DNA of 23,831 nucleotides. Source: Promethearchaeota archaeon. Its GTDB lineage: Archaea > Asgardarchaeota > Lokiarchaeia > Sigyniarchaeales > SOKP01. The position numbers and the translations under genes were made by a program. The notes under the pieces were generated by a model. It searched no databases. It had not been told where the DNA came from and worked only from the letters and a program-made list of their open reading frames with translations. The DNA is taken from contig JAFGOA010000114.1 of the NCBI GenBank assembly GCA_016926735.1, positions 1 to 23,831 on the forward strand, given 5' to 3'. Positions within the stretch are counted from its first letter, which is position 1. Each line of letters opens with the position of its first letter. Shown in pieces: positions 1 through 23,831 of this stretch.

Positions 1-1
1 A

Positions 2-118
2 GCTCTATTTGTATTATTTAGAAAAAGAATTATTAGAGCATTTCCTAATTCAACTGGCTTATTTATCCAGGGTATATTTAATTTTGGGATTTTAATTTAC
101 TTACAGAATTTTAAATAA
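2..118 (+). CDS. Possible 3' end of a gene running in from the left edge (…ALFVLFRKRIIRAFPNSTGLFIQGIFNFGILIYLQNFK*)
   Basis: Frame is open from base 2 to TAA at 116-118 and hydrophobic. Start lies outside the window and no family is recognisable. Confidence 0.3.
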   Translation, partial: ALFVLFRKRIIRAFPNSTGLFIQGIFNFGILIYLQNFK

Positions 119-280
119 TGAATATACTCTTTATTTATGGAAGGAAAGATATTACCCAATTCCATTTAAAGTATCTTAAAGGGTCCCAAACTCAGAATAA
201 TTAAATATTAGGAAAAATTGATAATATATAGTAAATAAAATTATATTTAAAATAAAAAAATTTAAAAAATTGAAGTATAA

Positions 281-1021
281 ATGGAAATAGAGTTTTTATA
301 TGAGATTTTTGACACTCTCCCTAGACAAGGACCTGGTGATTCAAAATCAACTCAAAAAGCATATTCTTTTATAGATAATTTACCCCAAAATCCAGAGATC
401 ATCGATATAGGATGTGGTACAGGAGAACAAACAATAGAAATAGCAAAATTATCACAAGGAAACATAATTGGTTTAGATAATTATCAACCATTTCTTGATA
501 AACTAGAAAGGAATGCTAATCTTCAAGGGCTATCTAATGTTAAAACGATCAATAAGTCAATGTTTGAATTAGATTTTCAAGAACATTCTTTTGATATTAT
601 ATGGTCAGAAGGTGCTGTATATATTTATGGATATGAAAAAGCACTTGAAGATTGGAAAAAATTCATAAAAAGTAATGGTTATTTTGTAGTTTCAGAGATT
701 ACATGGTTTAAAGAGAATCCTCCAGAGAATTTAAGGAAGTATTGGGAAAATGAATGTCCAAATATAAAAACTATAGAGGAAAATATAGAGATGATAAAGA
801 AAAAAGGATTCAATTTGATTACTCATTTCAAATTACCAGATTCAAGTTGGTGGGAAAATCTATATAATCCTTTAGAAATAAGATTATCTCTATTAAAGGG
901 AAAATATTTTGGAGATAATGAAAAAATAACTCAATTAAACGATGTTTATGATGAAATTGAAATGTTTCGTAAATATTCAAGTTATTATGGATACACCTTT
1001 TTTGTTACTCAAAAAATATAG
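281..1021 (+). CDS. Class I SAM-dependent methyltransferase
   Basis: Motif I IIDIGCGTG, acidic GLD strand, FDIIWSEGA motif, N-terminal LPRQGPG; 246 aa. Confidence 0.9.
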   Translation: MEIEFLYEIFDTLPRQGPGDSKSTQKAYSFIDNLPQNPEIIDIGCGTGEQTIEIAKLSQGNIIGLDNYQPFLDKLERNANLQGLSNVKTINKSMFELDFQEHSFDIIWSEGAVYIYGYEKALEDWKKFIKSNGYFVVSEITWFKENPPENLRKYWENECPNIKTIEENIEMIKKKGFNLITHFKLPDSSWWENLYNPLEIRLSLLKGKYFGDNEKITQLNDVYDEIEMFRKYSSYYGYTFFVTQKI

Positions 1022-1035
1022 TTTAAATTTTCTTT

Positions 1036-1698
1036 TCATTCTTGGTGTTTTCTTATGTAAAAAATAAAATCTTTATTTTCTCTAATTTTTCGAAGCTTTA
1101 ATATATCAATAAGCAGTTTAACTAATTGAGTTTCTTCATGCTCTGAATATGTAATATATATATCTCTAATAAGCTTTGAATCTACACCTTGAACAAGAAT
1201 TTCTATTTTTTTATATTTTCGATCTACTATTACACTTTTAATATAATTGATACTAAGAAATATTATATTGTTCAGTATTTTTAGAGACTCTGGGACAAAA
1301 AGTGTAAAATCTGTATCAATAAAAAAGTAAAAATTCTTTATAATATAATTTTTATTTGTTATTACTTCATAGGTTTGAAAATTTTTAAGTTCTTTAAAAG
1401 AGAGATCTGAAATATTCTTTATATGGAGATATCCCTCTTGAATTCCAGATATACATAGAAATAATCCATAAATAAGTAATAGGATAATCACTATTAATAT
1501 CCATCCAACATATAATATTAGGACTATCGTTAATACTATCAGAAATAACAATAAAACAATCAGTGGTGTTAATATATAAATAAATTTTAATAGGTTTTCA
1601 TTTTTAATTCCCTTCCACAGAATCCATTCATCATTAAGTAAAAAAGGTTTAAGTTCTTCAAAAATTAATCCTGCATTACATCTTGGCATTATGATCAA
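1036..1698 (-). CDS. Hypothetical membrane protein with two N-terminal TM helices and a possible PH-like C-terminal domain
   Basis: 220-aa ORF. LLNDEWILWKG is followed by two long hydrophobic segments, then a soluble beta-rich region. The PH-like call is inference. Confidence 0.65.
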   Translation of the reverse strand: MIIMPRCNAGLIFEELKPFLLNDEWILWKGIKNENLLKFIYILTPLIVLLLFLIVLTIVLILYVGWILIVIILLLIYGLFLCISGIQEGYLHIKNISDLSFKELKNFQTYEVITNKNYIIKNFYFFIDTDFTLFVPESLKILNNIIFLSINYIKSVIVDRKYKKIEILVQGVDSKLIRDIYITYSEHEETQLVKLLIDILKLRKIRENKDFIFYIRKHQE

Positions 1699-1918
1699 TA
1701 GAAGGAATTATCTGTTTTATATATAAGAATTATATAAAAATATGAATAGTATTTTTAAAAATACTTATTTATCATTCATATTATAATATCAACTCTATAT
1801 ATATTATTTTATATCTGCAATTTTATTCTATAATTATACTATATTCTAATATTTTTAAGAATTTATCAAAAATATCTAAGATATTAGAGAAAAATTATAT
1901 ATTTTAGAATATCATCTT

Positions 1919-2419
1919 CTATTTTGTTAATTCTTTTATCAAATTCTTATTTTCTGGGTATTTATTTATTAATTCCTTTCTTTCTCCCTGAATATAATCA
2001 TTATATTCAAATCCTGGGGCTACAGTTGTACCTAATAGTGCAAAATCGCCTCCATTTATTAATTTTGCTCCTTGCCAAACGTCTTTCGGCACAATTACTT
2101 GAACTTGCATATCATCTAAAATTCTATTACCTAAGATTATTCTTTTACTTGACCCATCAGGATATAATTGCAGCATTTCCACTGGATCTCCAAGATAAAA
2201 ATGAAAAATTTCATCGGATCTAAGTTTATGTATTTCAGAATAGGTATCTTTTGTTAAAAGATAATAGATTGCTGTTCCTATACTTCTTTTGCCGTTATAT
2301 CTTTCTGGAAGGGCTTCTTTTTCTATTATTTCTGAAGAACGATATGTTTCAAAAAAAAATCCTCCTTCTTTTGGATGTGGTATTAGTTTTAATTTTGTTA
2401 TAATTTCTTGTACATTCAT
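1919..2419 (-). CDS. Cupin_5 / DUF985 family protein
   Basis: L.PHP(K)EGG.F.ETYRS, TAIYYLL, H.L.SDEIFHFY.GDP, Q..VP...WQ.A and TVAPGFEY.D motifs. Confidence 0.92.
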   Translation of the reverse strand: MNVQEIITKLKLIPHPKEGGFFFETYRSSEIIEKEALPERYNGKRSIGTAIYYLLTKDTYSEIHKLRSDEIFHFYLGDPVEMLQLYPDGSSKRIILGNRILDDMQVQVIVPKDVWQGAKLINGGDFALLGTTVAPGFEYNDYIQGERKELINKYPENKNLIKELTK

Positions 2420-2569
2420 ATAATCGATTATAATTTATTTTACTTAAAATCATTAATTGAATTTTTAGGATTAATTATAACCTATTTTTTAAGTAGCTAG
2501 TAAAAGGTAAGACCTGATAAAAATAGAAACAAATTTATTCTACTTAAAATTAAATATAATTATATGTAT

Positions 2570-2653
2570 ATGAGACAAATAGAGTGTACCACTCTAACTT
2601 TTGGATTTAAGCCCAAGACAGGGCAAACATTTAACACTGGTTATAAAAATTAA
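2570..2653 (+). CDS. Putative Thr/Lys-rich leader peptide of asd (MRQIECTTLTFGFKPKTGQTFNTGYKN)
   Basis: ATG at 2570 (another in-frame ATG at 2564) to TAA 2651-2653. Has 6 Thr and 3 Lys in 27 aa and lies 240 nt upstream of asd, followed by a C/T-rich tract. Confidence 0.55.
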   Translation: MRQIECTTLTFGFKPKTGQTFNTGYKN

Positions 2654-2893
2654 TCCAATTAAAATCGTCTCTATCGCCTTTTCTATTGTTTTCCGATCTT
2701 TTATTACTTTCAAATCATCACACTTTACCACATGAGATGATTTTATTTAACGATTATTTTTTTATAAAAGAAGATCTATGTAGAGATTTATCGATAATAA
2801 AAGATTTAAAGGGACTTAGTTCAATTAAGGGTCTGTCTAAGCAACTCAGAGGCACAGAACTTAAATTCAATAGACTTTTTATAATAAATAATC

Positions 2894-3985
2894 ATGGAAA
2901 AGATTAATATTGGTATATTAGGAGCTACTGGAATTATTGGTCAAAATTACATCAAATTACTGCAGGATCATCCTTGGTTTCAAATTACAGATCTAGCAGC
3001 ATCTCTTCAATCTGCAGGAAAATCATTTATAGAAGCTGTAAAACATAAATGGCAAATGTCAATACCTATTCCTGAAGAATTAAAAAACTTGATTGTAAGA
3101 GATGTTAAAGATTTTGATTCTATTCCTGAAAATGTTAGTTTTGTGTTTTCTGCTATTAATATGCCATCAAAAGAACAAGTAAAAGAAGTAGAACTAAGAT
3201 ATGCCAAAAATGAAATTCCCGTCGTTAGTAATAACTCTGCACACCGAATGACTTCAGATGTTCCTATGATTATAGGTGAAATAAATCATTCTCATGTCAA
3301 TGTAATTCCTATTCAAAAAAAAAATAGAGAATTCAACAAGGGATTTATTGTAGTAAAACCTAATTGTACTGTTCAAAGTTATCTTACACCAATATATGCT
3401 TTAGAAAAAGCTGGTTATAAAATTGAAAAGTTAATTATTACCACTTTAAATGCACTCTCTGGCGCAGGGTATCCTGGAGTTGCGTCATTGGATATCATAG
3501 ATAATATCATACCTTATGTAGGTGATGGAGAGGAGGAAAAAACTGAGATTGAACCTCATAAAATACTAGGAAAAATAGGTGATAATGGGATCATAAACAA
3601 TGATTCTATCAAAATTAGCGTCACTTCAACAAGGGTACCTATTGTAGATGGTCATACAGCATGTGTTTCTGTAAAATTTAGAGATCAAATACCATCAAAA
3701 GATGAAATTATTAGAATATGGAATGAATTTAAATCACTTCCTCAAGAACTTGATTTACCATTTGCCCCTAAACAACCAATTATATTTTTAGAAAATATTG
3801 ATCGACCTCAACCAAGAAAAGATAGAGATAATGATAAAGGTATGGCAATTTCTGTAGGAAGATTAAGAAAAGACTCAATCTTTGATTATAAATTTATTGG
3901 ATTAAGTCATAATACTATTAGAGGTGCTGCTGGTGGAGCAATTTTAAATGCAGAACTTTTAAAATCTCAAGGATTCATTTCCTAA
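2894..3985 (+). CDS. asd: Aspartate-semialdehyde dehydrogenase (archaeal/fungal type)
   Basis: GATGIIGQ Rossmann motif, SNNSAHRM, catalytic PNC, ALSGAGYPG, RVPIVDGH and HNTIRGAAGGAILNAE. Confidence 0.97.
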   Translation: MEKINIGILGATGIIGQNYIKLLQDHPWFQITDLAASLQSAGKSFIEAVKHKWQMSIPIPEELKNLIVRDVKDFDSIPENVSFVFSAINMPSKEQVKEVELRYAKNEIPVVSNNSAHRMTSDVPMIIGEINHSHVNVIPIQKKNREFNKGFIVVKPNCTVQSYLTPIYALEKAGYKIEKLIITTLNALSGAGYPGVASLDIIDNIIPYVGDGEEEKTEIEPHKILGKIGDNGIINNDSIKISVTSTRVPIVDGHTACVSVKFRDQIPSKDEIIRIWNEFKSLPQELDLPFAPKQPIIFLENIDRPQPRKDRDNDKGMAISVGRLRKDSIFDYKFIGLSHNTIRGAAGGAILNAELLKSQGFIS

Positions 3986-3993
3986 TTTTTTTT
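3986..3993 (+). terminator. Oligo-T terminator after asd
   Basis: T8 run immediately after the asd stop codon, in the 14-bp gap to the convergent gene. Confidence 0.5.
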
Positions 3994-3999
3994 ATTTTA

Positions 4000-5274
4000 T
4001 TATTTTAAATAGAATTCTGTGTCATCTTGATTAAATTCTCCAGTGATTTCTCCTTTCCCTATTAAATCAAATATAATTCCTATAATTTTGTCTGGCTCAA
4101 TTTTTAAAAATCGTTGAATATAATCAATTTTAACATTTTTCTTTACTTTAATTATTCCTAATATTCTATCTTCAAAATTAACTTTCTCAATTTCTTCAAT
4201 TAATCCTTGCTTTTTTTTGGAATAATGAGTATCGAATTTATCTGAGGAAATTTCTTTTTGGTCTACATATGAGGATTCTTTTTTCATTACATTATCCTCA
4301 TATTTAATACTTTCATTTTTAATTTCAGTGTTCATTAATGAATTTTCTTCTATTTGAGCTTCATTAATTTTAATTGATTGTTCGAGTAAGGGACTTTTCT
4401 CCATTAACGTTCCTATTAACGGGGTAGATTCATAACTTAATTCTAAAACTTCTGCTAAAATCCTGATCATTCTATCACGATTTTCATTACGATTAGCAAC
4501 CATGGGATAGGTTATCAACCCTAATTCTTTTTCAATATCTTTTATATCCATGGCTCCTTTTAAATCCTGTTTATTTCCTATAACTGCTGATCTTGCATAT
4601 GGAACTTCCTTTTCTATTAAATCAATAAAAAATTTGCTTTTTTCTATATTATTTAAAGTTGAATCTGTGATAACTAAAACACCATCGCTACCCTTTATAA
4701 AACTCTTCCATAAATAACGAAATTGTTCCTGGCCTGCAAAATCAAAAAGATTAAAAAATAGATCTCCAATCTTGATTGTTGCGATATCTCCAGTAATAGT
4801 TGGGATATGATAAGTAGGGATTTTATCAAGTTTTATTAGTTGTTTTGTGGTTGTTTTTCCTACACCTGAGAAACCAACAATAGATATCTTTGGTTTTAAT
4901 TTTCTATGGAGAGGATCTGCAATTGAATTTATAATATCAGTTTGGTCTTGTGTTAATTTATCATGTATTTGGTTAAAATTAACCTTATCAAATACTTCTT
5001 GTTTGAAAAGAGCTAGTTCTGGTTTAATAGTACTAAAATAATCATCTACTAACCCTGTAATAAATAGAAAAATTAATTCTTTTTCTATATCAACATCATA
5101 TGATACTCTAAACTTAAAATAATCAAAATGATCTGTATTCTTTTCAATTCTCCTTTTAAGTATTTGCCATATTTTATAGCTGAGATCTTCTATTTCTGAA
5201 TCTGATAAAGCATTGCTAAAATATCTTTTGTATAGAAAATCATTTTTTTTTAAAATTATAATCTGCCTTAACAT
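4000..5274 (-). CDS. Asgard small GTPase fusion: longin-like N-terminal domain, Arf-like GTPase, C-terminal winged-helix/PCI-like domain
   Basis: G1 GFSGVGKTT, G2 PTI, G3 DFAGQ, G4 NKQD. About 125-aa N-terminal beta-beta-alpha domain. C-terminal IFDLIGKGEITGEF resembles a winged helix. Confidence 0.85.
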   Translation of the reverse strand: MLRQIIILKKNDFLYKRYFSNALSDSEIEDLSYKIWQILKRRIEKNTDHFDYFKFRVSYDVDIEKELIFLFITGLVDDYFSTIKPELALFKQEVFDKVNFNQIHDKLTQDQTDIINSIADPLHRKLKPKISIVGFSGVGKTTTKQLIKLDKIPTYHIPTITGDIATIKIGDLFFNLFDFAGQEQFRYLWKSFIKGSDGVLVITDSTLNNIEKSKFFIDLIEKEVPYARSAVIGNKQDLKGAMDIKDIEKELGLITYPMVANRNENRDRMIRILAEVLELSYESTPLIGTLMEKSPLLEQSIKINEAQIEENSLMNTEIKNESIKYEDNVMKKESSYVDQKEISSDKFDTHYSKKKQGLIEEIEKVNFEDRILGIIKVKKNVKIDYIQRFLKIEPDKIIGIIFDLIGKGEITGEFNQDDTEFYLK

Positions 5275-5442
5275 ATTGAAAATAAGGATATTTATTGATC
5301 TTTGTAATTTTTATATTAATATCACAAATGATTTCACATATAAATCTCTGCAAAAGAATAATTTTAAAATTTAAATAATAGCAACGATAAATGACTTATA
5401 ATTTTGATGAAAAGTACTATTTAATAGAATACCTTTTACCAA

Positions 5443-6663
5443 TTAAAAGGTTATAGATAATTCTGTGTTGTCTTCATTAAATTCACACTCAATTAGACCA
5501 TTTCTTATAAAATCAAATATATAGTTAATAATTTTATCTGGCTCTATTTTTAATAATCTTTGGATAAAATCAATTTTAACTGATTTTCTGCCTTTCAATA
5601 AAGCAAGTAATCTTTCTTTATAGAGCATATCACTAATCTCATCTTTTAATCCCTGCTTTTTTTCTTGATAATATTCATTTAAATGCTCATCTACCTCCTC
5701 ATTTAATTCTGCATAATGGTCATTTGAATTTTTTTCTTTTTCCATTTCTTTTTTTAATTGAATTGTACTATCCAAATAATGACTTTGCTCAACTAAAGAA
5801 TCAATAAGTGGCGTAGATTCATAACTTAAATCTAAAATTTCTGCAATTATATCTATCATTTTATCATGGTTTTCAATTCTATTAGCAATCATAGAATAGG
5901 TTTTAATCCCTAAGATCTTTTCAATTTCCTTAATATCCATTGCACCTCTTAAATCTTGCTTATTTCCTATTATTGCAGCTCTAGTATGTGGGACCTCGTT
6001 TTCAATTAATTCTAAGAAGAATTTACTTTCATAAACATTATCTTGAGTAGAATCAGTTACGATCAAAACAGAATCACTTCCTTTAATAAATGTCTTCCAT
6101 AGATATCTGAACTCTTCTTGTCCAGCAAAATCAAAAAGATGAAAAAAAAGATCTCCAATTTTAATTGTAGCAATATCCCCCGTTATTGTAGGTACATGTT
6201 GCAAAGGAATTTCATCTAATTTAATTAATTGTTTTATAGTCGTTTTTCCAACTCCAGAAAAACCAACAACAGCAATTTTGGGTTTTAAATTCCTATGCAT
6301 TGGATCAGCTATAGAATTTAATTTAGCTATCTCAGAATTAGAAAGCTTATTTTTTTTTGGTGAAATTTCAATCGATTCGAAAAATTGACTTATAAATATT
6401 GTTAATTGAGGTTTAATTGTTCTAAAATAATCATCTACTAAACCTGTAACAAACATAAAAATTATCTCTTTTTCTATGTCTACCTCATAAGCAATTCGAT
6501 ATTTGAAATAATCTGAATGGTTTGTTGTTTTTTCAAGCTTCTTTTTAGCGATATTCCATATCTTAAAGCTTAGATCTTCCACTTCAGAATCGGTTAAAGC
6601 ATTTCCAAAACTTCTTCTATAAATTATTTCATTTTTTTTAATCACAAAAATTTGTCTAAGCAT
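5443..6663 (-). CDS. Paralogous Asgard small GTPase fusion (longin-like + Arf-like GTPase + winged helix)
   Basis: Same motifs (GFSGVGKTT, PTITGD, DFAGQ, GNKQD) and collinear similarity to 4000..5274 except in the acidic linker. Confidence 0.85.
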   Translation of the reverse strand: MLRQIFVIKKNEIIYRRSFGNALTDSEVEDLSFKIWNIAKKKLEKTTNHSDYFKYRIAYEVDIEKEIIFMFVTGLVDDYFRTIKPQLTIFISQFFESIEISPKKNKLSNSEIAKLNSIADPMHRNLKPKIAVVGFSGVGKTTIKQLIKLDEIPLQHVPTITGDIATIKIGDLFFHLFDFAGQEEFRYLWKTFIKGSDSVLIVTDSTQDNVYESKFFLELIENEVPHTRAAIIGNKQDLRGAMDIKEIEKILGIKTYSMIANRIENHDKMIDIIAEILDLSYESTPLIDSLVEQSHYLDSTIQLKKEMEKEKNSNDHYAELNEEVDEHLNEYYQEKKQGLKDEISDMLYKERLLALLKGRKSVKIDFIQRLLKIEPDKIINYIFDFIRNGLIECEFNEDNTELSITF

Positions 6664-6829
6664 TTTTCTACTATAAGAAAATAGATATTTTCTTTTATAT
6701 GTATATTGTTTTATAGTACTGAAAGCAAACTTCTATCATAGAAAAAGTCAAAATTTCCATTTATAGCTTTTCTTTTTTTTATGAAAAAAAAAATACTTTT
6801 AATATCTTGAAAATCGATATAATACTATC

Positions 6830-6988
6830 ATGACAGAATGTCCAACTTGTGGGAAAGATACTGTAGTAGAAGTCACTTCTGGTAGTTCTAGCACTTGGGG
6901 TTTTTGGTGTTTGAAATGTAATAGTAAATGGTTAGTGAAGTTAGGAAGACGTGAATCAATAGATACCTTATGGTATAAAATTGAATAA
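6830..6988 (+). CDS. Small zinc-ribbon protein (CPxCG type), 52 aa: MTECPTCGKDTVVEVTSGSSSTWGFWCLKCNSKWLVKLGRRESIDTLWYKIE
   Basis: ATG 6830 to TAA 6986-6988, CPTC…CLKC knuckles, TATA-like TTTTAATA at 6797-6804, downstream oligo-T at about 6997-7013. Below the ORF-track size cutoff. Confidence 0.75.
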   Translation: MTECPTCGKDTVVEVTSGSSSTWGFWCLKCNSKWLVKLGRRESIDTLWYKIE

Positions 6989-7085
6989 TTGAAATATTTT
7001 TTTTTTCTTTTTATGAAATATCTCTTATAATATTCCTTAATAATTTAGAAAAACTAGATTATGATTATATTCTCTAATTTTAAAA

Positions 7086-7157
7086 AACATCCGGTGGGAT
7101 TTGAACCCACAATTGATTGCTTCGAAGGCAATTGTCCTATCATTAGACGACGGATGC
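7086..7157 (-). tRNA. trnR: tRNA-Arg(UCG)
   Basis: Acceptor GCATCCG/CGGATGT; anticodon arm ATTGC-CT TCG AA-GCAAT; T arm GTGGG-TTCAAAT-CCCAC. Confidence 0.9.
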
Positions 7158-7181
7158 ATGTTTTAAATCAATAATTTTTAA

Positions 7182-7255
7182 AGAGTCAGAGGGGATTCGA
7201 ACCCCTGAAATAGACGGTTAAGAGCCGCCTGCCTTAACCTCTTGGCTACTGACTC
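7182..7255 (-). tRNA. trnK: tRNA-Lys(CUU)
   Basis: Acceptor GAGTCAG/CTGACTC; anticodon arm GGCGG-CT CTT AA-CCGTC; T arm AGGGG-TTCGAAT-CCCCT. Confidence 0.92.
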
Positions 7256-7348
7256 GTTTCTGATCCTAATCATTAAATTGGAAATTTTATTTTTTAATTT
7301 CTACATCTTTTTTTTTGAATTGGTAATTTCTTAGTTATAAACAATTGA

Positions 7349-7424
7349 TAGGGATGGTGAGATTCGAACTCACGACCTTCGCTTTATAAGAACGATGATC
7401 TCTAAACCACTAATCTACACCCCC
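7349..7424 (-). tRNA. trnI: tRNA-Ile(UAU)
   Basis: Acceptor GGGGGTG/CATCCCT-A; anticodon arm TCGTT-CT TAT AA-AGCGA; T arm GTGAG-TTCGAAT-CTCAC. Close paralog of the Ile(GAU) gene at 8044. Confidence 0.9.
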
Positions 7425-7520
7425 ATTTTTATTATATTTATTCCATGGAATTAAAATGTGCAATTGATTGTTTAGAATATAATAATTCAATTATTTACCA
7501 CATTCGATGATATTAATTAA

Positions 7521-7596
7521 TAGAGGTGTTGGGATTTGAACCCAAGTTTTCCGGCACATGAAACCGACGTCTTCCACCAAGCTAGACCACACCCCT
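7521..7596 (-). tRNA. trnM: tRNA with CAU anticodon (Met; A1:U72, atypical)
   Basis: Acceptor AGGGGTG/CACCTCT-A; anticodon arm TCGGT-TT CAT GT-GCCGG; T arm TTGGG-TTCAAAT-CCCAA. Confidence 0.8.
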
Positions 7597-7607
7597 ATTA
7601 TTATTGA

Positions 7608-7678
7608 TGGGAGTAATTGGATTTGAACCAATGCTACTGGGTTTGGAATCCAGTCTAATTCTCCTATATTATACTCCC
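7608..7678 (-). tRNA. trnW: tRNA-Trp(CCA), intron-less, weak D arm
   Basis: Acceptor GGGAGTA/TACTCCC-A; anticodon arm CTGGA-TT CCA AA-CCCAG with an A·C mismatch; T arm ATTGG-TTCAAAT-CCAAT. Confidence 0.78.
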
Positions 7679-7692
7679 ATTCTTTCTAAAGA

Positions 7693-7765
7693 TAGGAGAG
7701 GTAGGAATCGAACCTACGAAAACCTCCTTGTAAGGGAGGGACAATAGCCGCTATGTGACTCCCCT
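7693..7765 (-). tRNA. trnV: tRNA-Val(UAC)
   Basis: Acceptor AGGGGAG/CTCTCCT-A; anticodon arm CCTCC-CT TAC AA-GGAGG; T arm GTAGG-TTCGATT-CCTAC. Confidence 0.9.
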
Positions 7766-7777
7766 AAATCTAAAATA

Positions 7778-7849
7778 TACACCCAGTAGGATTTGAACCT
7801 ACATTTTATTGCTTAGAAGGCAATTGTCCTTTCATTAGACGATGGGTGT
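7778..7849 (-). tRNA. trnR: tRNA-Arg(UCU)
   Basis: Acceptor ACACCCA/TGGGTGT-A; anticodon arm ATTGC-CT TCT AA-GCAAT; T arm GTAGG-TTCAAAT-CCTAC. Confidence 0.9.
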
Positions 7850-7873
7850 TTATTTTATTCTAATTTTAAATAA

Positions 7874-7946
7874 AGAGTCAGAGGGGGTTTGAACCCCTGA
7901 AATCGGCGGTTAAAGGCCGCTTGCTTTACCACTTAGCTACTGACTC
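7874..7946 (-). tRNA. trnK: tRNA-Lys(UUU), with C33
   Basis: Acceptor GAGTCAG/CTGACTC; anticodon arm (A)GCGG-CC TTT AA-CCGC(C); T arm AGGGG-TTCAAAC-CCCCT. Confidence 0.87.
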
Positions 7947-8043
7947 TTATTTATTTTTCATATTCTCTCAATATTTTATTACAATAATTTTCATCTTTAT
8001 CTCCTTTACTATTTGACCTCTCATTCTTGATTAATATTTAAAT

Positions 8044-8122
8044 TGGTAGGGATGGTGAGATTCGAACTCACGGCCTACGCTTTATCAGAACGTTGATCTT
8101 TAACCCCCTGATCTACATCCCC
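8044..8122 (-). tRNA. trnI: tRNA-Ile(GAU), with encoded 3' CCA
   Basis: Acceptor GGGGATG/CATCCCT-A-CCA; anticodon arm ACGTT-CT GAT AA-AGCGT; T arm GTGAG-TTCGAAT-CTCAC. Confidence 0.93.
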
Positions 8123-8209
8123 TTATTTTTTATCTTCACACATCCTGTGATATAGTCTTATTCTTGCTTCTATTATCTTTTTTCTAATAAAATACTTCTT
8201 ATATTTTAA

Positions 8210-8311
8210 TGGAGTTGATAGGACTCGAACCTATGCCCTCTCGAATTTCAATTTCGACCATCTCATATAAGAATGATTGTCGAAGGTCCTTCCCCATTAG
8301 ACGACAACTCC
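8210..8311 (-). tRNA. trnF: tRNA-Phe(GAA) with a 28-nt intron at position 32/33 (intron 8251-8278)
   Basis: Acceptor GGAGTTG/CAACTCC-A. BHB-type motif TTCG-ACA-ATCAT…ATGGT-CGAA-ATT. Splicing gives TTCGA-CT GAA AT-TCGAG. T arm ATAGG-TTCGAGT-CCTAT. Confidence 0.88.
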
Positions 8312-8321
8312 TTGATTTAAA

Positions 8322-8393
8322 CGCTCCTAGTATGATTCGAACATACGCCACACTGGGTAACAACCAGGAACACTACCACTATGCTATAGGAGC
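8322..8393 (-). tRNA. trnN: tRNA-Asn(GUU)
   Basis: Acceptor GCTCCTA/TAGGAGC-G; anticodon arm (C)CTGG-TT GTT AC-CCAG(T); T arm GTATG-TTCGAAT-CATAC. Confidence 0.9.
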
Positions 8394-8511
8394 ATAATTT
8401 TATATCTAATTCTATGATATGAAAGTAATTTTTCGAAGAATTATATAGTAAAGGGATAAGAAGTCAAATCATAAGGTAAATCGTTGTTTCTGAAGGAATT
8501 TATGGATATAA

Positions 8512-8589
8512 TTATCGTTTAAATCGATGCATTTTAATAATATTTACAAAATGCCAATTCATCCTTATCATAAATATACGATTGACCAT
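8512..8589 (-). CDS. Putative leader peptide of tRNA array 1 (MVNRIFMIRMNWHFVNIIKMHRFKR)
   Basis: ATG at 8589, 30 nt after TTTAAATA (8619-8612, - strand), stop TAA at 8514-8512. 23 of 25 residues are amino acids with a tRNA in the downstream array, and all eight are present. Confidence 0.65.
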   Translation of the reverse strand: MVNRIFMIRMNWHFVNIIKMHRFKR

Positions 8590-8611
8590 AATATTATCAA
8601 TGCATGTTATA

Positions 8612-8619
8612 TATTTAAA
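8612..8619 (-). promoter_or_regulatory. Candidate TATA box of the leader + tRNA array 1 transcript
   Basis: TTTAAATA on the - strand with an A-rich upstream stretch (GCAAAATA), at leaderless-mRNA spacing from ATG 8589. Confidence 0.55.
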
Positions 8620-8645
8620 TATTTTGCTAGAATATATTCTTATCA

Positions 8646-8691
8646 TTAAAATGGGAAAAGAATGGGCAAGATTGGAAGGAGAATTTAAATA
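8646..8691 (+). promoter_or_regulatory. Repeated upstream motif TTAAAATGGGAAAAGAATGGGCAA plus TATA (TTTAAATA, 8684), copy 1
   Basis: 22/24 identical to 12046-12069, with the same +33 offset from the first ATGGG to a TATA box. Confidence 0.6.
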
Positions 8692-8811
8692 TCTTAGATT
8701 CTTTTCTTAATAACAATAATATAAAATTTAAGAATGATCTTAAGTTACATAGGCGTATAAGTGAGATCTATTATATTATGATATAATTCAAAAATTTATA
8801 AAAAAAGTGTA

Positions 8812-11800
8812 ATGAATGAAAAAAAGATAAATGAATATATTACCCTACGATTAGAAAATAGAGATACAAATATTTACATCAATGAAGAGCTTTTTATTCA
8901 ATGTAAATATCTTCTTTTAAATATTTCCCTTGAAGATGTGCATGAATATGAGGAAATTGGTTCTATTGATGAAGCTGTTGAGAGACTAAATCATGATTTG
9001 GAATTTGGTAATAAATATTCAATAAAACCTGAAACTGAATTTTGGGCTCATTGCTCTAATTTGCAAGTATGGGTAGAACATGATTATGATACTCGAATTC
9101 TACATAGTAACTTATCATTTCCATTACTAAGAAAATTAAGTGAAATTGGAGATCCAAAAGCTAATAGGATATTTAAAGATGAAATAATAAGTAGACTTGA
9201 GAGTAAATATATCCCTGTTATCAGATATCTTATTATTCAAGGATATATGGAGTATTTTACAAAAGAGGAGTTAGATATTATTTATGAAAATCTAGGATTA
9301 GACTATGTAACTGTTCATAATGAAAAAATACCCATTTTGGAGAATGAATTAGATTTATATGGAAAAGAAATAGAAAATATCAATGAAATCATTGGTCTTA
9401 AAAATATTAAAATTTTAAAACTTTCTATTCATGATAATCATATTTCAAGCATAGAAGGACTAGAACATCTAACAAATTTAGAAAGTCTAGATCTAGGGGC
9501 AAATAACATTACTGAGATAAAAAATCTTGATTCTCTAATTAATTTGAAACAATTATTTTTAGACTATAATAATATCGATGAAATTAAAGGATTAGATAAA
9601 TGTAAGGAACTTAAAATGTTAAGAATCTCTGGAAACAAAATTAAAGAAATTAATGGATTGATTGAACTTCATAATCTTAATACTTTAGACCTTCGAGTAA
9701 ATAATATAACATCCACTAAAGGAATAGAAAATCTAAAATTTTTAAAAGACTTAGATCTTTCAAGCAATAAAATTAGTGAATTAGAAGGAATAGCGAAACT
9801 TGAACATCTTGAATCCTTAGATCTTGGAAGCAATCTTATAAGAGAAGTTAAAAATTTGAAAGATCTAAATAAATTAAAACAATTAAATCTAAATAATAAT
9901 AAAATAAGAGATATAAGTTACATAGGGAAGTTGAGTAATCTTGAAAAATTGGATCTTTATAATAATCAAATTATTAAAATCAAGGGTTTGGAGAATTTAA
10001 AAAACTTAAAAATTTTAGAATTATCAAATAATAATATTAAAGAAATACAAAATCTAGATCATTTTACACATTTAGAAATACTTCGACTTACACATAATTC
10101 CATTTCAGAAATTAAGAACTTATCCTTTCTAACCAATCTAAAAGAACTTTATCTCTCTGATAATAAAATTGATGAAATTAAAGAATTAAACAATCTAAAA
10201 AAACTAAATACACTTGCTTTAGAATATAATATAATCACTGAAATTAAAGAAGTATCTCATCTTATAAACTTAGAGCGTTTATACCTTGCTTATAATAGAA
10301 TTAATAACATAAAGGAATTAGATAACTTTTCAAAACTAGAAACTCTTCTTTTAGGTTATAATAAAATAAATAAAATTGATGGCCTCTCTAAACTAACTAA
10401 TCTTACAACATTGAATCTTATTGGTAATGAGATAAAAAGAATTGAAAATCTAGATACATTGAATAAATTAATTAATTTAAACTTAGACTTTAATAAAATT
10501 CAAATTATTGAAGGATTAGATAAATTAATAAATCTCATTTATTTACACTTAAATCATAATCAAATAAAAGAAATTCAAGAATTAGATACCTTAGCAGAAT
10601 TAAATAGTCTTTATCTTAATAATAATTGTATTTCAGAAATTAAAGGATTAGAAAATCTTTCAAAATTACTATATTTATCCCTCACTAATAATAAAATATC
10701 TAAAATTCAAGGTTTAGATAATCTTAAACAATTAACTAATTTATATCTTGATAATAATCAAATTATGAAATTAGAAAACTTGAATAATTTAATAAATGTG
10801 ACTTCTTTAAGTTTTTCATCAAATTTTATTGAAGAAATCAATAGTTTGGATAAACTTAAAAAAATTAGTTATCTTAATTTTCAAAATAACAAAATTAAAC
10901 ATATTAAAGGGTTAAATAAACTAAAATTTCTAAGTTCAGTTACATTAACAGATAATCATATTTCAAATGTCCAAGGATTAGAGAATTTAGAAAATTTAAT
11001 AAGTCTATATTTGGGTAAAAATAACATTAAAATGATTAATGGTCTAGATGAATTAAAAAAATTAGAGAAATTAGATCTTTCATACAATAAAATTAAAGAA
11101 ATAAAAGGTATTCAAAATTTATTAGAACTACATTATTTATATTTATCTTCAAATCAAATAACTGAAATTAAAAATTTAGCCCTCTTAAAAAAATTAGATA
11201 CTTTAGATCTTTCAAATAATAAAATTACTAAAATACAAAATTTAGAGCATCTAATTAATCTAAATTATCTTTTCCTTTCCAAAAATATTATATCTAAAAT
11301 TCAAAATTTAGATTCATTAACTAAATTGAGAGAATTATATCTTAGTTCAAATAGGATAAAAAAGATAGAAAATATAGAAAAGTTATCAAATTTATTTTAT
11401 CTAATTCTCAATAATAATAAAATTACCGAAATTGAGAATTTAAAATCTTCTAAAGAACTAATAAAATTAAATTTATCACATAATCAGATTTCAAAATTAA
11501 CTAATCCTCAAAATCTTTTAAATTTAATTGAGCTTGACCTTTCAAATAATAAAATTAGTGAATTTAATGATATAGGTTGTTTAAATCTTACAACATTAAA
11601 TCTCGAAAATAATTTAATCAAAGAGATCAAAAACCTTGATAATTTAAATTATTTAGAAATTTTAAATCTTTCTGAAAACCAAATTAGTGAAATAATGAAT
11701 TTGGATCTATTAATAGATTTAACAACACTTAATATTTCTAAAAATCAAATTATTGAAATAAAAGGATTAGAAAAATTGACGCAACTTCAGTATTTAAAGA

Positions 11801-11907
11801 TATATGGGAATCAAATCTCATATAGACTTATAGAACAATTAGGTGGTTATAATGATGATGATAATGCAGCCATAATTGAAAATTTTATTGATTATTGTTC
11901 TGGATGA
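8812..11907 (+). CDS. Large leucine-rich-repeat protein (SDS22/internalin-like) with Lokiarchaeia-type N-terminal domain
   Basis: N-terminal PETEFWAHCSNLQVWVEHDYDTRILHSNLSFPLL domain, then roughly 37 22-aa repeats of the form LxxLxLxxNxIxxIxxL. Confidence 0.9.
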   Translation: MNEKKINEYITLRLENRDTNIYINEELFIQCKYLLLNISLEDVHEYEEIGSIDEAVERLNHDLEFGNKYSIKPETEFWAHCSNLQVWVEHDYDTRILHSNLSFPLLRKLSEIGDPKANRIFKDEIISRLESKYIPVIRYLIIQGYMEYFTKEELDIIYENLGLDYVTVHNEKIPILENELDLYGKEIENINEIIGLKNIKILKLSIHDNHISSIEGLEHLTNLESLDLGANNITEIKNLDSLINLKQLFLDYNNIDEIKGLDKCKELKMLRISGNKIKEINGLIELHNLNTLDLRVNNITSTKGIENLKFLKDLDLSSNKISELEGIAKLEHLESLDLGSNLIREVKNLKDLNKLKQLNLNNNKIRDISYIGKLSNLEKLDLYNNQIIKIKGLENLKNLKILELSNNNIKEIQNLDHFTHLEILRLTHNSISEIKNLSFLTNLKELYLSDNKIDEIKELNNLKKLNTLALEYNIITEIKEVSHLINLERLYLAYNRINNIKELDNFSKLETLLLGYNKINKIDGLSKLTNLTTLNLIGNEIKRIENLDTLNKLINLNLDFNKIQIIEGLDKLINLIYLHLNHNQIKEIQELDTLAELNSLYLNNNCISEIKGLENLSKLLYLSLTNNKISKIQGLDNLKQLTNLYLDNNQIMKLENLNNLINVTSLSFSSNFIEEINSLDKLKKISYLNFQNNKIKHIKGLNKLKFLSSVTLTDNHISNVQGLENLENLISLYLGKNNIKMINGLDELKKLEKLDLSYNKIKEIKGIQNLLELHYLYLSSNQITEIKNLALLKKLDTLDLSNNKITKIQNLEHLINLNYLFLSKNIISKIQNLDSLTKLRELYLSSNRIKKIENIEKLSNLFYLILNNNKITEIENLKSSKELIKLNLSHNQISKLTNPQNLLNLIELDLSNNKISEFNDIGCLNLTTLNLENNLIKEIKNLDNLNYLEILNLSENQISEIMNLDLLIDLTTLNISKNQIIEIKGLEKLTQLQYLKIYGNQISYRLIEQLGGYNDDDNAAIIENFIDYCSG

Positions 11908-12045
11908 TTGTTTTACATCTATCTCTAAAAAAGGCTACTTTTTATTTTAATAAATTTTTTATTTTTCAATTTTAAATAGATATCAAATTAAAAAGGTATC
12001 TAAATATATTTTTCTTAACTTTAATACTCATTTAAATTAAAAAGC

Positions 12046-12091
12046 TTAATATGGGAAAAGAATGGGTAATTTTGAGCGAAATCTTTATATA
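12046..12091 (+). promoter_or_regulatory. Repeated upstream motif TTAATATGGGAAAAGAATGGGTAA plus BRE/TATA (GCGAAATC-TTTATATA, 12084), copy 2; promoter of tRNA array 2
   Basis: Strong TATA with a purine-rich BRE-like stretch, motif shared with 8646-8669, and ATG 33 nt after the TATA start. Confidence 0.65.
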
Positions 12092-12116
12092 TATATGGTA
12101 TAATATAAATTATAAC

Positions 12117-12218
12117 ATGAGACGAGTATATTATGTGGGAACTTTTACCCCACAACCAAATACAGAAGCGGACCCTACAGATCAGGGTGCCCAATATAGC
12201 GAATGCTATAGATATTAA
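12117..12218 (+). CDS. Putative leader peptide of tRNA array 2 (MRRVYYVGTFTPQPNTEADPTDQGAQYSECYRY)
   Basis: ATG 12117 to TAA 12216-12218. 24 of 33 residues (24 of 29 after codon 4) are A/Q/Y/D/G/T/C/E/P. It has no Leu, Ile or Lys despite the AT-rich genome. Confidence 0.65.
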   Translation: MRRVYYVGTFTPQPNTEADPTDQGAQYSECYRY

Positions 12219-12330
12219 AGTATTTGAATTCTTGTCTGTCGCTTTCTTCAATCTCTTTAACTTTAAATTCTACTTGCTTCATATAATAAATCAAAATTCT
12301 CAGATGAGTAGATTCAATAACTTTATAAAA

Positions 12331-12401
12331 AGGTGAGTAGTGTAATAGTAGCATTGGAGTCTGTGAAGCTTCAGGTGGTGGTTCAAATCCTCCCTCACCT
12401 T
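12331..12401 (+). tRNA. trnH: tRNA-His(GUG), atypical (no G-1/C73)
   Basis: Acceptor AGGTGAG/CTCACCT-T; anticodon arm GGAGT-CT GTG AA-GCTTC; T arm GGTGG-TTCAAAT-CCTCC with a T·T mismatch; D loop lacks GG. Confidence 0.78.
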
Positions 12402-12480
12402 CTATAATGAGTATCAAATAAGAAAAATCAAGAGAAAGCACTATAAGGACGGTTTGAAAAAAGCTTACGTTAATATAAAT

Positions 12481-12553
12481 GGGGCTGTAGTTTAATTGGA
12501 AAAATTAACAGTTTTGCAAATTGTTGCTGTGGGTTCAAATCCTACCAGCTCCA
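12481..12553 (+). tRNA. trnA: tRNA-Ala(UGC)
   Basis: Acceptor GGGGCTG/CAGCTCC-A with the G3·U70 Ala determinant; anticodon arm ACAGT-TT TGC AA-ATTGT. Confidence 0.9.
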
Positions 12554-12563
12554 CTAAAATCAT

Positions 12564-12637
12564 ACCCCCGTCGTCCAGTGGACAAGGACGCCTGACCTTG
12601 GATCAGAAAACGCAGGTTCGAATCCTGCCGTGGGGTA
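12564..12637 (+). tRNA. trnQ: tRNA-Gln(UUG), with C33 and a 1-nt acceptor-stem bulge
   Basis: Acceptor ACCCCCG/CG(T)GGGGT-A; D arm GTCC…GGAC; anticodon arm (C)CTGA-CC TTG GA-TCAG(A); T arm GCAGG-TTCGAAT-CCTGC. Confidence 0.82.
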
Positions 12638-12661
12638 TCCTTTAAATAAATGATATAAAAT

Positions 12662-12733
12662 CGGACCGTAGCGTAATGGTATCGCAACAGACCGTAGATC
12701 TGGAGATTGCTGGTTCAAATCTGGCCGGTCCGA
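12662..12733 (+). tRNA. trnY: tRNA-Tyr(GUA), with C33, intron-less
   Basis: Acceptor CGGACCG/CGGTCCG-A (archaeal/eukaryotic C1:G72, A73); anticodon arm (A)CAGA-CC GTA GA-TCTG(G); short variable arm. Confidence 0.88.
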
Positions 12734-12742
12734 TTAATAATT

Positions 12743-12813
12743 GGGGCTCTGGTGTAGCGGTAGCAAAGAGGGCTGTCGCCTCTCTGGTGGGGGTTCAATT
12801 CCCCCGTGTCCCG
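12743..12813 (+). tRNA. trnD: tRNA-Asp(GUC)
   Basis: Acceptor GGGGCTC/GTGTCCC-G; anticodon arm GAGGG-CT GTC GC-CTCTC; T arm GGGGG-TTCAATT-CCCCC. Confidence 0.87.
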
Positions 12814-12835
12814 TTGATTGGAAAAGTAATATAAA

Positions 12836-12911
12836 GCGAGATTACTGTAGTTAGGTTAAGCAGCATCGCCTTCCAAGTGAATGAGGGAGGGTTCAAATCC
12901 CTCATCTCGCA
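12836..12911 (+). tRNA. trnG: tRNA-Gly(UCC)
   Basis: Acceptor GCGAGAT/ATCTCGC-A; anticodon arm (A)TCGC-CT TCC AA-GTGA(A); T arm GAGGG-TTCAAAT-CCCTC. Confidence 0.88.
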
Positions 12912-12919
12912 TTAAAAAA

Positions 12920-12994
12920 GCCCCCATAGCATAGTTAGGATAATGCAGCTTCCTTGTAAGTAGCAGATCGTGGGTTCGAATCCCATTAGGGGCT
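12920..12994 (+). tRNA. trnT: tRNA-Thr(UGU)
   Basis: Acceptor GCCCCCA/TAGGGGC-T; anticodon arm GCTTC-CT TGT AA-GTAGC; T arm GTGGG-TTCGAAT-CCCAT. Confidence 0.88.
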
Positions 12995-13047
12995 TTATTT
13001 TGGAAATAAAGACGAGATATATATTATAAAAATAAACAAATAAAAAT

Positions 13048-13120
13048 GCACGTGTGGCTGAGAGGATTAAGCAGGAAAATGCAAATTTCTGAAACACAGG
13101 TTCAAATCCTGTCGCGTGCT
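13048..13120 (+). tRNA. trnC: tRNA-Cys(GCA)
   Basis: Acceptor GCACGTG/CGCGTGC with U73 (Cys determinant); anticodon arm GGAAA-AT GCA AA-TTTCT; T arm ACAGG-TTCAAAT-CCTGT. Confidence 0.9.
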
Positions 13121-13151
13121 TTAAAAAAAATAAAAAAAGAGTGAATAAAAA

Positions 13152-13361
13152 TTGATAGATTTGTGTTTACAAAAAGACATTTTGATTGTAAAAATAAAAA
13201 AAAAGGCTTCAAAATTAGGAAAATTATATTTAGACATAATGATGGAAGGAGAATCTAATGATTCTAAAGGAAAATCTATTCATTTAGCAATATTTAAGCA
13301 GGATAATGATGTGTTTCTAGAATCAAATATGCTAACTATGATTATAAATGAGAATATTTAA
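13152..13361 (+). CDS. Small hypothetical protein inside tRNA array 2
   Basis: 69-codon frame (TTG start, GAGTGA upstream) that fills most of the Cys-Glu spacer in the array's orientation. No recognisable motif. Confidence 0.4.
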   Translation: MIDLCLQKDILIVKIKKKASKLGKLYLDIMMEGESNDSKGKSIHLAIFKQDNDVFLESNMLTMIINENI

Positions 13362-13371
13362 TTTTTTTTTT

Positions 13372-13446
13372 GCTCCTGTCTTTCTAATTGGTTAAGGATG
13401 TTCGACTTTCAATTGAACGATGTGGGTTCAAATCCCGCCAGGAGCT
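13372..13446 (+). tRNA. trnE: tRNA-Glu(UUC)
   Basis: Acceptor GCTCCTG/CAGGAGC; anticodon arm TTCGA-CT TTC AA-TTGAA; T arm GTGGG-TTCAAAT-CCCGC. Confidence 0.88.
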
Positions 13447-13532
13447 TTATCACTTTATGTAATAAATATTATTTACACATACAGTTTTGGATTATTAAAC
13501 AGGAAATGAATTATTATTAAAGATAGCAATGA

Positions 13533-13605
13533 GGGAGTGTAATGTAGTGGTTAGCATCCAAGCTTTGGAAGTTTGTTATCGAAGGTTCAAATCCTTCCAC
13601 TCCTA
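13533..13605 (+). tRNA. trnP: tRNA-Pro(UGG)
   Basis: Acceptor GGGAGTG/CACTCCT-A; anticodon arm CAAGC-TT TGG AA-GTTTG; T arm GAAGG-TTCAAAT-CCTTC. Confidence 0.88.
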
Positions 13606-13733
13606 TTAATTAAAATATTCAAGATTCTCAATTTTCAAACAAAAAAATTATAAACTAAAGATGCAATTAATGATTATTAATTTATACTTCTATCCAAAAT
13701 ATTAATTAGAATAATACTAAAAAATGATTTAAA

Positions 13734-16196
13734 ATGACAGAAAATTTAAATTTAAAAGACGAGGATATCGCTCTTTTAGAAGAATTAGATAGGATTAGTC
13801 AATTCCGAGATCCAATCCAAAATAAAGCAGAGTCTGATGCAGAGTATTATTATTATGAAGTAGAGAATAATGAAATAGTTACTCTTAATTTGGATAATGC
13901 TAGAATTACAAATTTACCCGAGGCAATTGGGAACCTCTCTGCTTTAAGGACGTTAAGTTTAGGAGGAAATGTAGATATAAATCTACCAGATTCAGTTAAG
14001 TATCTTAAGAACCTCAAAACATTTATTCTTAGTTTTAATAAATTAAGAGAATTTCCAAATGTAATAACAGAACTTACTAATTTAGAAGTTTTAGATATAC
14101 AAAAAAATTATATATCGTCTTTACCAGAATCAATTGGAAATCTTAAATCACTTAAAGAGTTAAATATATATGGTAATGAGCAGATCAAAACGCTTCCTGA
14201 GTCGATAGGAAATCTAACCTCTCTTAAGAAATTAAATATTGGTAGAAATCCTATTGATCAACTCCCAAATTCATTCGCTCAATTAAATTCCTTAGAAGAA
14301 TTAAATCGAGAAGGTTATAGATTAACAAGTTTTCCAGAACAAATCACACAACTAAGGAACTTAAAATCATTAAGCTTTCAAGGTACAAATTTAGAATCTC
14401 TTCCGAATTCCATTGGAAATTTAACCTCATTAGAAATATTGAATATTGGAGAATGTCAATTTACTTCAATTCCAGAAGGTCTTAAAAATCTTACAAATTT
14501 AAAATTTTTATCTTTAAAAAGCAATAGAAAAGATCTTGAAATACCTGAATGGATATCTGAATTTAGATCAATAGAAAAAATGGATTTATCTGGTGCAAAA
14601 ATAAAAGAATTACCTGATTCTTTTAAAAATTTAGGAACTCTTAAAGAACTTGATTTTAGTAATAATCGTATTGAAAGTATCCCTAAGGTATTAACAGAAC
14701 TTCCGAATTTGGAAGTACTCAAACTTGAGAGTTGTGGATTAACTTCTTTATCAGAAGTTGTTGGTAATTTCAAACACCTAAAAGAGCTTTATTTAGCTAG
14801 TAACAGATTTGAATCATTAGATGCAGCATTAGGCAATGTTAAAACTCTTGAAAAGCTTGATATTTGTAGAAATAAGTTTACCAATTTTCCAGAAAGTCTT
14901 GGTAATCTCTCATCATTAAAAGTGTTGTTATTAGAAAATAACTACATTACATCACTTCCAGATTCTATAGGTAATTTACGATCTCTCGAAATAATAGATT
15001 TAAATAGTAATAAAATAACAAATCTACCAGAATCTATTGGCAATCTCACTTCATTAAAAACTCTAAAATTAGGGAATCATCAGATAATGAAAATACCGGA
15101 TTCAATTGGAAATTTAACATCTATAGAGGAACTTATCCTTGAAGGGACTTACAAATTAGAATCTATTCCTGAATCCATTGGAAACTTAACAAAACTAGAA
15201 TCACTAAGTTTATCACAAAATAATCTAACTAAAATCCCAGATTCTATTCAAAATCTTACCAATCTTAAAATACTTTCATTAAATCATAATAAACTTGGAA
15301 CTCTTCCAGAATGGATTGGAAAATTAAAAGAAATTAAAGTTTTAAATTTAGCAAAAAATAATATAAGTACTCTCCCCAATAGTCTTGGCGAATTAGTAAA
15401 TATGACACATCTTTATTTATTTTATAATCAGCTTACTAAGATACCTGTTCAAATATGGTCTATGAAAAAATTAAAAGAACTAAATTATCAAGATAATCCC
15501 TGGGATGAAGAATCCAAAGAAGTTCTTGATAAAGGCATTCCTGAAACATTAAAATATTGTAGAAAACATGCTGCTATGAATGTATTTCTAAGTCATGCTG
15601 TTATTGATTTTGATTATTTCAAAATTAAGGATTTATCTGATTATTTCGAAACCCAAAATGTCATTGATAAAGCATATTATTGTGAAGAAGATCTAACAGG
15701 AAATATTGATGATTTTATGAATGAAAGAGTTCCAGATAGTCAACTTTTATTATTCTTTGCATCTCAAAAATCTGTCTTTAATTCGGTAGATTGTGCTCAT
15801 GAACTCGACTTAGCAAGACAACATAATATTCAAATAATTCCTGTTAAAGGCTCTAGTGTTGATTGGGGTGATTTAGCAAAAATAGGTCTTGATCGACAAT
15901 TAGGATTTGAATATAATGAAAATGATTTCGATGGATTTAAAGTGAAATTATATGATTACATCAAAAAATTCAAAGAAACAGTTGATCTATTTGAAGCAGA
16001 GGGGGCAAAATATGATAAACAGAAATTTGCTTTGAAAAATTCTTTAGAGAATTTAATTGAATCAGAACAATTTATGGAGATTCTAAAAGAACATTTTTCC
16101 GAATTTGAAAAAGCTTTTGATGAGCTGAGTAATAATCAGGTTACTTTAATAGAGTATTTTCTAAGATTAGCTAGAATTCTTGCTAATATAGATTAA
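13734..16196 (+). CDS. LRR-TIR protein: about 23 LRRs (LPESIGNLxxLxxL type), then a TIR domain and a helical tail
   Basis: 23-aa repeats, cap NPW, TIR box-1-like NVFLSHA, LLLFFASQKS, and SVDCAHEL with the Glu at the catalytic position; IIPV strand. Confidence 0.85.
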   Translation: MTENLNLKDEDIALLEELDRISQFRDPIQNKAESDAEYYYYEVENNEIVTLNLDNARITNLPEAIGNLSALRTLSLGGNVDINLPDSVKYLKNLKTFILSFNKLREFPNVITELTNLEVLDIQKNYISSLPESIGNLKSLKELNIYGNEQIKTLPESIGNLTSLKKLNIGRNPIDQLPNSFAQLNSLEELNREGYRLTSFPEQITQLRNLKSLSFQGTNLESLPNSIGNLTSLEILNIGECQFTSIPEGLKNLTNLKFLSLKSNRKDLEIPEWISEFRSIEKMDLSGAKIKELPDSFKNLGTLKELDFSNNRIESIPKVLTELPNLEVLKLESCGLTSLSEVVGNFKHLKELYLASNRFESLDAALGNVKTLEKLDICRNKFTNFPESLGNLSSLKVLLLENNYITSLPDSIGNLRSLEIIDLNSNKITNLPESIGNLTSLKTLKLGNHQIMKIPDSIGNLTSIEELILEGTYKLESIPESIGNLTKLESLSLSQNNLTKIPDSIQNLTNLKILSLNHNKLGTLPEWIGKLKEIKVLNLAKNNISTLPNSLGELVNMTHLYLFYNQLTKIPVQIWSMKKLKELNYQDNPWDEESKEVLDKGIPETLKYCRKHAAMNVFLSHAVIDFDYFKIKDLSDYFETQNVIDKAYYCEEDLTGNIDDFMNERVPDSQLLLFFASQKSVFNSVDCAHELDLARQHNIQIIPVKGSSVDWGDLAKIGLDRQLGFEYNENDFDGFKVKLYDYIKKFKETVDLFEAEGAKYDKQKFALKNSLENLIESEQFMEILKEHFSEFEKAFDELSNNQVTLIEYFLRLARILANID

Positions 16197-16203
16197 TTTC
16201 CAC

Positions 16204-16221
16204 TTTTTTTCTTTTTTTTTT
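16204..16221 (+). terminator. Oligo-T terminator after the LRR-TIR gene
   Basis: T7-C-T10 starting 8 nt after the stop codon. Confidence 0.55.
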
Positions 16222-16347
16222 AAATATCATTTATTTTATAAATTAACGAACATAAAATAACTGATCAAAAAAGAATAATTTAAAACATAAAATTCATATA
16301 ATAAAAAATCCAATAATCATTTATAACTATCTAATACAAGTGATCAT

Positions 16348-18735
16348 ATGGGAATTCAATCAAATAATAATAAAGATATGAATATCGATGATGTTTTTCA
16401 AGAAAATGAAATAATTTCAGAAAAACTAGATGAAATTATAATCAATGTTTTAGAGAAGCATACTCTTGATGTAAGGGGAATAGAACTAAGTCCAGATAGT
16501 AAATATCTACTTTCATGTTCAGAATGCATGCAAGGAGAAATTCCTAAAGTTTTAGTTTGGAATATAGAAGAATTACTTGAAAGAGAGAACACTCCGGAAT
16601 GTACTTTAGAAGCAGATATAGGTGATAGTAAAGAGATAACCATAAATAATTGGTTATTATGCATTGATTCGATAATTTTAGAACTGAATGATGAACATTA
16701 TTGGGTTGTTTGCGCTGGAGCTATTAATGGAGATTTATACATTTGGACCGGGAAAATAGATTCTTATTCTGAAAAATGGATTTTTGATAATATAACTAAA
16801 AAAAAAATACCCTTGGGAAAAGTAGAATCTTTTATGTATCCAAAGGCAATATTTGATATAGATATATTACATAATCCAAATAATAGCAATATAGTTAGAC
16901 TTTTTTACACTTTAAATAATATACATGCAATTAATAAGGTCAAAACAGATGATAACACGATTAATCAACTCGATATTACTATTGATAATGAAAATATAAT
17001 AATTGATAAAGATCCTTATATAATAGGGACCCAAAATGAATGGATTATAAGTATTGATACTCATTTACAAAGTAATATTTTAATTTCAGGATCAAGAGAA
17101 GGCGAAATATATAAATGGGATTTAAATAAGATAAACAATTCTAATCCTATTTTAATAGGTAAACACCCAGATTCAATAACATGTGTGAAAGTATTTAAAG
17201 AAGCTAAACAATTTCTCTCAAGCAGTCTTGATAATTCAATAAGAGTATGGGATGATAATAATACGAGTAAACCTCGGTTAATACATGAATTAAAAGCCCA
17301 TACAGATGATGTGGTATATATCGATATTCAACGAAATAACAGATTTCTTTATTCAATTTCAAAAGATAATACCATTAAAATCTGGGATTTAGAGACAGGA
17401 CAATGGATTAGAAATGTAGACATTAATCATTATATGAGACCTTATGATGCTAATGATATAATTATTGAAAAAGGAATGATTTTTCTTAGAAAAATAAAAA
17501 TATCTGGAGATAACAGACATATTTTTACTACAAGACGCAACAAAATAATTATACTAAGGGATTTTGGATTAGTTTGGCATTTCATTGAACAATTGAAATT
17601 TATAAAAAACCATGATGAGGAGTTATATGAAAAAATATATGGTGAAAATTTACTTCAGATTGCTGAACGAAGTCCAGAAAATATTGAATCTTTAGAAAAA
17701 ATCTATAATCTTATTAAAAAAAGAATTGTAAAAGCTACAGAATTAAAATTATCTTTAAAAAATATTGATTCTGAGAGTTATGTGAAATATAATATGAGAG
17801 AGTTAGGATCATTATTCATTCCATCATTTATTAATTTTGAAATTGAGAATAAATGTGAGAAGGATCAAATATGTATAAAGAATCAAAAAGAATACATCTC
17901 TGGAATTAAAGATCATTATGATGCATACTGGTATAGTGTAAGAAATCTCCTTTTTAAACTTCCAGATATACCCTGGAGTTTTAGGTTATTTGCAACTACT
18001 GACATTGAAGATGATATAGAGGAATCACATTTTATAGAAATCACTGATACTCAAATAATAGACTCAGTCTATACAATAATGAAGGATCGTGGTCAAACTC
18101 AGATTAAATTTCTTATGATTTTTAATAACATAGAACCAGCTTTTATACCATTAATAAGCAGTATAAATATAGATGTTGAAGATGATCATGGTGATAAAGA
18201 CAATTTAGTTTTTTCTGATTTCATTTATTCTAAGAATTTTATAAAAATTCTTAAGGATCCATCTAAATCTCTTACTAACCATAGAGTTTTAAATAATCCT
18301 GAAAATATATATTACTCTGATTGTATGTTTCAAATCGATGGAGGCTATGCTACAGATAAAGCTATAGATATTTTGATCCGGAAAATTTCTGTTGAATATG
18401 TTGAAAAATTAAATCCTTTAGAATGTGAATCAGATAATGACGATGATTGTAAATTATTTAATGCCTTTCGAAATAATTTTCAATATCCTATCGTCCCAAA
18501 AGTTAATATAAAAGTAGGAAAGGGTATTTCATCTACAGCGGGTAAAATAATAGATGATTATTTTGCTAAAATCATTATTATTGATTTTATATTTAGTATA
18601 TGGGGATTCGTAGAAGCATTAATAGCAGATGGGTTGGGATATGAATTACCTAGCTATATTCCAATTATTACCTCATTTACTGCTTTTATTCTAATTGGAT
18701 TAATTACCATATTTATGGTAAAAGAAAAATTATAA
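16348..18735 (+). CDS. WD40 beta-propeller protein with a central domain of unknown type and two C-terminal TM helices
   Basis: KHTLDVRGIELSPDSKYLLS, ISGSREGEIYKWD, SSSLDNSIRVWD and AHTDDV…SKDNTIKIWD repeats; two hydrophobic helices at the C-terminus. Confidence 0.85.
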   Translation: MGIQSNNNKDMNIDDVFQENEIISEKLDEIIINVLEKHTLDVRGIELSPDSKYLLSCSECMQGEIPKVLVWNIEELLERENTPECTLEADIGDSKEITINNWLLCIDSIILELNDEHYWVVCAGAINGDLYIWTGKIDSYSEKWIFDNITKKKIPLGKVESFMYPKAIFDIDILHNPNNSNIVRLFYTLNNIHAINKVKTDDNTINQLDITIDNENIIIDKDPYIIGTQNEWIISIDTHLQSNILISGSREGEIYKWDLNKINNSNPILIGKHPDSITCVKVFKEAKQFLSSSLDNSIRVWDDNNTSKPRLIHELKAHTDDVVYIDIQRNNRFLYSISKDNTIKIWDLETGQWIRNVDINHYMRPYDANDIIIEKGMIFLRKIKISGDNRHIFTTRRNKIIILRDFGLVWHFIEQLKFIKNHDEELYEKIYGENLLQIAERSPENIESLEKIYNLIKKRIVKATELKLSLKNIDSESYVKYNMRELGSLFIPSFINFEIENKCEKDQICIKNQKEYISGIKDHYDAYWYSVRNLLFKLPDIPWSFRLFATTDIEDDIEESHFIEITDTQIIDSVYTIMKDRGQTQIKFLMIFNNIEPAFIPLISSINIDVEDDHGDKDNLVFSDFIYSKNFIKILKDPSKSLTNHRVLNNPENIYYSDCMFQIDGGYATDKAIDILIRKISVEYVEKLNPLECESDNDDDCKLFNAFRNNFQYPIVPKVNIKVGKGISSTAGKIIDDYFAKIIIIDFIFSIWGFVEALIADGLGYELPSYIPIITSFTAFILIGLITIFMVKEKL

Positions 18736-18771
18736 ATCAATGAAAAATTAAACAAAAGAGGTTAAATTAAA

Positions 18772-19644
18772 ATGTCAAAAACAAAAAAAACATTAAATAT
18801 AATCATAACAAGTTCATTTCAAAATGATTTTATAGAACCTTTAGGTAATTTAAAACAAGCAGATGATAAACTAAAACTTGATTATTTAAAAAGTCAGGAA
18901 TTATGGATACAATATTTCAATAGCCAAAATATTGATGTTAACCAAGCCAATGTTGACCAATTTCTCACATGGTTGGAAAAAAATGCAAAAAGTTCAGAAA
19001 ATGGAATAAAGCTTTCCTATCATAAGATTTTAGAAAAATATAAACATAGAGTTCATGTGGATTATGAGGAATCAGAAAGAATTTGGAAAGGAGATCAATT
19101 AAATCTATTCTTAAAAGATTTGATGGTAAAAGGTTCTAAGGCATTGAATGATGAAAATAGTAAAGAAGAATATCAATGTATTCATTTGAGAGATTGGCAC
19201 GATCAGACTGATATGCTTCAAAAAGGAGAACTTGATAATTTTGGACCTCACTGTATTAAAGGAACTTATGGAGCTAAATTTATATCCCCTTTAGATGAAC
19301 TAATCGTAAAACATCCTGAGTTTAATATAATTATTAACTCTAATAGTCTTAGTTCATTTGCAGATACAGAACTTGAATCAGTGTTAAATACTATTATTAA
19401 AAATTCAGGTAGCTCCAAAAATGAAGTAAAAATTGGAATGTTTGGTGTAATTACTAATGTAAAAATATTTCTTCTTGCTTTTGAGTTAATGGTTATTCAT
19501 AATTTCACAAATGTTTCTGTTTGTAGTGATTTTTGTGCAGGTTTTACTAATCAAGGTCATTTTGAAGGAATTAATAGCATGGCAAATATTTTAGTTGCAA
19601 ATGTTGTTGATTCCGTGCAATTTAGAAAGATATTTAATATTTAA
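18772..19644 (+). CDS. Isochorismatase/nicotinamidase (PncA)-fold protein with a non-canonical active site
   Basis: FQNDF, RDWHD, PHCIKGTYGA, SSFADTEL and GVITNVKI motifs; GAGGT SD-like sequence upstream. Confidence 0.8.
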   Translation: MSKTKKTLNIIITSSFQNDFIEPLGNLKQADDKLKLDYLKSQELWIQYFNSQNIDVNQANVDQFLTWLEKNAKSSENGIKLSYHKILEKYKHRVHVDYEESERIWKGDQLNLFLKDLMVKGSKALNDENSKEEYQCIHLRDWHDQTDMLQKGELDNFGPHCIKGTYGAKFISPLDELIVKHPEFNIIINSNSLSSFADTELESVLNTIIKNSGSSKNEVKIGMFGVITNVKIFLLAFELMVIHNFTNVSVCSDFCAGFTNQGHFEGINSMANILVANVVDSVQFRKIFNI

Positions 19645-19738
19645 ATCGCAATTTCTTTTTTTTAATTTAATATTCATCTAAATCTAAGATATCTGAGAAT
19701 TATTCAATAATATTTAAATTATATACAAAAAGGATTAA

Positions 19739-22573
19739 TTAATTATTGGATTGTCCCTCAATATAATTTAACAAAGATTTAAGATTATTAACATAACCAT
19801 ATTCATTTAAACCTCCAAATTCCTTTAGAATTTTTGAAGGTATTAGATTGCCATCAATTCTTAATGATGTTAGTTCAGTTAAGTTTTCCAAACCCTCCAA
19901 ATTTATTATTTGATTTTTGGATAGATCTAAATTTATTAAATTTGATAATTTATCCAATCCTCTAATCTCTTTTATTTTATTTTGAGAAAAGTTCAAAAAT
20001 TTTAATTTTTTTAGAGTATCTAATCCTTCAATCTCTGTTATTTTATTATTGGAAAGAATTAAATAATTTAATTTTATTAAAGATTTTAGACCTTCTATTT
20101 GATCAATTTTATTATTATTAAGGGATAATATTCTTAGGTTAGTAAAATGATTCATATTCTTGATTTGAAATATCTTATTACTGTTTAGATATAATTCTTT
20201 TAAATTAGGAGAACATTCCTTACTTTCAATATCAGAAATATGGTTTTCATTCAAATTAAGAATTTTAAGTTTTGATAAAAAGTATAAATTTTCAATCTTG
20301 TCAATCATATTATTTTGAAGATCTAACTCTTTTAAATTTGATAGACAATCTAATCCTTTAATCTTCTTTATTAGATTTTCAGATATTCTCAGATTTTTTA
20401 AACTCTTAAGTTCATTAAGGCCGGTTATTTCAGTGATATTATTTCCTCTAAGATCTAATCTTTTTAGATTAAATAACTCTTTCATTTCTGTTATTTCAGT
20501 AATGTTATTATAGTCTAGATATAATCCTATTAAATTTGAGACATAATTAAAACTCTCAATTTCAGAGATAAAATTATTACATAGATCTAATTCCTCCAAA
20601 TTGGAGAGATATGTAAGATCTTTAATATTTGAGATCTTATTATTGTCTAGAACTAATTTTTCTAAACTTATAGGATATTTTTTTGAATCTAATTCACTAA
20701 AATAATTATAATTCAAATATAATGTTTTTAAATTTTCTAGATTTTTTAGATTGTCTATTTCACTGATGTTATTATCAGAGAGATCTACGATTTGTAAAGA
20801 GGTTAAACTACTCAATCCTTCTATTTTATCAATATTATTATTATTTAGAAATAATTCTTCTAGAGCAGTCAAAGTTTTTAATCCTTTTATTTCATTAATT
20901 TCATTAGATTCAATCATTAGATGTGTTAATTTAGATAGATTATTCAATCCTTCTATTTTTTTAATATTGTTATTTCTTAAATAGAGATATTTTAAATTTT
21001 TGAGATGTTCCAAGCCTTTAATGTTCCTAATATGATTATTCGAAAGCTGCAATGACTCCAAATTAGTATACCCTTCTAGACTACTAAGTTCTTTTAAATA
21101 ATTACTGCCAAGGTATAACTCTTTTAAATTCTTTAAATTCTTTACTTTAACTAATTTATTTATCATATTGTTTTTAAGGTTTAAAGATGTTAGATTTCTA
21201 AGAGTATCTAATCCTTTATATTCAATTATCTGATTAAAAGAAAGATCTAATATTTCTAAATTTATTAGATTATCTAATCCGTTTATTTCTGAGATCCTAT
21301 TTTTTTGAATGAATAATTTTTTCAGTAGAGTAAGCTCTTCAAGATTGTTAATTGTCTCTATTTGATTATTATTGAGAACTAATATCTTTAGAGAAGTAAG
21401 ATTTTTTAAACCCTTAATATATCGAATCTTATTTTCATTAAGATATAGTTCATCTAAATTGATTAGATTTTCTAAATTTTTAATGTCATCTATATTGTTT
21501 TTACTAAGGTCTAAATCTCTTAAATTTACTAAATTATCTAATTCTTCAATAGATACAATTCTATTATCAGATAATATTAGTTTTTTTAAATTTTTAAGAT
21601 TTTGAAGTCCAGAAATTTTTCCAATACGATTTTCTGATAGATATAATTTTTCTAAGTTTTTCAGATTATCAAGATTTTTAATTTCATTTATTCTATTTCT
21701 AGACATATAAAATTCTTTTAAATTAGTTAATCCCTCAACTTTGTTAATTTCCTCAATTTGATTGCTTGTTAAATCGAGATATTTTAAGTTTGATAAAGAA
21801 TTTAAAATATCTATATTTTTAATTTTATTATGAGAAAGATCCAAATATTCTAACTTATTTAGATTTATTACTTTATCTACATTACTTATAAAATTTCTTG
21901 ATAAATCTAATGAGATTAAATTATTGAAAAAGCTTAATCCATCTATGTTTTTAATTAAATTTTGAGAAAGATTTAATACTTTTAATCCAATCATGTTATC
22001 TAAATTCGAGATATCTTCTATATTTTCTATCCCTAAATTACTTAGATTTAATTCATAATTTATAATTGGAATTTTTCTCTCATTAAATGTTACACATTCA
22101 AATAAAGCATTTATTTCTTCATTCGAAAAGAATTTTAAGTAATTTTCCTCTAATAAAAAATCTATTACAGGTCTATAATCTGAATGAAGTCTTTTAGCAA
22201 TTTCTTCTTTAAATATTTTTTTAGCCTTTATGTCTCCAATTTCACTTAATTTTTTTAATAATGGAAATGCTAAATTACTATGTAGTACACTTGTATCATA
22301 ATCATGTTCTACCCATGCTTGTATATTAGAACAATGACCCCAAAATTCAGTTTCTGGAGGTAATCTATTAACTCTTTGATGTTCTAAAGTATTATCTAGT
22401 TTATCTGCAGCTTCATCTATTGATTTTATATAGTTGGTTAGTGGAATATTATCAAGATAAATGTTGAGCAACAAAAATTTACATTGCATAAAATTCTTAT
22501 TTGCTATATAAATATTTGTTTTTTTATTCTCTAATTTTAAAGTAATTAGCTCATTTACCCTGAATTCTTTCAT
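19739..22573 (-). CDS. Large LRR protein (SDS22-like) with Lokiarchaeia-type N-terminal domain; paralog of 8812..11907
   Basis: PETEFWGHCSNIQAWVEHDYDTSVLHSNLAFPLL domain plus roughly 34 22-aa LRRs, with a similar C-terminal cap (GNxI…GG). Confidence 0.9.
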   Translation of the reverse strand: MKEFRVNELITLKLENKKTNIYIANKNFMQCKFLLLNIYLDNIPLTNYIKSIDEAADKLDNTLEHQRVNRLPPETEFWGHCSNIQAWVEHDYDTSVLHSNLAFPLLKKLSEIGDIKAKKIFKEEIAKRLHSDYRPVIDFLLEENYLKFFSNEEINALFECVTFNERKIPIINYELNLSNLGIENIEDISNLDNMIGLKVLNLSQNLIKNIDGLSFFNNLISLDLSRNFISNVDKVINLNKLEYLDLSHNKIKNIDILNSLSNLKYLDLTSNQIEEINKVEGLTNLKEFYMSRNRINEIKNLDNLKNLEKLYLSENRIGKISGLQNLKNLKKLILSDNRIVSIEELDNLVNLRDLDLSKNNIDDIKNLENLINLDELYLNENKIRYIKGLKNLTSLKILVLNNNQIETINNLEELTLLKKLFIQKNRISEINGLDNLINLEILDLSFNQIIEYKGLDTLRNLTSLNLKNNMINKLVKVKNLKNLKELYLGSNYLKELSSLEGYTNLESLQLSNNHIRNIKGLEHLKNLKYLYLRNNNIKKIEGLNNLSKLTHLMIESNEINEIKGLKTLTALEELFLNNNNIDKIEGLSSLTSLQIVDLSDNNISEIDNLKNLENLKTLYLNYNYFSELDSKKYPISLEKLVLDNNKISNIKDLTYLSNLEELDLCNNFISEIESFNYVSNLIGLYLDYNNITEITEMKELFNLKRLDLRGNNITEITGLNELKSLKNLRISENLIKKIKGLDCLSNLKELDLQNNMIDKIENLYFLSKLKILNLNENHISDIESKECSPNLKELYLNSNKIFQIKNMNHFTNLRILSLNNNKIDQIEGLKSLIKLNYLILSNNKITEIEGLDTLKKLKFLNFSQNKIKEIRGLDKLSNLINLDLSKNQIINLEGLENLTELTSLRIDGNLIPSKILKEFGGLNEYGYVNNLKSLLNYIEGQSNN

Positions 22574-22744
22574 TATTTATATCCTAAAATAACAAATAAA
22601 TCAATAATAAATATTTTGTAATAAAACCTTATCGACTTCGATGAAATTGAATTGATTAGAAGATCTATATAAAAAAAGAAATTTCTCAATAATTTTTAAA
22701 TTGAATAACACTTTTTATTATTTATTAGTAAGTGAATCTATAAT

Positions 22745-23041
22745 ATGCGTTCAAGAAAACCTTTTTTAATATTCTGGCCTCAATATTTTGATGGAAAACG
22801 TAGTCGGGCTGAAGGTAGACGACTTCCAAGAAATTTAGCTTTAGAAAAAATAACTCTTGATGATATTGTAAAGGCTGCAAAGACTCTTAATTATCAATAT
22901 GAGATTGAAGATTCTTTAAAATACCCACGTACGTGGTGGGATGATTCTGGTCGAGTTTCAATTAATACAAATGGAAAAAAAAAATCTAAAGTATTGAGAG
23001 AATTAGCAAAACAAATGAGAAAAAATCGAGGAAAAGCTTAA
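22745..23041 (+). CDS. srp19: Signal recognition particle protein SRP19
   Basis: WPQYFD…SRAEGRRLP…A, YPRTWW…GRV, KSKVL.ELA motifs. Confidence 0.95.
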   Translation: MRSRKPFLIFWPQYFDGKRSRAEGRRLPRNLALEKITLDDIVKAAKTLNYQYEIEDSLKYPRTWWDDSGRVSINTNGKKKSKVLRELAKQMRKNRGKA

Positions 23042-23047
23042 GAAATA

Positions 23048-23419
23048 ATGCATGAATTTGATTTTGCTCATGATATTTTCAGAGTTGCAGAACAAACGGC
23101 CAAAAAGTATAAAGCTAAGCGAGTGACACTAGTTATTCTTGAAATAGGAGAATTAACGTTAATTATTCCTGAATTATTAGAAGAATGCTTTGATATTGTC
23201 TCAAAAAACTCTATCGTTGAGAACGCAAAACTAGAGATAAAATTGCTACCTGGATATATAAAATGTAAAGATTGCCAAAATATATCTAAAGTTATTATTA
23301 CATATGAAGCAAAATTAACAGGATTACAACTATTTAGATGTGATAAGTGTAATAGCCCGAATACAGATATAATAGAAGGAAAAAAATTTAATATAAAAAG
23401 TATAAAAATTGAAGAATAG
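23048..23419 (+). CDS. hypA: Hydrogenase maturation nickel metallochaperone HypA
   Basis: N-terminal MHE Ni motif, IGELT, CKDC…CDKC Zn motif, GKKFNIKSI end. Confidence 0.95.
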   Translation: MHEFDFAHDIFRVAEQTAKKYKAKRVTLVILEIGELTLIIPELLEECFDIVSKNSIVENAKLEIKLLPGYIKCKDCQNISKVIITYEAKLTGLQLFRCDKCNSPNTDIIEGKKFNIKSIKIEE

Positions 23420-23547
23420 ACTTTTTCTTCTAAAAGTTAGATTTTTAATAAAAAATCTATAAATAATAAATAGATTATCATTTCTAAATTGTATAAAATG
23501 ATAAGGAATTTATTAAAAAGTATGATAATATATAACTATAGTTTTTT

Positions 23548-23831
23548 TTAAATAAGGATTGCATTAAGTACTCCATGTTGACCTGGACGACTGGTAATTT
23601 GTACTTTTCCCAATTCAGTTTCAACAATGGAACCTTTAGTGAGTATATGTCTTCTATTTAAATCTTTAGAAGCTTTATTCTCTTCAAACTTTAGTATTTT
23701 TACTTTTTTTGTTTCATTTGTTTTTAGATTTGTTACATTTACAAATGAATCTTTAAACAACTTAAGCTTGAAATTCCCTCCTAAAACTCTTTGTTTTTTT
23801 TTTTTTGTTTCTCCAATAGAAGTCTCTATAG
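23548..23831 (-). CDS. rps8e: 30S ribosomal protein eS8 (S8e), 5' end outside the window
   Basis: Frame stays open to the window edge: …IETSIGETKKKKQRVLGGNFKLKL…RRHILTKGSIVETELG…ITSRPGQHGVLNAILI*. Confidence 0.95.
   Translation of the reverse strand, partial: IETSIGETKKKKQRVLGGNFKLKLFKDSFVNVTNLKTNETKKVKILKFEENKASKDLNRRHILTKGSIVETELGKVQITSRPGQHGVLNAILI

Follow-up and report, generated by a model that had tools for sequence, protein, structure and literature searches.

A conserved upstream reading frame, a predicted two-state RNA and a probable second promoter before asd in an Asgard archaeon

In enterobacteria, the thrL leader peptide upstream of thrABC serves as an attenuator for Thr and Ile. 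Upstream of trpY in Methanothermobacter, a Met-Trp minigene of just two codons is proposed to sense amino acids in translational control of the regulator, and no RNA switch is known there. Another arrangement, represented in yeast by SRG1-SER3 and LUTI, involves an upstream transcript that crosses the promoter of an amino acid synthesis gene and causes transcriptional interference. Leader-peptide attenuators are known from Proteobacteria, Actinobacteria and some Firmicutes, as far as the accessible portions of PMC2965389 describe them. In Sulfolobus, excerpts of PMC3597687 describe LysM as an activator of lysWXJK that uses a semi-symmetric site centred at -64, upstream of the BRE-TATA.

Amino-acid-sensing leader peptides require transcription-translation coupling plus conditional termination. 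No report of such a peptide in archaea was found in the full-text literature, a body that leaves most subscription papers outside its coverage, and the accessible sections of two archaeal Ribo-seq papers note uORFs only as candidates (PMC11456600, PMC10117724).

Here we describe the region upstream of asd in a Promethearchaeota archaeon. The window, meaning the whole 23,831-nucleotide stretch of DNA that was analysed, carries asd (aspartate-semialdehyde dehydrogenase; TIGR00978, 371 bits against a cut-off of 301) as a single-gene unit at 2894..3985 on the + strand. Its genome also encodes the DAP lysine genes, hom/thrC and aCPSF1. A uORF precedes asd within a cassette of about 330 bp that comprises a promoter, the uORF, a predicted two-state RNA, a conserved box and a second BRE-TATA. 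The genome has two asd copies, and the second, on contig C151, is without the cassette.

Judged by its predicted RNA states, the asd leader likely works like a leader-peptide attenuator, yet it fails to show two features of that type, tandem codons and a hairpin terminator. What it shares with thrL is a short upstream ORF rich in end-product codons, together with predicted alternative pairings and a predicted stall that leads to read-through. In contrast to thrL, it is archaeal, its uORF is predicted to be leaderless, its Lys and Thr codons are dispersed, and U4 tracts stand in place of a strong GC hairpin terminator. Furthermore, its switch strand, located past the stop, is complementary to the start region, and a second conserved promoter-like signal separates leader and gene. 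It resembles the trpY minigene in the proposed sensing of amino acids by a tiny archaeal uORF.

The upstream open reading frame and its putative promoter

A sequence-only reading of this DNA had drawn attention to a Thr/Lys-rich ORF on the + strand upstream of asd. Its coordinates (2570-2653, with the ATG at 2570 and the stop at 2651-2653), its 27 codons, its 6 Thr and 3 Lys, and the 240 nt that separate it from asd are all borne out. Such Thr richness is rare: the genome of the window has 1710 intergenic ORFs that begin with ATG and span 22-34 codons, of which nine have at least 6 Thr, and six combine at least 6 Thr with at least 3 Lys. By itself, a content of at least 3 Lys is unremarkable (689 ORFs), and the Lys count of the asd leader in the window, taken alone, is not unusual (p=0.48).

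The start at 2570 is probably not the true one. An in-frame ATG at 2564 is invariant in all 15 aligned homologs, whereas the ATG at 2570 is missing from four of them. The true start is probably 2564, and because of this difference in conservation we regard it as very likely. The uORF thus spans 2564..2653 (+) and has 29 codons, including 6 Thr, 3 Lys, 1 internal Met and 1 Ile; the ORF originally noted constitutes its last 27 codons.

An alignment of leader regions from relatives, a check that had been suggested for asd, comprises 15 homologs, and the leader is conserved across 5 genera. Indels within the uORF are of 3 and 6 nt, and one of 1 nt is found just past the stop. The TAA of a conserved stop motif (before ATCC) is in frame in 15/15 members, although the search pattern made no such demand, and four members stop earlier by 2-8 codons. 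In a gap-free block of 28 codons from the 15 homologs, column shuffles predict 35 stops and only 4 are seen (P=1.5e-4, a value that, like the counts, overstates independence, since the aligned leader rows are kin). The peptide sequence is not conserved as protein. Like thrL, therefore, this is a short ORF upstream of a biosynthetic gene that is conserved as a frame, and on the evidence of the alignment the uORF is real, conserved and frame-preserving. A genome with 1710 intergenic ORFs of comparable size might well yield a chance ORF in AT-rich spacer DNA. This explanation is extremely improbable, and the conservation tests refute it: the element is conserved by 5 genera that keep its frame, spacing and complementary segments at a mean column identity of 56%.

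A TATA-like element with an A-rich BRE just upstream, here termed P1, is located at 2532..2541 (+). By eye, 15/15 homologs have an AT-rich TATA-like element at roughly -36 to -28 relative to their first ATG. We infer that transcription from P1 begins close to, or directly with, the ATG at 2564 and that the resulting RNA is leaderless. A sigma-70 promoter scan (2 found vs 3.5 expected) is not applicable here.

Codon content and the downstream gene

Control codons are concentrated in the frame. The 12 asd/dapA leaders contain 47 AAG in frame and 4 in each of the two alternative frames, and 43 Thr codons in frame vs 4 and 20 in the others. AAG is the rare Lys codon, accounting for 1.4% of proteome codons compared with 7.8% for AAA. 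AAA and AAG exchange at four Lys columns of these leaders, and Thr is conserved at two columns (10/12 and 11/12) with synonymous changes.

The sequence-only reading had treated Thr and Lys enrichment as a joint property of the leader. Lys is indeed kept across the family, and Thr at the two columns just named, but six Thr are found only in the leaders of the genome of the window and of two relatives, G003 and G002, which have 2-3 Lys. The remaining nine asd/dapA leaders carry 5-9 Lys and 1-4 Thr. The six-Thr leaders are three of the four asd leaders of this genus, and they have Thr at three aligned codons where relatives have Lys. Within the same genus, the four dapA leaders have 4-5 Lys and 0 Thr. 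As read from the alignment, Lys is the family-wide signal and Thr richness is local.

Asd acts before the pathway splits toward Lys, Thr and Met, and dapA belongs to the Lys branch. Lys-only dapA leaders and a gain of Thr at a stand-alone asd are the pattern that would be expected of amino acid gauges. In the three aligned leaders that precede SAM-using enzymes, two columns hold Met, and AAG occurs 0-2 times per leader. Because these three share derived sequence, the Met class is counted as one event, a single inherited change. Overall, the aligned leaders indicate that codon composition follows the downstream gene, and this shift of control codons among pathway end products is again a thrL-type feature. 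The tandem runs of thrL are absent. The longest runs of control codons are two, in agreement with the earlier description of the Lys and Thr residues as dispersed.

That description had also linked the uORF to the array-2 leader (12117) through a common ATGAGAC. The shared letters are present, but homology is not supported: the genome has 33 intergenic ATGAGAC sites, and with the family model the array-2 leader reaches just 12 bits (E=2).

The predicted two-state RNA

Several segments of the leader are predicted to pair in alternative ways. Segment A (codons 3-5; 2571..2578, +) is complementary to segment B (2661..2672, +), a switch strand that begins 14-15 nt past the conserved TAA and pairs with either A or D. 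Helix A:B is paired in 91% of alignment cells, and its 6-bp core has no compensatory change. Enclosed by this helix is the fold of the untranslated RNA (2580..2643, +), with hairpins at 2580-2596, 2611-2624 and 2632-2643 and, at 2601-2607, a 5' arm whose partner is the stop region. The stop codon lies in segment S (2650..2658, +; TAAT-C invariant in 15/15), which pairs either with this arm or with E. The MFE of 2570-2896 has z=-2.1. Covariation in the inner fold is weak, with nine cells changed on both sides (6/500 shuffles as high).

Downstream, a pyrimidine-rich spacer (2679..2702, +) contains three U4 tracts and is followed by a hairpin formed by C (2712-2719) and D (2734-2744), which together span 2712..2744 (+) and end in a U4 tail at 2741-2744. 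The hairpin is weak at -5.8 kcal/mol, and across the 12 asd/dapA leaders its energy ranges from -1.8 to -11.6 kcal/mol. For C:D, 81% is paired and three changes affect both sides; 49/500 shuffles do as well, so that the control is not beaten. The same holds for B:D (47/500), which is 90% paired, with four pairs changed on one side only (wobble-compatible) and none on both. About 10 nt downstream of D lies segment E (2752..2763, +), which is conserved in alignments A4/A5, is complementary to S, and carries a U7 tract (2757-2763) that we predict to be the regulated termination site. A terminator scan found no intrinsic terminator of the thrL type (GC-rich hairpin plus U run) after the uORF stop; its sole terminator-like hairpin lies inside the uORF.

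The RNAs were folded up to just past E with ribosome masks imposed as an assumption, the stalled state including one additional ribosome at the start. Under these footprints, the predicted folds hide the tract when the ribosome is stalled and expose it when the ribosome has reached the stop for 8/10 D-tail tracts and 8/8 E tracts. The spacer U-tracts are open in both states (21 tracts). An initial idea, a long hairpin that hides all U residues, was dropped since the count of free U is not lower; only the two distal tracts switch. With a single ribosome (first footprint) at any of codons 2-28 of the window RNA, the probability of B:D is at least 0.7, and with the ribosome at the stop it is 0. 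Without a queue, results for the 12 leaders are mixed: a mid-ORF stall favours B:D in six and is intermediate in one, and B:D fails beyond codon 10 in three and everywhere in two.

We propose that the uORF and its two-state RNA form a ribosome-read Lys/Thr attenuator located upstream of a promoter, P2, that drives asd itself, with additive inputs; this model-based proposal has, in our judgment, an even chance of being right. P1 would yield a leaderless RNA beginning at the ATG at 2564. When charged Lys- and Thr-tRNA are plentiful, the ribosome would reach the stop and cover S, A:B and C:D would form, and the U-tracts at 2741-2744 and 2757-2763 would be single-stranded. The exposed tracts could then direct aCPSF1/U-tract termination near 2763. 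When these charged tRNAs are short, the ribosome would stall at the dispersed AAG and ACN codons, S-B would pair with D-E, both distal tracts would be hidden, and transcription would continue through P2 into asd. P2 and its box would provide a second, factor-controlled input, and starvation read-through would add to it by raising Asd from a spare asd copy. The predicted sign is thus the classical one, in which a stall gives read-through. Such a sign makes little sense before SAM-consuming enzymes.

Evidence against the attenuator includes the lack of compensatory changes in the A:B core and B:D, and the three U4 tracts of the spacer that are open in both states. The predicted regulated U-tracts at 2741-2763 do fall inside the 2680-2770 zone where a drop in RNA coverage had been anticipated. 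Three metatranscriptome contig sets from the same study held nothing matching 1900-4100, a result that weighs neither way. The accessible text of PMC8716108 reports that aCPSF1, the Loki ortholog included, acts on U4 tracts and that Loki aCPSF1 functions in Methanococcus maripaludis; the cassette should therefore be assayable there. A Lys/Thr case with natural codon swaps would make it possible to ask directly if aCPSF1 termination is gated by the ribosome in archaea.

Alternatively, this RNA might be a switch that binds a metabolite or a tRNA, in the manner of a riboswitch or T-box, and its reading frame would then be incidental or secondary. The multi-branched fold closed by A:B, several invariant nucleotide columns, and an AAG in a hairpin loop, replaced by ATG in the copies before SAM-using enzymes in a way that would suit a specifier, are consistent with such a role. 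We nevertheless consider it very unlikely, given that the inner helices vary and shift register among homologs, the frame is conserved, and Lys/Thr columns change synonymously. Furthermore, Rfam covariance models (lysine riboswitch, T-box and Thr leader) gave no match at 2400-2900 with E up to 5, and 0 matches at nine homolog loci with E up to 1.

The box, the probable second promoter and the distribution of the cassette

Between the leader and asd lie a conserved, partly symmetric 17-bp box (2817..2833, +), which is a predicted transcription-factor site, and the BRE-TATA of P2 (2853..2867, +), 34 nt before the asd ATG. A BRE-TATA is present downstream of the leader in 15/15 members (that of G001 was taken directly from its sequence), its distance from the ATG being 34-35 nt at asd and 64-96 nt at the other genes, and the box lies upstream of it in all 15. 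From box start to TATA start the distance is 43 nt in 17 of 18 cassettes and 54 nt in the other, which has an 11-bp duplication; this count leaves out two near-duplicate cassettes of G003. Because the spacing is identical in 17/18 and the exception is +11 bp, it points to a DNA-bound factor that would work on one helix face. With a PWM built without the genome of the window, G003 and two others, the asd site scores second in the genome (29.0), after the site of a dapA paralog (33.6) and ahead of the next at 19.8.

As in the LysM system, the box is semi-symmetric and located just upstream of a BRE-TATA on a fixed helix face, with its centre at about -69 from the asd ATG. Judged against the accessible parts of PMC3597687, which include Table 1, its sequence differs from the motifs given there, it lies about 20 bp from the BRE rather than the 11 bp of the LysM site, and its position is also like that of Ptr2 activator sites. 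LysM itself is not supported as the box factor. The best protein scored 86.7 bits against a cut-off of 180, and no LysM ortholog above the cut-off was found among the 7 of 10 AsnC-domain matches in the genome that were scanned.

The conserved BRE-TATA makes it very probable that asd is transcribed from a promoter of its own into a near-leaderless mRNA. Because P2 stands between leader and gene, read-through need not be the source of asd expression. A start of its own near 2894, with no read-through from 2570, had been named as the observation that would speak against leader-peptide control of asd, and the BRE-TATA supports the first part of it at the level of sequence. The original claim therefore survives in part: the uORF is conserved, its content follows the gene, and a two-state RNA is predicted, yet P2 is conserved before asd as well.

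Another view of these facts is that the uORF serves as a gauge whose output is control of P2. Polymerase crossing the box and BRE-TATA would displace the factor or occlude the promoter, and the long RNA would not be the main asd mRNA. None of the 18 aligned cassettes, which precede four types of gene, lacks the leader, the box or P2, and the tandem layout appears special to this family, given that in the genome of the window just some 50 nt separate the last helix of the ilvE leader from its gene. P2 also predicts an asd mRNA leader of a few bases, and 0/7 asd starts have a Shine-Dalgarno 4-mer; this says little, since only 17% of first-in-unit genes in the genome have one. A greater difficulty is that, if read-through represses P2, a stall would shut lysine genes in starvation, which fits only the SAM-enzyme copies. 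We consider control of P2 unlikely as the main output. It resembles SRG1-SER3 and LUTI in that the transcript of an upstream promoter crosses the promoter of an amino acid synthesis gene. In contrast to the yeast cases, the upstream RNA here would be gated by a translating ribosome, and what is seen here is only the tandem arrangement. The tandem promoter raises the question of whether, in the archaea most closely related to eukaryotes, attenuation can operate by interfering with a promoter. If true, a gauge that works by crossing P2 would be bacterial attenuation wired to eukaryote-like promoter interference.

Perhaps P1, the uORF and the terminator are instead a separate small unit, a small RNA or peptide gene, and asd is run by the box and P2 alone. 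Each part does have its own promoter, the leader has its own U-tracts, and its peptide is not conserved as protein. We rate this as quite unlikely: codon content tracks the downstream gene, and among the true matches there is no full leader copy without a downstream P2. A broader formulation of the gauge that acts on P2 is, in our judgment, somewhat unlikely. In it, the cassette would be a portable Asgard element of about 330 bp in which transcription gated by a ribosome-read amino acid gauge passes over a second promoter and thereby controls it, and single codon changes (Lys, Thr, Met) would retune it as it moves between asd, dapA and SAM-using genes.

In all, 20 cassette copies were recovered. 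Of the 135 family genomes, 12 contain the cassette, and two metagenome contigs (L046, L049) contributed further members. Seven precede asd, nine precede dapA (four in this genus and five in other genera, of which four are dapA-asd units), and four precede SAM-using enzymes (two before a BpsA-AdoMetDC fusion and two before a class I methyltransferase). This total results from adding diverged paralogous cassettes to the members found with covariance models R1 and R2. Run over family and order, these models gave true matches spanning 5 genera; the 19 genomes from three further families had none. Matches judged false on inspection (L062, L063, L065, L066, L047, L176, L180-L182) were dropped. A leader pattern gave 7 matches over 154 genomes and 0 for its reversed control. 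A pattern scan of genome contigs gave 98 stretches, and of the 80 examined the model kept five, all labelled archaeal; among metagenome pattern matches it kept 3/4. The exact box+TATA pattern was too noisy to be useful (at least 28 matches in 161 genomes vs about 18 for the reversed control), and the only new member among the matches listed was a dapA copy of G003. BLAST-type searches with two cassettes as query yielded no further member.

The suggestion of a genome-wide leader-peptide mechanism was an overstatement. By eye, no leader was seen before the two aspartokinases, hom or thrC of the genome of the window, and in relatives the cassette is missing from the majority of asd and dapA copies. 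The leader lies directly upstream of at least 5 of the 30 best asd loci from 61 genomes. The cassette is patchy, occurring at 11 of 42 asd copies, and clustered, with 4 changes on a quick asd tree vs 9.9 when shuffled. It is present at 4/32 dapA loci examined, 1/30 BpsA loci and 2/30 methyltransferase loci. The cassette-bearing asd copy of G003 (L002; G003:C11:1704-2792) has an internal TGA, reflecting a broken gene or an assembly error.

The genome of the window carries an eroded paralogous cassette (L310; C52:35244-35530) between argG and dapA-dapB, with an 18-codon uORF that has 4 Lys, a box and a TATA. It runs into contig C14, whose start overlaps the end of C52 by 17 bases; dapA begins there. 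The same layout is repeated in G001, G002 and G003.

Several other observations concern the SAM-enzyme genes. At window positions 154-207, a weak box+TATA match stands at the standard spacing before a methyltransferase gene (281-1021), and no leader was found upstream of this gene or of its G003 counterpart. Full cassettes precede members of this methyltransferase family in G067 and G002. In G064 and G007 (L346, L347), a member of this methyltransferase family adjoins lysine-pathway genes (dapA and a DapB-like ORF), which hints at a link to lysine metabolism. A BpsA-type polyamine synthase is fused to AdoMet decarboxylase in G141 and in L046 (loci L045, L046, L313-L342), and BpsA_C matches occur in 64/135 family genomes.

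A composition scan of 386 TATA-led uORFs in the genome of the window, whose top ranks look mostly like noise, placed an Ala/Val leader of ilvE at rank 3 and an Ile-rich leader of citramalate synthase at rank 7; the asd leader is absent from this set, its P1 having failed the TATA filter. The latter, a candidate Ile leader (L309; C95:40029, minus strand), is an 18-codon uORF that contains 8 Ile and lies 124 nt upstream of its gene (TIGR00977 above cut-off). Elsewhere in the window, a tRNA-like gene at 8210-8311 is recognized by Rfam and missed by ARAGORN, and it is probably intron-bearing. A purine-rich element of 16 nt is shared by 8651-8667 and 12051-12066, upstream of both tRNA-array leaders, in opposite orientations relative to them, and may be a factor site.

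Follow-up and report, generated by a model that had tools for sequence, protein, structure and literature searches.

Long arrays of densely packed tRNA genes ('L-arrays') have been described in bacteria, an example being the trn operon of Anabaena PCC 7120, which has 26 genes (PMC8421152, in its available text). For archaea, the accessible portions of the survey by Morgado and Vicente (2019) report tRNA clusters only in the euryarchaeal classes Halobacteria and Methanobacteria, partly on plasmid- or provirus-like contigs, and cite a haloarchaeal tailed virus that carries 36 tRNAs (PMC6333295). Phage tRNA arrays have also been proposed, in the available part of one study, to supply nuclease-resistant variant tRNAs (PMC10264068). 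Full-text literature search found no description of a tRNA array in an Asgard archaeon; none is described in the accessible portions of the archaeal cluster survey (PMC6333295), and the word 'array' occurs 0 times in a 2026 preprint on Asgard tRNA introns.

The stretch of DNA analysed here, referred to as the window, is 23,831 nucleotides long and belongs to a Loki-type Asgard archaeon. Its assignment to an Asgard chromosome, proposed in the original prediction, is borne out by the genes that Pfam identifies on the contig (SRP19, ribosomal protein S8e, asd, Arf/Roc GTPases, and LRR and WD40 proteins), by a contig GC equal to that of the genome, and by a sister MAG titled Promethearchaeota. ARAGORN called 20 tRNA genes in the window, and 21 passed the gathering score of Rfam model RF00005, with 46-66 bits; the additional gene is the intron-bearing Phe-GAA. 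The genes lie in two arrays:

7086..8394, minus strand: array A, 11 tRNA genes (ARAGORN and Rfam RF00005), listed in gene order
8321-8394, minus: Asn-GTT, first gene
8210-8311, minus: Phe-GAA, with a 28-nt intron
8044-8122, minus: Ile-GAT
7873-7947, minus: Lys-TTT
7778-7849, minus: Arg-TCT
7691-7766, minus: Val-TAC
7606-7679, minus: Trp-CCA
7520-7597, minus: Met-CAT
7347-7425, minus: Ile-TAT
7182-7255, minus: Lys-CTT
7086-7157, minus: Arg-TCG, last gene
12331..13605, plus strand: array B, 10 tRNA genes (ARAGORN and Rfam RF00005)
12331-12402, plus: His-GTG
12481-12554, plus: Ala-TGC
12564-12636, plus: Gln-TTG
12661-12734, plus: Tyr-GTA
12742-12814, plus: Asp-GTC
12836-12911, plus: Gly-TCC
12919-12995, plus: Thr-TGT
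13048-13120, plus: Cys-GCA
13372-13446, plus: Glu-TTC
13533-13605, plus: Pro-TGG

As originally predicted, the two divergent arrays serve 18 amino acids, none of them common to both, and neither contains a gene for Leu or Ser. The six four-codon boxes represented are all served by U34 anticodons alone, and the NNY boxes by G34. The near absence of introns and encoded CCA was likewise confirmed by hand reading, which found one intron (Phe-GAA) and one CCA (Ile-GAT) among the 21 genes. The prediction that most T loops read TTCAAAT is just barely true, since that loop was read by hand in 11 of 21. The proposed AT-richness is evident in a mean GC of 0.49, as against 0.57-0.63 in seven intron-less tRNAs dispersed elsewhere in the genome. 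Closely packed array genes are 7-24 nt apart, the 21 genes occupying two 1.3-kb blocks, and 21 of the 49 Rfam tRNA matches in the 3.88-Mb assembly fall within 6.5 kb, a clustering far above chance expectation.

Well-formed tRNA genes in a chromosomal context might simply be the main or only genes for their anticodons, a housekeeping set that happens to be clustered. The remainder of the genome largely refutes this reading, which we consider extremely improbable. Besides the 21 window matches, Rfam detects five tRNAs on another contig, C42, and 23 elsewhere, and further scans bring the dispersed genes to at least 42, of which 35 have introns, T-loop introns among them; the anticodons of these intron-bearing genes were read by hand, without a dedicated archaeal tool. 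By scans and hand reading, dispersed counterparts exist for 19 of the 21 window anticodons, and one dispersed gene is an initiator that has A1:U72 and a GGG:CCC anticodon stem. A separate canonical set therefore exists, and the arrays do not hold the genome's only copies. In favour of a housekeeping role, scans of the 238-contig assembly recovered Asn-GTT and Thr-TGT from the arrays only; these two tRNAs may have no other source, or dispersed copies may have been missed by the scans or the assembly. Against it also stand the absence of an array-length match to the cassette in 122 of the 131 family genomes searched, the deletion of array A in one sister genome (G002), and the faster evolution of the array genes. 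The original view of an accessory second set is upheld on the same grounds. Higher counts accompany the arrays: at least 36-52 Rfam tRNAs in each of four g1 genomes, compared with at least 15-30 in 12 further genomes from this family.

Two sets of tRNA genes thus coexist, an everyday dispersed set, GC-rich and intron-laden, and a supernumerary cassette. This partition of the tRNA complement recalls the bacterial L-arrays, which, in the available text of PMC8421152, likewise comprise at least 20 densely packed, supernumerary genes that serve almost every amino acid and have a patchy distribution. The present cassette differs from them in its archaeal-type tRNAs, its Asgard host, its bidirectional layout around a central spacer, and its non-redundancy, with U34 only in four-codon boxes.

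The two missing amino acids had been predicted to be served by a further array elsewhere in the genome, and this was found on contig C42, whose five Rfam matches are Leu and Ser tRNA genes. Together, the three arrays make up 26 genes for all 20 amino acids, or approximately one tRNA per codon family, with U34 serving the four-codon boxes and G34 the NNY boxes. With ordinary wobble, this set can read about 85% of the genome's codon usage; were U34 to read four codons, it could read the whole. Organelles and mollicutes use minimal tRNA sets with such U34 'superwobble'. The cassette shares with these sets the single U34 tRNA per four-codon box, the G34 tRNAs for NNY boxes, a size of about 26 species and a very AT-rich genome. 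However, organelles and mollicutes have no tRNA set besides the minimal one, whereas the cassette coexists with a full G34/U34/C34 archaeal set.

Splicing is needed by 35 of the 42 dispersed genes but by only one of the 26 cassette genes. This disparity, together with the two anticodons found in the arrays only, raises the possibility that an intron-free cassette is in the process of replacing intron-laden housekeeping genes. Yet sister genomes have conserved the dispersed genes, which look intact, and the one lineage known to have suffered a loss has lost array A rather than its dispersed genes. Such a take-over is accordingly judged very unlikely.

Nine genomes of the 131 searched in the family have array-length DNA matches to the cassette. 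A 281-kb contig of G138, which belongs to a genus other than that of the window genome, packs all 27 genes into 3.0 kb: first the Leu/Ser module, then array A, a spacer of about 590 nt and finally array B. This order recurs in G050, G139, G140 and G141. Array A genes are also present in G003, G001 and the cassettes of G050 and G138-G141, and the gene order of array B is identical in G001, G002, G003, G050, G138, G140 and G141. On sequence comparison, the window contains a fragmented copy of a conserved back-to-back cassette of about 3 kb and 26-27 tRNAs. The fragmentation within the window involves the following segment:

8670..12045, plus strand: inserted segment with an LRR gene at 8812-11907 (LRR domains, Pfam)

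A direct repeat of about 24 nt bounds this insert (8645-8668 and about 12046-12069), and the metagenome contig L033, which lacks it, joins window position 8669 directly to 12046. Arrays A and B are, as read from these junctions, the halves of one older bidirectional cassette that was split here by the inserted LRR gene, a relation absent from the original prediction. In G002, the locus consists of a GTPase gene, a remnant of the 3' end of the LRR gene, the structured RNA described below and then array B, from which it follows that array A was deleted there; array A is found nowhere else in that 98%-complete assembly. The cassette is neither the genome's only source of tRNA genes nor conserved in relatives, as a housekeeping operon would be.

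The flanks of the cassette are ordinary host genes. They are common to G138 and G139 only; those at the g1 locus and in G050, G140 and G141 are different in each, and in the sister-genus genome G015 a neighbouring WD40/isochorismatase gene pair is kept with no tRNA within 16 kb. In agreement with the original prediction, no integrase or viral hallmark was detected in the window (14 ORFs by Pfam; five small or unknown ORFs by PHROGs and NCBIfam). Searches with Pfam, PHROGs and NCBIfam of the flanks in the window, C42, G050, G138, G140 and G141 also found no integrase, capsid, terminase or relaxase, the nearest to hallmark genes being a DNA methylase, a LAGLIDADG endonuclease and an NYN-domain protein; the first two adjoin some copies of the cassette. 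The patchy occurrence and mostly unlike flanks are what transfer might leave, but there are no mobile-element genes, and an ancient origin with many losses is possible. Elsewhere in the same family, an unrelated virus-like contig carries 16 tRNAs together with an HNH endonuclease and an RyR-domain protein.

Compared with the available accounts of virus-borne arrays (PMC6333295, PMC10264068), the cassette is similarly compact and near-complete, has unusual anticodon loops, and is AT-richer and faster-evolving than the host's tRNAs. Unlike those arrays, it has no neighbouring viral genes; its surroundings are ordinary chromosomal genes, and the contigs that carry it reach 281 kb. With the haloarchaeal and methanobacterial clusters, as far as the accessible portions of PMC6333295 describe them, it shares archaeal-type tRNA genes that are additional to the normal set; it differs in its Loki-type host, the lack of adjacent mobile-element genes, and its conservation across three genera.

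Alignment of five spacers from three genera shows that the ancestral spacer of about 590 nt holds two outward-facing TATA boxes. The features of the spacer and its relatives in the window are:

8395..8669, minus strand: left spacer half (spacer alignment)
about 8607-8624, minus strand: conserved TATA-like box about 220 nt upstream of Asn, predicted promoter of array A
12046..12116, plus strand: right spacer half (spacer alignment)
about 12083-12099: conserved TATA-like box about 25-30 nt upstream of the structured RNA, predicted promoter
12117..12238, plus strand: structured RNA (folds, covariance model R1)
2570..2671, plus strand: probable host copy of the structured RNA (weak R1 match, 17 bits, E 0.07, filters off)

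The structured RNA, 107-122 nt long, comprises a closing helix and three hairpins and has a T-rich tract behind it and tRNA-His 93 nt downstream. Its fold z-scores are -3.5 to -5.4 in seven of seven sequences; in alignment A3, 93% of cells are paired, as against 30-54% in slid controls; and R1 scores 83-111 bits in nine of nine cassette genomes, which are R1's own training set. No Rfam family matches it. The probable host copy lies about 220 nt upstream of asd (2894-3985, plus strand), and stronger R1 homologues precede dapA-asd or asd in G051, G146, G050 and G130 (39-50 bits; these share synteny) and asd in G002 (36.5 bits). These matches identify the spacer RNA as a paralogue of an asd/dapA leader. 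Its location between the TATA box and His, on the same strand, makes it a putative cis-regulatory leader. No paper linking Asgard archaea with an asd riboswitch was found among the literature matches listed. A leader-like RNA that also serves an amino-acid biosynthesis operon is a further difference from the L-arrays in the available text of PMC8421152, of which induction by translational stress is a feature. In the cassette, the inducibility put forward in the original prediction has a single hint, the conserved leader-like RNA that lies between the predicted promoter and array B.

A patchy distribution, unlike flanks in most genomes, the methylase or endonuclease gene beside some copies, lowered tRNA GC, anticodon-loop oddities and the virus-like 16-tRNA contig would all fit a virus or plasmid that once integrated and left behind tRNA genes that have fallen out of use. 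The array sequences, however, bear the signature of selection. In the stems of G000 and G001, 311 pairs are unchanged, 67 are changed on both sides and still paired, 43 are changed on one side and still paired, and 27 are broken; compensatory change is evident, with 110 pair-preserving changes against 27 breaks. Gene order, TATA boxes and spacer RNA are moreover kept across three genera, the flanks examined hold no integrase or capsid gene, two exact tRNA-derived patterns had no match in IMG/VR, and blastn against GenBank phages returned only single-tRNA-sized matches. Dead cargo therefore seems quite unlikely. The array genes do evolve faster than dispersed ones, with 77% identity between G000 and G001 compared with 88-100%, over aligned pieces, for four dispersed orthologues, and the Asp gene of G003 and contig L033 reads GTT instead of GTC.

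Hand reading identified archaeal-type features (Tyr with C1:G72 and a short variable arm, Trp with A73, Met with A1:U72, and a Phe intron of the protein-spliced type), and none of these four tRNAs indicates a bacterial origin. Several genes nevertheless carry oddities: C33 instead of U33 in Lys-UUU, Gln and Tyr, G37 in Met, a bulged acceptor stem in Gln, and stem mismatches in Trp. Some array genes may be decaying. By hand reading, the discriminator also differs from that of the host copy in Lys (U vs G), Arg-TCG (U vs A) and Glu (U vs A), and probably in His; charging by host enzymes is therefore not assured.

Across related cassettes, non-U33 occurs in 22 of 211 tRNAs, and 17 of the 22 are Lys-UUU, Gln-UUG, Tyr-GUA or Asp-GUC. 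PrrC, zymocin-type toxins and colicin E5 classically target these four. Together with G32 in several cassette genes, the rapid evolution of the cassette and the phage precedent (PMC10264068, in its available part), this concentration raises the possibility that the variant tRNAs are a back-up that survives viral, toxin-antitoxin or rival-cell anticodon nucleases that destroy the housekeeping tRNAs. Yet no candidate nuclease was identified, relaxed selection would also fit the oddities, close relatives switch between C33 and U33 with no known correlate, and the dispersed loops were compared by eye only. This explanation is thought unlikely.

The cassette is instead probably a self-contained, selected but dispensable accessory tRNA set, predicted to be expressed and probably regulated. 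RNA contigs of the same study gave no match on the arrays, and no RNA-labelled run contains the stretch. Its two arms would be transcribed outward from the spacer, and the packed genes would presumably yield polycistronic precursors to be cut by RNase P and RNase Z. The His-first arm lies behind the asd/dapA-leader paralogue and so would probably be conditionally expressed. Host synthetases would charge the products, and the likely benefit would be additional tRNAs for A/U-ending codons, supplied independently of tRNA splicing. A more elaborate version, which sees the cassette as an 'emergency translation kit' that is portable and regulated, a splicing-free minimal set switched on by a borrowed asd/dapA riboswitch-like leader, with C33/G32 loops selected against tRNA-cutting nucleases, is offered as a doubtful possibility. 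If true, it would make the cassette a cellular archaeal counterpart of phage counter-defence tRNA arrays.

For these archaea, the finding implies two tRNA classes in one cell that differ in the processing they need, in how fast they evolve and, probably, in how they are regulated. Standard annotation tools easily detect the array genes and miss much of the real housekeeping set, and tRNA counts in these MAGs are therefore misleading. The cassette provides a concrete system for asking why tRNA introns persist, how supernumerary tRNA arrays spread and what they serve, and whether archaeal leader RNAs jointly control amino-acid biosynthesis and translation capacity.

The 23.8-kb contig in its entirety belongs to an assembly of 3.88 Mb in 238 contigs at 26% GC (genome G000; completeness 99.3%, contamination 4.8%). 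ARAGORN finds 20 tRNA genes in it and Rfam 21 above threshold, the one missed by ARAGORN being Phe-GAA, which has a 28-nt intron. They form two divergent arrays:

7086-8394, minus strand: array A, with Arg-TCG, Lys-CTT, Ile-TAT, Met, Trp, Val-TAC, Arg-TCT, Lys-TTT, Ile-GAT, Phe and Asn
12331-13605, plus strand: array B, with His, Ala-TGC, Gln-TTG, Tyr, Asp, Gly-TCC, Thr-TGT, Cys, Glu-TTC and Pro-TGG

The original prediction had described these as a non-redundant set for 18 amino acids, and all points of that description are borne out; its one soft point is the T loop, said to be mostly TTCAAAT, which occurs in only 11 of the 21 genes. Placement on an Asgard chromosome is supported as well by the genes and the genome-like GC of the contig, which encodes SRP19, ribosomal protein S8e, HypA, asd and a WD40 protein, together with two Arf/Roc GTPases and three LRR proteins; it is a chromosomal, Asgard-like contig. 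Two small ORFs accompany the arrays. A 52-aa zinc-ribbon ORF (6830-6988, plus strand) follows Arg-TCG and is conserved in G003, another genome of the same genus (g1); the resemblance of its product to Lar-type proteins falls below threshold. A 40-aa ORF between Cys and Glu (13239-13361, plus strand) is conserved in G003 (82%) and in G001, also of g1 (60%), and its position is occupied by Glu-CTC in the homologous arrays of genus g5.

Rfam tRNAs number 49 genome-wide: the window has 21, contig C42 a run of five, and the rest of the assembly 23. The run on C42 (7266-7742: Ser-GCT, Ser-TGA, Leu-CAA, Leu-TAA, Leu-TAG) serves exactly the two amino acids absent from the window, and is the Leu/Ser array that had been predicted to exist elsewhere. 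Multi-intron tRNA genes escape both Rfam and ARAGORN, and the genome was therefore subjected to three further scans, using acceptor plus T-arm pairs, an HMM of tRNA 3' ends, and specific anticodon arms; the anticodons of intron-bearing dispersed genes were read manually. The dispersed set amounts to at least 42 genes, 35 of which carry one to three introns, and it follows the usual archaeal G34/U34/C34 pattern. Its intron-less members have a GC content of 0.57-0.63, against an array mean of 0.49. Among its members are an initiator tRNA (C69; A1:U72, GGG:CCC anticodon stem), a C1:G72 Tyr gene (C108), an Ala-TGC gene that follows the 16S rRNA gene (C116), and a His gene with two introns (C50). 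ARAGORN intron-mode calls of Tyr-ATA, Phe-AAA, Asn-ATT and 'Pyl' were wrong or doubtful and were left out. In seven dispersed genes an intron interrupts the T loop, the 3' exon being confirmed downstream:

C8:2830-2933, Lys-CTT
C227:832-936, Arg-CCT
C153:44277-44440, Arg-GCG
C188:51502-51706, Leu-TAA
C7:2752-2932, Ile-TAT
C144:7237-7341, Asp-GTC
C192:30660-30826, Phe-GAA

These T-loop introns are about 30 nt long; several of the seven genes hold further introns, and Rfam and ARAGORN miss or truncate them. Since 19 of the 21 anticodons in the window also occur in the dispersed set, the window genes are not the genome's only copies for at least that number, and a separate canonical set exists, as the idea of an accessory second set implied. 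Dispersed copies of Asn-GTT, Thr-TGT and Ser-GCT were not found by four different scans of the 238-contig assembly. Other tRNA-like loci in the genome include a probable tRNA-Sec (C7:184-336) with anticodon TCA, a long variable arm and introns, and two sequences with aberrant anticodon arms lying 200 nt apart (C62:359-432 and 628-693; Rfam 39 and 35 bits). A tRNA-Met-like 3' half is repeated three times on the minus strand of one small contig (C96, about 1226-1248, 2767-2790 and 4610-4637), and these repeats may be attachment sites of an integrated element.

Judged against codon usage in 1,281 long ORFs, the 26 tRNAs of the window and Leu/Ser arrays cover 85% of usage under ordinary wobble. 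The uncovered remainder is made up of NNU and NNC codons from four-codon boxes, which could be read only if the U34 tRNAs of the arrays read four codons each.

In DNA searches, array A was recovered from G003 (93%) and, in pieces, from G001 (72-87%), with no array-length match in G002, a further g1 genome; array B was recovered from G003 (94%), G001 (69%) and G002 (72-79%), and the Leu/Ser array from G003, G002 and G001 at 75-96%. Genomes of g1 hold at least 36-52 Rfam tRNAs each, as against at least 15-30 in 12 other genomes of the family. The view that the arrays occur in one genus only was overturned by a wider Rfam count, in which the best 37 candidates per genome were scored and outliers were followed by targeted searches: homologous cassettes are present in two further genera, g6 (genome G050) and g5 (genomes G138-G141). 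The complete set of 27 cassette genes in G138 occupies 3.0 kb on a contig of 281 kb:

One strand: Ser-GCT, Ser-TGA, Leu-CAA, Leu-TAG, Leu-TAA, Lys-TTT, Ile-TAT, Arg-TCG, Met, Trp, Arg-TCT, Val, Lys-CTT, Ile-GAT, Phe, Asn
Central spacer: about 590 nt, between Asn and His
Other strand: His, Ala, Gln, Tyr, Asp, Gly, Thr, Cys, Glu-CTC, Glu-TTC, Pro

Relative to the window, the order of array B is identical and that of array A slightly shuffled. The three arrays, two in the window and one on C42, are pieces of a single conserved bidirectional cassette, which is newly recognized here. Family-wide, 9 of 131 genomes show array-length matches to the G050 cassette (4/4 in g1, 4/10 in g5, 1/6 in g6).

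Mean identity of like tRNAs to the array tRNAs of G000
G003: 0.97
G002: 0.81
G001: 0.77
G050: 0.69
g5 cassettes, G138-G141: 0.66-0.67
G116 array: 0.59
G124 array: 0.59
Four dispersed host tRNAs, to their array counterparts: 0.61 (background level)

The arrays of G116 and G124 are unrelated to the cassette, being no closer to the G000 array tRNAs than are the host's own dispersed copies. The G116 array (L037:53-1494, from contig C135) packs 18 tRNA genes into 1.45 kb of a 3.2-kb contig with spacers of 2-10 nt; it has the same U34/G34 anticodon logic and a different gene order. In G124, a virus-like contig of 15.2 kb (L038, C80) carries 16 tRNA genes among small same-strand ORFs, including those for an HNH endonuclease, a RyR-domain protein, DUF4352 and ARPP-1, and a Leu/Phe mini-array lies at the end of another contig (L039:5639-6080, C26).

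The flanks of the cassette are ordinary genes, and are alike only in G138 and G139; the g1 locus, G050, G140 and G141 each have distinct flanks of their own. The sister-genus genome G015 keeps the WD40/isochorismatase pair that neighbors the window arrays, with no tRNA within 16 kb. The cassette is patchy within one family and stands among different flanking genes in most carriers, a distribution likewise new to this analysis. As to a viral source, two exact tRNA-derived patterns had no match in IMG/VR, and blastn of both arrays against GenBank phages returned only single tRNA-like matches of about 70-100 nt. In G138 the cassette directly adjoins an N6/N4 DNA methylase gene (L069:11343-12266); in G140 such a gene lies about 2.5 kb away, and a LAGLIDADG endonuclease gene is the immediate neighbor (methylase and endonuclease regions, L071:1600-2676 and 8245-9120). 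The G141 cassette has a NYN-domain gene at a distance of about 1 kb (L070:9193-10278).

Within g1, the Leu/Ser module is on a separate contig, adjoining a host tRNA-Pro(GGG) gene, and in G000 and G001 an LRR gene separates the two arms. In the window, the features concerned are:

8670-12045: LRR segment of 3.4 kb in the cassette spacer, containing the LRR gene (8812-11907, 1031 aa)
8645-8668 and about 12046-12069: direct repeats of about 24 nt flanking the segment

A 1.9-kb metagenome contig related to G003 (L033) joins position 8669 straight to 12046 across the direct repeat, which makes this an indel polymorphism, the LRR segment being either an insertion into the spacer or a deletion from it in L033. 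In G002, a GTPase gene, a remnant of about 80-110 nt from the LRR gene 3' end, the right spacer half and array B follow in sequence, so that about 5 kb, including the entire array A, must have been deleted; array A was not found elsewhere in this 98%-complete assembly. Furthermore, in G003 (L012:2180-2254) and in L033 (1445-1519) the tRNA at the Asp position of array B carries a GTT anticodon; this Asn anticodon sits in an Asp-type body, a switch through one C-to-T change. Given these rearrangements, the loss of array A and the anticodon switch, the cassette is dynamic and at least one of its arms is dispensable.

Comparison of orthologous array tRNAs between G000 and G001 shows 311 stem pairs unchanged, 67 changed on both sides and 43 on one side with pairing kept, and 27 broken, while 188 of 746 unpaired positions are altered. 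Such a pair-preserving pattern is the mark of selection acting on the cloverleaf and would not arise through decay. The readable identity features are archaeal: C1:G72 and a short variable arm in Tyr, A73 in Trp, A1:U72 in Met and Gln, and G3:U70 in Ala. By manual reading, the discriminator base matches the host copy for 14 of 18 dispersed copies with readable 3' ends; in array Lys, Glu and Arg-TCG it is U73, as against G or A in the host copies. The array genes change faster than the housekeeping genes do: the array tRNAs of G000 and G001 are 77% identical, and four dispersed orthologues, introns included, 88-100% over aligned pieces. In the window, Lys-UUU, Gln-UUG and Tyr-GUA carry C at position 33; of 211 tRNAs in nine cassettes, 22 lack U33, and 17 of these are Lys-UUU, Gln-UUG, Tyr or Asp. 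Met has G37, and Gln, read manually, a bulge in the acceptor stem. These oddities are compatible both with relaxed constraint and with selection favoring altered anticodon loops. Among the sequencing runs on record as containing this DNA, none is an RNA run. In metatranscriptome contigs from two sets of the same study, just four tiny pieces aligned, all within the LRR repeats and outside the arrays, a result that speaks neither for nor against expression.

Two conserved TATA-like boxes, about 95 nt apart, stand out when five spacers from three genera are aligned, and the LRR insertion site falls between them. A conserved structured RNA of 107-122 nt (window 12117-12238) starts 25-30 nt downstream of the right box and precedes a T-rich tract and tRNA-His. 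Its fold consists of a closing helix plus three hairpins, and all seven sequences give z-scores between -3.5 and -5.4; RNAalifold on a MAFFT alignment recovers only the closing helix together with one and a half hairpins, and hairpin 1 appears in single-sequence folds only. No Rfam family matched. Two ORFs overlap this stretch (12133-12336, plus strand; 12175-12441, minus strand), but a protein-coding reading was rejected: the ATG is not kept outside g1, and the stretch is therefore read as RNA.

A covariance model of this RNA (R1) was built from nine cassette copies, which it retrieves by construction. It also finds full-length diverged copies at 39-50 bits in G051, G146, G130, G059 and a second G050 locus, none with a tRNA within about 3 kb. 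Four of these immediately precede dapA-asd or asd, with the same orientation and in shared synteny, each with its own TATA-like box:

L073:3386-3491, copy of about 105 nt
L074:3135-3240, minus strand, likewise
L075:3299-3404, likewise
L076:3061-3165, minus strand, likewise

Such copies occur in several genera of the family and have no Rfam match. In the window itself a weak match lies at 2570-2671, plus strand, 220 nt upstream of asd, and G002 has a copy in the same place (36.5 bits). Among the best 150 of 2032 candidates in the G000 genome, R1 returned the cassette copy only, the asd copy surfacing only with filters off. In a joint alignment, 93% of cells are paired, as against 30-54% with partners slid, and five pairs are changed on both sides. 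Since R1 copies lie upstream of dapA-asd and asd, the cassette contains a paralogue of a leader-like RNA of this amino-acid biosynthesis operon, a relationship new here. The spacer RNA lies between a putative promoter and one tRNA arm, a position from which it may act as an attenuator or riboswitch, and the RNA upstream of asd and dapA-asd is a candidate archaeal amino-acid-related leader or riboswitch.

The closest known systems are the bacterial L-arrays, for example the Anabaena trn operon (PMC8421152), and the archaeal tRNA clusters of Halobacteria and Methanobacteria (PMC6333295). A full-text literature search, including that cluster survey (PMC6333295) and a 2026 Asgard tRNA-intron preprint, found no report of such arrays in Asgard archaea. 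The original observation was right, and its interpretation stood for the most part, an accessory second set on an Asgard chromosome being borne out; such a set may be inducible. Together, the arrays are a supernumerary, near-minimal and complete tRNA set on an Asgard chromosome, and, as newly described here, the cassette is under structural selection, yet is fast-evolving and can be partly lost.

Follow-up and report, generated by a model that had tools for sequence, protein, structure and literature searches.

Attenuation by leader peptides, known from bacteria and familiar from textbooks, relies on the coupling of transcription to translation. In the enterobacterial attenuators trpL, thrL, hisL and leuL, a short ORF rich in codons for the regulated amino acids is combined with a shared RNA strand that has two mutually exclusive partners (1:2 versus 2:3), and a hairpin with a U-run lies ahead of the regulated gene. 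In the tna operon, a Rho site lies beside the stop codon of the TnaC leader, and the tract is a factor-loading site to which access depends on the ribosome; to our knowledge, Rho is absent from archaea. The accessible part of a report on mycobacteria describes leaderless polycysteine short ORFs on which stalled ribosomes alter a downstream RNA duplex, with one design used at several loci (10.1101/834739). For archaea, the accessible portions of two studies report that a Lokiarchaeota aCPSF1 orthologue cooperates with U-tracts, and describe no regulated, structure-gated use of the aCPSF1/FttA pathway (PMC8716108; PMC11616081). A full-text literature search returned no paper on leader-peptide attenuation in archaea or for tRNA genes.

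The leaders described here, from an Asgard-type archaeon, resemble the enterobacterial attenuators in the codon content of their ORFs, in a strand shared between exclusive partners and, in the asd family, in a hairpin and U-run ahead of the regulated gene. They differ in that the host is an archaeon, that three of the four units would control tRNA genes, that a probably leaderless transcript would use its very 5′ end, rather than the regulatory-codon segment, as the sensor arm, and that the competing segment lies past a pyrimidine loop of 50-78 nt and forms the 3′ arm beside the U-run. With the mycobacterial ORFs, as far as the accessible text describes them, they share a sensory short ORF that is probably leaderless and one design at several loci, but in three units tRNA genes come next, and the mycobacterial mechanism is therefore inapplicable. 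The U-rich, G-poor RNA ahead of the regulated genes recalls archaeal termination by U-tracts and aCPSF1 (FttA) as partially described in those sources, although the tracts of two leaders lack U4 enrichment. The tna operon likewise has a G-poor tract directly past the leader stop, but neither a 5′-end helix nor a look-alike competitor.

Leader ORFs and the genes behind them

In the window (the whole 23,831-nt stretch of DNA that was analysed), short test ORFs precede two tRNA arrays and asd. A fourth leader of the same kind, absent from an earlier sequence-only reading of this DNA, is found on another contig, where a Leu/Ser tRNA array follows it, and the three arrays together cover all 20 amino acids in one genus. 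The same cassette stands ahead of asd and dapA in a Lys/Thr leader family spanning 10 genomes and four genera. On the minus strand, the ORF of leader 1 (L1), MVNRIFMIRMNWHFVNIIKMHRFKR, occupies 8512-8589 and array 1 lies at 7086-8394 (Asn, Phe with an intron at 8210-8311, Ile, Lys, Arg, Val, Trp, Met, Ile, Lys and Arg). On the plus strand, the ORF of leader 2 (L2), MRRVYYVGTFTPQPNTEADPTDQGAQYSECYRY, at 12117-12218, has internal hairpins at 12134-12154 and 12195-12210 and precedes array 2 at 12331-13605 (His, Ala, Gln, Tyr, Asp, Gly, Thr, Cys, Glu and Pro). Also on the plus strand, the asd (Lys/Thr) leader ORF, MYMRQIECTTLTFGFKPKTGQTFNTGYKN, at 2564-2653, precedes asd itself (2894-3985; aspartate-semialdehyde dehydrogenase domains); it has two in-frame ATGs one codon apart, as do the g1, g5 and g6 leaders, the second ATG being AAG or ACG in the two g11 leaders.

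The codons of these ORFs match the genes behind them. Array 1 serves 19 of the 24 residues of L1 (proteome expectation 0.39, p 6e-5), or 22 of 24 post-Met residues if tRNA-Phe, which carries an intron, is included; the respective arrays serve 24 of 32 residues in L2 (p 5e-5) and 14 of 20 in the Leu/Ser leader (p 2e-7), and the asd and dapA leaders are rich in Thr and Lys. The frame is preserved in all 14 orthologous ORFs. With ORFs codon-matched to what follows, the leaders are most naturally read as controlled by the position of the ribosome, and because the products are tRNAs, any such control must target the transcript and not downstream translation.

TATA-like octamers begin 30-33 nt 5′ of the ATG in L1, L2 and the Leu/Ser leader (counted by eye), including TTTAAATA at 8612-8619 on the minus strand, which starts 30 nt 5′ of the L1 ATG, and TTTATATA at 12084-12091 on the plus strand, which starts 33 nt 5′ of that of L2. 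The 30-nt spacing suggests a leaderless or nearly leaderless L1 transcript. Across positions 2400-12450 (E up to 1), no match to Rfam leader, T-box or riboswitch families was found, the hits being tRNAs and weak antisense-tRNA matches only. No RNA run was found to cover the stretch, and three metatranscriptome contig sets yielded only stray matches. An ilvE leader on contig C19 carries, by eye, a hairpin and U5 right after its stop codon, and its start has no post-stop partner.

The start-proximal helix and its conservation

The sequence-only reading held that a start-proximal segment (A) pairs with a post-stop segment (B) in the three leaders of the window, and its letters and positions proved correct. 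In L1, GGUCAAUCGU (8587-8578, minus strand; ORF bases 3-12) faces ACGAUUUACC (8484-8475) with nine of ten positions paired and one C.U mismatch; in L2, AGACGAG (12120-12126) and CUUGUCU (12231-12237) form 7 bp, one G.U among them; in the asd leader, GAGAC (2572-2576) and GUCUC (2667-2671) form 5 bp, the longer segment A, GAGACAA (2572-2578), pairing at six of seven positions here with B, AAAAUCGUCUCU (2661-2672). In the L2, asd and Leu/Ser leaders, segment A reaches into the start codon and includes its final base or final two bases. The distance from the stop codon to B ranges from 2 to 27 nt, being 2-12 nt in those three leaders and 27 nt in L1.

Judged from this genome by itself, the pairings are no better than chance. 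When the duplex energy between the first 16 nt and the 50 nt past the stop was set against 1000 dinucleotide shuffles, no excess was seen in L2 (-8.8 kcal/mol, p 0.47), L1 (-10.2 kcal/mol, p 0.075) or asd (-8.1 kcal/mol in another register, p 0.24). Genome-wide, among 465 short ORFs preceded by a TATA-like element, pairing of -9 kcal/mol or stronger occurred in 19 post-stop windows versus 22 control windows placed 200 nt farther. A purine-rich start and a pyrimidine-rich tract pair easily.

Comparison across species makes the A:B helix credible. It is retained in three other species of the genus, with 28 of 28 cells paired in L2 (slid controls, 32-57%), 26 of 27 in L1 (with one G-C to A-U change), 24 of 24 in the Leu/Ser leader and 26 of 28 in asd, where an A.C breaks it in this genome (G000) and in G003. 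In the Lys/Thr family, seven of the ten genomes, which span four genera, form all seven pairs and the other three form six. We also compared the stem that is paired in every species with 5000 column shuffles: the 8-bp stem of the Leu/Ser leader was matched by none, the 7-bp stem of L2 by 56, the 6-bp stem of L1 by 62 and the 5-bp stem of asd by 337. The helix is specific to each leader, with native energies of -11.1, -8.7, -9.8 and -10.1 kcal/mol versus -3.6 to -6.4 kcal/mol for foreign pairs in a cross-family control, the exception being L2 with asd, which have sequence in common. The amino acids encoded by segment A vary (R/G, R/Q, V/I, L/S) with pairing mostly kept, and its codons are minor ones (CGA 12.5%, CGT 9.5%, ATC 11% and GTC 7.4% of their amino acid). 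The evidence consists of conservation and wobble changes, with one double change in 31 pairs over the four leaders; the tRNA leaders are carried by just three or four closely related species, and a metagenome scan added only copies identical to two of these over the aligned leader region. The shared helix that had been proposed is kept in relatives and leader-specific, although at chance level in this genome by itself, and it shows almost no true covariation.

A second partner for segment B and the tract between

Segment B has a second, mutually exclusive partner, D, which the earlier reading had not noticed. D lies 50-78 nt downstream and looks like segment A, and the B:D helix puts the pyrimidine tract in its loop. 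Exclusive helices sharing strand B are present in the L2, asd and Leu/Ser leaders; the B:D helix of the Leu/Ser leader shows no compensatory change, and for L1 a conserved D is missing from G000 and G003. In L2, B occupies 12216-12238 (plus strand; core CUUGUCUG at 12231-12238), the 5′ arm of the extended helix beginning at the stop codon, and D occupies 12301-12325 (core CAGAUGAG at 12301-12308), the extended 3′ arm stopping about 6 nt 5′ of tRNA-His; inside the 62-nt loop (12239-12300), a segment C, UCUACU (12269-12274), pairs with 12307-12312. In the asd leader, D with its U-rich tail occupies 2733-2766 (plus strand), where UGAGAUGAUUUU at 2733-2744 pairs with B and the tail has a U7 run; the 60-nt loop (2673-2732) includes segment C, AAAUCAUC (2712-2719), a local partner for D.

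The L2 helix has 20 pairs, 93.8% paired across species and three of them changed on both sides, and was matched by 7 of 500 shuffles; that of asd has 12 pairs, also 93.8% paired. In the Lys/Thr family, D varies solely as AGAG[A/G][U/C]GA and pairs at all eight positions in seven of ten genomes, and the B core UCGUCUCU is invariant in all ten, across four genera, as a strand bound to two partners should be. The A:B and B:D folds lie within 3.0 kcal/mol of each other in seven of 11 sequences, with a gap of up to 8.2 kcal/mol in the rest. In L2 transcripts cut before D, the predicted probability of the A:B fold is 0.81-0.98 in three of the four species; the G001 transcript was modelled from a wrong upstream ATG.

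Each 3′ partner had been said to run into a pyrimidine-rich tract, and it does so in all 14 sequences (the four leaders and their orthologues), where the pyrimidine fraction over the next 40 nt is 0.60-0.80 against a genome mean of 0.50 (sd 0.11); it is 0.72 in L1 (8435-8474, minus strand) and 0.80 over the first 40 nt of the asd tract. The similar core attributed to these tracts is shared by asd and L2 (UCGUCU..UCG..UUUYU, 5′ AUGAGACGA), whereas L1 has a compositional likeness only. A terminator role of the tract is unsupported: by the U4-tract criterion taken from the accessible part of PMC8716108, the L1 and L2 tracts hold no evident terminator, the 60 nt past B containing 0-1 runs of at least four U, with no enrichment over a genome mean of 0.9 per 60 nt. 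Nothing resembling a strong terminator was found ahead of tRNA-His or tRNA-Asn. The same interval holds 1-2 such runs in the Leu/Ser leader and 1-3 in asd. In the asd/dapA family, a conserved U4-5 run lies directly after D in eight of ten genomes, and not in the tract, together with a local C:D hairpin. Because the B:D and C:D helices both stop just 5′ of the same U-run, bacterial antiterminator logic does not transfer neatly.

A candidate ribosome-gated switch and its alternatives

The helices are conserved and mutually exclusive, and the ORFs are codon-matched; on this basis we tentatively build a model, in which our confidence stops just short of even, of a ribosome-gated, attenuator-like RNA switch with two folds. 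Each leader would serve as a small test ORF, probably leaderless, whose codons match the genes that follow. In one fold, segment A (transcript bases 2-15 on the presumed transcription start) would pair with B and close the ORF into a structured domain; in the other, B would pair with the look-alike D around the pyrimidine loop. A ribosome that initiates and runs through the ORF would free A and allow A:B to form; D would be confined to a small local hairpin, its U-rich tail open, and either transcription or the RNA itself would end ahead of the tRNAs or asd. A ribosome stalled at scarce cognate codons near the 5′ end, or the queue behind it, would cover A and favour B:D, which we take to be the 'on' fold; in the asd family, the A-run before B would then pair with the U-run after D, with read-through as the result. 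Late regulatory codons, a point against the switch, would leave A uncovered unless ribosomes queue. The earlier suggestion that ribosome position governs the helix gains from the conserved, leader-specific pairing and the codon matching, but it missed D and leaned on the tract as terminator.

The alternative that survives best, and which we nevertheless consider unlikely, is that A:B is a by-product: A would be purine-rich for coding or initiation, B would be conserved just for B:D, and the device would be a codon-matched ORF with a B:D (or C:D) hairpin and a U-run past the stop, where a ribosome at the ORF end masks B. This would account for the shuffled post-stop sequences that equal the duplex energies of L2 (p 0.47) and asd (p 0.24) in G000, the lack of genome-wide enrichment, the compensatory changes in B:D with almost none in A:B, the A.C that breaks A in the asd leaders of G000 and G003 where changes in D keep their pairs, and the design of the ilvE leader, judged by eye. 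It fits poorly with four leaders that carry three unrelated A sequences, each complementary to its own post-stop segment and not to the others', with column-shuffle p values of about 0.01, 0.01 and below 0.0002, with an A that stays complementary across four genera despite a diverging ORF in between, and with the minor codons of which A is made.

A switch of reversed polarity is improbable. Here A:B would be an antiterminator or protective fold that forms with a ribosome stalled mid-ORF, where it blocks neither A nor B, and shields the tract from FttA/aCPSF1, and a ribosome at the stop would mask B, so that the tract is exposed and the transcript ends. In three leaders, B lies 2-12 nt past the stop, a position that a terminating ribosome covers or just borders on; A:B can form while D has yet to be made, and FttA, according to the accessible part of PMC11616081, is a binder of U-rich RNA that cleaves about 22 nt short of the 3′ end. 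Against this, L1 has 27 nt between stop and B, the tracts of L1 and L2 lack U4 enrichment, and D is left without a role.

Slightly more improbable still is a helix that acts on the leader RNA itself, by pairing the 5′ AUG and so allowing the leaderless ORF only an initial round of translation, by guarding the 5′ end of the cut-off leader from 5′-3′ exonucleases, or as a processing stem for tRNA release. The start-codon bases within A in three leaders and the end of the extended L2 B:D helix about 6 nt before tRNA-His would suit it, but no bulge-helix-bulge or C/D-box features were seen by eye, and neither the likeness of A and D nor the same design ahead of a protein gene is explained. Least probable of all are 'leaders' that are independent small genes ending in a pyrimidine- or U-rich tract, with array promoters in the A/T-rich loop. 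A/T-rich TATA-like words, seen by eye in the L2 loop of all four species about 40-50 nt before tRNA-His, would favour this, but they are off the roughly 30-nt spacing of single tRNA genes in other genera (by eye), three ORFs are codon-matched to three arrays, and the same cassette precedes asd and dapA.

Beyond the single locus, and with somewhat more reserve than for the two-fold switch, we suggest that Asgard archaea may use genuine attenuators gated by the ribosome, with the 5′ end of a leaderless ORF serving as sensor arm of a three-segment switch, and that the three tRNA arrays of one genus may be under such switches, each made when its own tRNAs decode too slowly. If true, archaea would gain their first described attenuation mechanism, and decoding speed would for the first time be seen to feed back directly onto tRNA gene expression in a cell; it would also show how tRNA supply can be adjusted to decoding demand. 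With its three short segments, pyrimidine loop and codon-matched ORFs, the locus has a defined anatomy that can be mutated to test whether a ribosome can gate an archaeal polymerase and its termination factor. As Asgard archaea are the closest known relatives of eukaryotes, the coupling of their translation and transcription is of wider interest.

Leader ORFs and the tRNA arrays that they precede

The window corresponds to contig C157 of a genome of 3.88 Mb and 26% G+C (G000). Genes for SRP19, HypA, Arf/Roc-type GTPases and proteins with LRR and WD40 repeats suggest that this genome belongs to an Asgard-type archaeon. The window carries two divergently oriented tRNA arrays: array 1 (8394-7086, minus strand; Asn, Phe with a 28-nt intron, Ile, Lys, Arg, Val, Trp, Met, Ile, Lys, Arg) and array 2 (12331-13605, plus strand; His, Ala, Gln, Tyr, Asp, Gly, Thr, Cys, Glu, Pro). 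A third array, of three Leu and two Ser tRNAs, lies on contig C42 of the same genome (7266-7742). Jointly the three arrays (26 tRNA genes, with tRNA-Phe as sole intron carrier) cover all 20 amino acids, and several of their anticodons recur as lone tRNA genes elsewhere in G000. In five genomes from three other genera of the family, tRNA genes are dispersed and often carry introns, and there are no large arrays; for two of these five (G018 and G010), from which four tRNA clusters were taken, no leader ORF was found in three regions upstream of tRNA genes. Directly upstream of asd (2894-3985) comes an ORF rich in Thr and Lys, and a second asd paralogue, 75% identical to the one in the window, is found on contig C151 (3339-4421). 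Tandem paralogous genes for Arf/Roc-type small GTPases (4000-5274 and 5443-6663, minus strand), one with a weak PCI-domain match, adjoin genes for a WD40 protein and three large LRR proteins; all of these belong to eukaryote-like signature families.

Upstream of every one of the three arrays stands a short ORF, most of whose codons specify amino acids carried by the tRNAs of that array. Array 1 serves 19 of the 24 residues of its leader, L1 (binomial p 6e-5; 22 of 24 with Phe counted), array 2 serves 24 of the 32 residues of L2 (p 5e-5), and the Leu/Ser leader before the third array, MILNINNSLFLSLSLSSLLLL, has 14 of 20 residues served (p 2e-7). Cognate codons come early: codon 3 of the Leu/Ser leader encodes Leu or Ser, L1 has Asn as codon 3 and Ile as codon 5, codons 5-6 of L2 read Tyr-Tyr, and the asd leader has Thr-Thr at codons 7-8, numbered from the ATG at 2570.

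As TATA-like octamers (counted by eye) begin 30-33 nt upstream of the ATGs of L1, L2 and the Leu/Ser leader, these transcripts are probably leaderless or nearly so. The 16-mer ATGGGAAAAGAATGGG has exactly two copies in the genome, both on the plus strand (8651-8666 and 12051-12066). A TATA-like word stands about 30 nt downstream of each copy, the first copy preceding the LRR gene at 8812, which is divergent from L1, and the second preceding L2. The 16-mer is kept in orthologues, is also readable as a mini-ORF, MGKEW[AV]xLxExFxY, and may represent either a factor site linked to the promoter or a very small gene. The place of this box is occupied at the Leu/Ser leader by the near-palindrome GAGGGAATTTATTCCCAC (contig C42, locus L019), about 60 nt upstream of the ATG and kept in two other species of the genus, G001 and G002.

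Conservation of the start-proximal pairing

The sequence-only reading had proposed that L1, L2 and the asd leader share an architecture in which a start-proximal segment (A) pairs with a post-stop segment (B). Letters and positions of all three sites are as claimed; the pairing itself is kept in orthologues, but lies at chance level within G000 alone. There, the duplex between the first 16 nt and the 50 nt after the stop gave, against 1000 dinucleotide shuffles of that post-stop region, p values of 0.47 (L2), 0.075 (L1), 0.24 (asd, in another register) and 0.066 (Leu/Ser). Among 465 TATA-preceded short ORFs, start/post-stop duplexes were not enriched, a control window 200 nt further on being equally rich, and ranking these ORFs by amino-acid bias returned mostly noise. 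In G000 taken alone the three pairings are unremarkable; a purine-rich start and a pyrimidine-rich tract pair readily.

Orthologous leaders from three other species of the genus were aligned with those of G000, and A:B was kept in each leader aligned; one query for an L1 orthologue in G002 found none. In L2, AGACGAG pairs with CUCGUCU in 28/28 cells, the only changes being A-U to G.U and G-C to G.U. In L1, AAUCGU with ACGAUU plus three outer pairs gives 26/27 cells, with one G.U and one double change (G-C to A-U), which is the only double change in the 31 A:B pairs of the four leaders. GAGACGA and UCGUCUC of the asd leader pair in 26/28 cells, both failures being A.C, in G000 and its nearest relative. 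The Leu/Ser leader was unknown to the sequence-only reading and therefore serves as an independent test case: here UGAUCUCA pairs with UGAGAUCG, beginning 2 nt past the stop, in 24/24 cells. The RNAalifold consensus fold includes A:B in the Leu/Ser leader and in L1. An extra pairing in the Leu/Ser leader of G000, GAUCUUAAAU with AUUUAAAAUC, was not conserved and was dismissed as chance.

Partners slid by 1-3 columns paired in just 11-61% of cells across the four leaders, and a stem formed in all species was reached by 56 (L2), 62 (L1), 0 (Leu/Ser) and 337 (asd) of 5000 column shuffles. The 5′ end of each family has a predicted duplex energy of -8.7 to -11.1 kcal/mol with the region after its own stop, against -3.6 to -6.4 kcal/mol with the regions of other families, with the exception of L2 and asd, which have sequence in common. 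Segment A uses codons that are in the minority for their amino acid (CGA 12.5%, CGT 9.5%, ATC 11% and GTC 7.4%), and its residues vary between species while the pairing mostly holds, which points to a constraint on the RNA and not on the peptide. Scanning metagenomes with a 23-nt anchor that lies clear of the helix returned two loci, whose aligned leader regions are identical to those of G001 and of a further species of the genus, G003.

A second partner for the post-stop segment

Segment B of L2, CUCGUCUG (12231-12238), also complements a downstream segment D, CAGAUGAG (12301-12308), in a helix that the sequence-only reading had not seen. At its two ends this B:D helix reaches the stop codon and a point about 6 nt before tRNA-His; it comprises 20 pairs with 93.8% of cells paired and three pairs changed on both sides; 7 of 500 shuffles reach its score. 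The asd leader has a B:D helix of 12 pairs (AAAAUCGUCUCU, 2661-2672, with UGAGAUGAUUUU, 2733-2744; 93.8% paired), with three one-sided, pair-keeping changes, and the Leu/Ser leader an overlapping second helix (AUCGAUUCUU with AAGAAUCGAU; 87% paired) without a double change. No conserved D was found for L1 in G000 or G003; in G001 (locus L007) about 60 extra bases before tRNA-Asn contain an AAAUCG word like A, and a candidate D lies inside this insertion. D resembles A because both complement B, and pairing of B with D makes the pyrimidine tract the loop of a large hairpin. Within that loop D has a local partner, C: UCUACU with AGUAGA in L2, and AAAUCAUC with GAUGAUUU in the asd leader of three of four species, the fourth having another local stem.

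Folds forced to contain either helix are close in energy (L2 of G000, -38.1 versus -38.4 kcal/mol; asd of G001, -41.3 versus -41.2 kcal/mol), the largest gap being 8.2 kcal/mol for the Leu/Ser leader of G000. In L2 RNA cut before D, A:B has a predicted probability of 0.81-0.98 in three of four species; the G001 transcript was started at a wrong upstream ATG. The L2 ORF also contains a conserved hairpin at 12134-12154 (UGUGGG/CCCACA, with a wobble change in G002) and another just before the stop at 12195-12210 (UAUAGC-GAAU-GCUAUA), which genera g5, g6 and g11 have as UAUAGC-ANGU-GCUAUA in their dapA/asd leaders, where two further hairpins show compensatory changes. With hairpins inside the leader, A:B would close a multi-hairpin domain.

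Leaders of the asd type are not confined to the genus. Searching with a two-motif pattern gave five matches in 61 genomes and its reversed control none, an anchor without A and B gave six matches in 135 genomes, and the family totals ten genomes in four genera, including four species of the window's genus. The leader lies within 520 nt upstream of asd at 5/30 loci, a count that understates the family because the g6 and g11 leaders (L066, L067, L075 and L076, in G060, G042, G081 and G101), with Lys/Thr-rich peptides, precede a dapA-like gene instead; in G042 (g6) this gene is upstream of asd on one contig. In genus g1 and in G041 the leader stands directly before asd. All ten genomes share an identical B (UCGUCUCU), and A pairs at 7/7 positions in seven of them and at 6/7 in three; the ORF between the two segments diverges. 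D lies 50-78 nt after B, varies solely as AGAG[A/G][U/C]GA, and pairs at 8/8 positions in seven genomes and 7/8 in three. By our own count an A-run precedes B in 8/10 genomes, and a U4-5 run follows within one base of D in 8/10.

A proposed ribosome-gated switch and its alternatives

Archaeal termination signals are described as U4 tracts recognized by aCPSF1, with similar behaviour for a Lokiarchaeota orthologue (PMC8716108), and FttA as binding U-rich RNA and cleaving about 22 nt from the 3′ end (PMC11616081). The tract had been proposed as a site for such factors. It is indeed pyrimidine-rich over the 40 nt after B in 14/14 sequences (pyrimidine fraction 0.60-0.80; genome mean 0.50, sd 0.11; windows of at least 0.70 make up 4% of the genome), but runs of at least four U within 60 nt after B number 0-1 in L1 and L2, 1-2 in Leu/Ser and 1-3 in asd, against a genome mean of 0.9. 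Judged on these counts, a factor platform is plausible in the asd and Leu/Ser leaders and not evident in L1 and L2. Three metatranscriptome contig sets from the same study, compared with the stretch, gave only stray matches of 18-26 nt inside the LRR gene. Another leader, before ilvE (MTLMNTKTEKNVFNYLAVALAAAIAVVVF; contig C19, ~8955-9150), was seen by eye to have a 9-bp hairpin, UCAAGAUAA/UUAUCUUGA, from 1 nt past its stop, followed by U5; its start, UGACCUUA, has a complementary 8-mer, UAAGGUCA, about 100 nt further on.

The products of three of the units are tRNAs, so control must act on the transcript. The sole geometric constant of the four leaders is that A lies within the first 2-15 bases, a position that a ribosome would cover on initiating or on stalling early; the distance from stop to B ranges over 2-27 nt. 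On free passage A would be left free, A:B would close the leader, D would take its local partner and the exposed U-rich tail would end the transcript; with a stalled or queued ribosome covering A, B would pair with D and the transcript would read through. In the stalled state of the asd family, the A-run would pair with the U-run as well as B with D. We favour such a ribosome-gated switch between A:B and B:D as the best reading, tentatively and at somewhat less than even confidence. Its weak points are that C:D and B:D share the U-run at which they end, that L1 has no D and that the tRNA leaders have no clear terminator.

A less likely alternative is that A:B is a compositional by-product of a B:D device, a reading that sits well with the chance-level duplexes of G000 and less well with pairing that persists in every aligned orthologue. 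Reversed polarity, a role in RNA stability or processing, and independent transcription units share what probability remains. A C/D-box sRNA and a bulge-helix-bulge processing stem were rejected by eye, the box and bulge features being missing.

The favoured switch resembles bacterial attenuators in its 1:2 versus 2:3 logic, but here the 5′ end itself is segment 1. An Rfam comparison of 2400-12450 at E up to 1 matched nothing but tRNAs, with weak antisense-tRNA hits besides, and the portions of the literature reached by full-text search held nothing relevant on leader-peptide attenuation in archaea or in tRNA operons. The nearest published design found there, a mycobacterial leaderless polycysteine short ORF (10.1101/834739), is described as acting on a ribosome-binding site. 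The novelty lies in the three-segment anatomy, in the fact that it is conserved, and in its occurrence upstream of tRNA arrays in a cellular archaeal genome.

Follow-up and report, generated by a model that had tools for sequence, protein, structure and literature searches.

Leader-peptide attenuation is a textbook form of bacterial control over amino-acid biosynthesis, represented by trpL, hisL, leuL, thrL, ilvL and pheL, by pheM of pheST, and also by ilvBNC. T-box riboswitches, likewise bacterial, are RNA-only sensors that read the state of a specific tRNA through one specifier codon and regulate genes of the translation machinery. [quoted passage not shown] One study reports clusters of tRNA genes in Archaea from two euryarchaeal classes only, and in its text the words 'leader' and 'promoter' do not occur (PMC6333295). 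In the literature on such clusters, within its accessible text, no leader ORF was found described, and full-text literature searches returned no report of leader-peptide attenuation for tRNA genes and none of its demonstration in archaea.

Here we describe three tRNA arrays of a Promethearchaeota archaeon (Lokiarchaeia), two of which lie in a 23,831-nt stretch of contig JAFGOA010000114.1 (the window), each headed by a short ORF rich in the amino acids of its own tRNAs. As in the bacterial attenuators, this ORF is placed between the promoter and the genes that it may regulate, is rich in codons linked to these genes and, as predicted for leader 2, lies within or beside mutually exclusive RNA pairings; the proposed logic would likewise require translation coupled to transcription. 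Unlike the bacterial attenuators, our candidates, known from sequence alone, possess an archaeal BRE/TATA promoter with a predicted near-leaderless start, precede tRNA genes instead of genes for enzymes or synthetases, sample 2, 8 or 10 amino acids each instead of carrying a run of a single residue, and lack a conserved hairpin-plus-U terminator. The mycobacterial type, so far as the accessible part of its description goes, shares with them the short ORF as the first cistron, leaderless there and predicted to be near-leaderless here, the use of one sensing principle at several loci and the remodeling of an RNA duplex by stalling on cognate codons (both here proposed), but it is bacterial and its downstream genes are translated, while ours encode tRNAs. 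T-boxes would resemble them in monitoring tRNA and in the kind of genes controlled, and differ in being bacterial, in using RNA only and in reading a single specifier codon.

Arrays, promoters and leader ORFs

The features of the two loci in the window are listed below in the order of their coordinates.

7086–8394, minus strand: tRNA array 1, 11 genes (ARAGORN and Rfam)
8395–8511, minus strand: spacer from leader 1 to tRNA-Asn, poorly conserved except for a few islands
8512–8589, minus strand: leader ORF 1, 25 codons (from translation)
8612–8619, minus strand: TATA box TTTAAATA of the array-1 promoter, 30 to 23 nt 5' of the ATG
8651–8666, plus strand: first copy of a 16-mer upstream element, located ~30 nt past the array-1 TATA box
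12051–12066, plus strand: upstream element, copy 2, the identical 16-mer, ending 18 nt before the array-2 TATA box
12074–12091, plus strand: BRE-like element GAGCGAAA and TATA box TTTATATA of the array-2 promoter, the latter starting 33 nt 5' of the ATG
12117–12218, plus strand: leader ORF 2, 33 codons (from translation)
12331–13605, plus strand: tRNA array 2, 10 genes (ARAGORN)

ARAGORN identified 10 tRNAs in array 1, to which Rfam and the intron mode of ARAGORN added a tRNA-Phe with an intron (8210–8311); the order is Asn, Phe, Ile GAT, Lys TTT, Arg TCT, Val, Trp, Met, Ile TAT, Lys CTT, Arg TCG. Array 2 comprises His, Ala, Gln, Tyr, Asp, Gly, Thr, Cys, a 69-codon ORF, a T10 run, Glu and Pro; the T10 run splits tRNA-Glu and tRNA-Pro from the remaining array, though leader 2 keeps Glu and Pro codons. 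The tRNA content of both arrays is that given by an earlier reading of the same DNA made from the sequence alone (the first-pass annotation). Array 3, on another contig (C42), consists of five genes (three Leu and two Ser). With 11, 10 and 5 genes here, and up to 16 in the related G181, at high density on one strand, these are tRNA gene arrays proper, and they share with the arrays of bacteria, phages and other archaea the dense packing of 5–16 tRNA genes, set apart by a few to ~100 nt. On the transcribed strand of array 1, the first run of five or more T is a T6 immediately 3' of the last tRNA, and in array 3 T7 and T5 runs are confined to the leader spacer, with a T8 3' of the array; this placement suggests that arrays 1 and 3 may each form one transcription unit. 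At least eight array anticodons have dispersed copies as well, several of them called with introns, so that the arrays could constitute an inducible second tRNA set. Inspection by eye of 21 dispersed tRNAs revealed no cognate-rich ORF upstream, which suggests that the leaders are specific to the arrays.

The first-pass annotation had placed both ATGs shortly after a TATA box, and the boxes indeed begin 30 nt 5' of the leader 1 ATG and 33 nt 5' of that of leader 2. The same geometry was found in all 19 leader copies collected from this genome and its relatives, where the TATA box starts 30–34 nt before the start codon; transcription is predicted to start within ~4 nt of the ATG or GTG, i.e. to be near-leaderless. 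G001 and G177 retain the array-1 TATA box, and a purine-rich BRE-like stretch lies 5' of it. The upstream 16-mer contains two GGG triplets 11 bp apart, and its only exact copies in the genome are the two listed. An in-frame ATG at 12051 would lengthen ORF 2 to 55 aa in this genome; this ATG lies 5' of the TATA box, and stop codons interrupt the added stretch in two congeneric genomes.

Composition of the leaders across arrays and genera

In leader 1, 23 of the 25 residues are cognate to array 1, with all eight amino-acid types represented and His as the other two residues. Leader 2 has 24 cognate residues out of 33, covering nine of the ten types of array 2 (His is missing), and contains no Leu, Ile or Lys. 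Both peptides and their counts, as put forward in the first-pass annotation, were reproduced. The Leu/Ser array lies outside the window from which that annotation was made and thus provides an independent prediction, which is borne out by a leader of its own: Leu or Ser account for 14 of the 21 residues of leader 3 and for 14/25 in its G177 counterpart.

As a comparison pool we used 13,423 ATG-initiated ORFs of 20–45 aa from this genome, GC-matched for each leader. The cognate fraction of leader 1 was reached by none of 6,512 such ORFs and that of leader 2 by none of 1,305; across the leaders tested (fractions 0.92 and 0.88 for leader 1, 0.73, 0.67 and 0.67 for leader 2, 0.67, 0.67 and 0.65 for leader 3) it was 0 of 1,003–6,964. 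Mononucleotide shuffles gave a similar picture for the leaders in the window (leader 1 matched by 0/20,000, leader 2 with P = 1.5e-4) and for the set as a whole (leaders 1 and 3 at P ≤ 5e-5, leader 2 of genus g1 at P between 1.5e-4 and 9e-4). The signal is confined to one frame, as the five other frames score 0.27–0.62 against 0.92 for the DNA of leader 1, 0.30–0.50 against 0.73 for that of leader 2, and 0.00–0.67 over all leaders tested. AT bias does not account for the composition match. The match of leader 2 is inflated, because GC-rich stems encode Gly, Ala and Pro. Leader 2 is also much less pure in three of its eight sequences (G177, G183 and G185), where the cognate fraction is only 0.48–0.55 (shuffle P 0.12–0.41) and 9–10 of the 10 amino-acid types are still present.

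At the level of codons the correspondence is weaker. The first-pass annotation had matched the Ile and Arg codons of leader 1 to the two isoacceptor pairs of array 1; the codons are as claimed (Ile ATA twice and ATT twice; Arg CGT, CGA twice and AGG), but a match of isoacceptors is not clearly above gene codon usage. Within four- and six-codon families, the codons that array anticodons can read by standard wobble number 47/73 in leader 1, 36/68 in leader 2 and 46/55 in leader 3, shares close to the expectation from gene codon usage with the exception of leader 3. The match thus resides at the level of amino acids, and at the codon or isoacceptor level it is weak and not clearly present.

The leaders persist at orthologous arrays in three genera (leader 1 in 7/7 sequences examined, leader 2 in 8/8, leader 3 in 4/4). 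All 19 copies are open over 20–33 codons, lie on the same strand between promoter and tRNAs, and end with a stop codon 112–232 nt 5' of the first tRNA. The differences in length preserve the frame: leader 3 shows a 3-nt indel, and leader 2 has either 33 or 29 codons. Leu and Ser replace each other at three positions of leader 3, and of the 13 variable codons of leader 2, 11–12 remain cognate although most of the residues change; the C-terminal half of leader 2 is conserved across genera. Composition follows array content. Genus g5 has its Leu and Ser tRNAs at the end of array 1, and its leader 1 contains 11/28, 7/25 and 6/25 Leu plus Ser residues; in genera g1 and g6, where these tRNAs form a separate array headed by its own Leu/Ser-rich leader, the corresponding numbers are 0, 0, 1 and 0 of 25. 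The number of independent evolutionary events behind these comparisons is small, as only three genera carry the system. For array 1 of G183, ARAGORN reports Ser but no Leu tRNAs, whereas its leader 1 holds three Leu residues.

RNA pairings and competing explanations

The leaders are accompanied by complementary blocks, those in the window being:

8474–8485, minus strand: leader-1 spacer block at +27 to +38 from the stop codon, complementary to the 5' end of ORF 1
12120–12126, plus strand: leader 2 region 1, codons 2–4, complementary to region 2
12224–12238, plus strand: leader 2 region 2, +6 to +20 after the stop codon, pairing with region 1 or region 3
12301–12317, plus strand: leader 2 region 3, the 3' partner of region 2, with compensatory changes at two base pairs

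A duplex between the 5' end of the ORF and the spacer was found in 8/8 copies of leader 2, in 4/4 of leader 3 and, at a common spacer position, in 5/7 of leader 1, whose partner sequences covary between genera; in leader 1 of G181, G183 and G001 the duplex is weak or located elsewhere and was matched by 146, 107 and 86 of 300 shuffles, respectively. The region 1:2 pairing of leader 2 is present in 100% of the cells of the alignment and shows no two-sided change. The region 2:3 helix is paired in 93%, with the two compensatory pairs, and its duplex energy of -14.7 to -24.8 kcal/mol was equalled by 0–6 of 300 shuffles. Leaders 1 and 3 yielded the 5'-end-to-spacer helix alone.

The first-pass annotation had proposed that the leaders report on tRNA charging, a reading that the composition tests, the persistence and the tracking support and that every computational check run on its proposals favored. 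We consider it likely that each leader ORF is a translated sensor for the aminoacyl-tRNAs of its array, whose expression it would control. The array transcript would start at the BRE/TATA promoter, at or within ~4 nt of the leader start codon, and the leader of 20–33 codons would be translated co-transcriptionally. Since it is built almost wholly from the amino acids of the downstream tRNAs, the ribosome would sample exactly those aminoacyl-tRNAs, and its position would decide the fold of the leader RNA: in most lineages the 5' end of the ORF could pair with the conserved block just past the stop codon, and in leader 2 this block could alternatively pair with the third segment, adjoining the first tRNA. 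The fold would then set the share of transcript that is extended into the array or persists as array RNA. If there is such a sensor, a homeostatic sign (shortage, stalled ribosome, more array RNA) is somewhat favored, because only product-specific negative feedback explains why codons foreign to the array have been purged. We lean slightly towards a product-specific ribosomal feedback, in which a leaderless "test strip" ORF heads each array and the progress of the ribosome would set the output.

The same sensor might work with the opposite sign, as a stringent-like checkpoint, a variant that we regard as possible but rather unlikely. Smooth translation would keep the ribosome close behind RNA polymerase and carry the latter through a T/C-rich tract 20–40 nt past the stop codon, and a stalled ribosome would allow the 5'-end-to-spacer helix to form and transcription to end, so that tRNA synthesis would be restricted to times when charging with the cognate amino acids is possible. 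In most lineages, leaders 2 and 3 do have a T/C-rich tract after region 2 (+17 to +40), the helix ends just 5' of it, and a match at the level of amino acids rather than isoacceptors suits a charging sensor. Most archaea lack ppGpp, yet starvation lowers their stable RNA synthesis. However, the T tracts are short and not conserved (spacer T runs differ between lineages, and runs of five or more occur in some lineages only), positive feedback on tRNA supply would be unstable, and global starvation offers no reason for purging non-cognate codons from each leader, which has nevertheless taken place. A scan of the leaders for bacterial-type terminators gave no hits; in archaea U tracts suffice for termination.

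Could the leaders instead be structured, untranslated 5' RNAs engaged in pre-tRNA processing, stability or protein binding, with the frames as by-products? ORF 2 contains conserved hairpins with compensatory changes (12134–12154 and 12195–12210) and long nucleotide blocks are invariant, almost without synonymous change, which indicates constraint at the RNA level and, together with the long-range helices, is what such RNAs would be expected to exhibit; the z-scores of single-sequence folding are unremarkable (-1.26 and -0.54). This explanation nonetheless appears improbable, as it accounts neither for the frame-specific amino-acid match in three leaders, nor for the conserved start and stop codons and the in-frame changes of length, nor for the Leu/Ser swaps, nor for the fact that leader 1 has gained Leu and Ser codons in precisely those cases in which Leu and Ser tRNAs have joined array 1.

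Direct, ribosome-free pairing of leader codons with tRNA anticodons, in a multi-specifier analogue of the T-box, would also fit leader triplets to the amino acids of the downstream tRNAs, but we find it very improbable: an Rfam scan of the whole window (E up to 1) returned only tRNAs and weak chance matches, with no T-box or other family in the leaders, the signal is limited to a single frame, which runs from a start to a stop codon, and three-base contacts need a scaffold, of which none is evident. Equally hard to credit is that the leaders are small peptides with functions of their own, or that the match is coincidental, since, common as small conserved ORFs are and despite the cross-genus conservation of the leader 2 C-terminal half, residues turn over freely inside the cognate class, including hydrophobic-to-polar Leu/Ser swaps, a Pfam search gave no match, and the joint probabilities, the independent third array and the Leu/Ser tracking make coincidence very unlikely.

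Implications of the proposed ribosomal sensing at tRNA arrays

If the preferred reading, sensing of charged tRNAs by a ribosome on the leader, is true, this would be the first case of leader-peptide attenuation shown in Archaea and the first for tRNA genes in any domain. The ribosome itself would gauge the supply of tRNA and aminoacyl-tRNA and feed back onto the expression of tRNA genes, and the arrays could act as an inducible second set, switched on when the primary tRNA set runs short. The shifts in leader composition that accompany the movement of tRNAs between arrays amount to a natural experiment, which can be extended to newly sequenced relatives. Such leaders would provide a ppGpp-independent route from aminoacyl-tRNA supply to stable-RNA synthesis, and hence a testable candidate for the way in which archaea without ppGpp tie the synthesis of stable RNA to the status of translation; the coupling of transcription and translation would then serve regulation in the archaeal lineage closest to eukaryotes.

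Organization of the tRNA arrays

The source genome (3.88 Mb, 26% GC, 238 contigs, with the window as contig C157) contains 49 Rfam tRNA matches, 21 of them in the window and 5 in an array on another contig, C42. The proteins encoded in the window include Arf-family GTPases as well as long leucine-rich-repeat (LRR) and WD40 proteins. ARAGORN and Rfam searches identified both tRNA arrays of the window as the first-pass annotation had described them. The features considered here are:

7086–8394, minus strand: tRNA array 1, 11 genes (Asn, Phe, two Ile, two Lys, two Arg, Val, Trp, Met) including an intron-bearing tRNA-Phe (ARAGORN, Rfam)
8589–8512, minus strand: leader 1, the 25-codon ORF heading array 1
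12331–13605, plus strand: tRNA array 2, 10 genes (His, Ala, Gln, Tyr, Asp, Gly, Thr, Cys, Glu, Pro) (ARAGORN, Rfam)
12117–12218, plus strand: leader 2, the 33-codon ORF heading array 2
7347–7425, minus strand: tRNA-Ile with anticodon TAT (UAU) (ARAGORN)
13152–13361, plus strand: 69-codon ORF inside array 2, between tRNA-Cys and tRNA-Glu
4000–5274 and 5443–6663, minus strand: two adjacent genes (424 and 406 aa) with Arf/Roc-type small GTPase domains
contig C42: array 3, Ser GCT, Ser TGA, Leu CAA, Leu TAA, Leu TAG

On the transcribed strand of array 1 the first run of at least five T is a T6 directly after the last tRNA, and in array 3 such runs are confined to the leader spacer and the region after the array. 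Since they are absent inside both arrays, each of the two looks like a single unit driven from its leader promoter. In the window's array 2, a T10 run lies directly 5' of tRNA-Glu, and thus the Glu and Pro tRNAs may form a separate transcription unit; leader 2 still holds Glu and Pro codons. The same T10 run, abutting tRNA-Glu, directly follows the 69-codon ORF, which starts with TTG in the window and with ATG in G001 and G002, two genomes of the same genus. This ORF is kept within the genus and is absent from the contiguous arrays of two related genera; it matches no Pfam family, and the protein collection contains only two close homologues.

The promoters of arrays 1 and 2 have in common a BRE-like purine stretch, a TATA box and an upstream 16-mer, whose copies at 8651 and 12051 are the only two exact ones in the genome. 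In two further genera of the family, g5 (genomes G181, G183 and G185) and g6 (G177), one or two copies of the upstream element, oriented either way, lie between the divergent promoters. Array 3 has, equally far upstream, a palindromic element of another kind. We infer that these elements are putative protein-binding sites for coordinate control. A scan for bacterial sigma-70 promoters was uninformative (45 promoter-like sites, 45.2 expected).

The arrays are present in all three other genomes of the window's genus, with ~94% identity in G003 and ~70% in G001 and G002, and the divergent pair was also found in g5 and g6. When 400 genomes of the phylum were scanned by blastn (E ≤ 1e-8), a search that may overlook diverged arrays, 8 other genomes proved to have them and 391 gave no match. 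Exact-pattern scans of metagenome and genome collections added no further lineages, every hit being a copy of a sequence already included; no RNA run containing the locus was listed, reads from four DNA runs contained only variants resembling G003, and the 150 listed of 413 matches from a tRNA-model scan of 13 genomes are insufficient to exclude arrays there. Arrays 1 and 2 are separated in the window by a 1,031-aa LRR gene (8812–11907, plus strand) flanked by the copies of the 16-mer; as they lie only 580–608 nt apart in g5 and g6, this gene is an insertion specific to the window's genus. In the available part of a survey of tRNA clusters (PMC6333295), archaeal clusters are reported from Euryarchaeota alone, and promoters and leaders go unmentioned.

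At least eight array anticodons also occur on dispersed tRNAs outside the window (Gln TTG, Ile GAT, Val TAC, Lys TTT, Glu TTC, Gly TCC, Ala TGC and Leu TAG, on contigs C17, C40, C90, C69, C151, C192, C8 and C116), and intron-sized tRNA matches (>95 nt) make up 12 of 23 dispersed copies versus 1 of 26 in the arrays. Thus, the arrays may be a second, intron-poor tRNA set. On contig C42 an intron-bearing tRNA-Asp GTC (8358–8492, plus strand, locus L030), divergent from the Leu/Ser array and ~600 nt away, has the same anticodon as the Asp gene of array 2. The g6 contig C215 carries arrays 1 and 2, the Leu/Ser array and, divergent from the latter, a Lys CTT/Phe GAA tRNA pair (L052, 2510–2863). Archaea usually read AUA by a modified CAU anticodon; the tRNA-Ile TAT of the window has counterparts in G001, G177, G181 and G185. 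Both Arf/Roc-type genes possess long N- and C-terminal extensions, and one of the two genes has a weak match to the PCI domain.

Composition of the leader ORFs

The first-pass annotation had proposed that each array follows a short ORF rich in the amino acids of its own tRNAs. Both ORFs translate as quoted there, with correct residue counts, and the TATA boxes start 30 nt (leader 1) and 33 nt (leader 2) 5' of the ATGs. The composition was compared with that of all 13,423 ATG-initiated ORFs of 20–45 codons in the same genome, matched to within 0.05 GC of the leader. The fraction of cognate residues, i.e. amino acids served by the leader's own array, is 0.92 in leader 1 (matched ORFs: mean 0.53, sd 0.11, 0/6,512 reaching 0.92) and 0.73 in leader 2 (mean 0.35, sd 0.10, 0/1,305 reaching 0.73). 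Shuffles of the leaders' own nucleotides, with in-frame stops rejected, equalled leader 1 in 0/20,000 cases and leader 2 with P = 1.5e-4, and the other five frames of the same DNA reach only 0.27–0.62 (leader 1) and 0.30–0.50 (leader 2). The cognate signal is therefore confined to one frame, and base composition, including AT bias, does not explain it. Alternative assignments around ORF 2 were discarded: a longer version from the ATG at 12051 (55 aa) contains stops in G002 and G001 and would start upstream of the TATA box, and as to the antisense ORFs 12021–12251 and 12175–12441, the antisense frame over ORF 2 is interrupted by stops in G001. The two window leader peptides match no Pfam family, the leaders match no known RNA family in Rfam at E up to 1, and no cognate-rich ORF was seen by eye 5' of the 21 dispersed tRNAs inspected.

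Leu and Ser, which make up array 3, are exactly the two amino acids absent from the arrays of the window, and the leader hypothesis thus predicts a Leu/Ser-rich leader there. The 618 nt 5' of array 3 contain only two ATG-ORFs of at least 8 codons, and in one of them 13 of the 14 final residues are Leu or Ser. Comparison with two congeners shows an internal ATG/GTG start 34 nt after a TATA box, which gives a leader 3 of 20–21 codons, 13–14 of them for Leu or Ser, a fraction reached by 0/6,964 GC-matched ORFs. Its Leu codons are spread over the isoacceptors of the array rather than following gene usage (its CAI-like score, 0.41, falls within the bottom 0.2% of long-ORF windows).

The leader ORF is kept in all orthologous arrays examined (leader 1 in 7/7, leader 2 in 8/8 and leader 3 in 4/4 sequences), and every such leader has 20–33 codons, with a TATA box 30–34 nt before it and the first tRNA 112–232 nt beyond it. 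Differences in length preserve the frame: leader 3 of G001 has a 3-nt indel, and leader 2 has either 33 or 29 codons. By our own estimate from base composition (~0.09 stops per codon), the chance of at least 24 codons staying open is ~0.1 per independent lineage.

The strongest result of the analysis, from a check that the first-pass annotation had proposed, is that the composition tracks array content across lineages. In g5 array 1 ends with the Leu and Ser tRNAs (in G181, 10 nt after tRNA-Lys), with no separate array, and Leu and Ser account for 11/28, 7/25 and 6/25 residues of leader 1. In g6 and the window's genus they form their own array with its own Leu/Ser-rich leader, and leader 1 contains 0, 0, 1 and 0 such residues of 25 (genome background 0.21). 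Scored against its lineage's own array, leader 1 is 0.88–0.96 cognate in 7/7 copies (shuffle P from 0/5,000 to 0.0016). As the lineages are related, these counts represent few independent events, and we read the Leu/Ser tracking as one clear gain or loss coinciding with one array fusion or fission. Residues turn over within the leaders yet stay in the cognate class: Leu and Ser are swapped at three positions of leader 3, and leader 2 has 13 variable codons, at which most residues differ yet 11–12 remain cognate.

The match is less complete elsewhere. Leader 2 of G177, G183 and G185 is only 0.48–0.55 cognate (shuffle P 0.12–0.41); it contains 9–10 of the 10 array-2 amino-acid types, all ten being found in 5/4,382 genome ORFs of similar length and in own-composition shuffles with P = 0.02–0.07. 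In G183, ARAGORN detected no Leu tRNA in array 1, and leader 1 has 3 Leu. The annotation had also stated that leader 1 uses both AUA and AUU for Ile and both CGN and AGG for Arg, matching the isoacceptor pairs; the codons are as stated, but the isoacceptor match is not clearly above gene usage. Within four- and six-codon families, array anticodons can read, by standard wobble, 47/73 codons in leader 1, 36/68 in leader 2 and 46/55 in leader 3, roughly the share predicted from gene codon usage, leader 3 excepted. Thus, the leaders match amino acids, not demonstrably array isoacceptors.

Pairing potential of the leader RNAs

A conserved island lies 3' of the stop codon, and in most lineages the ORF begins with 16 nt complementary to it. 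For leader 1, 5/7 copies have this duplex at +23 to +38, its partners differing between genera with complementarity kept; it is weak or elsewhere in G181, G183 and G001 (matched by 146, 107 and 86 of 300 shuffles). The leader 2 duplex (+9 to +26) has 100% of cells paired and three one-sided G-U changes, and that of leader 3 lies at +2 to +14. The leader 2 island can also pair with a third segment, 14–40 nt before tRNA-His; this second helix is 93% paired, the genus alignment showing two compensatory pairs, and its energy of −14.7 to −24.8 kcal/mol in 8/8 sequences is matched by 0–6 of 300 shuffles. The two predicted pairings of leader 2 would exclude each other, which gives this leader the topology of an attenuator. 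Single-sequence folding is not distinctive (z = −1.26 for leader 2, −0.54 for leader 1), and RNAalifold kept one hairpin for all 8 leader 2 sequences because the spacers misalign, so the leader 2 duplexes were computed per sequence instead. Leader 2 further contains long invariant nucleotide blocks almost without synonymous change, and its hairpins show compensatory changes. Since the codons in the GC-rich stems are for Gly, Ala and Pro, three amino acids served by array 2, part of the leader 2 signal is structural. A terminator scan found no hairpin-U terminators of the bacterial type in the leaders. T/C-rich tracts follow the island, with T runs of at least five in some lineages only; the T runs were therefore rejected as conserved terminators.

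Related systems and possible mechanism

Full-text literature searches returned neither a report of tRNA genes under leader-peptide control nor any mention of leaders of this kind in Asgard archaea. The closest systems are the bacterial leader-peptide attenuators and the mycobacterial leaderless polycysteine ORFs (bioRxiv 10.1101/834739), with both of which the Asgard leaders share their logic. They differ from both: they belong to another domain of life, have another type of promoter, would act on tRNA genes and would sample many amino acids together. They also lack the feature concerning the downstream ribosome-binding site given for the mycobacterial ORFs.

In the best-supported reading, which we consider fairly probable, the leaders are translated in cis, each one sensing the aminoacyl-tRNAs of the array it heads. 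The translating ribosome would sample these aminoacyl-tRNAs, and its position would choose between RNA folds, which would set the output of the array. As to the sign of the response, a stringent-like one, in which stalling leads to termination, fits the T-rich tract located one ribosome-plus-polymerase length 3' of the stop and the match at the level of amino acids. None of four other explanations, i.e. a leader acting as RNA only, a T-box-like sensor in direct codon-anticodon contact (the leaders are no members of the Rfam T-box family at E up to 1), a leader peptide with an independent function, and coincidence, accounts for a composition that is frame-specific and tracks array content. For ribosomes that sense charging in cis, the purging of non-cognate codons from the leaders is best accounted for by the homeostatic sign put forward in the first-pass annotation, in which stalling would raise the amount of array RNA.
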